NCBI GenBank assembly: GCA_964016885.1
Contig: CAXHJY010000964.1
Span: 1-64,000, forward strand
Reading direction: 5' to 3'
Length of the DNA stretch: 64,000 nt
DNA from: Eledone cirrhosa
Lineage: Eukaryota
The translations under genes and the position numbers were made by a program. Position 1 is the first letter of the stretch, and every line of letters begins with the position of its first letter. Of this stretch, positions 1 to 64,000 are shown one piece after another. Under the pieces are notes generated by a model that was given only the letters and a program-made list of their open reading frames with translations, made no database searches and was not told where the DNA came from.

Positions 1-329
1 AAACAAACATCCCGTATTAAGCCGTAGTGTCTAGCAACCACCGTTGTTCGTTTGTTCAACACTGACAAAGGAACGCTGTACTAGTTTCAAGCTTGTTAGC
101 TATCGTCAGCAACGTATACCTTCTTGCCAGATTGTTGAACGTATATACTTACCTTATGCATATTAACGGCTGAGTAGCCCAATTTTCATATCGAGTGGGT
201 TAATCGGCCGGGTGCACCGAAAACGATAAACGGAAAAAATGAAACGATATTTCATTTCCCACTCTTAGTACGGCTGTTACTTAAATATAAGTATGTACAC
301 GTACATACATATATGTATACCGACGTACA

Positions 330-391
330 GTAGTATGTATATATATATACATACATGCACACATATATATATGCACGTATGGATTCACCGA

Positions 392-422
<31 letters not shown>

Positions 423-424
423 CC

Positions 425-470
<46 letters not shown>

Positions 471-943
471 TATATATTATATATATAAAATATTAAAAAA
501 ATAATGAATAAAACAATGAAACAAAATTATACAAAATTATACAAATTTTGTATAATTTTGTACATAGATCTGTTAAATACACATGCCAATTCTAACACAT
601 ATATATCCCAGAAACGATCGTTAAATAATGAACTTTTTTTGTTTAATATAAGGAACTGTTTCATTGTTTTATTCATTATTTTTTTAATATTTTATCTTGA
701 CTCTGTATTGCGTTTATCTTTCACCGAAAGTGATTTTTCATTGCATCTCTTCTTTCCATGATATCCGGATTACATTGAGTTCTTCATACGGATTGGACAC
801 TACCGTAAACTCTTGGTAGATTTATCTACATATATTATATATATATATATTTTATATATATATTATATATATATATATATACATAATATATATATATATA
901 TAATATATATATACATATATATATATATTATATCTATATATAT

Positions 944-991
<48 letters not shown>

Positions 992-1083
992 AAGTATATT
1001 ATATATATATATATTATATAAATATTATATATATATATTATATATATATTGTATACATATATATATATTATATATATATATAT

Positions 1084-1115
<32 letters not shown>

Positions 1116-1220
1116 ATGATATATATATTATATATATATATATATATTATATATATATATTATATATATATATATATTATATATGTATATATTATATATA
1201 TATTATATATATATATATAA
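330..1220. repeat. (TA)n microsatellite arrays (~330-495, ~829-1220) separated by AT-rich sequence
   Basis: Direct reading: TA runs with TT/AA interruptions. Confidence 0.9.
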
Positions 1221-1959
1221 ATACAATAACAGAGATAGTTTAAAGCTAAACTCTGACTGGTAACCATCTCACTCAAGAAACATTAGGTTATATAAACCCA
1301 ATTTAAGTGTTTGGGGTGCTAACAATATGTATTATGTGGAAAAGCCTGTTGTATTATTTTATGAGATATAATTAAAGTTAAAATATATCTCTCTTTCCAA
1401 ACAATTGTTTCATTATAAGTTTTCTACAAATTCGGAGAATATTTCCAGTTTATGCAGAAGCCTAATATACATTCATGTAAGAATATATTTAGGTGGGCGC
1501 TTATAAATCATCAGTGGAAGCCCATTAAACTTTGATATAAGAAAAATATTTTTCTTACCGCAGTTAAAATTCGTGTCTGTTAAGTTGCTCCTTCCCGCAT
1601 CGAATGACCGGCAAATTTGAAATTCCAGCAGTTTTTGACTGAGGAAGTATTATAGCGTCACTAAGCGGGAAGGGGAGACAACTAGACAAGAGATCCACGA
1701 AGGAGGAAAAAAATAATAATATACACGCGGGTTAATCAGTTTTTTCGAAAACATTATCAATCCAACGTGTTAAGAACTTAATTGAAATTAAAAAAATAAA
1801 TATATGCATGTATAAATAACACACGCATATAGATATTTTCTTAGGCTAAAATCAGAGGTTGTACCTGAATAAGAAACCGCATCTCGTAACCGTAGTAAAT
1901 ACGGAAAGTTATGCTTTAAAGGGCAAATGAGAATGTAAATCTCCGGCCAAATTAAGAGT

Positions 1960-2088
1960 AATATATATATATGTATAATATATATATATATAATATATAT
2001 ATAATATATATATAATATAAATATATATATAATATATATATATATATAATATATATATATAATATATATATATAATATATATATATAA
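1960..2088. repeat. (TA)n array with AA-type interruptions
   Basis: Runs of tatataatatat. Confidence 0.9.
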
Positions 2089-2978
2089 TCTATATATATA
2101 AAACTGTGGTTGTCTGTCTGTCTATCGATTTTTGGCACACATCTCCTCTTAGAATCTCTCACGGAATTGCACCGAAATTGCTATACTTGTACATTGAGCC
2201 CTAGCGAAGACATCGGAAAAAAAAATTTCAAATTGACCCACCCTATGTGACGAAATCGAATATAATGTATCGATTTTTGAGCGTAAGTGATCAGTTATTT
2301 CCCTTTGTTCTGTTTACATTGAGCGTCTGCGTGCAAAAATTAAAAAAATTACGCTGGCTTTCTCAGCGTTTAAAATGACATTAACACAATACACGATTTA
2401 AGGCTACGTAAAACAAGCCTTTTAAAACAATATTTTTACTTGAAAACAAGTCTATTTAAAAACTACTTAAAACAAGCAAATATTTCGTAAAAAAAAGCAA
2501 AAATTATATAAGTTTATATAAAATATATGTATCTGTAAATTTCGTTAGGCGTGCAGACAGACAGTCGTGCAGAGAGGTGATATAGGCGTGCAGACAGATA
2601 GTCGTGCAGAGAGGTGATATAGGCGTGCAGACAGACAGTCGTGCAGAGAGGTGATATAGGCGTGCAGACAGACATAACTGATAATTTGGTTACGCTAATG
2701 TTTTTCTCTGCGTTGCAGTGTTTACATTTTCGATCTTTGTTAATAAATAACCAGTGCAGTTTTTATCCCCAGCATCCTCTTTTGTTATAACATTCGGGTT
2801 ATCGTTATGTTTTCTTAACTTCATAAGGCATATTGTTGGTTGAGGGAATATTAATCAAAAACACCACATGCAAGTCTGCACAGTAGACACTACAGTTTTT
2901 AAGCCAAAAAAGAAACTTAACATTGTAACTTTAACACAGCTACTGAGCGACCCCGAGCAACGCTGGGCTTCACTGCTA

Positions 2979-2979
<1 letters not shown>
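2089..2979 (+). mobile_element. Non-autonomous Helitron, copy 1
   Basis: Starts A|TC (tctatatatataaaactg). Ends with GC-rich hairpin cccgagcaacgctggg then CTAG|T at 2976-2980. Has an internal minisatellite and no ORF. Confidence 0.8.
2546..2673 (+). repeat. 37-bp minisatellite inside Helitron copy 1 (~3.5 units)
   Basis: Unit taggcgtgcagacagacagtcgtgcagagaggtgata at 2546, 2583, 2620, 2657. Confidence 0.9.
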
Positions 2980-3014
<35 letters not shown>

Positions 3015-3028
<14 letters not shown>

Positions 3029-4018
3029 CTGTGGTTGTTTGTCTGTCTATCGATTTTTGGCACACATCTCCTCTTAGAATCTCTCACGGAATTGCACCGA
3101 AATTGCTATACTTGTACATTGAGCCCTAGCGAAGACATCGGAAAAAAAAAATTTAAAATTGACCCACCCTATGTGACGAAATCGAATATAATGTATCGAT
3201 TTTTGAGCGTAAGTGATCAGTTATTTCCCTTTGTTCTGTTTACATTGAGCGTCTTACGTAAAAAATTACGCTGGCTTTCTCAGCGTTTAAAATGACATTA
3301 ACACAATACACGAACAGACAGTTGTCGAGCCAGCAAAATATTGACCTGCAAAATTCATCAGTTCGAACACTAAGCTTACGTTTTGCTTCATTTCCATTTA
3401 AAAGCATTTTAAAACAATATTTTTACTTGAAAATAAGTCTATTTAAAGACTACGTAAAACAAGCAAATATTTCGTCGTTAGGCGTGCAGACAGACAGTCG
3501 TGCAGACAGACAGTCGTGCAGACAGACAGTCGTGCAGAGAGGTGATATACGCGTGCAGACAGATAGTCGTGCAGAGAGGTGATATAGGCGTGCAGACAGA
3601 CAGTCGTGCAGAGAGGTGATGTAGGCGTGCAGACAGACAGTCGTGCAGAGAGGTGATATAGGCGTGCAGACAGACAGTCGTGCAGAGAGGTGATATAGGC
3701 GTGCAGACAGACATAACTGATAATTTGGTTACGCTAATGTTTTTCTCTGCGTTGCAGTGTTTACATTTTCAATCTTTGTTAATAAATAACCAGTGCAGTT
3801 TCTATCCCCAGCATCCTCTTTTGTTATAACATTCGGGTTATCGTTATGTTTTCTTAACTTCATAAGGCATATTGTTGGTTGAGGGAATATTAATCAAAAA
3901 CACCACATGCAAGTTTGCACAGTAGACACTACAGTTTTTAAGCCAAGAAAGAAACTTAACATTGTAACTTTAACACAGCTACTGAGCGACCCCGAGCAAC
4001 GCCGGGCTTTACTGCTAG
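3015..4018 (+). mobile_element. Non-autonomous Helitron, copy 2, head-to-tail with copy 1
   Basis: Near-identical to 2089-2979. Hairpin cccgagcaacgccggg and CTAG|T at 4015-4019. The 5' end merges into the TA run. Confidence 0.8.
3479..3713 (+). repeat. 37-bp minisatellite (~5-6 units, plus 16-bp subunit expansion) inside Helitron copy 2
   Basis: Same unit as 2546-2673, with extra cgtgcagacagacagt subunits. Confidence 0.9.
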
Positions 4019-4193
4019 TATAATATATATATACTATAATATATATATAAATATATAATATATATAATATATATATATATATAATATATATATATAATAT
4101 ATATATATATAATATATATATATAATATATATATATAATATATATGTATATATATAATATATATATATATAAAATATATATATATAATATATA

Positions 4194-4520
4194 TTTTTGA
4201 GTTTATGTTGGTTGTATGCAGGCTGGAGCACTCGACGAAGTGCGCAGGTTGGTTTGGTTACTCCGGAGTAGTGTAAAATACAGTTAAATAAAAGTCAAAT
4301 GATTAAAATTTAGCTTCGTTTATTACTGCTATATATATATATATCAGTGACAGCCATCTTTGGCTGTGACCTATTCAGGCAGTTTGAATTAGTATGGTAT
4401 AGACAAGTACATATGTTGTTTAGGTGTATAATATTGTCAATACTCTGATATGCCCAGTTCCTTGTTGGGTTGTTAATTTAATGAGGAACTGGAGTCATAT
4501 GACTCCAGTTCCTCATTTTA
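4194..4520 (-). mobile_element. PLE family B terminal repeat (pLTR), inverted relative to the adjacent ORF, with decayed hammerhead at 4325-4383
   Basis: Homologous to 32489-32719. Minus strand reads actgc CTGAATA stemII tGATA (TA)n gcagt. Confidence 0.75.
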
Positions 4521-6245
4521 AAAAATGCATCACGACCACCTACAAAAAGGTAATAGAGATGGCACTGACTGAGACAAACGCGGCCGGAAAAGAAATCGCC
4601 AAGTCCCTTAAATTACACGACCGAACCGAACCTTTAAGGATAAAGACCCGGCACTTTACCCTGAAGGACCATAAGGGAAACTTCCTCAACAAACCATCAG
4701 TCAGACTTATCAACCCCACTCGTTCTGACATCGGCTCTATCAGTAAGAAGATCCTGGATAGAGTTCTACCATCATTGCGGGCTGCCTCACCCTTCCACTC
4801 TGGAGCAGAACATCTGAGGCAATATCATGGTTCCAAGAATTAGCCGACAAACACCACACTTGCTTCCTGCAACTCGACATAGAAAACTACTATACCCCTA
4901 TCTCGGAGCCCCTCCTGAAGGACGCAATTAACTTTGCCAGGAATTTTACCACCATTACCGATGCTGAGCAAGTTGTTATCCTCCACGCTCGTAAGACCTT
5001 TCTATACCACGATGGATCTTACTGGATCAACAAGAAATCTCAGACCCCATTTGACGTTAGCATGGGAGCGAGTGACTCGGCTGAAATTAGCGACCTTGTG
5101 GGCTTGTACATCCTACATCACCTGAAGAACCTCTTTACCGGCCTAACCGGAGGTTTATACCGAGACGACGGCCTCTTCGCCCTGCATAAGGTTAACCCCA
5201 GAACCACCGATGGGTTTCGGAAAAACTTAAGCTCATTCTTCTCTAATCTATGATTTAGTATAACTATAGAATCTAATTTGACTAGGGCCAACTTCTTAGA
5301 TGTCACTCTCGACCTAGATACTTCCCTCTATTACCCGTACCCCAAACCTAACGAGTCCCTTAGATATATTAATGTTAATTCAAACCACCCCCAAAACCTC
5401 ACTGATAACCTAGTAAAAAGCGTCTCTATTAGAATATCTGGCCTCTTCGCCAACAAAGATATTTTTAACGCATCTGCCTCCTACTACAATGACGCCCTCG
5501 CCCGCAGCTAATTTAAAGAAAAGATAACATACCTAGAAACCACCGCAAGATTGCAGAGGAGGAATAGACATAGGCAGATTAGCTGGTACAACCCTCCCTT
5601 CAATAGAGAGGTCTCTACACCGATAGCTAGGATTTTCTTCACTTTGCTGAAATTACACTTCCCCATACAACATAGGTACCACGCCATCTTTAATAAGAAC
5701 ACAATAAGACTCTCCTACTCCACCACACCTAACCTAGCTAGGAATATAGCCAACCACAATTCTAAAAAATTAAATAAGCCAACCACCTCCGAACCCAATC
5801 CCCGGACTGGGGTTCTGTGTAATTGCCTAAATAAGGAAGCATGCCCACTTGAAAACAAATGCCTCACAAATGATATCGTATACAAATGCGATGTCATCTC
5901 AGGCACCGATGATTGCAAAAAAACTTACATCGGCATGACCTCCAACAACTTTAAGACCCGTTGGTATGCCCATACCCACTCCTTCAGCAGACCGGACAAA
6001 TCAAACCAGACAACACTCGCCTCCTATGTTTGGGACCTCAAAAGGAACTCCACCCCCTTCACGCTTAAAAAGAAAATACTCCAGAAAGCGCGCTCTTACA
6101 ACGGAGGACACAAGGGCTGCGACCTTTGTATCTCAGAGAGCTACGAAATTTTATTCGCCAAGGGCCCGCTACTGAACAAATTCTCTGAATACTGCCCGAA
6201 CTGCATGCACAAGAACATTGCAACTTTCAAACACTTTAAGCCAGT
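4521..6245 (+). pseudogene. 5'-truncated PLE RT/GIY-YIG ORF with frameshifts and stops (YRDD type)
   Basis: Motifs RLINPTRSDIGSISKKILD, MGASDSAEISDLVG, GLYRDDGL, FLDVTLDL, CNC..CPL..CL, IVY..TYIGMT..FKTR, CDLC..E across ORFs 4424, 5062, 5278 and 5551. Confidence 0.9.
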
Positions 6246-7150
<905 letters not shown>

Positions 7151-7320
7151 TATATATATATTGTTATACTTTGGGAGGTTCATGTTGCCAATAAGAAACA
7201 CACGCACCAGTTGCTTTCACTTCAATTTAATTTATTATATATTTATAAATTTACAAATTTATAAATTTCTGGTTGGTTGGTTGGTTGGTTCCACAACCAG
7301 ATAGTTGTTTATATATATAT

Positions 7321-7365
7321 AGTCATAGTTCTTTCGTCACACACTCTGTGACCTCTTCAGTGACT
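7321..7365 (-). ncRNA. Type-I hammerhead ribozyme, family A
   Basis: agtca CTGAAGA g gtcaca-gagtg-tgtgac GAAA gaac TA tgact. Stem I 5 bp, stem II 6 bp, minimal stem III. Confidence 0.75.
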
Positions 7366-7676
7366 GGGGATTTCTTTCTTCGTTTCTGTGCCTTTCCTTT
7401 CTTCTATCCTACGCCATTTTGTTTGTGTGTGGGTTGCGTGCTCAGTTTGCGCATGCGCATGCGCCACATCCGGGTGTCTGTGTGTGTTTGTGTTCATTTT
7501 TCTATTTTTCTATTTATATTTTTCTATTTGTTTATTTATTTATTTATTTATTGTTGGTTGGTTGTTTGTTCTATGTGTGTGTGTGTTTTCATTTTGTCTT
7601 GTGTGTGTTTTCATTTTGTGTGTGTTTTCAATTGTAAGTTGTTTGTTCTATGTGTGTGTGTGTTTTCATTTTGTCC

Positions 7677-10600
7677 TTAATTGTAAGTTGTGATGTTGCT
7701 GTTCCACTCATATTTTCTATTTAATTTTGGTTTTAATTCTTTTATGCTTACTGCCTCTGTAATTTGCCTAAACATTGCGTCTTTCTTGTGTGTGGATTCT
7801 ATTTTTATTTCTATGCTCTCTAATTTACCCCTGTGTTCTATCTTAGCATGTTGGTAGAGCACAGATGATTCTTTATTATCTTGGAGGTCTCGCCAGTGTT
7901 CATTTATTCGTTCCCCTATACTACGAGCTGTCTCACCTACGTACACTATATTTTTGTTTCTACATTGTCCTTCAGTACATCTTATGCTATATACTACATT
8001 TCTAGTTTTACAGTTAATATGGGGGCTTATTTTACAGGTTATACATTTCTTATCTATACATGAGGGTCTTTGGAACGGGTATGTCTTGCTAATAAGTGTT
8101 TTTACGGAGGTACCAGGTCTTTCTACTATCTTAATATTGAGATTATGTTTCTTTAGGGCCCTTCTAAATTTGTAGGCTAGTTCGCCTCTAGGGGTTGTAT
8201 TGATGAACATTACACTCTGGTATTTATTGCTATCATACCATGAGTTTATTCTATTGGCCTTGTTCCTAGTTCTTTCTATTCTATTCCAAAATTTGCTCCT
8301 ATACAAGGGGCAGGTCCCATTTATGTCATTATTTACCATTTTTTCCCATTTGGTTCTGGCTCCTTTATACACTCTGATTCTATCTCTCTGATTGTAGCCA
8401 GAGAACTGCATACGGTGGATGAAGTGTTGTATGCGTCTCTCTAGTTCTTCGGGGTTGCACATGCGGGACACATTTCTCATCACCCGTACCAAATCCGCAA
8501 TCAGTATGTTGATTTTGGTATGGTCCGAAATGGCCGAGTTTCGGTGGATCAGATGTTTGGAAGTCATGGGTTTGGCATAATGGGAATGGAGGATTTGTTT
8601 TTGGTTGTTAATTGTATCTAACCAGAGCTATGTGTCTAGTACAGGTAATCGATGGTTGGGGTGTCTACTTGGGTAGTCTATAGTAACTCTAATGCTCTGG
8701 TGGATGGAGTTTTCTATTTGCTGGATGCTTTCCATTGTGTTTTTCTCTAGTTCCTGACTGTTCTCTAGTGGGGGTGTCTTAACTACGATGTTTATATCAT
8801 CAACGTAGCGGGAGTATATTGTCAGGGTTAAGGGGTCTTCTAATTGTTCTTTAAGTTTAAGCTTAAGTCTACTGTCCCACCATACCATGAATAAGTTAGC
8901 TATGTCTCCTGCAATGCTAACACCAATGGCTGCTCCTTCCTCTTGGGCATATGTTTTTCCATTAAATTTGTACATATGTTCCTTAAGGGTTAGTTTTATG
9001 CTGGCCCCTACCGCATGTGCAATCATTTTCTTCAGTTCATCGTGGTTTTCGGATGTCCGTATGGCTCTGGTCCACCCGTTCCATCTATCTGTGTGGGTTT
9101 TCTTGGCCATTGAGGTAATGGTAGGTGGTCTGCCTCTTGCTGGTCTTGTAGGGCACAGGTTGCTAAGGTCATAAGTGTCTAGGTAACTATTACTATGGGT
9201 AAGCTTAAGTAGAAGTCCCAGCTCACTGGTATCAATCCCACGGAACTCAACCTTGCTCTCGCTGATCATTTCTACGCATTTCTCCACAGCAAAATCCACG
9301 TCAATAGATGGATACAGGGACACAACATCCATACTGCCTATTATGCAGTTTGTTAGGTCCCCAGATCGGTTACCCGCGCCGATTCCGCTGAGGAGGTCCT
9401 CCGTGCTGTCACACACATCTGGGGACATCTCAATGATGGGGCGTATGATCAGGGAGAGGAAGTAGGACAGTCTGTAGTTACTAGCAATGTTATCCCCACA
9501 GACTGGCCGTGTTGGTGGTCGCGCGACAGGGTCCCAGCCCGTTTTATGGTCTTTTCGAAGCCCATACAACGCCGGCACGTCATTGTTCCAGGCTTGGAAG
9601 TTGTTGGCAGTCCTTTTGTTGGGCTGCATTATATTTGTCCACATCACCATATGGGCATTGAGGGTTTTTTCTCTATCCTCATGCTCCTGTGGTGTTACCT
9701 CTCTTGTGTTAGTGATGTGGGGTTGCATTGCCTGGATGTAGTTTGGCAGGCTGTCAACCGACATTCTGCCAGACTTGTCTGTTGGAAAGCATGCTATCTC
9801 TCCATTACGCGAGCGCTGCATGAGCTTACGCAAGCCATTTGCAGATTCTTCTCCCAGTTGCTGGGCCTCTATTCTATTATGCTTCTTGCTATACTGTTCT
9901 ATAATATTTCTAAGTTCGGATTTAGCTATACTAAATTGTGCTTCTGTTTGTTCGTCGACCTGTGACGGCAACTGCGTGCGTTTGTTAAATGGCAAAGTCG
10001 TGGCGTGGACTCGTCGTAGGTCGAATGATTTATCGGAGGGGTTATAAAACGGAGAGTTCCAGGCTGCTGCTTTATGTGTACTAGTGCTATTATTATTGTT
10101 AGTTGTGTTGTTTCTATTTCCACCAACAGCAGCAGCCTCAGCTTCATGGTTGTTTCTATGTCTCTCATAATTACTCCTGTCTCTTTCCACTGGCTCAATG
10201 TTGTTATCTACCCTATTTTGTGTGTCTGTGTGTTCGTCTTGGTTATTCTCTTTGTCCTTAGTCTCCCATCTCCTTTTCCTTTTAATCCTATTACTTTCTC
10301 TTATTTCTCTGATTTCTGTGCTACTGTCATTACTTGTTTTCTGTGTCTGTGTGTTTGTTAAGATTGTGGTGGTGGTGAGAGGCATTGAATGCGTGTGTGT
10401 TGTTGTTGTTGATGTGTGTTGTTGTTGATGTGTGTTGTTGTTGTCTCCGTGTGTGTGTGTGTTATCGTTGTTGTGTGTGTTGTTATTGTTGTTTGTGTTT
10501 GCGTGTCTGTTGTTGTTGTATCTGGGTATGTTGCTATTGTTGTTGTTGTTGATGTGTGTGTTGTTGTTATTGTTGTCTCCGTGTGTGTTGTTATTGTTGT

Positions 10601-11378
10601 TTGTGTCTGCGTGTCTGTTGTTGTTGTATCTGGGTATGTTGCTATTGTTGTTGTTGTATCTGGGTATGTTGCTATTGTTGTTGTTATTGTTGTTTGTGTC
10701 TGTGTGTCTGTTGTTGTTGGGATGTGTGTTGTATATGTGTGTGCGTATATTGTTGCTTTTGTTTTTGTTTTTGATGCTCCAGCGTAGTTTCGTAAATGAT
10801 TTTTCTATTTCTGACAGACAACTAATCATATTTACCTTCTTGAATGTCGCAAATTTGGGTGGCAGACGTAACACAGACATTTCATTATTATCTATTTCCG
10901 TGTTTCCATAAATGTTGGTATTTTCATTGTTGAACTCTTCAGATAATGAGGTGTCGGCCATGTTGATACCGTCAATTTTGTCGGGATATCTATTGGTATA
11001 CTCTATAGTATCCCGATTTAGCTTTGCCTGTTTAAGCCACTTTAATTTTCTGTTAAAGTGCTTATTACATTCTTGAGTAATGTACTGTTCTTCGGGGCGT
11101 ATAAGGCTTATAAATGTTAGTTTTTCTGCTGGTGTGGTGATTTTAGATATTTCTTGTATTAGGTTGCGCTTTAGTTTTTCTTGATGACTTAATTCACTAT
11201 AGATCTTCTTTTTTATGTTTAGAATTAAAGTTCGTTTTAGCCTATCTGCTTGTTTTTTGGTGAGTTGTAATCTTCTAACGTCGGTATTGATGGTGTTGGT
11301 GTAGATTCTAGAAGTGGTGCACAGTTTTATGAAGCGTAGTTGTCGAGATGTTATGGTTTTTCGTAGACAACAGAACAT
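7677..11378 (-). pseudogene. PLE family A polyprotein (RT + Cys linker + GIY-YIG), interrupted by one in-frame TAG at 8628-8630
   Basis: The 916-aa ORF has PTDKSG, LYGLRKDHK, SMDVVSLYPSI, GAAIG and RYVDD. The 296-aa ORF lies in the same frame 60 nt past the stop and has NVVYSIRC..YVGETAR..R..EH..E...LN. Confidence 0.92.
10380..10760 (-). repeat. (AAC)n / (CA)n low-complexity tract encoding an Asn/His/Thr-rich insert in the family A ORF
   Basis: Translated NNNNNSNIPRYNNN repeats, frame preserved. Confidence 0.85.
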
Positions 11379-11955
11379 GGTGGTTTTCAGTATCTTGTTA
11401 GCCTGGCTAAGGCTTACGATATTTCGTTTCTGAAGTTGTTTAGCAAGATTCTTTATCTGAAATCATGTTGCCAATAAGAAACACACGCACCAGTTGCTTT
11501 CACTTCAATTTAATTTATTATATATTTATAAATTTACAAATTTATAAATTTCTGGTTGGTTGGTTGGTTCCACAACCAGATAGTTGTTTATATATATATA
11601 GTCATAGTTCTTTCGTCACACACTCTGTGACCTCTTCGGTGACTGGGGATTTCTTTCTTCGTTTCTGTGCCTTTCCTTTCTTCTATCCTACGCCATTTTG
11701 TTTGTGTGTGGGTTGCGTGCTCAGTTTGCGCATGCGCATGCGCCACATCCGGGTGTCTGTGTGTGTTTGTGTTCATTTTTCTATTTTTCTATTTATATTT
11801 TTCTATTTGTTTATTTATTTATTTATTTATTGTTGGTTGGTTGTTTGTTCTATGTGTGTGTGTGTTTTCATTTTGTCTTGTGTGTGTTTTCATTTTGTGT
11901 GTGTTTTCAATTGTAAGTTGTTTGTTCTATGTGTGTGTGTGTTTTCATTTTGTCC

Positions 11956-13020
11956 TTAATTGTAAGTTGTGATGTTGCTGTTCCACTCATATTTTCTATT
12001 TAATTTTGGTTTTAATTCTTTTATGCTTACTGCCTCTGTAATTTGCCTAAACATTGCGTCTTTCTTGTGTGTGGATTCTATTTTTATTTCTATGCTCTCT
12101 AATTTACCCCTGTGTTCTATCTTAGCATGTTGGTAGAGCACAGATGATTCTTTATTATCTTGGAGGTCTCGCCAGTGTTCATTTATTCGTTCCCCTATAC
12201 TACGAGCTGTCTCACCTACGTACACTATATTTTTGTTTCTACATTGTCCTTCAGTACATCTTATGCTATATACTACATTTCTAGTTTTACAGTTAATATG
12301 GGGGCTTATTTTACAGGTTATACATTTCTTATCTATACATGAGGGTCTTTGGAACGGGTATGTCTTGCTAATAAGTGTTTTTACGGAGGTACCAGGTCTT
12401 TCTACTATCTTAATATTGAGATTATGTTTCTTTAGGGCCCTTCTAAATTTGTAGGCTAGTTCGCCTCTAGGGGTTGTATTGATGAACATTACACTCTGGT
12501 ATTTATTGCTATCATACCATGAGTTTATTCTATTGGCCTTGTTCCTAGTTCTTTCTATTCTATTCCAAAATTTGCTCCTATACAAGGGGCAGGTCCCATT
12601 TATGTCATTATTTACCATTTTTTCCCATTTGGTTCTGGCTCCTTTATACACTCTGATTCTATCTCTCTGATTGTAGCCAGAGAACTGCATACGGTGGATG
12701 AAGTGTTGTATGTGTCTCTCTAGTTCTTCGGGGTTGCACATGCGGGACACATTTCTCATCACCCGTACCAAATCCGCAATCAGTATGTTGATTTTGGTAT
12801 GGTCCGAAATGGCCGAGTTTCGGTGGATCAGATGTTTGGAAGTCATGGGTTTGGCATAATGGGAATGGAGGATTTGTTTTTGGTTGTTACTTGTATCTAA
12901 CCAGAGCTATGTGTCTAGTACAGGTAATCGATGGTTGGGGTGTCTACTTGGGTAGTCTATAGTAACTCTAATGCTCTGGTGGATGGAGTTTGCTATTTGC
13001 TGGGTGCTTTCCATTGTGTT
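11956..13020 (-). pseudogene. Second tandem copy of the family A RT thumb/GIY-YIG 3' end
   Basis: 296-aa ORF differs from 7677-8567 at one residue. Same TAG at 12908-12910. Confidence 0.9.
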
Positions 13021-13479
13021 TTTCACTTCAATTTAATTTATTATATATTTATAAATTTACAAATTTATAAATTTCTGGTTGGTTGGTTGGTTCCACAACC
13101 AGATAGTTGTTTATATATATATAGTCATAGTTCTTTCGTCACACACTCTGTGACCTCTTCAGTGACTGGGGATTTCTTTCTTCGTTTCTGTGCCTTTCCT
13201 TTCTTCTATCCTACGCCATTTTGTTTGTGTGTGGGTTGCGTGCTCAGTTTGCGCATGCGCATGCGCCACATCCGGGTGTCTGTGTGTGTTTGTGTTCATT
13301 TTTCTATTTTTCTATTTATATTTTTCTATTTGTTTATTTATTTATTTATTTATTGTTGGTTGGTTGTTTGTTCTATGTGTGTGTGTGTTTTCATTTTGTC
13401 TTGTGTGTGTTTTACTTTTGTGTGTGTTTTCAATTGTAAGTTGTTTGTTCTATGTGTGTGTGTGTTTTCATTTTGTCCT

Positions 13480-14092
13480 TTGGAATAGAATAGAAAGAAC
13501 TACGAACAAGGCCAATAGAATAAACTCATGGTATGATAGCAATAAATACCAGAGTGTAATGTTCATCAATACAACCCCTAGAGGCGAACTAGCCTACAAA
13601 TTTAGAAGGGCCCTAAAGAAACATAATCTCAATATTAAAATAGTAGAAAGACCTGGTACCTCAGTAAAAACACTTATTAGCAAGACATACCCGTTCCAAA
13701 GACCCTCATGTATAGATAAGAAATGTATAACCTGTAAAATAAGCCCCCATATTAACTGTAAAACTAGAAATGTAGTATATAGCATAAGATGTACTGAAGG
13801 ACAATGGAGAAGCAAAAATATAGTGTACGTAGGTGAGACAGCTCGTAGTATAGGGGAACGAATACATGAACACTGGCGAGACCTCCAAGATAATAAAGAA
13901 TCATCTGTGCTCTACCAACATGCTAAGATAGAACACAGGGGTAAATTAGAGAGCATAGAAATAAAAATAGAATCCACACACAAGAAAGACGCAATGTTTA
14001 GGCAAATTACAGAGGCAGTAAGCATAAAAGAATTAAAAACAAAATTAAATAGAAAATATGAGTGGAACAGCAACATCAAAACTTACAATTAA
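13480..14092 (+). pseudogene. Inverted copy of the family A GIY-YIG domain
   Basis: WNRIER...YVGETAR...YEWNSNIKTYN matches the minus-strand copies. Confidence 0.9.
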
Positions 14093-14409
14093 GGACAAAA
14101 TGAAAACACACACACACATAGAACAAACAACTTACAATTGAAAACACACACAAAATGAAAACACACACAAGACAAAATGAAAACACACACACACATAGAA
14201 CAAACAACCAACCAACAATAAATAAATAAATAAATAAACAAATAGAAAAATATAAATAGAAAAATAGAAAAATGAACGCAAACACACGCAGACACCCGGA
14301 TGTGGCGCATGCGCATGCGCATGCGCAGACTGAGCACGCAACCCACACACAAACAAAATGGCGTAGGATAGAAGAAAGGAAAGGCACAGAAACGAAGAAA
14401 GAAATCCCC

Positions 14410-14454
14410 AGTCACTGAAGAGGTCACAGAGTGTGTGACGAAAGAACTATGACT
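14410..14454 (+). ncRNA. Type-I hammerhead, family A (further copies 11600-11644 and 13123-13167 on minus)
   Basis: agtcaCTGAAGAggtcacagagtgtgtgacGAAAgaacTAtgact. Confidence 0.75.
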
Positions 14455-14668
14455 ATATATATATAAACAACTATCTGGTTGTGGAACCAACCAACCAACC
14501 AGAAATTTATAAATTTGTAAATTTATAAATATATAATAAATTAAATTGAAGTGAAGCAACTGGTGCGTGTGTTTCTTATTGGCAACATGACCCTCCCAAA
14601 GTATAACAATATCGGTTTCAACACACGATTTCAGATAAAGAATCTTGCTAAACAAATTCAGAAACGAA

Positions 14669-14669
<1 letters not shown>

Positions 14670-14706
<37 letters not shown>

Positions 14707-14882
14707 ATATATATATGTGTATATGTGTATATGTAGGTGTATGTATGTACGTGTGTGTGTGTGTATATACATATATATATATTTATTTATTTATGTATAC
14801 GTATGTGTGTATGTGTGTACGTATGTGTCTGTATAATGTGTGTATGTGTATATATGTATTTGTATGTGTATGTATGTGTATG

Positions 14883-14951
<69 letters not shown>

Positions 14952-14992
14952 GTATGTATATATGTATATATGTATATATGTGTGTATATATG

Positions 14993-15029
<37 letters not shown>

Positions 15030-15200
15030 ATATATGTGTGTATGTGTGTATATATATGTATGTATGTGTATATATGTATATATATATATATGTACATGTA
15101 TATATATGTATATATATATATATATGTGTGTATGTGTGTACGTATATGTGTGTGTGTATATATATATATATATGTGTGTATATGTATATATATATATATA
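14670..15200. repeat. Mixed (TG)/(TA)n microsatellite
   Basis: Direct reading. Confidence 0.9.
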
Positions 15201-15626
15201 TAGAGAAAATTGAGGTTGGTAATGGCACATGGAATATATAAGAGACAGAATACTTTTTTGTGAAAAAACATAATTTTATAAGGTAAGGAAATAATAAAGG
15301 GTATAAAAAATGACCGGTTTCGATGGGTCTGCAAAAGCCATCTTTTCAAATGTTGATTAATATTAAGAAAAATTAATAATACGAAGAGTTAAAATTTGAG
15401 ACTTGAAAATTCAAGTATAAAATTCATTGTGGGATTTCATAGCAGTTTTCCTCTAGGTAGCAACAACAGGTTGACTGCTGTGTCCCTTTCTGGTAGTGAA
15501 TGAGAAGTTATTTGGGGTGTGGGTTATTTTATAAAGGTCAGATTTAGCAATAGCCAGCTGCTGGTCAGTGAGGGGGTGGAAGCAATATACACACACATAC
15601 CTTCATCCACACATACATACACATAC

Positions 15627-15689
<63 letters not shown>

Positions 15690-15760
15690 CACACATACAC
15701 ATACACACACACATACATATACATACACACATACACACACACACACATATATATACACAT

Positions 15761-15825
<65 letters not shown>

Positions 15826-15856
15826 TATATATACATACACATACATCCAGATACAC

Positions 15857-15958
<102 letters not shown>

Positions 15959-16261
15959 CCACACATACATACACACACACATATATATATACATACACAC
16001 ATACAAACATACACACACACACACACACATATATATATACACACATACACACACATATATATACACACACACACACACACATGCATATATATATATATAT
16101 ACACATACGCATACATCCAGATACCCACATACATACACACACACACACACACACGCACACACAATACATACATCCACATGCACACACATACTCACACACA
16201 CACACACACACATACATACACCCACACACAGAGAAATGGCCTTCAAATATATATATATATA

Positions 16262-17748
16262 TAAACCCTTTCTACAACATATACAGAGCTACATACGAGA
16301 TGACCTTGACATGCTGAAACACCTCCCTAAAACAGTAAGTGCAAATACAATTCTTGTCTCCTTTGACGTAATAAACCTCTACACAAACATACCTCACAAC
16401 TATGGAATAACAGCAGTCCAATACTGGCTTAACACACACCCATCAGAAATACCGACACGCATCAACACAGATTTTATCACTGACGGACTCCGCTTTATCC
16501 TACAAAATAACTACTTCACATTCAATGGTTCAACATACAGACAAGTATCAGGTACGGCAATGGGCACGAAAGTAGCACCCACATATGCCAACCTAGTCAT
16601 GGGATTCCATGAACAACAAATATACAGTCAGTCCCTTCTCTTATTTGGAGACTCTTTCCACACACACCTCAAAGCCATGGAAAAGATATCTAGACGACTG
16701 CTTTATCCTATGGCAAGAAGACATGAACTCACTTACTACGTTTAAAAACATGATAAACAACATAGATAATAACATACAATTCACAATGGAATCCAATCCT
16801 AAGGAATTAGCCTTCTTGGATATTCTCATCTCTGTAATAGACGGGAAATTAGATACAGATATATTCTATAAACCCACAGATTCCAAGCAATACCTCTTTT
16901 TCACATCAAGTCACCCAAAACATACAAAACTTAACATTCCTTACAATTTGGCCAAACGTATATGTACCATAGTATCAGATCCACCTAAACGGGAGCAAAG
17001 ACTAAAGGAACTAAAAGACACCCTTATCTTAAGAGCCTTTCCACTTGAAATAATCAACAATGGAATAGACAGGGCAAAACACCTAAATCCCCATCAACTT
17101 AACAATCCAAAACAGAAAACCACACTCAACACCCTGCCATATGTATCCACTTTCAACCCCAGAAATACCGAAATGTTTGATCACCTACACAAAAACCTCC
17201 CCATCCTACTTAAAGATGTAAAAATGAAGTCTATTCTTGAAACACACAAGATCCTTAAAAGTAAAAGACAACCCAAATCACTTAAACGCATTCTCACTGG
17301 ACCAAATATACCCAAACCAATCCTCAACCCTACAGTTACCAAATGTGGTAGAACAAACTGTGGAACGTGCCTCTACCTCACTGAAGGACAAACATTTACA
17401 TTCAAAGATGGCCAAACATTTACAGTAAAAAACAATTTCACCTGCAACTCGGAGAACTTGATTTACGCAATAACTTGCGGTGGGTGCAAACACAACTACA
17501 TAGGACAGACGGGCACTTCATTACGCAAAAGAATGACCATCCACCGCCAACAAATCCGGGACGCTAACACAAGAAAAATCCCCTTGAGCAGCCATATTGC
17601 GAACTGCGCAGGAATGACACTACCCAACTTTAAAATCTTCCCCTTCTACAAGTGCTCAGATTCGTTCACACAACAACAAAGAATAAACAAAGAAAATCTA
17701 TTCCTTAACAAATTTAAACCAAAACTAAACGGGTTATCACCCCAATAG
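16262..17748 (+). pseudogene. Neptune-like PLE RT/GIY-YIG, one frameshift near 16660
   Basis: [56 protein letters not shown] linker, NLIYAITC..CKHNYIGQT..RMTIH. Confidence 0.9.
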
Positions 17749-18272
17749 AATTGTCATAAAATATAAACACACATACGCACGGAATCACTACTATTAAAGA
17801 CCAGAGACCAATTCTGTAGAATCAGGTTTATTCATTGACAGACCATGCCTTTGTGTGACCAACACATCCATGTTAAACCCTGCACGTGCACACACGTATA
17901 TCTATATATATATGCGCACACAGAATTATTTTAATTTCACTGCCCCAACTTCTTATATTATGGAAAAAATATATGTGTCTGTATGTATATATATATATAT
18001 ATATATTTGAAGGCCATTTCTCTGTGTGTGGGTGTATGTATGTGTGTGTGTGTGTGTGTGAGTATGTGTGTGCATGTGGATGTATGTATTGTGTGTGCGT
18101 GTGTGTGTGTGTGTGTGTATGTATGTGGGTATCTGGATGTATGCGTATGTGTATATATATATATATATGCATGTGTGTGTGTGTGTGTGTATATATATGT
18201 GTGTGTATGTGTGTATATATATGTGTGTGTGTGTGTGTGTGTATGTTTGTATGTGTGTATGTATGTGTGGGG

Positions 18273-18380
<108 letters not shown>

Positions 18381-18411
18381 GTGTATCTGGATGTATGTGT
18401 ATGTATATATA

Positions 18412-18470
<59 letters not shown>

Positions 18471-18541
18471 ATGTGTATATATATGTGTGTGTGTGTGTAT
18501 GTGTGTATGTATATGTATGTGTGTGTGTATGTGTATGTGTG

Positions 18542-18590
<49 letters not shown>

Positions 18591-18862
18591 GTATGTGTAT
18601 GTATGTGTGGATGAAGGTATGTGTGTGTATATTGCTTCCACCCCCTCACTGACCAGCAGCTGGCTATTGCTAAATCTGACCTTTATAAAATAACCCACAC
18701 CCCAAATAACTTCTCATTCACTACCAGAAAGGGACACAGCAGTCAACCTGTTGTTGCTACCTAGATGAAAACTGCTATGAAATCCCACAATGAATTTTAT
18801 ACTTGAATTTTCAAGTCTCAAATTTTAACTCTTCGTATTATTAATTTTTCTTAATATTAATC

Positions 18863-18910
18863 AACATTTGAAAAGATGGCTTTTGCAGACCCATCGAAAC
18901 CGGTCATTTT
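18863..18910 (+). ncRNA. Hammerhead-like motif with variant core, family I (mirror copy 15307-15354 on minus)
   Basis: aacat TTGAAAA gatgg..ccatc GAAA ccgg TC atttt. Palindromic stem III; core departs from CUGANGA at two positions. Confidence 0.55.
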
Positions 18911-19046
18911 TTATACCCTTTATTATTTCCTTACCTTATAAAATTATGTTTTTTCACAAAAAAGTATTCTGTCTCTTATATATTCCATGTGCCATTACCA
19001 ACCTCAATTTTCTCTATAACCTTCGTTTTGTGTAGAAAATTACACT

Positions 19047-19099
<53 letters not shown>

Positions 19100-19101
<2 letters not shown>

Positions 19102-21094
19102 AGGGTGTTAAAGTTTGCTTGAAGCATTGTGAAATGTGTAAAATACGTATTTAAGAAAGCCACAACAATGCAGAGGGAAATCTCGAGGTAGGAAGTGAAA
19201 GATAAATAGGAAAAACAGGTGAAAGTGAAAATTGAGAGAGACAAAGATGAAAACAAAACAAAGGTAGAAGGGTTACCGTAGTAGAGATTTAATCCCAATA
19301 TTTCGGGCTCACGCCCATCAACGGAGGAAAGTTCCAAAAGGGGGGGAACAGGCCAAGCGGAGAAAGTTGTGATGTCGTTAAGACAGGAATGCCGTTATGG
19401 GGAGAAAATTATTTAAAATTTAAACGAGGGAAAGAATGCGCGTGCGCGTGATAGGCTGTGGCAAAAGCTACTGACCAAATGGGTTAAATCAAGAGGGTGC
19501 GCTAGCGTGTGAAAGCCGTAAGATATGTGTGTGTAAATATATATGTGTGTGTAACTGTGTGTGTATAAGTGTAAGTGTGTATATGTGTGAGTGTGTGTGT
19601 GTGTGAAAGATAGTGGGCTGTAGAAGCTGGAAATCAAAGGGTGTGAAAGGTGGTAGGTTGTAAAACATGTGTGCGTGTATAAATATAGATGTGTGTGTGT
19701 AAGCGTATGGGTATACATGTGTGTGTAACTGTGTGTGTATATGTGTGAGTGCGTTTGTGTGTGAAAGATAGTGGGCTGTAGAAGCTGGAAATCAAAAGGT
19801 GTGAAAGGTGGTAGGTTGTAAAAACATGTGTGCGTGTATAAATATCGATGTGTGTGTGTATGCGTATGGGTATGCATATACGTGCGTGTGTGTGAAGATA
19901 GCAGGCCGTAGGCTGTGAATGGTCATTATGGTTAAGTTAGCCATGTCAGCTCATTTCTCTCAGCCCGGTTGTTAAGTGGGGGTCTGAGGTTCTTAATAAC
20001 AAGTGCTTCCTTTATCCTTAAGGATCCGATGCTGCGTTCAGTCGCTAGGACTGTGACCAAGGGTCTACCCTGTGGGTTTCCGCATTTAAGGATGTGTTTA
20101 CGGAAGGAAGATGCGTTGGTGTTGATATGTTCCTTGATACGAACATGTAGGGGTCGGATGGTGCTACCTATGTAAAACTTGTTACATTTATCGCATTGAA
20201 TCTTATATACGACATAGGTGCGTAGGCAATCTGCCCCCCGTATCGGGCAGTTGCTGAGGGAACACGTCCCACCTGACTCGTCGGGTTTGTTGGAGAGGCA
20301 TCTTCGCAGCGAAGGTCCTGTGTGAGCCAAATGTATGTCAAGTCCCTCCGTCCGTATGGCCCTGCGGATGGCGTTCGTGGTATATTCACTCAGGTGGGGG
20401 ATTTTAAAGAAGCACCTGCTATTATTTAATTTTCTAGTGGGTGTCTGTCTATTGGGTCTGGGGTCTCTAATTCCGTTAATCAGTCGCTTGGGATAACCAT
20501 TAGATCTGAGTAGATTACGGAATTGCGTGGTATGGGTGAGACCACCCATCGGGTCGCTGCATCTGTTAGTGATCCGTGTCAGTTCATTTAGGACATAGCC
20601 TCTCTTAGCGTTGTTGGGGAGGGCTGAGTTATAATGCACAAATAAGTCTTTGCACGCTGCTTTGCGGTAGAAGGTGGTGTTTATGTCTCCTTCTTCCGAG
20701 ATGTTGATACGGAAGTCGAGGAGGGCGAGTGACCCGTCTTCTCCTAGGTGTTCGATGGTGAAATCGACGTGATGGTCAGTATCGTTGAAGATTTGGTGAA
20801 TTTCATTCGCCATCTCCCGGGAAGAAGTAAGTATCAGGATATCATCAACGTATCTGGAGTAGAAGGCGACGGCGTTGGGTTGGCAGGTATTGAGTGCCTT
20901 GCGTTCCAGGTGGTCCATGTACGAGATCGCAAGATGCCGGACAGACTAGAGCCCATAGGTAGCCCAGAGATTTGTTTGTACGTGTGGCCGAGGAAATTGA
21001 AGAGTGCATTATCCACAACGAAGGAGAGGAGTTGGTGGATGTCCGTGTGTGTGAGTCCGAAGCAGTGTAAGTTAGATGCTCGGACTCGTTCGGT
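19100..21094 (-). mobile_element. PLE family J, 5'-truncated; 3' UTR has a ~180-bp tandem duplication
   Basis: RT/GIY-YIG ORF followed by a CA-rich UTR. Possible decayed HHR (gggc-gtga-gccc GAAA) near 19300-19325. Confidence 0.85.
19932..21085 (-). pseudogene. PLE RT/GIY-YIG fragment, frameshift near 20925
   Basis: [56 protein letters not shown]...RIKEH, E...I...P.LN. Confidence 0.9.
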
Positions 21095-21119
21095 ATATAT
21101 ATATATGTGTGTGTGTATA

Positions 21120-21150
<31 letters not shown>

Positions 21151-21234
21151 GTGTATATGTGTATATGTATGTGTATATATATATTTATATATGTATGTGT
21201 GTGTATATGTGTGTGTGTGTGTGTATGTATATTT

Positions 21235-21281
<47 letters not shown>

Positions 21282-21362
21282 TATGTATGTATGGTGTATG
21301 TGTGTATATATATTTGTGTGTATGTGTGTATATTAGTATATATGTATATATGTGTATATGTC

Positions 21363-21417
<55 letters not shown>

Positions 21418-21436
21418 GTGTGTATGTATGTGTGTG

Positions 21437-21477
<41 letters not shown>

Positions 21478-21517
21478 GTGTGTGTGTATATATGTGTATG
21501 TGCGTATGTGTGTGTGT

Positions 21518-22136
21518 TTATGGGTGCGCGCGAGTGTGTGAGTGAGTGTGTTTTGTGAATGTGTCTGTTGATTTTTGGCATATAGTTGAATAGTTTAAGA
21601 GAAATTTGAAGATAATTGTAAGATATGCACTCAATATTTTGAATTTGTCTATAGAATTCTCTAAACCTTTGTCACTTAGTAGATCCTTAAAGAATTTAGC
21701 TTTTAAAGAATCTCCCTTTCCTTTAAATCTATCTACCATGACTGACCCCACTGATCTTATAGACACCTGTTAGCTTAAGAGAAACTTAATAATAAGGAGT
21801 GTCATGCCATCCTGAACCTGTTTATAGAATTCTTTCTGCCTTTGTTACTCTAAAAATAAAAATAATCTATAGCTTTGTAGAATTAGCTTTTAATGAATTC
21901 CCTTTTCTATCAACCAATGACCTACACCCATCCCACACCCCACCCTCTCCTACCACTTGTAGAGACCTATAAATACCATACTTATTTTTTGATACCCATA
22001 TTCCTGATGATTTCTAAAGAATGAAACAGTTCTAGTCCTGTAGAATCTCATCTATATTAAAACTTTCATACTCTGCAATGTATTGAGTACCTTACTTACT
22101 GTGATTACCTCCGATTCAACCCGGAATAACGTACCT
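21518..22136 (+). mobile_element. ORF-less PLE 3' UTR/pLTR unit, family M, copy 1
   Basis: Closely similar to 33553-34188. Contains an HHR. Microsatellite flanks. Confidence 0.75.
22000..22046 (+). ncRNA. Type-I hammerhead, family M
   Basis: attc CTGATGA t-ttc-taaa-gaa-t GAAA cag..ctag..ctg TA gaat; GUA cleavage triplet. Confidence 0.75.
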
Positions 22137-22183
22137 ATATATTATATATATATATATATATTATATATATATATATATTATAT

Positions 22184-22328
22184 GAATTCGCAGTATCCGT
22201 AGGGGGTTGGACGCCATGTTTTCTAGCATAGTTACGTCCCTTTACAGTCTGATTTAAATCCCGCCGAGGTTAACTTTGCCTTTCATCCTTACGGGGTCGA
22301 TAAAATAAAGTACCAGTAATGTACTGGT
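22184..22328 (+). mobile_element. tRNA-derived SINE with Deu/Nin-like domain
   Basis: Decayed A/B boxes followed by gcctttcatccttacggggtcgataaaataaagtaccag. Related copies at 22923 and 52371. Confidence 0.75.
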
Positions 22329-22530
22329 AATATATTATATATATATATATATATTATATATATATATATTTTAGATATATATATATATTATAGATATATA
22401 TATATTATAGATATAGATATATATTATATATATATATTATATATATATATATTATATATATATATTATATATATATATATTATATATATATATTATATAT
22501 ATATATATATTATATATATATATATTATAT

Positions 22531-22898
22531 AGTGGTGGAACACTGGAAGGTAATATCCGTAGTGGTAGAGCACTCAGTCCAAGGGACGAGTTAGGTAGTA
22601 GTGGTTACACAACACTTAGTTCCCCATACTGAGAACAATTGTTTCACCTTCACGGATCTTCAGCTCGGGATGTATATGGTTATAGAAACAGGAAGGACAA
22701 CTGTACGAACGCGCATGCACAGGGACTCGGTCACTTCACACAGGCAATCTACCTGTGTTAAGTGACCGAGTTTCTGCGCATACGCGTTCGTACGGTTGTC
22801 CTTCTTGTTCCTATAACCATATACATCCAGAGCTGAATATCCGCGAAGGTGAAACAATTGTTCTCAGTATGGGGAACTAACTGTTGTGTAACCACTTC
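22531..22898. mobile_element. PLE family C solo pLTR fold-back (arms ~22596-22743 and ~22752-22898) with two opposed HHRs (~22630-22668 minus, ~22829-22867 plus)
   Basis: Matches 32160-32385. GAAA caattg TT ctc in both arms. Confidence 0.8.
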
Positions 22899-22922
22899 TA
22901 TATATTATATATTATATATATA

Positions 22923-23028
22923 TCCCGCCGAGGTTAACTTTGCCTTTCATCCTTACGGGGTCGATAAAATAAAGTACCAGTAATACACTGGTTAATTGCT
23001 GGCCTTGTGCCAAAAGTAAAATCAATTA
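22923..23028 (+). mobile_element. SINE fragment (Deu/Nin-like domain)
   Basis: Same core as 22260-22328. Confidence 0.7.
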
Positions 23029-23047
23029 TATATATATATTATATATA

Positions 23048-23397
<350 letters not shown>

Positions 23398-25011
23398 AAT
23401 ATATATTATATATATATATATTATATATATATATATTATATATAATATGAGATCAAAAGATGGTTAAAGGAGTTCAATATATTTTATTATGCGCATTTCA
23501 AAAACAAACATCATCAAACAATAATATTTGTGTTTTCATCAGATAAAACAGGAGAACATGATATGAAGGCTAAAAAAACACTTGTTGATAGTGCAGTTTT
23601 AAATCAACATATGAAAAGTGGTTTTAGATTGATGTGTGATATTGGGAAAAATATTTTATTTAGAGAGGGGGGGAGAGAAAAGGATGAAAAGGGAAGGAGA
23701 TGAGAGGGAGAGATGGGTGATAGAGAGAAAGAGATAGTTTTTATAACTGAGAGGAGATATATTTTATATAGAGGGGTTGAAAACCGTTGGAAGATACTGT
23801 ATAAATTAAAAATTTTGAAAATTAACGAAGGGAGGATATGTGCGAGGAAAACATATATTATATTTAGGGAGGGGTGGGGGTGGAAAGGATGAAAAAAAAG
23901 GGGAGGAGATGAGAGTGAAGGTGGAAAGGGAGAGATGGGTGATAGAGAGAAAGAGATAGTTTTTATAACTGAGAAAAAGATATAATGTTTTAATATAGAG
24001 AGGTTGGGAACCGTTGGAAGATAATGTATAAATTAAAGGAATTTGAAAATTAACGAAGGGAAATTATGTATGGAGATAGAGAGAAAAAAATAACGAAGGG
24101 AAATTATGTATGGAGATAGAGAGAAAAAAATAATAATTGTGGGTGAATATTCTAACGTCAAAAGGAGAAATGTAGGAATTTTAAAATTAGCAAAGAGAAA
24201 AAGTTTATGTGTAGAAGGATTTGAGAAAAATAATGTGAAGTTAAAGTTTTTATATTGAATTCATATGTATTAATAATGAGTTCGTTGATGGGGAGAAAAA
24301 AATAATAATAAATTAAGGATGAAATTGAGATTAAAAAGATTTATGATAGAGAGAAAAAATAATAATGATTGCGGATGAATACTCAAAATGTCAAAAACAA
24401 ATGTTATTGTTTTACGAGGAGATATAATGAGGGTGATGAGTAAACGGGTATTATAGAGTGTATAATGCCCTTTAAAGTAAGGTAGATGGGTATATTTTAA
24501 AGAATATATGAGTATATATTAAAAAAAATATATAATAATAAATTAAGGATGAAATTGAGATTAAAAAGATTTATGATAGAGGGAAAAAAATAATAATGAT
24601 TGCGGATGAATATTCAAAATGTCAAAAACAAATGTTATTGTTTTACGAGAAGATAGGATGAGGGAAATGAGTAAACGAGTATTATAGAGTGTATAATGCC
24701 CTTTAAAGTAAGGTAGATGGGTATATTTTAAAGAGGTGTATGTATATGTGCCTTTGAGAAAAGATTCTAAATTGATAAAGAATTGAATATTAACTGTATA
24801 CTTTGTGAAAAGTTCTATGGAATTTATGCAGGCAGATGGAAAACAAATCCGAGCGTCTATTTATTATGGATTCTAGGTTAGAGATAATGGTAAATTTTTC
24901 ATTTAGGCAGAGATTACAGATTTTAGATAGAGAGCTGTTCAAGTACGAGGATGCAGAAGAAATCTTTTTCCAAAAGATGTTATATTTAATGTTTTTGTCT
25001 TTTAAGGACCA

Positions 25012-27144
25012 TTCAAGAGATACCCTTACAAAGGACAAGAGCACCTTGTAAATCTCAAGAACACAATCTCTAACCTAAATTCCTCAAAAAATGTTTTAGT
25101 CCACTCTGACAAAACCAATAACCTATATGGTATTTCCAAGGATAATTATAACAACCTTATCCTAAAGGAACTTAGGAAAAAGTATCGTAAAACCAACCAT
25201 GAAAATTTAGAATGCATAAACCTTGAAGCCTATGAGATTATGTCAAAACTTGGCATTGAAAAAAAGACCGAACCATTCCTCCCAAGAACTCCGAGGATAA
25301 ATCTCAAGGATCACAAAAACAATTTTCGCACTGAACTACCTGTTAGATTAATCGCCCCCTCTAAATCTGATCTGGGGGTTGTTAGTAAAGCCATCTTGGA
25401 TAGGATTATCCCACAGGTTAGTTCTAATTGCTCTTCTTTAAACCTAAATTTATGGTTTGGTACTTCTGAAGTGATTGGCTGGTTCAACAAATTGGATAAT
25501 AAAAACAAACTAAAATTTATTCAATTCGATATTGCCAGCTACTATTCCTCCATTTCGCCTTCACTTCTCAATAATGCTCTATCTTTCGCACTTAAATATT
25601 CTGACATCACCACAGATGAACTTCACATCATCCTCACCGCACGTAAAACCATCCTAGAGTTCAACAACGAATATTGGACCAGAGCCGATACCTCTAACAA
25701 CTTCGACATCACAATGGGAGCATCCGATTCATCCCAATTGACTGATTTAATTGGTATCTTCATTTTGAACTCTTTGAGTCGGAAAATTCCTCAACTTCGC
25801 GGTGGAATTTATCGTGACGATGGACTCTTTACTATCCTAAATTGCAATATAGTTAAACTTAATATTATTAAGAACAATATACGTAATCTCTTTAACCAAC
25901 ATAACCTAAAAATTGAATTTGATAATAGTACCAAACTAGCTAATTTCTTGGATGTATCTCTTAATCTTGACACTGGCCTATATTACCCTTACCATAAAAA
26001 CAATGAGAATCTTAATTATGTTAACTTTAAATCTAACCATCCTACCAATATCAAGAATGCTATAGTTAATAATATTGGAAATAGAATATCTAACATATCT
26101 TCTAATAAAAACATCTTTGATGCTAACGCCAATTACTATAATAACGCACTTTCTAAAGCCGGCTATCCAGATAAAATCAAATATAATAAAGAAACAAATT
26201 CTAGGAAAACTTACAGTAGAATATTTAATCATAACCATTCCAATAATTTTAATAAAAGACCTAGATACAAAAACATAATCTGGTATAATGCTCCTTTCTC
26301 CATCTCTATTAATAACAATATTCCTAAATTATTTTTTAGTGCCTTAAATAAATGCTTCCCTCCCTCACATATCTATAGTAAAATATTTAACAAACACACC
26401 ATCAAATTTTCGTATTCTACATCCTCCAATATTTCCAACATCATCTCTAAACACAACAACAAAATATTAAATACTAAATCTCTTCCTTCCAATATTGAAT
26501 CTCATAATAACAATAATAGTACTCCTGACGTCATTGTAAACCCTAGGCTAACTTCTGTAAACCCAAATGCAACGTCAAACACAACTTCGCTAAATGTTCA
26601 TAATCCAACTCTAAATCAAGAAACTATTATTCCTATTATTCCTATCGCAAACAACTTCTCCAATCCAATTCCTTCTATAGATAATACTAGATCACTCATT
26701 AATAATCTCTCTAATTGCAACTGCCGCATTAAAAATAAATGTCCTCTCAACAACCATTGCCTCGATAAAAACTTAATTTATGAATGTAAAATTATAACTA
26801 GCACCAATTCCTTCACCTATTTTGGCTCCACTTCCACCTCTTTTAAAGCTCGTCTCTATAATCATCATTCATCTTTCAAATACAAACTTAAAAGAACTAA
26901 CACTGCTCTCTCAGAACTCATATGGTCCTTAAAAGACAAAAACATTAAATATAACATCTTTTGGAAAAAGATTTCTTCTGCATCCTCGTACTTGAACAGC
27001 TCTCTATCTAAAATCTGTAATCTCTGCCTAAATGAAAAATTTACCATTATCTCTAACCTAGAATCCATAATAAATAGACGCTCGGATTTGTTTTCCATCT
27101 GCCTGCATAAATTCCATAGAACTTTTCACAAAGTATACAGTTAA
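25012..27144 (+). CDS. PLE RT/GIY-YIG (YRDD type), uninterrupted but 5'-truncated
   Basis: Frame is open from 25012 (FKRYPYKGQEHL..HSDKTNN) into the 634-aa ORF: RLIAPSKSDLG, QFDIASYY, MGASDS, GIYRDDGL, CNCR..CPL..CL, YFGST..FKARL..H, CNLC..EK. Confidence 0.9.
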   Translation, partial: FKRYPYKGQEHLVNLKNTISNLNSSKNVLVHSDKTNNLYGISKDNYNNLILKELRKKYRKTNHENLECINLEAYEIMSKLGIEKKTEPFLPRTPRINLKDHKNNFRTELPVRLIAPSKSDLGVVSKAILDRIIPQVSSNCSSLNLNLWFGTSEVIGWFNKLDNKNKLKFIQFDIASYYSSISPSLLNNALSFALKYSDITTDELHIILTARKTILEFNNEYWTRADTSNNFDITMGASDSSQLTDLIGIFILNSLSRKIPQLRGGIYRDDGLFTILNCNIVKLNIIKNNIRNLFNQHNLKIEFDNSTKLANFLDVSLNLDTGLYYPYHKNNENLNYVNFKSNHPTNIKNAIVNNIGNRISNISSNKNIFDANANYYNNALSKAGYPDKIKYNKETNSRKTYSRIFNHNHSNNFNKRPRYKNIIWYNAPFSISINNNIPKLFFSALNKCFPPSHIYSKIFNKHTIKFSYSTSSNISNIISKHNNKILNTKSLPSNIESHNNNNSTPDVIVNPRLTSVNPNATSNTTSLNVHNPTLNQETIIPIIPIANNFSNPIPSIDNTRSLINNLSNCNCRIKNKCPLNNHCLDKNLIYECKIITSTNSFTYFGSTSTSFKARLYNHHSSFKYKLKRTNTALSELIWSLKDKNIKYNIFWKKISSASSYLNSSLSKICNLCLNEKFTIISNLESIINRRSDLFSICLHKFHRTFHKVYS

Positions 27145-28383
27145 TATTCAATTCTTTATCAATTTAGAATCTTTTCTCAAAGGCACATATACATACACCT
27201 CTTTAAAATATACCCATCTACCTTACTTTAAAGGGCATTATACACTCTATAATACTCGTTTACTCATTTCCCTCATCCTATCTTCTCGTAAAACAATAAC
27301 ATTTGTTTTTGACATTTTGAATATTCATCCGCAATCATTATTATTTTTTCCCTCTATCATAAATCTTTTTAATCTCAATTTCATCCTTAATTTATTATTA
27401 TATATTTTTTTTAATATATACTCATATATTCTTTAAAATATACCCATCTACCTTACTTTAAAGGGCATTATACACTCTATAATACCCGTTTACTCATCAC
27501 CCTCATTATATCTCCTCGTAAAACAATAACATTTGTTTTTGACATTTTGAGTATTCATCCGCAATCATTATTATTTTTTCTCTCTATCATAAATCTTTTT
27601 AATCTCAATTTCATCCTTAATTTATTATTATTTTTTTCTCCCCATCAACGAACTCATTATTAATACATATGAATTCAATATAAAAACTTTAACTTCACAT
27701 TATTTTTCTCAAATCCTTCTACACATAAACTTTTTCTCTTTGCTAATTTTAAAATTCCTACATTTCTCCTTTTGACGTTAGAATATTCACCCACAATTAT
27801 TATTTTTTTCTCTCTATCTCCATACATAATTTCCCTTCGTTATTTTTTTCTCTCTATCTCCATACATAATTTCCCTTCGTTAATTTTCAAATTCCTTTAA
27901 TTTATACATTATCTTCCAACGGTTCCCAACCTCTCTATATTAAAACATTATATCTTTTTCTCAGTTATAAAAACTATCTCTTTCTCTCTATCACCCATCT
28001 CTCCCTTTCCACCTTCACTCTCATCTCCTCCCCTTTTTTTCATCCTTTCCACCCCCACCCCTCCCTAAATATAATATATTTTTTCCTCGCACATATCCTC
28101 CCTTCGTTAATTTTCAAAATTTTTAATTTATACAGTATCTTCCAACGGTTTTCAACCCCTCTATATAAAATATATCTCCTCTCAGTTATAAAAACTATCT
28201 CTTTCTCTCTATCACCCATCTCTCCCTCTCATCTCCTTCCCTTTTCATCCTTTTCTCTCCCCCCCTCTCTAAATAAAATATTTTTCCCAATATCACACAT
28301 CAATCTAAAACCACTTTTCATATGTTGATTTAAAATTGCACTATCAACAAGTGTTTTTTTAGCCTTCATATCATGTTCTCCTG

Positions 28384-28450
28384 TTTTATCTGATGAAAAC
28401 ACAAATATTATTGTTTGATGATGTTTGTTTTTGAAATGCGCATAATAAAA
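28384..28450 (+). ncRNA. Type-I hammerhead, family E (mirror copy 23482-23548 and third copy 61145-61211, both minus)
   Basis: ttttat CTGATGA [long stem II with GU pairs] GAAA tgcgca TA ataaaa; palindromic stem III. Confidence 0.85.
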
Positions 28451-28577
28451 TATATTGAACTCCTTTAACCATCTTTTGATCTTATATTATGCATACTCCA
28501 GTCCCACAAACTGTAGAGTGCTTCTTATCCGATATCTGCATTGCTTTATTGTACTACAATAAAACTCACCTCCTACA

Positions 28578-28800
28578 TATATTATATATATATATATATA
28601 TTATATATAATAAATTAAATATAAATATATATATTATATATATATATATTATATATATATATATATTATATATATATATTATATATATATATATATTATA
28701 TATATATTATATTTATATTATATATATATATATATTATATATATTATATATTATATATATATTATATATATATATATTATATATATATATTATATATATC

Positions 28801-28833
<33 letters not shown>

Positions 28834-28897
28834 AATATATATATATATTATATATATATATATATTATATTTTATATATATATATATATTATATATA
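28578..28897. repeat. (TA)n array, TT-interrupted
   Basis: Direct reading. Confidence 0.9.
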
Positions 28898-29084
28898 ACG
28901 AAGGAAATCTGGTAAGGAACCAGGTGGACCATAACGCACCAAAGTACTCAATACTTGGGGTAGTAGAGTGGGTAATAGGAACCAGTAAGTCCTCGACGGC
29001 TGAGCTCAAGCCGTTTCGACGGATAATTCAGAATTAGCCGTCGAAACGGCTTGAGCTCAGCCGTCGGAGTCTTACCGGTTCCTA
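28898..29084 (-). mobile_element. Family D mini-element, copy 2
   Basis: Reverse-complement homolog of 23109-23298; hairpin centred at 29030. Confidence 0.7.
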
Positions 29085-29087
29085 TAT

Positions 29088-29119
<32 letters not shown>

Positions 29120-30061
29120 ATATTATATATATATATATATTATATATACACAGTTCAAGAGTAACCAATCTTAAAGAGAGAGATGGAGATAGGAGAGGAG
29201 ATATGAGAGGAGACATTGGTGAATTAGTTAGAAGCCAAAGTGTAAAGGCATGTGCTCAATGTGCAATATGCAGTAGAAAGCAGCTAGGTGGCTGGGTTCA
29301 TGCGGAAGTTAGGTGCACAGAGCTGGAAATATTCATTAGTTAACCAAAGCAAGACTACAAATTTCACAAGGAAGATATTATTAAAAGATTGTCAATATAT
29401 TTTAGTTTGATGTAAGGAATGTAGAGAATAATAATAATAATATTAATAATAATAATGTCCGTTTACAATTGTTTCGCTACTCCATATAATATTTCTGGAT
29501 CAGATGACTATATATCATAATTGATCTGGTTCAGTTGAAAATAATTAACATACTTAAAAGACAGAGAGGCTCATCGGAACTTCAAAGGAATATAAATTAA
29601 AATAATGAGAGAATGTTACATAATATAATGTTCTATATATTGGTTTTTACTATGGTGTCTTGGTTGCATCAGTTGTCAGCCATAATCAAGCAGTATTCAA
29701 CTGTCGAGGCTGCATTGTGTGAGATCTGCCTATGGGTAAGAAGATGGCTGCCAAAGGGCATATTTACCTTACTAATTAGAGGGTGGTTTCAGGGGAAGTT
29801 ATTCCTCGAGAGACTAGAAATTATGGGTGTTTATAGTTAAGTGCTAATTTTTAAATGTTTTTAATTGAGAGACAATGTAGGGGAGGTAACTTATAATTAT
29901 CTAAGTTGTTCATAGCGATTTAACTTATTAGCTACAAGTAAAAGTGGGGCTACATGACTAAGTTGGGTCAAATATTCTATTGGCGAAGGAATTAGCCCTT
30001 CGATGTTGACAGCTAATAGTTACCTCCGTTCTATTGTTAATCGGTAGAGGTCGTGATAGAA

Positions 30062-30666
30062 GATCTCGCCATTGTTTATTTAATGAACACTGGCGAGACC
30101 TTCAAGATTGTAAAGAATCATCTGTACTCTACCAACATGTTAAAATAGAACATAAGGATAAATTAGAGAACATAGAAATAAAAATAGAATCTACTCACAG
30201 AAAAGACGCAATGTTTAGACAAATCACAGAGGCAATAAACATAAATGAACTCCAACCAAAATTAAATAGAAAACATGAGTGGAACAGCAACATCACAACT
30301 TACAATTAAGGACAAAATGAAAACACACACGCACATAGAACAAACAACCAACCAGTAACATGTAAATAAACAAATAAATAAACAAATATAAACACACACA
30401 GACACACGGATGTAACACATGCGCAAACTAAGCACACAACACACGCACAAAAACAAGATGGCGTAAGGCAGAACAAAGGAGAGGCACAAAAACAAAGAAA
30501 AGAATCCCCAGTCACTGAAGAGGTCACAGAATGTGTGACGAAAGAATTTTGACAATATATAAACAATCATCTGGTTGTGGAACCAACCAACCAACCGGAA
30601 ATTTATAAATTCCTAAATTTATAAATTTATTATAATAAATTGAAGTGAAAGCAACTGGTGCGTGTG
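30062..30666 (+). mobile_element. PLE family A-related (A') 3' fragment: GIY-YIG end plus pLTR with HHR at 30510-30553
   Basis: NEHWRDLQDCKESSVLYQH..LNRKHEWNSNITTYN. Tiny 5' inversion at 30062-30080. Confidence 0.85.
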
Positions 30667-30718
30667 TTTTTTTTATTATATATATATATATATTATATAT
30701 ATATATATATTATATGTA

Positions 30719-30812
<94 letters not shown>

Positions 30813-30892
30813 ATATTATATATATATATATATTATATATATATATATTATATATATATATTATATATATATATTATATATATATTATATAT

Positions 30893-32385
30893 AGAAGTGG
30901 TTACACAACAGTTAGTTCACCATACCGAGAACAATTGTTTCACATTCGCGGATCTTCAGCTCGGGATGTATATGGTTATAGGAACAGGAAGGACAACCGT
31001 AGGAACGCGCATGCGCAGAAACTCAGTCACTTCACACAGGCAATACTAGACTGCGTGCGGCAGGTGTAAGGGAGATAACTGCGAAAGTCCGGAAAGTTTT
31101 TAGGTACCAACCTCTCTAGCGTAGATTTCTTAGACATTAATTTAGACCTTCGCACACACACCCACAGACCCTTCCATAAGCTAAACGAGAAACTTAATTA
31201 CATTCACAAGGACTCATGCCACTGTTTTTAGAAACTTCGTTAAGAATATCAGTACTAGAATCTCAAACCTCTCCTCTAATAAGGCTATCTTTGACAGGGA
31301 GGCACCCTACTATACCATGGCGTTGGCTAACAGTGGCTTCTCACAACCTATCAGCTACTCTCCCACTAGCAACAACACCATTAAGAAAAAGAAGCGCATC
31401 AATAGACAAACTATCTTGTTCTCTCCTCCCTTCTTAATCAACGTTATAACCAATGTAGGAAAAAGATTTCTAGCCCTCTTAGATAGACACTTACCCATAG
31501 GTCATAAATACCGCTCCATCTTTAACCGACACAAAGTTAAACTAGGATACTCCTGCGCTAAGAACATGAAGGCCCACATCACCAGCAGCCCTAGGAGCAA
31601 CACCCCACCAGGGTGCTCTTGCCGTAAGCCTGAAGCTTGCCCCCTTCAACAGCAATGCAACCCACCAGCTGTAATCTATGAAGCTGTGGTCACTTCCAAC
31701 CGACTAAACGAATCACAGGAGGTCAAATCCTATTTGGGCATGGCGGAGGGCCGATTCAAGGAGCGTTTCCTAAACTACCAGTCTACCTTCAGATACCCGG
31801 ACAGACGTTCATCCACGAAACTCGCGAGTCACGTATGGTCCCTCAAGGACTAAAGTATAGGCTACTCCATTCAATGGAAAGCCATCACTAAGTCCAAGCC
31901 ATACGCAAGGGGAAATCCGACGTGTGGCTTATGTATTGACGAAAGAATAACTATCCTAAAGAGATTACGCAATAGTGATTGCCTAAACACGAGAAGTGAA
32001 TTTTTCACACGTTGTCCACACGTCACCAAACATCTATTGAATAACTACAAGGCTCCGGACTGATTCTTTGTAATTTTATTTTTAATTCTTTTTATTTTAT
32101 TTTCAACCTAAAAACTTTCCGGACTTTCGCAGTTATCTCGCTTACACCTCCCGCACGCAGTCTAGTATTGCCTGTGTGAAATGACCGAGTTTCTGCGCAT
32201 GCGCGTTCGTACGGTTGTCCTTCCTGTCTCTATAACCATACACATCCCGAGCTGAAGATCCGCGAAGATGAAACAATTGTTCTCGGCATGGTGAACTAAC
32301 TGTTGTGTAACCACTTCTTCCTAACTCGTCCCAAGGACTGCGTGCTCTGCCACTACGAATATTACCTTCCAGTGTTCCACCACTA
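30893..32385 (+). mobile_element. PLE family C, 5'-truncated, with inverted pLTR 30893-31110
   Basis: Decayed ORF 31110-32062 (FLDINLDL, FSPPF, CSCRKPEACPL, YLGMAEGRFKERF). HHRs at 30925-30964 (-) and 32247-32286 (+). Confidence 0.88.
32247..32286 (+). ncRNA. Type-I hammerhead, family C
   Basis: ccgag CTGAAGA tccgcgaagat GAAA caattg TT ctcgg; palindromic stem III. Confidence 0.8.
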
Positions 32386-32452
32386 TATTATATATATATT
32401 ATATATATATATATATTATACATACATATATTATATATATATATATTATACA

Positions 32453-32484
<32 letters not shown>

Positions 32485-32488
32485 TATT

Positions 32489-32790
32489 GGAACACTCGAC
32501 GAAGTGCTCAGGTTGGTTTGGTTACTCCGGGGTAATGTAAAATAAAATAAAATAAGTCAAATTTTTAAAATTTAGCTTCGTTTATTACTGCTATATATAT
32601 TTCGGTGACAGCCATCTTTGGCTGTGACCTCTTCAGGCAGTCCGAATTAGTGTGGTATAGACAAGTACATATGTTGTTGAGGTGTATAACTTTGTCAATA
32701 CTCTGATATGCCCAGTTCCTGTCACCGAAATATATATAGCAGTAATAAACGAAGCTAAATTTTAAACATTTGACTTATTTATTTTATTTT
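32489..32790 (-). mobile_element. PLE family B solo pLTR with short inverted segment (32720-32790)
   Basis: Homologous to 4208-4461. The inverted piece starts inside HHR stem II. Confidence 0.8.
32587..32641 (-). ncRNA. Type-I hammerhead, family B, with (UA)n stem III
   Basis: actgc CTGAAGA ggtcacagcc-aaagat-ggctgtcacc GAAA tatata TA gcagt. Confidence 0.85.
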
Positions 32791-32850
32791 ATATTATATA
32801 TATATATATTATATATATTATATATATTTATTATATATATTATATATATT

Positions 32851-32953
<103 letters not shown>

Positions 32954-33049
32954 TATATATATATATTATATATATATATATTATATTATATATATATATA
33001 TATTATATATATATATATATTAAATATATATATTTATATCATATATATA

Positions 33050-33092
<43 letters not shown>

Positions 33093-33117
33093 TATATATA
33101 TATATATATTATAAACA

Positions 33118-33401
33118 TTTGTTTGTTCTGCCCCTCTGTTTTGTTCCCTTTCAATGTTTCCTTATATATGTGTATATGTATGTGTGTGTGTGTATATATA
33201 TATATATGTGTATATATGTATGTGTATGTGTGTGTGCGTGTGTGTGTGTATGTGTATATGTATATATATTTTTTATATGTGTATATGTGTATATATATGT
33301 GTATATATGTATATATATATATATATGTATGTGTATGTGCATGTGTATATATATGTATATGTATATGTATGTATATATATGTATATATGTATATATATAT
33401 G

Positions 33402-33432
<31 letters not shown>

Positions 33433-34188
33433 ACATATATGTGTGTATGTATGCGTGTGTATGTATGTGTGTGTGTGTATGTGTATATTTATATATATAA
33501 ATATATATACTTATATGTGTGTCTGTGTATATGTGTGTCTGTGTATGTGCGTTTATGGGTGCGCGCGAGTGTGTGAGTGAGTATGTCTTGTGAATGTGTC
33601 TGTGGTTTTTTGGCATATAGTTGAATAGTTTAAGAGTAATTTGAGGATAATTGTAAGATATGCACTTAATATTCTGAATTTGTCTACAGAATTCTCTAAA
33701 CCTTTGTCACTTAGTAGAACCTTAATGATTTTAGCTTTTAAAGAATCTCCCTTTCCTTTAAATCTATCTACCATGACTGACCCCCCACTGATCTTATAGA
33801 CACCTGTTAGCTTAAGAGAAACTTAATAATAAGGAATCGCATGCCATCCTGAACCTGTTTATAGAATTCTGTCTGCCTTTGTTACTCTAAAAACAAAAAT
33901 AAATAAAAATTAAAAATAAAAATAAACTATAGCTTTGTAGAATTAGCTTTTAATGAATTCCTTTTTCTATCAACCAATGACCTACACCCATCCCACTCCC
34001 TACCCTCTCCTTCCACTTGTATAAATACCATACTTATTTTTTGATACCCAGATTCCTGATGATTTCTAAAGAATGAAACAGTTCTAGTTCTGTAGAATCT
34101 CACCTATATTAAAACTTTTATACTCTGCAATGTATTGAGTACCTTACTTACTGTGGTTACCTCCGATTCAACCCGGAATAACGTACCG
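33118..34188 (+). mobile_element. Family M unit, copy 2 (microsatellite-rich UTR plus pLTR, HHR 34050-34100)
   Basis: agattc CTGATGA..GAAA cagttctagttctg TA gaatct; homologous to 21518-22136. Confidence 0.75.
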
Positions 34189-34306
<118 letters not shown>

Positions 34307-35776
34307 TTATATTATATATATATATATATATATATACAATATTAAATAAATGGAAACTATATTTATAAAACCATATTTATTTCATTATATATATTTCAGG
34401 GATATCATATTAACAATATGCTATGCCTTCCTCAGACAAAATACAATATAAACAGTTTTATAGATAAATAGATTCGACATACCGTAACAACATCGACTTG
34501 TATTTGAAAAGGTTGATTTGGCAGTGAAAAAATTGTACACAGAGAGAAATAAAGAGAGAAAAAAAGAAAGAAAGACAGAAAACGAAGAAAAAGAAGAAAA
34601 AGAAGAAATGCATGGAACAAAATAGAGAGATGGAAAGATAGATAAAGAGTAGAACTTCATGTAAAGAAACAGAAAGAGATATATATATAGAGAGAGAGAG
34701 GAAATAGAGATAGATACATATATATAGAAAATTAGGTAGTGGGACGTCTGTTGAGTAAACGTATCAATGATACATTTATTTATTTATTTAGCTCTAGTAT
34801 TAATGTAAGGGAGATATATACAGAGAGAAAAAATATAGAGAGAGAAAAAATTTAAAAATAACCAGATATAGGCGAGGCGTAAAAAACCCTATGTTTTAAT
34901 GTAGAGGTATTAGTATTTATAAAAACCAGCCACTATATTGTAAATATCAGTATTCCTGAATGAGACAAGTATCCATAATGTGTGAAAATTAATGATCTTA
35001 TGTTTAGTTTTTTTAAAAAATTCATATGTTTATGTGATAGCTACAAACATCCATGTGAATCCACATAATCAACTCTGCAAACCCTAAGTTCACGGAAAAC
35101 ATTCTCAATGTGGTATAAAAATTTAAGTATACATATATGTGTATTACTATTCCTGTCTTTACTCTACAAGATTATCTATCAAGCAGAAATAGAGAGCAGA
35201 TTTCAATATACTAATAAAAATATATATCAGAAACAAAACTAAAAATAACAATAATAATAATAAGTAATAATAAAATGGAAAACTAAAAAATATTACGAAA
35301 GAATATTACATATTAAAAATATTACATATTAAAAAATTTACATATTAAAAATATTAAAAATATTAAAAATAAAAATAAAAATTAAAATATTAGAAAATAC
35401 TACAATAATAAAAATAAAAATAAACCACAAAGATCAACCCTTCAAAATTAATTGACAATATATTGCCAAGTTCATTATAAGCATCAGAGTCGAAAAACAG
35501 ATAAAGCCAAAAATGATCTATCAAATCACATCTAGCAAAGATCATTTCAAAAAGTTTAGGATGCCCAATTTGGTCTACATGTGTTCTTATATTTAATATA
35601 GAAGTTTATCTAGTGTAACGTTTATTCGAAATATTTGGAGCATCAGCTTTTAGGGTAGCTTAATTTTTCATGAGGAATGCTTAAATAAAAATAAAATAAA
35701 AATAAAAAGAATAAAAAGAAGGAATCAAAGATTTATCGGCTAGTTTCCCATATAATTATAAATCAAACTAAATATA

Positions 35777-37996
35777 CTACATTTTAAATTTAAATTTATA
35801 TTTAAACGTTGAGTTTAATCTATGTTTGCAACAACTGAATAAATTTGTCCGTAGATTAAGGGAATTTTTAGATTTTAGTATAAAGAATATCTCCTCTGCG
35901 CAGAGGTCACATGTCTCAGAGGATGAATTAAAAGGAATCCCTCTTGAGACTATATTCCAAGCCGTCGAATATCTAACGTTATCTAGCTTAAGTTGCCAGA
36001 GTACGCCTGATAGTGCCGTTGAAGATTTTTTGCTTGGATCTGTGAAAGAATTCTTGTGGTTATTATAGCGAAGTTTAAATTCCGTCGATGTGGAACCGAC
36101 GTAGTTAAAAGAATTAGAGTCAGTATTAACATTACAATTGTATACTATATTTTTAAATAAGCAGTTGTTATTTAACGGACATTTAGATCTATCTCTACAG
36201 TTACATTTGTTAACTTGTATATTATTTATGCTATTATCACTAGGTTTTAAGTTCCTATTATTTATTCTATTAATATTTTGTGCTAAATTTTTGGTGGATG
36301 AGTAGGTTAATTTTATTGTATGTCTATTGAAAATTGAGTGATACCTATGTGTTCTAGGGAAGCTATTATCAAGAGCTTTGAAAAATAGTTTAGCGATGTG
36401 GGTTTTAATGTTTAGTGAGAAAGGGGTGGGGGGGGGCAAACCAAATTATGTTCCTAGTTCTATTTCTTTTTTGGCCTTTGGAATTATTGTAATGCTTTCT
36501 ATTATAGTTGTTAAGGTTGTTGCCGTAATTAAAAAAGTTGTTACTTTGTTTAGTTTGTCTATCATTATCTATGTACACAATCTTATCAGCATATCCTGCT
36601 CTAGCTAATGCTTCATTATAGTATTGGGCTTTTTCGTCGAAAATCTTTCTATTCGACGAGATCCTAGAGATACGTTTTTGAACAGAGTTTACTATAGTGT
36701 TTTTGACAGATCTGGGGTGGTTAGAGTTAGAGTTGACATAGTTTAAGTTTTCATTCAACTTGTGAAAAGGATAGTGAAGACATGTGTTGAGATTTAATGT
36801 TATATCTAGGAAATTGACTATTCTATGGTTGTTCTCAATTTCTATTTTAAGATTAAAGTAATTAAAAATTGTGTAATTTGTTTACATTTTCTATTTAGTT
36901 CAGAGTTATTATTATCAATAAGTAAAAGCATGTCATCTCTATATAAACCTCCGGTAGTACCAGGTATTTTCCTATGTAGCGAATTGATTAAAAATAAGCC
37001 CACAAGGTCAGTTACCTGAGCTGAGTCGGATGATCCCATAGTTATGTCAAAATTGCTATCTCTATCTGCTCTGGTCCATAGTTGGTCATTAAATTCTATC
37101 AAAGTTTTCCTAGCCGATAATATAATATGCATTTCATTGCTAGTTAGATCAGTATGTTTGAATGCGTAATTTAGTGCCTTATTTAGTAGATTAGGGGTAA
37201 TAGAAGAATAATAGTTAGCTATATCAAGTTGAATAAACTTATTATTATTGTTATATTTAATTTGCTTAAACCACTCAACAACCTCTCCAGTTCCCTTCCA
37301 CAAGCTCAGGTTAGATAAACAATCCAAGTTCTTAATTTGCTGTATCACCCTGTCAAGAATGTTTTTGCTTAATTTGCCCAGGTCCGATTTTGATGGTGCG
37401 ATCAATCTAACTGGCAGGTCATTTTCAAAATTCCTCTTGTGATCTTTCATATTGATCTTCGGTTTCCTGGGCACGAAAGGTTGTGTTCTGTTCTCAATTT
37501 CCAACTCGTGCATTATACAAGATGCTTCGACATTCATTTTCTCAAGTTCGGCCTTATCTGCTACCTTGTACTTTTTCCTCAGCTCTTTCAGTATGAGGCC
37601 ATTATACATGTCTTTCTGCACTCCATAGAGGTTGTTGGTCTTGTCAGATTTCACCAAGATCTTCTCAGTTTTCTCTAAGCTCTCAATGTTATCCTTAATG
37701 CCTTTCAGATATTCCTGGCCTTTGAAGTTTCTCTTGAATTTGACCCCTTGTATGATAGAAATTATATCGTTGTCAAAGTCAGATAAAAGTTTGTTATGGG
37801 GTGGATTTCTTTTAGATTTGAAAACTTTGTTTAAGTCCGAGACATTTTCGTTTGTATTAGATTTATCAAAGTGGAATGCTCGCCACCTGATTCTCCTTAT
37901 AAAAGAGTCAGATTTATCTATTAATTGTTTTATAAAGTCTTTGTTTCTAGGTAGAGGTATGTCTTTTAAAGAGGAAGTAATCTTAAAGAATTCCAT
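35777..37996 (-). pseudogene. Family F RT/GIY-YIG, left copy, frameshifts in homopolymers (~36866, ~36430)
   Basis: ORFs 36842-37996, 36405-36758 and 35777-36439 are consecutive parts. SLKDIP, KSDKTNN, GLYRDD, YVGST..FKLRY. Confidence 0.92.
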
Positions 37997-38502
37997 TTTT
38001 CCAGTTATAATATAAAGCGCTCAACAGTATTGGAGCAAGATACATGGAAAGTTATATTTAAATTGTTGGGTTACAACTAGTAAATATTTATAACTGATAT
38101 AAAAGCACTCGACAAATATTTGGAATATATTTACAATATTAAATAAATGGAAACTATATTTATAAAACCATATTTATTTCATTATATATATTTTTCAGGT
38201 ACAAGTCGATGTTGTTACGGTATGTCGAATCTATTTATCTATAAAACTGTTTATATTGTATTTTGTCTGAGGAAGGCATAGCATATTGTTAATATGATAT
38301 CCCTGAAATATATATAATGAAATAAATATGGTTTTATAAATATAGTTTCCATTTATTTAATATTGTAAATATACTCCAAATATTTGTCGAGTGCTTTTAT
38401 ATCAGTTATAAATATTTATTAGTTGTAACCCAACAATTTAAATATAACTTTCCATGTATCTTGCTCCAATACTGTTGAGCGCTTTATATTATAACTGGAA
38501 AA

Positions 38503-40723
38503 ATGGAATTCTTTATGATTACTTCCTCTTTAAAAGACATACCTCTACCTAGAAACAAAGACTTTATAAAACAATTAATAGAAAAATCTGACTCTTTTAT
38601 AAGGAGAATCAGGTGGCGAGCATTCCACTTTGATAAATTTAATACAAACGAAAATGTCTCGGACTTAAACAAAGTTTTCAAATCTAAAAGAAATCCACCC
38701 CATAACAAACTTTTATCTGACTTTGAAAACGATATAATTTCTATCATACAAGGGGTCAAATTCAAGAGAAACTTCAAAGGCCAGGAATATCTGAAAGGCA
38801 TTAAGGATAACATTGAGAGCTTAGAGAAAACTGAGAAGATCTTGGTGAAATCTGACAAGACCAACAACCTCTATGGAGTGCAGAAAGACATGTATAATGG
38901 CCTCATACTGAAAGAGCTGAGGAAAAAGTACAAGGTAGCAGATAAGGCCGAACTTGAGAAAATGAATGTCGAAGCATCTTGTATAATGCACGAGTTGGAA
39001 ATTGAGAACAGAACACAACCTTTCGTGCCCAGGAAACCGAAGATCAATATGAAAGATCACAAGAGGAATTTTGAAAATGACCTGCCAGTTAGATTGATCG
39101 CACCATCAAAATCGGACCTGGGCAAATTAAGCAAAAACATTCTTGACAGGGTGATACAGCAAATTAAGAACTTGGATTGTTTATCTAACCTGAGCTTGTG
39201 GAAGGGAACTGGAGAGGTTGTTGAGTGGTTTAAGCAAATTAAATATAACAATAATAATAAGTTTATTCAACTTGATATAGCTAACTATTATTCTTCTATT
39301 ACCCCTAATCTACTAAATAAGGCACTAAATTACGCATTCAAACATACTGACCTAACTAGCAATGAAATGCATATTATATTATCGCCTAGGAAAACTTTGA
39401 TAGAATTTAATGACCAACTATGGACCAGAGCAGATAGAGATAGCAATTTTGACATAACTATGGGATCATCCGACTCAGCTCAGGTAACTGACCTTGTGGG
39501 ATTATTTTTAATCAATTCGCTACATAGGAAAATACCTGGTACTACCGGAGGTTTATATAGAGATGACATGCTTTTACTTATTGATAATAATAACTCTGAA
39601 CTAAATAGAAAATGTAAACAAATTACACAATTTTTTAATTACTTTAATCTTAAAATAGAAATTGAGAACTACCATAGAATAGTCAATTTCCTAGATATAA
39701 CATTAAATCTCAACACATGTCTTCACTATCCTTTTCACAAGTTGAATGAAAACTTAAACTATGTCAACTCTAACTCTAACCACCCCAGATCTGTCAAAAA
39801 CACTATAGTAAACTCTGTTCAAAAACGTATCTCTAGGATCTCGTCGAATAGAAAGATTTTCGACGAAAAAGCCCAATACTATAATGAAGCATTAGCTAGA
39901 GCAGGATATGCTGATAAGATTGTGTACATAGATAATGATAGACAAACTAAACAAAGTAACAACTTTTTTTAATTACGGCAACAACCTTAACAACTATAAT
40001 AGAAAGCATTACAATAATTCCAAAGGCCAAAAAAGAAATAGAACTAGGAACATAATTTGGTTCCCCCCCCCCCCCCCCTTTCTCACTAAACATTAAAACA
40101 CACATCGCTAAACTATTTTTCAAAGCTCTTGATAATCGCTTCCCTAGAACACATAGGTATCACTCAATTTTCAATAGACATACAATAAAATTAACCTACT
40201 CATCCACCAAAAATTTAGCACAAAATATTAATAGAATAAATAATAGGAACTTAAAACCTAGTGATAATAGCATAAATAATATACAAGTTAACAAATGTAA
40301 CTGTAGAGATAGATCTAAATGTCCGTTAAATAACAACTGCTTAGTTAAAAATATAGTAAACAATTGTAATGTTAATACTGACTCTAATTCTTTTAACTAC
40401 GTCGGTTCCACATCGACGGAATTTAAACTTTGCTATAATAACCACAAGAATTCTTTCACAGATCCAAGCAAAAAATCTTCAACGGCACTATCAGGCGTAC
40501 TCAGGCAACTTAAGCTAGATAACGTTAGATATTCGACGGCTTGGAATATAGTCTCAAGGGGGATTCCTTTTAATTCATCCTCTGAGACATGTGACCTCTG
40601 CGCAGAGGAGATATTCTTTATACTAAAATCTAAAAATTCCCTTAATCTACGGACAAATTTATTCAGTTGTTGCAAACATAGATTAAACTCAACGTTTAAA
40701 TATAAATTTAAATTTAAAATGTA
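38503..40723 (+). pseudogene. Family F RT/GIY-YIG, right copy, frameshifts at poly-T 39964-39970 and poly-C ~40063-40078
   Basis: 489-aa ORF followed by GIY-YIG coding sequence matching the left copy. Confidence 0.92.
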
Positions 40724-42083
40724 GTATATTTAGTTTGATTTATAATTATATGGGAAACTAGCCGATAAATCTTTGATTCCTTCTTTTTATTCTTTTTATT
40801 TTTATTTTATTTTTATTTAAGCATTCCTCATGAAAAATTAAGCTACCCTAAAAGCTGATGCTCCAAATATTTCGAATAAACGTTACACTAGATAAACTTC
40901 TATATTAAATATAAGAACACATGTAGACCAAATTGGGCATCCTAAACTTTTTGAAATGATCTTTGCTAGATGTGATTTGATAGATAATTTTTGGCTTTAT
41001 CTGTTTTTCGACTCTGATGCTTATAATGAACTTGGCAATATATTGTCAATTAATTTTGAAGGGTTGATCTTTGTGGTTTATTTTTATTTTTATTATTGTA
41101 GTATTTTCTAATATTTTAATTTTTATTTTTATTTTTAATATTTTTAATATTTTTAATATGTAAATTTTTTAATATGTAATATTTTTAATATGTAATATTC
41201 TTTCGTAATATTTTTTTAGTTTTCTATTTTATTATTACTTATTATTATTATTGTTATTTTTAGTTTTGTTTCTGATATATATTTTTATTAGTATATTGAA
41301 ATCTGCTCTCTATTTCTGCTTGATAGATAATCTTGTAGAGTAAAGACAGGAATAGTAATACACATATATGTATACTTAAATTTTTATACCACATTGAGAA
41401 TGTTTTCCGTGAACTTAGGGTTTGCAGAGTTGATCATGTGGATTCACATGGATGTTTGTAGCTATCACATAAACATATGAATTTTTTTAAAAAACTAAAC
41501 ATAAGATCATTAATTTTCACACATTATGGATACTTGTCTCATTCAGGAATACTGATATTTACAATATAGTGGCTGGTTTTTATAAATACTAATACCTCTA
41601 CATTAAAACATAGGGTTTTTTACGCCTCGCCTATATCTGGTTATTTTTAAATTTTTTCTCTCTCTATATTTTTTCTCTCTCTATATTTTTTCTCTCTATA
41701 TATATCTCCCTTACATTAATACTAGAGCTAAATAAATAAATAAATAAATAAATGTATCATTGATACGTTTACTCAACAGACGTCCCACTACCTAATTTTC
41801 TATATATATGTATCTATCTCTATTTCCTCTCTCTCTCTATATATATATCTCTTTCTGTTTCTTTACATGAAGTTCTTCTCTTTATCTATCTTTCCATCTC
41901 TCTATTTTGTTCCATGCATTTCTTCTTTTTCTTCTTTTTCTTCGTTTTCTGTCTTTCTTTCTTTTTTTCTCTCTTTCTTTCTCTCTGTGTACAATTTTTT
42001 CACTGCCAAATCAACCTTTTCAAATACAAGTCGATGTTGTTACGGTATGTCGAATCTATTTATCTATAAAACTGTTTATATTG

Positions 42084-42149
42084 TATTTTGTCTGAGGAAG
42101 GCATAGCATATTGTTAATATGATATCCCTGAAATATATATAATGAAATA
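42084..42149 (+). ncRNA. Type-I hammerhead, family F, (UA)n stem III (copies 38259-38324 plus, 34378-34443 minus)
   Basis: tattttgt CTGAGGA agg-c-ata-g-catatt-gtt-aatatg-a-tat-c-cct GAAA tatata TA atgaaata. Confidence 0.8.
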
Positions 42150-42470
42150 AATATGGTTTTATAAATATAGTTTCCATTTATTTAATATTGTAAATATACT
42201 CCAAATATTTGTCGAGTGCTTTTATATCAGTTATAAATATTTACTAGTTGTAACCCAACAATTTAAATATAACTTTCCATGTATATATATATATATTATA
42301 TATATATATTATATATTTATATTATATATATATTATATATATATATTATATATATATATATGTTATATATATATATATATTATATATATATATTATATAT
42401 TTATATTATATATATATTATATATATATATTATATTATATATATATATATATTATATATATATATATTAT

Positions 42471-43838
42471 ATCATCATCATCATCATCATCATCGTTTAA
42501 CGTCCATCTTCAACGCTTGCATGGGTTTGGACGGGAGTTTTCCCACTTGAGGCAAGATTGGTTGTCCTGCTCGTATAGGACTGTCTGGCGTGTTTTCTAC
42601 GGATGGATGCCCTTCCTAACACCAACCACGTTTACAGTGTGGACTGGGAGGTTTTTGCTGTGTTTCCTACACGGCCACATTACAGCGTGGACTGTGTGTT
42701 TTTTTTTTGTCGTGACACCTACACGACCTCCTTTGTTTTGGACTGGATGTTATGGTACCAACATAACTTCATATTTAAGGGGGTGGTGTGGATGGGGTGG
42801 GGGTAGTGGAACGAGGATGTATTTTGTTAGAGGTGCCTACTGACTGTAGGTTTCGCTTTGTACTTAGGCAAGGCGGGTCTTCTCTATATCTGTGTATCGC
42901 CAAAGATCTCGGTCCAGTGACATTGTCTTGGAGAGGTGTAAGTGTGTGAGGTCGGAATTTATCAAGTCGTCCCAGGTTTTTTCTGGGTCTGCCTACTCCG
43001 TCGCTACCGTCTATTTTTATCGCCCTGCACTTTTTTTAATACAGCTGTCGTCTTTAATGCGCATCACGTGACAGTACCAACGTAGTCTTCTCTCGAGTAA
43101 ACAACATCTGATCCCTCTTATTCCTAATTTTTCCCTTAGTTCGTCTATGCTTTGCCGTTCACGTATATTACTATTACACATCCAGCGGAGCATGCAAGCT
43201 TCGTTCCTCTCTAGTCTGCGTATATCCTCTGCACACAATGCCCAGGTCTCACTGCCATGTAACATTGCTGTTCGTATGCAGGCATCATACAGCCTGCCTT
43301 TCATTTTTAGAGAGAACCCTTTAGCGGCCAATAGTGGCATAAGCTCTCTGAACTTTTTCCATCCCGTTCTGACTCTAGCTACTGTACTTTCAGAGCACCC
43401 TCCCCCACTGCTGATTTTATCACCCAGGTAACGGAAGGTGTCCACATTTTCTATAGAACCATCTGTGCAATGGAATGAGCTAGTATTCTGTGGGTACTTG
43501 CTGCTGCTTATGGCACCAGAGCACCGGCCACATGTAAAATCTATATTCTTAGTTAGCTTACCAGTGATCCCACTACCACTTTTATGCACCCATACTTTGC
43601 ATTTGGGACATAAAATGGAGATTCTGCCTACTCCTTTCCTACACACTGAGCATGGCCATTTCCCAGATGGGACCGGTGCCCTATTTTCCTTCCAACAAAC
43701 TAGAACTTTAGTCTTAGACAAGTTAACTTTAAGGCCTTTTGATTCTAGGCCATGCTTCCATGTTTGGAATTTCTTCTCTACTTCAGCCATTGATTCAGCT
43801 ATGAGCATTAGATCATCTGCATATAGGAGTTGCCATGG
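42471..43838 (-). mobile_element. RTE-type LINE 3' part with (GAT)n tail and PHD-like Cys/His finger
   Basis: LLYADDL, GLKVN..KTK, CSVC..C..C..H..C..C, FRYLG, RTAMLHGSETW, RRLRW..HV.R. Tail appears as catcatcat on plus at 42471-42493. Confidence 0.88.
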
Positions 43839-43842
43839 GCAA

Positions 43843-43925
<83 letters not shown>

Positions 43926-43954
43926 GTATATATATTATATGTATATATATTATA

Positions 43955-43997
<43 letters not shown>

Positions 43998-44063
43998 ATA
44001 TATTATATATATATATATATATTATATGTATATAAATTATAAATATATTATATATATATATAT

Positions 44064-44094
<31 letters not shown>

Positions 44095-44105
44095 CATTAT
44101 ATATA

Positions 44106-44136
<31 letters not shown>

Positions 44137-44386
44137 CTATATATATATTATATATTATATATATATTATATATATATATATTATATATATATATTATATA
44201 TATATATATGTTATATATATATATATATTATATATATATATATATATTATATATATATATATATTATATATATATATATATTATATATATATATATATAT
44301 TATATATATATATATATTATATATATATATATTATATATATATATAACATATATATATATATATATTATATATATATTATATATTA

Positions 44387-44429
<43 letters not shown>

Positions 44430-44565
44430 ATATATATATTATATATATATATATTATATATATATATATATTATATATATATATTATATATATACAATAT
44501 ATATATATATATTATATATATATATATATTATATATATATATATATATTATATATATATATATAT

Positions 44566-44597
<32 letters not shown>

Positions 44598-44646
44598 ATT
44601 ATATATTATATATATATTATATATATATATATTATATATATATATT

Positions 44647-44727
<81 letters not shown>

Positions 44728-44741
44728 TATATATATTATAT

Positions 44742-44804
<63 letters not shown>

Positions 44805-45075
44805 ATATTATATATATATATTATATATATATATATAATATATATATATAAATATAATATATGTATATATATATTATATATATATATTATATATTATATA
44901 TATATATTATATATGTATATATATATATATTATATATATATATATTATATATATATATGTATATATATATATCATATATATATATTATATATTATATATT
45001 ATATATTATATATTATATATATTATATATATATATATTATATATATATATAATAAATATATATATATATATATAT
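43843..45075. repeat. ~1.2-kb (TA)n array
   Basis: Direct reading. Confidence 0.95.
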
Positions 45076-45076
45076 G

Positions 45077-46180
45077 ATAAAGAACACAAGAGCGTCTACA
45101 ACCTCAACAGATTTTTATTGGCTTACAATGTTTCTTCCTTACGTAACCGTAGGATTCGTCAGAGCTATAAAAGGGGTTTGATTGGTGTTATGGACTTTAC
45201 CAACCAAACATTCAAGAACAAAGAGTAAAGAGAGTAAAGAGCAAAAGTAGGGGACGATAAGTCTAATTTTGGTGCGGGAGGGTGGGGTGTGGGTCCTTGT
45301 TTACTAGCTGCGGTCATATTCATTCCCGGGAGTCCAGTGGTTAGCTGAACCATAGATGGGGTGGCGTCGATAGTAGGGTGCAGAGGGTGGGCAGAGGCTA
45401 CACAAACACAAAGGGCATACAATATATATATATAACGAAGGAGAAAGTACATGAGGTAATTAGAAATGGAAAAAGAGTATTAATAATAATCTATAATTAA
45501 TAATGTATAATAAGTCATGGGGAAGATTACACTATAATAAGGTATAAAAGTAAGAATAAGGTAAAATATAAAGGAGGATGAAAGTGAAAATAAGAATAAA
45601 GATAAAAAATATATATATAAAAAATATATAGAGAATATATAAAGAAATATAAGCAAGTATTTGAAGGGGAAAACTCAATGTAAAAAAACCGATTTTTTCA
45701 AATAAAAATATTATCATTATGGGGGGAGAAAACGGGATAGAGAAATATGATCAAATGTGATTAGTTGAGAGAATATAAGATGATAATAGTTATGTCAAGT
45801 TTATACATCTTAATAATAAATAATCTGTATATCAGAGTTACAGAACCTTCAATTCACTTACAGGTTCAAGCCACGTGGCATAGTCCATTGTTTATCTCTG
45901 CAGTCATGTGCGTTTGTTTTTGACACCACAGCAGATGCACAAGTTCATAAATTCCAATGCAGATAGAAATCTATTTTTGCTCACCCAGACATTGACGGAG
46001 GATCCAATATTCCTAGTTCAATATGTGGTCGCACAAATCAATCACTTGGTTCAATATTATGGAGTATGGTTTTCTGGTCTTCGTAACAGTGTCAGTGGTT
46101 GTATATCTCGAAATCACAAGGATCACAGTACTCCGGTTTGGTGTGATTATCGGTCATCCAACTAGGTTGTCGGTGGTTGT
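45077..46180 (-). mobile_element. Probable PLE 3' end (family N) with hammerhead at 45121-45165
   Basis: Minus: gct CTGACGA a-tcctac-ggttac-gtaagga-a GAAA cattg TA agc. A PLE-like C-terminus TMPRGLNL* lies near 45858-45885. Confidence 0.6.
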
Positions 46181-46266
46181 ATATATATTATATATATATA
46201 TATATTATATATATATATATAATATATATATAATATATATATATAATATATATATAATATATATTG

Positions 46267-46886
46267 ACAACCACACCCAATATAAGTTACACTGGGAGAT
46301 CCTAGCTAGGGCTAGATCGTATAACGGAAATAAAAGACCATGTGACCTCTATGCCGCTGAGGCCCTGGAAATACTCTACGCCACAGACCACATCTTAAAC
46401 AAAAAATCTGAGGCAATTTCGGCTTGTAAACATAAATTGCACAAAACTTTCCTTTATTACAGCCCCACGTTATACCCTAACGGATAGTACGATCTATACG
46501 TGGATATTTTACGTCTTGATGTGGTAGCTAAGTATATGTTTTGTTTATACCATTACATATTTTCATAGGTAAGTATATATTACCTGTATGTTTTGTGAAG
46601 GTACGTATACCTTCTCGTACGTATATTTGATTGTATATGTTATGGCGTATAATTTTATATTTTCTGGTACATATGGTTTGGTTATGTGTATGCGGGTGTT
46701 TTGCGTCTGTGTGAGTATGCAGGTTCGTACGTATGTAGGGTGTGTGTATATGTGTACTTCATATTTTGGTTGACTTACGTCTTCGAACATTTGTGTATTT
46801 ACATGTAAGTATGTGTGTGCGCTTGTTATATACGTATTTATATATTTATATACGTTTATATAATTATTTATTTATTTGTATGCACG

Positions 46887-46947
<61 letters not shown>

Positions 46948-47625
46948 TTATATGTGCGTGGTTTTGTATACCCATCGTAATTGTTTTCGCGTATGCTTGT
47001 TTATGTACGTATTTGTATGCGTGTATGTATTTATTTAATTTCTATTATCTCTGTATTGTATTTATTTACTTTGTTCTTAACTCTGAAGCGGAGATTCATT
47101 CGGTCTCCTAGTTAGAATTTTACTCTACGACTTCTGCTATACCATTTACGTGGTTCTGTCTTTGCGTGCAATATGTTCTCCACGCTCCACATATGACGTA
47201 TTATCTTCGTTTTTTTCGTTCATTGCCAGAGTACGTCTCTTTGAACCACCCAAGAGAACATTAGTCTACGACCTCTTTTATACCATAAACGTGGTTCTAT
47301 CTTTGCGCGTAATTGTTTTTCACCGCTCCTATTAATGACGTATTATATTCGTTTTTTCCCGTTCTTTGCCAGGGAACGCTTCCACGAACCAAAGTATCGT
47401 CTTCCTGTCTTCCTCCGGTTGCAACGTTTTTTGAAATATCCAGTTCTGCGTTTACAGATTGACTTTGTTAGTTTCAGAAGATCCCGTTAAGGGTGAATGC
47501 AGCGATTCTTTGCTTAAACTTTAATCTGTTATTTTAATAAATATTTGCTCTACGGTTCTTATATATTTGATATATATTTATCCTTATCGATTCCTCTTTG
47601 GATTTTAGTCTTCAAATTTATTATT
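46267..47625 (+). mobile_element. PLE family K 3' fragment (GIY-YIG C-terminus 46267-46487, UTR, decayed HHR 47470-47520)
   Basis: YKLHWEILARARSYNG..CDL...EILY...LNK..E..CKH. agttt CAGAAGA t-ccc-gttaa-ggg-t GAAT gca..tgc TT aaact. Confidence 0.75.
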
Positions 47626-47821
47626 ATTACTATATTATATATATATATATTATATATATATATATATTATATATATATATATATTATATATATATTATAT
47701 ATATATATATACATTATATATATATATATATATTATATATATACATATATATATATTATATATATTATATATTATATATATATATTATATATATATATAT
47801 ATTATATATATATATATATAT

Positions 47822-47853
<32 letters not shown>

Positions 47854-47937
47854 ATATATACATTATATATATATATATTATATATAGAAAAGATGAATAT
47901 AAAATGAAAGTGCTTTTTTAAAAAGGAATTTATTAGG

Positions 47938-48055
47938 TATTGACATATGTTTCTGTAACTGACGGAATACCTATGTATCGCTGCTTGCGTAATCATATAA
48001 TGTTAGCAAGTATTCGATAGCAAATGTATAATCAGTTGTCACTTCTTCAGAGATA
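47938..48055 (-). ncRNA. Hammerhead with 90-nt stem II, family G (copy 51057-51174)
   Basis: CTGAAGA [90 nt] GAAA catatg TC; stem I weak. Confidence 0.55.
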
Positions 48056-48531
48056 TTGGATGAATTGGAAAAAATCAGAAAAATTGAAGTATTTATATTA
48101 GTTGTAAGAAAGGAAGAGAGGGGATTGTATATGACAGACGGCAATTCAATTCACTGGTAAACAAGTATATAAAGGGTTTCTAATGAGAATACAATGAGTA
48201 TATGGTTTATTTTATCTAAATAAGAATGTTTGGGAGTGCCTATTTTAATCTATACTTGACCAATTGAACAATGGACAGGGCTGGTCGTTTGGTGTAGTAG
48301 TATTAATAGATATAAAGTGTCAATTAAGGAAGAGGGAGATTTTCACTGCTACTGAATAACAACAATGCTAGTAGCCTGCTGGTATATGCATTAGGGAATT
48401 GAATTAAGAAATCTCATTTTATCTATAGCAGTTTATATTAAATTGTAAAGAATAGAAGAGTTGATAGAATTAAGACTAATAGAGAATGTTAATATGTATT
48501 TTGACAATCAAACGGAGATGGAGACAGGCGT

Positions 48532-50847
48532 TCAATCCTGGTAGTGTTTGTAATATGAAAATGTAGATTTCAAGCGATGATTACAGTATAACGATCGCTC
48601 TATTCTGTTATTTAATAAAATATTTTTGGATTTCATAATACAAAATAATTCCATATTACACAATTTACAAAATTCCTGTCCGTGGGTATGGAGGGGCCCG
48701 CTATTATATCCCAGTTTAGGTTAAATTGTTGGTTATTTTCGCACAGCTGCCAAGCCTTGTCTGCGAGTGTTGTTACATAACGCTGGTTTTCATGTTTTAT
48801 CGAGTAACGATGTCTATAAAGGCGAGATTTGAAGGAGGTGGCTGTAGACCCCGCATAGTACCACTTCTGGCTATCCGATTCGATAGTACATTTGTATATG
48901 ATGTTGCGTTCAAGACACTGATTGTTCAACGGACACATTCCTTGTTGGACACAGTTACAGTTATAATGTTGCGTTGTTGTATTGGCATGGATGGGTTGAT
49001 GAGGTTGCTTAGGTAGGACGGGATGTTGTTTGTTGTTTTGTGATTTTATAGCCGATGTTTTACGTGTATTGTTATGTGTTGGAAGGCGTTTATACAACCG
49101 TTTTGCGTTAAGCTTTTTTATATGTTGTTCAATATTAGGGGCGGTTGAATATGAAAGTCGAATAGTGTTAGGGTTTAAGATTTTATTATATTTAGGTGAT
49201 GTTGGAAAGTGTTTTTTAACTGATAGAAAGAATTGTGAGGGTAAATTGGTTTTAATAGAGTTGTTATAGACCGGGTTGTACCATATATACTCTTTACATC
49301 GCCTTCTGTTTGGTGGTGTGCCACTATTAGTGTGTCTATTGCGGTAGTGTATGTATGGTGGTGATTCTATGCTATTTCTACCTCTATGAGATTTATTTTG
49401 GGTGTTTTGGTGATCGTCGACTATATACTCTATATTATCTAGGTGTCCAGCCTTCCTAAGTGCATCATCATAATATTCGGCATGTTCTTTGAAGGTTTTC
49501 TGGTTGGAAGACAGGCGGGAGATTCTAAGGGAAATATTTCTAGGGATGGATTTAATTATAGAGGGTGGATGGTTAGAACCCGTATTTACATATTTAAGGT
49601 TCTCATTTAGTTTATGGAACGGTTTAATCGTTTCTGTATTGAGATTCAAAGTAACATCAAGGAAATTAACCTCTTTGAGGTTATATTCAAATGTAGTATT
49701 TAATCCTAGTTCCTTAAAAAGCTTTCTGATATTTTTACGCATCCTTTCTAAATTCTGGTTATTCATATGCTTAACTAATAGGAGCGCATCGTCACGGTAG
49801 ATTCCACCGTGGAGATCCTTGAATTTTCCTTGTAGTCTGTGGGTGATATAAATTCCCACAAGATCAGTTACTTCCGCCGAATCATTGGAACCCATAGTAA
49901 TATCAAAATTAGAAGGTCTATCTTTGGGAACCCAGTAGCTATCATCAAATTTAACAATAGTTTTCCTCGCTTCCATAATAATATTAATTTCAGCATCCGT
50001 AAGGTCGGAATTAGCCTTAGCGAACGAAAGAGCTTCATGCAGAGTATCAGGTAAAATTGAGGAATAATATTCATCAATATCGAACTGAATAAATTTTGAT
50101 TTTTTTCTTATCAGTAATGCTATTAAACCCTCTTATTGCATCATGGGTGTTACCCCATAGTTTAATATCTACTATAGCCTTAACTTGGGGGATAATTCTG
50201 TCTAGTATATATTTGCTAATTTTGCCTATATCAGATTTAGAGGGGCATATAAGTCTAATTTTAGGGTCAGTATCGAAGTTTAACTTGTGGTCCTTCAGGT
50301 TGAAGGATGGTGTAGCTGGTGTTAAGGGTTGCGTTCTATCGTCAATACAAAGTTTTTTAACAATTTCACATGCCGAGTTGTTGATGTTTTTAAGTGTAGC
50401 TTCATTAGTTTTCTTGTATTTTTTATGCAATTCCTTACAGATGAAGTTATTCTAAGTGTCCACATCCATGGTATATACGTTTGATGTTTTGTCTGCTGTA
50501 ACAATAATTCCATTGGCGTTTTTTAGATTATTGAGCAGTGCCGTGATGTCATTCTTTAGTTTATTGTTTTTCTGTTTTGTAAATTTGATCTCCATGATCA
50601 TATCCCTTAGGTCTTGTTCAAATGCATCCAAAAGTGGGTTTGATGGTGGGTTTTTGTAAGATTTAAATCCAAATTTATCCTTGTTAAGATCCGATGTTTG
50701 GTTTATACGGCTTTTGTCAAATTGGAATGTTTTCCATCTTATTCGTCGAATAAAATCATTGGTCCTTCGTATCATACCTAGAATATATTCCTTTTTTGCC
50801 TGAATAGGTATGTTTTTTAACGACATATCCAATTGGTGCCTTTCCAT
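48532..50847 (-). pseudogene. Family G RT/GIY-YIG (YRDD type), several stops and frameshifts
   Basis: SLKNIP, TADKTSN, RLICPSKSDIG, MGSNDS, GIYRDDAL, CNC..CPL..CL, YYAGST..FKSRL across four ORFs. Confidence 0.9.
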
Positions 50848-51380
50848 TTTAGAGGCGTATGCTGAATTAGTTGCTCAACTGTATAGGAGATTATTAAAAT
50901 TTCAGGTTATCAATAATGTAGTGATAATATATCGTCATGTTAGAGATGAACAGCGGACGTCTAGGTTTGCTCAACGAGTATAAATTATATTCCGGAAAAA
51001 ATGTAGAAAAGATGAATATAAAATGAAAGTGCTTTTTTAAAAAGTAAATTATTAGGTATTGACATATGTTTCTGTAACAGACGGAATACCTATGTATCGC
51101 TGCTTGCGTAATAATATAATGTTAGCAAGTATTCGATAGCAAATGTATAATCAGTTGTCACTTCTTCAGAGATATTGGATAAATTGGAAAAAATCAGAAA
51201 AATTGAAGTATTTATATTAGTTGTAAGAAACGAAGAGAGGGGATAGTATATGACAGATGGCAATTCAATTTACTGGTAAACAAGTATATAAAGGGTTTCT
51301 AATGAGAATACAATGAGTATATGGTTTATTTTATCTAAATAAGAATTTTTGGGAGTGCCTATTTTAATCTATACTTGACC

Positions 51381-51617
51381 ATATATTATCACTACATTAT
51401 TGATAACCTGACGTGACGATATATTATCACTACATTATCACTACATTATTGATAACCTGACGTGACGATATATTATCACTACATTATCACTACATTATTG
51501 ATAACCTAACGTGATATTGATAACCTAATGATATATTATCACTATATTATCACTACATTATTGATAACCTAACGTGACGATATATTATCACTACATTATT
51601 GATAACCTGAAATTTTT
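51381..51617 (+). repeat. Tandem array of ~6 variable copies of the element's own 5' UTR segment (reverse complement of 50895-50943)
   Basis: Unit cgtgacgatatattatcactacattattgataacct(g/a)a matches the reverse complement of 50895-50943. Confidence 0.9.
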
Positions 51618-51955
51618 ATATTATATATATATATATTATATATATATTATATATCATATATATATTATATATATATATAGATATTATTTATATATATTAT
51701 ATATATATATATTATATATATATATATTATATATATATATATATTATATATATATATTATATATATATATATTATATATATATATATATTATATATATAT
51801 ATATATATTATATATATATATATTATATATATATATATTATATATTATATATATATTATATATATATATATTATATATTATATATATATTATATATATAT
51901 ATATTATATATATATATATATTATATATATATATATATTATATATATATATATAT

Positions 51956-51989
<34 letters not shown>

Positions 51990-52245
51990 ATATTATATAT
52001 ATATATATATATTATATATATATATATATTATATATATATATATATTATATATATATATTATATATATATATTATATATATATATATTATATATTATATA
52101 TATATTATATATATATTATATATTATATATATATTATATATATATATATTATATATATATATATATTATATATATATATATTATATATATATATATTATA
52201 TATTATATATATTATATATATATATATTATATATTATATATATAT

Positions 52246-52276
<31 letters not shown>

Positions 52277-52370
52277 ATATATATATATATATATTATATA
52301 TATATATATATTATATATATATAATATATATATTATATATATATTATATATATATGATATGTATATATAC
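51618..52370. repeat. (TA)n array, TT-interrupted
   Basis: Direct reading. Confidence 0.95.
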
Positions 52371-52560
52371 AGGGCGGTGGATTGGCAGTATCGGTAGAGG
52401 GTCGGACGCCATGCTTTCCAGCATGGTTACGTCCCTTTACGATCTGAGTTCAAATCCCGCCTAGGTTGACTTTGGGTTTCATCCTTACGGGGTCGATAAA
52501 ATGAAGTACCAGTAATGTACTGGGTAATTTGCTGTCCTTTTGCCTAAAGTCGAAACAATT
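52371..52560 (+). mobile_element. tRNA-derived SINE with Deu/Nin-like domain, near full length
   Basis: A box tggcagtatcgg, B box gagttcaaatcc, then tttcatccttacggggtcgataaaatgaagtaccag. Confidence 0.8.
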
Positions 52561-52582
52561 ATATATATATATATATACATTT

Positions 52583-52617
<35 letters not shown>

Positions 52618-52977
52618 ATATATATATATTATTAATATAATATAAATATATATAATATATATATATTATATATATATATACATATTATATATATATATAT
52701 ATATTATATATATATATAATATATATTATATATATATATATTATATATATATATATATTAAATATATATATTATTTATATATATATATTTTATATATATA
52801 TTATATATATATGTATTATATAGATATATTTTATATATATTATAAATATATATTATATATATATTATATATATATATATTATTTATATATTATATATATA
52901 TATTATATAAATATTATATATATATTATATAAATATTATATATATATATGTATATATTATATATATATTATATATAT

Positions 52978-55103
<2,126 letters not shown>

Positions 55104-55105
<2 letters not shown>

Positions 55106-55805
55106 GAAAGATTTGAATGGATACAGTTTAGTTGAAAGGAATTTATTGACACGTGTTTCTATAACAGTTACATAACCTGAAAACAGCTGCTATCTACAAA
55201 GTTTTAGTTATGCAGACATTCAATATTTCAATGTTATTATTTACTGTCATTTCATCAGAATAATATTACTGAGGACCTATTTGGTTTTCATAGAGAATAT
55301 TAGGAGGGAGGGGTGAAGTTGTTAGAAGAATAGTTGAGGGAGTGATTTTTTGATAGCAGTGAGAAATTTTGGTGGCAGTGAGTAATTAGATTCCCATCTG
55401 TTGTTTTGACATTTTTATAGAATATATTATTGGTTATTTTTCTAAATCTATAGAAGGATTAGAGATAGTAAAGATATGCGTGGTTGGTTTTGTGTTTGCA
55501 CTTAATTAACATTCGGACTTAAATTTTTCTTTCAAGTGTACGTATCGTTTCACCCACGCATTCACACACAAATATATTTGCACACCTCTACAAAATACAT
55601 ATACTCACATTTACATAGTAACATGTTCATACTTACATACATATACACATGCATACATACATATATACACACATGTATTCATGTACATACATACGCGTTC
55701 ATGTGTATACATTTTCATACTCAACTTATCTTTATATACACACGTATAGACACACACATATATACATACATACTCTAGTCTATGTGTACATATATACATA
55801 TACAT

Positions 55806-55868
<63 letters not shown>

Positions 55869-56850
55869 ATATATATATAAGCACTTTAATACATGAATAC
55901 ACTTACATCTAGCTATACACATCAAACATATATATATATTTACTTATTTATATACATTTTCACATATATATACATACTTATGGACGTTTTTAGACACATT
56001 CATTATCGCATATTTGCACCTATTCTCATCAGCATATCTTTCCATTATTAGAGTGGTACTTTAAGGTTATTAATATATGTTGAGAAGAGATTGTTTTTAT
56101 ATTTTTCTAACTAGATTGAGGTTTATATAGTTGGGGGGATGTCCCTCTTTTATGTAATATTCGGCTTGTAGTGGGAAAAAAGGGTTTTAGTTCTGTGACG
56201 GCAGAATAATGTTCGTTCAATTCTGTTATTCAGCAATTTCTTCTTGTGTGTGATTATGTAATAAATCTCAAGATTACACAATTTGCAGAAATTTTGGCTC
56301 CTGGAAAAGCTTTGGGTTTTAGCTAATTTCTCCCATTTTAGGGTAAACTTATGATCGCTATCCCTGAGCGTCCAAGCTTTTTCTGCTAAATTTGTTACAT
56401 TTCTTTGGCTCTGGTGTTTTATTGAGTAAGAATGCCTATATAATCGAGATTTAAACGATGTTGCCGTTGATCCCACGTAATACCACTCGTTGCCTCCGGA
56501 TTTAATGGTACACTTATAAATAATATTTTTTTCCAGGCAGTTATTGCTGAGGGGGAAGTTGTCAGGATAGGTGCAGTTACAGTTATGTACGTTGGGTTTT
56601 CTCTGGAGTAGTATTGCAGACGAACTTAGGTGTGGTTTATTTATGTTCTGTAGTGTATTGTCTACTGTTTTTTTTTGTGTTCTTTGTACTTAAGTTCTTA
56701 GTGTTTTCGTTTAACCTTCTAGTATTGATCTTTTTTATGTGTTGTTCAAGGTTTAACGCTGTAGAGTATGACAGTCTTATAGTGGTAGGGTTTAGGATTG
56801 TGTGGTATTTGTGTGATGTAGGAAAATGTCTCTTAATTATTTTAAATATA
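55104..56850 (-). mobile_element. PLE family H 3' part (GIY-YIG region 56150-56850, microsatellite UTR, pLTR)
   Basis: YYVGSTATSFKSRLYRH..CKLCNLE..LNNR....CRH; related to family G. Confidence 0.88.
55143..55263 (-). ncRNA. Hammerhead with 92-nt stem II, family H
   Basis: ttatt CTGATGA a-atgacagt...actgttat-a GAAA cacgtg TC aataa. Confidence 0.75.
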
Positions 56851-56988
56851 TTATTTAATATATAATTATTTAATATATATTATATATATATTATATATAT
56901 ATTATATATATATTATATATATATTATACATACATTATATAGATATATATATTATATATATATTATATATATATTATATATATATTAT

Positions 56989-58701
56989 ATTGTTATACTT
57001 TGGAAGGGTCATGTTGCCAATAAGAAACACACGCACCAGTTGCTTTCACTTCAATTTATTATAATAAATTTATAAATTTCTGGTCGGTTGGTTCGTTCCA
57101 CAACCAGGTGATTGTTTATATATTGTTAAAGTTGTTTCGTCATACATTCTGTGACCTCTTCAGTGACTGGGCGATTCTTTTCTTTGTTTTTGTGCCTCTC
57201 CTTTGTTCTGTCCTACGCCATTTTGTTTTTGTGTGTGTGTTGTGTGAATAGTTTGCGCATGTGTTACATCAGGGTGTCTGTGTGTGTTTATATTCGTTTA
57301 TTTATTTGTTTATTTACATGTTACTGGTTGGTTGTTTGTTCTATGTGCGTGTGTGTTTTCATTTTGTCCTTAATTGAAAGTTGTGATGTTGCTGTTCCAC
57401 TCATGTTTTCTATTTAATTTTGGTTGGAGTTCATTTATGTTTATTGCCTCTGTGATTTGTCTAAACATTGCGTCTTTTCTGTGTTTAGATTCTATTTTTA
57501 TTTCTATGTTCTCTAATTCACCCTTATGTTCTATTTTAGCATGTTGGTAGAGTACAGATGATTCCTTACTATCTTGAAGGTCTCGCCAGTGTTCATTTAT
57601 CCGTTCCCCTATACTACGAGCTGTCTCACCTATGTACACTATATTTTTATCTCTACATTGTCCTTCAGTACATCTTATGCTATATATTACATTTCTAGTT
57701 TCACAGTTAATATGGGGTCTTAATTTACAGATTATACATTTCTTATCAATAAGAGGAGGTCTTTGAAAAGGGAATGTATTGCTAATAAGTGTTTTTATGG
57801 AGGTACGTGGTCTTTCTACTATCTTAATATTGAGTTTGTGTTTATCTAGGGCCCTTCTAAATTTGTAAGCTAATTCACCTCTAGAGGTTGTATCGATGAA
57901 CATTACACTCTGGTATTTATTGCTATCATACCATGAGTTTATTCTATTAGCCTTATTCCTAGTTATTTCTATTCTATTCCATAATTTGCTCCTATACAAG
58001 GGGCAGGTCTAATTTGTGTCGTTATTTACCATTTTTCCCATTTGGTTCTGGCTCCTCTATATACTCTGATTTTATCTCTCTGATTGTAACCAGAGAACTG
58101 CATACGGTGGATGAAGTGATGTATGTGCCTCTCTATTTCTTTGGGGTTGCACATGCGGGACACGTTTCTCATCACCCGTACCAAATCCGCAATCAGTATG
58201 TTGATTTTGGTATGGTCCGAAACAGCTGAGTTTCGGTGGATCAGGTATTTGGAAGTCATGGGTTTGGCATAATGGGAATGGAGGATTTGTTTTTTGTTAT
58301 TGATGGTAACTAACCAGAGCTCTGTGTCTAGTACAGGCCTGGAACAATGACGTGCCAGCGTTGTATGGGATTCGAAAAGACCATAAAACGAGCAGTGACC
58401 CTGTCACAGGACCACCAACACGGCCAGCCTGTGGAGCTAACATTGCTAGTAACTACAGACTTTCATACTTCCTCTCCCTGATCATACGCTCAATCATTGA
58501 AATGTCCCCAGATGTATGTGACAGCACGGAGGACCTCCTCAGCAGAATCAGCGAGAGTAACCGATCTAGGGACCTAAAAAACTGCATAATAGGTAGTATG
58601 GATGTTGTGTCCCTGTATCCATCAATCGACGTGGATTTTGCTGCGGAGAAATGCGTAGAAATGATCAGTGGGAGCAATGTTGTATTCCGTGGGATTGATA
58701 C
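56989..58701 (-). mobile_element. PLE family A' 3' part (56989-58337) with inverted RT fragment (58338-58701 plus)
   Basis: GIY-YIG ORFs 57370-58259. Plus-strand PALYGIRKDHK..SMDVVSLYPSI. Decayed HHR ~57125-57168. Confidence 0.9.
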
Positions 58702-59145
58702 CATTAATCCTTTTCCAGGGGCTATCACTGGCTGTTATGATAGATAAATTATAGTATCATACATTTTAAAATCTCTATGACTGATACATTAAGAAACATT
58801 TTTCTTACTCACACATCCTCTATTGAATTTATTACGTTTTCGCATTTTCTCATAATTAGGGTATAAATGTTAAATTTTCTCATAGGTTAATCACTACCTT
58901 GATTAAATCTTAACCATTTAACATCTCAGGGTATGTCATGTATCATTACATGTTGTCTGATGTGGACGTACTGTTGTACATCCGAAATATGTATAATAAA
59001 ATGTAATTGATCAAAGAACATCTATTTTATTAATATTTGTATTTTAATATTAATAACTCCGGGAAATTATTACTCCGTAGAGTGCTTCCAATCTAATGTA
59101 AAACTCATTCCTTGACATACTCATTGAATATTGTTTAACACTTTA
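58702..59145 (+). mobile_element. Probable PLE pLTR (family O) with hammerhead-like motif 58953-58999
   Basis: ttgt CTGATGT ggacgtac-tgtt-gtacatcc GAAA tatgta TA ataa. Confidence 0.6.
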
Positions 59146-59562
59146 ATATATATATATATTATTATTATTACTATATAGTATATATATAGTATATATATAT
59201 ATATATAGTATATATATATATATATATAGTATATATATATATATATATAGTATATATATATATATATAGTATATATATATATATAGTATAGATATATATA
59301 TATATACTATATATATATATACTATATATATATATATATATACTATATATATATATATACTAATTATATATATATATATATACTAATTATATATATATAT
59401 ACTATATATATACTATATATATATACTATATATATACTATATATATACTATATATATATATACTATATATGTATATATATATATACTATATATATGTATT
59501 CTATATATATATACTATATACTATATATATGTATTCTATATATATATACATATATATATATA
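59145..59562. repeat. (TA)n array with TAG interruptions switching to CTA interruptions
   Basis: atagta units at 59175-59290, tactat units at 59305-59530. Confidence 0.85.
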
Positions 59563-59565
59563 CTA

Positions 59566-60200
59566 CTAGCCGAATTACCCGCGCCTTGCTGCGTTTGTAA
59601 GAAAATGATGATTGATTTTAAATCAGTGATATAATTTATGGAGTAAAACTCTGCATTTCAATATTAAAGACTTCCAAGCCGAAGGCTCATCAGGCCGGTG
59701 CTTATCCCGGTTTCCATGGCGTTAAGCGACTGAGAGTACAAGACTCTCCCTGGACAGGACGCCGGTCTATCGCAGGATTAACTCCCCAGCTACAGCTGGT
59801 ACTCACTCACAGCTGAGTGTACTGAAGCATCGTGAAATAAAGTGTTTTTGCTCGAGAACACAACACAGCAGCCTGCCCAGGAATTGAACCGACGACATTA
59901 CGATCGTACGGCAACCATCCTAACCATCAGGCCATGTGGCTCCACCATTTCAATATTACTCAATGTAAAATGCAATCCATGAAAAATTGGAAAATATTTT
60001 TTTTTTGTAATATATCAAATCAAAATTAAATTATTAATCTTATTCTTATCTTGTTTTTGTTGTAAATAATTTTTTTTTAAATATCCATTCAAAACATTAG
60101 TGAATAGGCATCAAATCTTGTTATTTACGAATGGTTTAAATTTCATATAAATCGTAGGGAAAAAGTTTCAACGGGGCATTTCTGCCCCGGGGAACCCTAT
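59566..60200 (-). mobile_element. Helitron-like 3' end on minus strand
   Basis: a|ctag at 59566 followed by the GC-rich hairpin cccgcgccttgctgcg. The 5' limit is uncertain. Confidence 0.55.
59665..59945 (-). mobile_element. tRNA-derived SINE with V-domain-like centre
   Basis: Minus: tggcctgatggttagg (A box), ggttcaattcc (B box), ctgcgatagaccggcgtcctgtccaggg, ggaaaccgggataag. Confidence 0.75.
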
Positions 60201-60521
60201 ACACATTTATATATTTATTTATACACATATATATATATACACACATATATATACACATATATATATATACACATATATATATACACATATATATATATAT
60301 ATTGGTAGACGGAATAGAAAATGCTGACAAATTGTTCACAGTTGAAAAATGGTTTAATTAGGAATAAAAGAGTATTAGTGATTGTATGGGTTAGTATTCA
60401 GTTGTGGTTTTAAGTTTTTAAGTTTTTACCGGTTGCGCATTTCTAAGTGCTTTTCAAAAATAATTTTGAGATAGAGTGTCCGTGCTGTTTGCTCTGATCT
60501 GATTAGTTTGGGGAATTCTAC

Positions 60522-60739
60522 CTGTTTTTATGTTAAAAAAGTGGCTCCAATTTGCAAAAATTCTTGTGGTCAAAACAATTTTGATTGGTCGGTAGAGGTC
60601 ATGTGAATGTAAAAAATTGATTTTGCGCCAAGACTGTTTTTATGTTAAAAAAGTGGCTCCAGCAAAACTTCTTGTGGTCAAAACAATTTTGATTGGTCGG
60701 TAGAGGTCATGTGAATAAAAAATTGGTTTTGCGCCAAGA
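60522..60739 (+). repeat. Two tandem ~110-bp copies
   Basis: ctgtttttatgttaaaaaagtggctcca...tttgcgccaaga occurs twice. Confidence 0.85.
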
Positions 60740-60764
60740 TTGAGAAATGACTCTTTCACAACAA

Positions 60765-60843
<79 letters not shown>

Positions 60844-61113
60844 GCAGAGTAATTCATGGTGGCAGGGATGGTCAGTAAGAATGTGTCTGAAAGCAATGGG
60901 GGGAGGGTATTTTAGCATGTCAAAAGATATTTTTCAGCTTTTGTCTTATACAGAGAAGTACGTGTGTGTGTGTGTGTGTGTGTATATATAAGTCTCTTTG
61001 TATGTTGATGTACGCGTGTGTATGTGTGTGTGTATATATGTGTGTGTGTGGGGGGGGACCAGTATTCTTTTCCCCCTGGTAAAATGGTGTACATTATTCG
61101 ATTATATATATAT

Positions 61114-61384
61114 AGTTAAAAGATGGTTAAAGGAGTTCCATGTATTTTATTATGCGCATTTCAAAAACAAACATCATCATGCAATAATATTTGTGTTTTC
61201 ATCAGATAAAACAGGAGGACATGATATGAAGGCTAAAAAACACTTGTGGATAGTGCAGTTTTAAATCAACATATCATCTTTTGTTCTTATATATTATGTA
61301 TACTCCAGTCCTACAAACTGTAGGGTGCTTCTTATCCGATATCTGCATTGCTTTATTGTACTACAATAAAACTCACCTCCTACA
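61114..61384. mobile_element. PLE family E mini-insertion (inverted pLTR 61114-61274, tail 61275-61384)
   Basis: Matches 23455-23611 and 28470-28577; contains an HHR. Confidence 0.85.
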
Positions 61385-61385
61385 T

Positions 61386-61473
<88 letters not shown>

Positions 61474-61887
61474 ACATTTATATTTATACTCGGAATTTTT
61501 CCTAGAGTGCTTAAAATTATTTGTGAGTAATCCCGGTCTTTTTTTTTTAAAAGCGCGATAATATTGCTATTTTGCTGAACTCCTTACATTTTGTAAAGTT
61601 TTTTCGGAATGTTTTTGACTGCTGTTTCTTGTAAATAGACATTCGTCTCATTCTGACGTCACCAGCCATGTCTCTCCATGTGTGTTTATTTTCATAATTC
61701 CGCACGAGGTGAACTAGCCTGCTTTTAAATTCCCTGTTTGGCATATTTTGGCAGTAGTACTTAAGGTTATCGTGATTGAGCTCTACTGAGGAACTATTCC
61801 AACCGTGACCAAGCCCACTGAAAAGTTTCGTGAAATAGTCTTTTTAAGACTTACTTTTTCCAAATTGAAGGATGAGTATTTAAGCTT

Positions 61888-61964
<77 letters not shown>

Positions 61965-61967
<3 letters not shown>

Positions 61968-62977
61968 TAGTGATCCCCTCTGGCTTCTCAACATTCTCTA
62001 CCAGATATTTTGTTTTAGTCTCATTCATTCTCAGGCCCACACTCATCGACACAGTTTCCACCTCCTGCATCAAATCCTCTGCCTCCTTCACTATATTTGT
62101 CACCAAACTATGTCGTCGGCAAATTCAGCATCTGATATCTTTTTCGCCTTAACTCTCCTGCTCTGAGCCGGTGCTACACTAAAGCCAGAGTCCTGGTGTT
62201 TCTCCAGTGCAAGGCGCATATAATAGTCCACTATGATGATAAAAAGGTAGGGAGCCAATGTATCTCCCTGGAGCACTCCAGCCAGTATCTCAAAGAACTC
62301 TGTCATCCCATCAGGTGTAATGACTTGGGTTTTGGTGTTGGTGTAGAGCAGTGATATCAGGTCCACTATCTACTTGGGGATTCCATAAGCCTGTAAGATC
62401 TTCATCTAGTTGAGGACTTCCTGTATTTGGGAGAAAAGATTGGTAATACGGAAGATGATGTGGTTGAGAGGAAGAGCAAAGCCTGGGAGGCGTGCCACAG
62501 CTTGAGATCGGTGTGGAAGTCGGACCTTCGTGAAGACCTGAAAATCCGCGCCTTCATTGCTGTAGTGGAGTCTGTGCTGCTGTACGGGTCTGAGACTTGG
62601 ACACTGACCAAGAAACTCACTCAGATGGTGGATGGGTGCTACACGAGAATGGTGAGGATGGCTCTGAACATTAATCAGTATACACTGAGGATGAAAAACT
62701 CAGAGCTGTATGGGAGCCTCCCAAAAGTCAGCTCAAAAGTGACACAGATGAGACTGGGGTTAGCTGGAGATGCTCACCAGAGTTGACATTGCACTCAGTG
62801 CTCCTGTGGGAGCCCCTACATGGGCACACTGGAAGAGGAAGACCAAGGTTAACGTATGTTGATGCCCTAAGGACAAACACTGGTCTGTTGGAGACGCAGG
62901 ACATGGTAGCGATAATGAGGGACAGAGACCGCTGGAGAAAACTGGTCCATGGATCTCGAGAATTTTACCCACCCTAG
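61965..62977 (+). mobile_element. RTE-type LINE fragment with 5' inversion (61965-62403 minus, 62404-62977 plus)
   Basis: Minus: GVLQGDTLAPYLF, FADDI, GLRMN..KTK. Plus: FLYLG, ESVLLYGSETW, GRPRLTYVD. Confidence 0.88.
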
Positions 62978-62994
62978 AATATATATATATATAA

Positions 62995-63622
62995 CAAATT
63001 ATTAAAGATTGGAAAAACCATAGACATGTATGTCTGCACACACGCCTGGTCATACATATGTACATATGGACACATATACATATATATGCGATGTACCGGA
63101 TACCTCTGCAAAATGGAGGACCATCGAATCCCGAAACAACTTTTGTATGACGATCTTTGTAAAGGTAAGAGACCACCTCACAAGCCAAAGCTCCAAAGAT
63201 TGTGTAAAGGACGCATTGAAAAGAACTGGTTTGATGGTAGCTGACTGGGAGATAGAAGCTTTTGAAAAGAAACTTAGCGTGGAATGGTGGATGATTATTT
63301 TGAGAACAGACGCATAGAGCACGAGAAGTTCAAACGGGATGTGCGTAAGCAATGCCCTGGTGTATCTCTCGAAATGAACGGTGTCTCAATTGAATATGTG
63401 TGTCCTGAGTGTGGAAAGATTTGCAAATCTGGTCTCAGGAGTCACAGTCGCAGCCAAGTTCAGAGAGAACCAGTGAACTATGATCTCCACGGTATTATGA
63501 AGGTTCACAGGCAACTTGATGCAAGACCTGGGACCAAGGAGATCCGTAGTTGTCGTCAATGTGCGAAAGAGTGCAAGTCTCTAGCAGGCTCGAAAAGCCG
63601 TAACCGAGTGTCGCGCATCTGA
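62995..63622 (+). pseudogene. Decayed RTE-type LINE 3' end with C2H2-like fingers
   Basis: MEDHRIPKQLLY, CPECGKICKSGLRSH, CRQCAKECKSLAG. Confidence 0.7.
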
Positions 63623-63660
63623 ATCTGACAAACGATTGCAATACTCTCATCATATATATA

Positions 63661-64000
63661 TACACGAGGGTAATCCAAAAAGTAAGGTCTCCAAAGCGAT
63701 GGGGACACAGAGAAACTGTTCGTACGGTTGTTGGCAACACTGTTGTGATTGGTGCTTCCTTCACTCCCAAACAAACATGCGCGCGCTTCGTTGGGATGCT
63801 CAATCTTGGCTTGGCAGCCGTTGAGAATGGAGCTCCCGTTGAACGCTACCGCCAAGTGCGAATTTCGTGCAGTTATTATATACGAGGGCAATCCCAAAAG
63901 TAAGGTCTCTTTCCGAGGAAAACATGCGTAAAAATCGGCGGATCATTCTGGATGCTCTCTGCATTTTGGATCCTGACGTTTCCCGAAGCACCATCCACAG
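63661..64000 (+). mobile_element. Mariner-like transposon 5' end with a second related TIR nested at TA 63881
   Basis: TA|cacgagggtaatccaaaaagtaaggtctc, then transposase-like start MELPLNATAKCEFRAVI at 63828. TA|cgagggcaatcccaaaagtaaggtctc at 63881. Confidence 0.65.

What the first reader, a model, noticed from the sequence alone, without database searches (positions are those of the whole stretch)
51381..51617. Telomerase-like reiterated copying of a short internal template at a PLE insertion junction
Seen: the 5' junction of family G carries ~6 tandem, variable-length copies of a 40-50 nt segment. That segment is the element's own 5' UTR (reverse complement of 50895-50943: ctaacatgacgatatattatcactacattattgataacctgaaatttta), in inverted orientation. 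Copies rejoin via short template microhomologies, either ct(g/a)a at the two ends of the segment or the internal attat repeat. Only the last copy runs on to gaaattttta and into the TA target. Established: PLE RTs are close relatives of telomerase RT, which reiterates a template by realigning on a terminal repeat. Inference: this is a fossil of repeat-addition (realign-and-recopy) synthesis by an endonuclease-bearing PLE RT during second-end priming.
Basis: partly seen in the sequence, partly recalled or inferred. Interest (0 to 1): 0.85.

Follow-up and report, generated by a model that had tools for sequence, protein, structure and literature searches.

The report
Stuttered copying at Penelope insertion junction
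At one end of a Penelope-type jumping gene, a 49-base stretch next to the element's copying start point was written out about six times in uneven pieces, likely because the element's telomerase-related enzyme stalled, slipped back and recopied its RNA; this is a rare accident rather than a programme, but it suggests a direct test for repeat addition in these enzymes.

Summary
The array is real and private. It parses into 11 exact pieces, all from one 49-nt window (50895-50943) of the element's own 5' UTR, and carries the element's subfamily allele. Its outer end is the family's fixed 'tail' start site (635 exact junctions genome-wide), so it is the inverted second arm of a Hydra-type Penelope insertion. 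Five re-join patterns find it at no other copy, so this is an error mode, not a routine product. Single arms often stop in this window (17 of 90), just short of a predicted helix conserved in a sister family. Related families show 2-3-unit re-copies beside start sites; in two, the inner unit keeps a base present in the element's continuation but absent from the outer junction, which favours re-priming on RNA. Best reading (0.5): reverse transcriptase realign-and-recopy, plus one likely DNA-level 49-bp duplication. Rival (0.3): host end-joining polymerase recopying the short cDNA. It fails telomerase's tests of precision and routine use, and similar slippage is described for a LINE. Earlier scan notes reported the two-start layout on other DNA; my look-ups showed none on such an array.

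The parts
51381..51617 (+). Junction array: 11 exact segments (about 6 units) of the tail window, inverted relative to the element; the short second arm of the insertion
   Evidence: exact contigs over 51429-51575
51385..51507 (+). Perfect period-49 stretch inside the array (two identical units sharing an 11-nt duplication and the CTGA join); likely DNA-level duplication
   Evidence: self-referencing parse
51376..51381 (+). Join of the long arm to the array: TGACCA against TGACGA of the template, 5 of 6 bases in register
50895..50943 (-). Template window in the 5' UTR; 50895 is the family's tail end (start site B)
50950..50959 (-). 5' arm of a predicted long-range RNA helix, ending about 7 nt 5' of the array's template limit
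   Evidence: prediction; one double change between two families
50856..50865 (-). 3' arm of the same predicted helix, just upstream of the start codon
47885..51381 (-). Long arm: Hydra-type Penelope-like element (family G), starting at the other start site (A) in a TA run, one monomer plus upstream pseudo-LTR
51001..51381 (-). 5' pseudo-LTR, 97% identical to 47882-48262
   Evidence: 10 mismatches in 378
48636..50847 (-). Broken RT + GIY-YIG ORF with RWK, DKT, YRDD and CxCx5C motifs
   Evidence: translation; Pfam scans gave no RT hit
51618..52360 (.). TA-rich target microsatellite at the array end

Best explanation
The array is the inverted second arm of a Penelope-like insertion, likely made when the element's reverse transcriptase, primed on the TA target at the tail start site, stalled within about 50 bases, realigned on short partial matches nearer the start and recopied the same RNA several times, after which one 49-bp unit was probably duplicated at the DNA level. 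Shown: source window, cis allele, fixed start, privacy, frequent early stops in this window. Inferred: which polymerase did the recopying, the direction of synthesis, the role of the helix as a leaky boundary, and the timing of the 49-bp duplication. It is a rare error mode (of the order of 0.1-1% of ends), not a programmed repeat addition.
For: Outer end = tail site shared by 635 exact junctions; inverted arms from the same site in 7 of 30 loci including this one. Array carries the host copy's minority allele (6 of 67; 26 of 111) and the ancestral base where the neighbouring UTR is private. 17 of 90 tail-initiated arms end within 24-62 nt, about 6 times the rate elsewhere. Three of six back-jumps (two CT joins, one TA join) pair better if the nascent strand is cDNA on RNA; the TA join recurs at one other lone cap. 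In family F, L244 has the whole 49-nt tail window twice at the primer end of an arm that runs on about 300 nt, and L244 and L252 keep the G of the element's continuation (CCATGTA) in the inner unit while the outer junction reads CCAT-ATAT, a common junction type (10 of 12 fetched). L263 has 3 units with two different joins. Segments of 20-46 nt with 0-2 changes in 236 nt fit poorly with polymerase theta tracts (rarely over 10 bp, PMC7165422; about 1 error in 30 bp, PMC5068794). Initiation-phase slippage is described for LINE UnaL2 (PMC1636434).
Against: Only 1 such array among at least 636 tail junctions; 0 at G's other start and 0 in the sister family (24 junctions). The CTGA join (twice) has only 1 bp of pairing in the cDNA direction against 4 in the other; the ATTAT join fits both. 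72 of 90 single arms run past the window, so four or five successive stops inside it need an extra cause (0.2^4-0.2^5), whereas a short DNA cap limits the template automatically. No array segment contains RNA-only sequence beyond the start site. Arms from the other start also stop early (4 of 30), so the helix is not required. DNA-level expansion of element windows does occur here (about 50 x 41 bp with shared variants). The passages of the in vitro PLE study that I read (PMC11167929) mention no repeated products.
Confidence: 0.5

Rival explanations
1. The reverse transcriptase made one 49-nt cap; a host end-joining polymerase (polymerase theta type) then joined the arms by extending the long arm's 3' end on that cap, aborting and re-annealing near the cap's end several times before running through to the target.
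For: All segments lie inside one cap-sized window and four begin at its extreme end. First join is 5 of 6 in register. CTGA join pairs 4 bp in this direction. The window is AT-rich, the condition that favours aborted rounds (PMC7165422 passages); complex overlapping inserts from one flank are described (16 of 17, PMC5068794 passages). Family-G junctions show short re-copies above background (17 of 209 ends against about 2%) and some fold-back patches.
Against: Segments are longer and cleaner than reported theta tracts. CT and TA joins have only 2 bp in this direction. It does not explain re-copies at primer ends or inside arms that run on (L244, L250, L256, L261).
Confidence: 0.3
2. A single short inverted cap was inserted and later grew by microhomology-mediated tandem duplication and slippage, as a young minisatellite.
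For: Perfect period-49 stretch; shared derived features between units; a true minisatellite of about 50 x 41 bp grew from an element window elsewhere; TA-containing triple units at L255 and L260. Expected substitutions since insertion are only about 2 (0.8%), so a clean array does not date it.
Against: At least four different joins and 7-15 nt fragments would need many separate events in a copy only 0.8% diverged; the array abuts the junction exactly; no unit-length periodicity over the outer half.
Confidence: 0.15
3. The array is an assembly or consensus artefact beside a long TA run.
For: Unplaced contig; only one run holds the sequence and no listed piece spans it.
Against: Exact contigs cover the private joins over 51429-51575 with depth about doubled in the duplicated 49-mer.
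Confidence: 0.04

Closest known systems
Inverted 5' arm with 'tail' of endonuclease-bearing Penelope-like elements; Hydra clade (PMC8557442 section 11 and passages; PMC3846280 passages)
   Same: Partial tandem with pseudo-LTR, inverted short arm, one-sided tail, TA target, RWK/DKT/CxCx5C motifs.
   Different: The inverted arm is a six-unit patchwork of one window rather than one stretch; the tail here is about 109 nt, not 30-40.
Internal initiation by the Poseidon PLE of Anolis (PMC11167929, parts 1-2 of 4 and passages read)
   Same: Two fixed start sites bounding the tail; both DNA strands are cut and extended; AT-rich target.
   Different: No realigned or repeated products are mentioned in the text read; its supplementary figures were not seen.
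Template slippage at initiation by LINE UnaL2 (PMC1636434 passages)
   Same: A retrotransposon enzyme recopies the region next to its start, beside a bound hairpin; the authors liken it to telomerase.
   Different: There a 5-nt perfect repeat and a regular step; here 19-49 nt units, imperfect matches, rare.
Telomerase and DRT10 repeat addition (PMC12632851 passages)
   Same: Stop near a helix, realign downstream by a short match, recopy.
   Different: Those have a fixed boundary, a conserved A-B-A' pattern, precise period and routine output; a 20-nt B segment abolished DRT10 addition, here B would be 34 nt.
Templated insertions of polymerase theta-mediated end joining (PMC7165422, PMC5068794, PMC2895639 passages)
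   Same: Overlapping re-copies from one side of a junction, 1-5 bp microhomologies, AT-rich template.
   Different: Reported tracts are mostly under 10-25 bp and error-rich; this insert is about 190 nt beyond one cap with 0-2 changes.

Membership tests
Hydra-clade Penelope-like element | RWK motif and DKT in place of DKG | tested here: met
   RRIRWKTF and ADKTSN in the translation; criteria from PMC8557442 section 11
Hydra-clade Penelope-like element | CxCx5C linker before a C-terminal GIY-YIG domain | tested here: met
   CNCVQQGMC followed by IIY..YAG by eye; Atlas neighbours at 0.94-0.97 include clusters with RVT_1 and GIY-YIG on under half of members; Pfam gave no direct hit
Hydra-clade Penelope-like element | Insertion into (TA)n | tested here: met
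   both ends of this copy; 635 and 352 exact TA junctions
Hydra-clade Penelope-like element | Canonical hammerhead ribozyme in the pseudo-LTR | tested here: inconclusive
   no Rfam match at E up to 1; only core-like words seen by eye
Hydra-clade Penelope-like element | Placement in the clade by RT phylogeny; absence of CCHH | not tested
   no reference set aligned
Telomerase-type repeat addition | Fixed 5' template boundary set by a helix | tested here: inconclusive
   predicted helix 7 nt 5' of the window, 7 pairs kept in 10 of 10 sequences of two families, one double change, folding z only -1.1; 72 of 90 arms pass it and early stops spread over 38 nt
Telomerase-type repeat addition | Conserved alignment region (A-B-A') | tested here: not met
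   CTAA/CTGA is 3 of 4; such a match occurs in 1194 of 3059 windows; no counterpart seen by eye in the sister family's window
Telomerase-type repeat addition | Precise periodic units | tested here: not met
   11 segments, at least four join types; TRF 63% matches, 22% indels at period 38
Telomerase-type repeat addition | Repeats are the routine product | tested here: not met
   1 array among at least 636 tail junctions
Telomerase-type repeat addition | Processive addition by the enzyme on its RNA | not testable with these tools
   needs biochemistry
Polymerase theta templated insertion | Template within a few tens of bases of the break, one flank, 1-5 bp microhomology | tested here: met
   taking the cap as the opposite end
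Polymerase theta templated insertion | Short (mostly under 10-25 bp), error-prone tracts | tested here: not met
   7 of 11 segments are 20-46 nt; 0-2 changes in 236 nt
Polymerase theta templated insertion | Dependence on POLQ | not testable with these tools
   needs mutant cells

The most novel reading that the evidence does not exclude
Hydra-clade Penelope reverse transcriptases have a latent, processive repeat-addition mode: anchored on the hairpin just downstream of the tail start and bounded upstream by a conserved helix that closes the tail domain, they can recopy a 40-50 nt template loop several times, in an RNA arrangement that parallels the telomerase template and boundary element.
Probability: 0.2. 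Interest if true: 0.8.

Novelty: new variant of a known kind. Interest (0 to 1): 0.45.

Why it matters
Penelope-like reverse transcriptases are the sister group of telomerase (PMC8557442), and whether they can realign and recopy a template is open as far as my nine searches show (none listed a report of such arrays at Penelope junctions). This locus and its parallels give a defined 160-nt RNA, a start site, a candidate boundary helix, predicted join sequences and a family with many intact 781-aa frames, so the question becomes directly testable. If the host polymerase is responsible, it is an unusually long, readable end-joining scar and shows how junctions seed minisatellites.

Tried and rejected
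Inherited minisatellite: rejected, no other copy (one search covers only the host's subfamily allele, the others do not depend on it; the other rows were unrelated repeats by their matched letters). Later copying from the neighbouring UTR: rejected by the ancestral G. RNA 5' end or fixed stop at 50943: rejected, stops are spread and the main later cluster lies about 290 nt from the start. A second enzyme on the upstream hairpin as roadblock: not supported, arms from the other start stop early too. Dating by substitutions: no power (about 2 expected). Rfam and Pfam gave nothing useful. For family F the helix I saw by eye was not the minimum-energy fold. My intended neutral control in family F proved to be its other start window; a deeper window still gave 4 loci among at least 6528 copies, so start-proximal enrichment is only a few-fold and denominators are lower bounds. 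A script had a wrong motif and was rerun. PMC13580325 and PMC2718515 passages added little. Only one public run holds the array, so allele variation could not be examined.

Full report
Observation. The window comes from a 3.0-Gb genome. A Penelope-like element lies on the minus strand from a TA run at 47885 to 51381, with a pseudo-LTR pair 97% identical and a broken frame showing RWK, DKT, YRDD and CxCx5C motifs that match the Hydra clade description. Between 51381 and the next TA run at 51618 lies the array. With one site set to the family state, it parses into 11 exact segments, all from the 49-nt window 50895-50943 of the element's own UTR, inverted, plus one extra T. The joins are CTGA/CTAA (twice), ATTAT (twice), CT (twice), TA (once) and three small jumps without homology. 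51385-51507 has a perfect period of 49. One public run holds exact contigs over 51429-51575, about twice as deep in the 49-mer as in the unique part; it may be the assembled sample and no listed piece spans the whole.

The ends. The array's outer end is the family's tail end: 635 exact tail-TA junctions exist, and a second start 109 nt upstream has 352. I fetched 90 of the 635 (the first 90 listed) and 30 of the 352. Most double-armed insertions join an arm from one start head-to-head with an arm from the other, as internal initiation at two sites would predict (PMC11167929, parts 1-2 read) and as earlier scan notes on other pieces proposed. So the array is the short second arm; the long arm's end meets it in a 5-of-6 register.

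Origin and age. The array carries the host copy's minority allele (6 of 67 tail copies; 26 of 111 loci) and the ancestral G at a site where the neighbouring UTR is private (0 of 111 share it). The copy has 28 private changes in 3497 bases, so about 2 are expected in the array and 0-2 are seen: consistent with formation at insertion, but no proof.

How common. Five re-join patterns match only this locus in family G; one of the joins recurs in a lone cap elsewhere. G's other start gave 0, an internal G window 0, the sister family 0 among 24 junctions. Short re-copies at G junctions are above background: 17 of 209 junction ends from 149 loci (some are one junction seen from both sides, some are doubtful) against 11 of 679 internal positions and 80 of 4167 swapped pairs. 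In family F the tail window is re-copied at 4 loci (at least 366 junctions of one type); the F-like upstream start window at 13 loci (at least 2377 junctions); a deeper window at 4 loci (at least 6528 copies). Exact patterns miss diverged cases, and denominators are lower bounds.

Why this window. 17 of 90 tail-initiated arms stop within 24-62 nt, 0.54 per 100 nt against 0.06-0.10 elsewhere except a second cluster at 271-300 nt. A predicted helix pairs 50950-50959 with 50856-50865, closing the tail window and the downstream hairpin. It is kept in a sister family of 70% protein identity whose loop differs, with one double change (10 sequences of two families), and complementary arms sit at the same place in family F by eye, though the fold of F did not choose them and the G fold is not significant alone. 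The helix is leaky (72 of 90 arms pass) and arms from the other start also stop early (4 of 30).

Who recopied. Two directions fit. If the reverse transcriptase recopied RNA from the target inward, the CT joins pair 4 bases and the TA join 7 of 8 plus wobbles, but the CTGA join only 1; if a host polymerase extended the long arm on the cap, these are 2, 2 and 4; ATTAT fits both. The focal locus alone does not decide. Sister loci tip the balance: L244 has the whole tail window twice at the primer end of an arm that continues about 300 nt, and L244 and L252 keep in the inner unit a G that follows in the element but is missing from their outer junction; several 19-nt re-copies sit inside arms that run on; L263 has three units with two different joins. 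Segment length and cleanliness also fit poorly with polymerase theta (PMC7165422, PMC5068794 passages). Against this, repeated stops inside a window that most arms pass are easier with a short DNA template, and DNA-level growth is proven here by an array of about 50 x 41 bp with shared variants, which makes the identical 49-bp pair a likely later duplication.

Comparison. The layout is the known inverted arm with tail (PMC8557442, PMC3846280 passages). Slippage at initiation, likened to telomerase, is described for LINE UnaL2 (PMC1636434 passages). Against the criteria for telomerase and DRT10 (PMC12632851 passages) the array fails on conserved alignment region, precision and routine use, and is inconclusive on a boundary helix. 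Nine searches listed no report of such arrays at Penelope junctions; subscription papers are not covered. PMC2895639, PMC2718515 and PMC13580325 were seen as passages only; from the supplement of PMC8557442 four table rows.

Verdict. Real, private, made at or soon after insertion from the element's own template; most likely enzyme stutter on RNA (0.5), otherwise host end joining (0.3) or later slippage (0.15). New variant of a known kind; interest 0.45, mainly because it defines a cheap test of repeat addition in telomerase's sister group.

Noticed in passing
window 50856-50865 with 50950-50959; L223-L240; window 38402-38410 with 38490-38498: A long-range helix closing the tail domain sits at the same place (after the first hairpin, before the start codon) in three Hydra-type families with different sequences; predicted, one double change between G and its sister.
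   Followed up: partly
L271 (G000:C25:7707303-7709300): About 50 copies of a 41-bp unit inside an F-like element arm, with two variant sites in all combinations: a minisatellite grown from an element window.
   Followed up: partly
L244:1210-1575: One family-F insertion with re-copying at both ends: 16-nt unit three times at the 5' end (private) and the 49-nt tail window twice at the primer end.
   Followed up: partly
L255, L260, L256, L250, L258, L261, L262: Recurrent 19-nt duplication between two TTTAT repeats near the upstream start of F-like elements, in different subfamilies; two loci have triple units that include a TA run.
   Followed up: partly
window about 51165-51185 and 28 to 30: Many arms end about 280-295 nt from the tail start, a likely RNA 5' end inside the pseudo-LTR.
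   Followed up: no
G000: Family G has many uninterrupted 781-aa frames and a sister family at about 70% protein identity.
   Followed up: no
window 34190-42361, 23299-28663, 6431-14799: Other large inverted element structures in the window; several are related to family G at 37-53% protein identity.
   Followed up: no
window 2546-2674 and 3479-3713: A 37-bp repeat with 3.5 and 6.5 copies in two copies of the same element segment.
   Followed up: no
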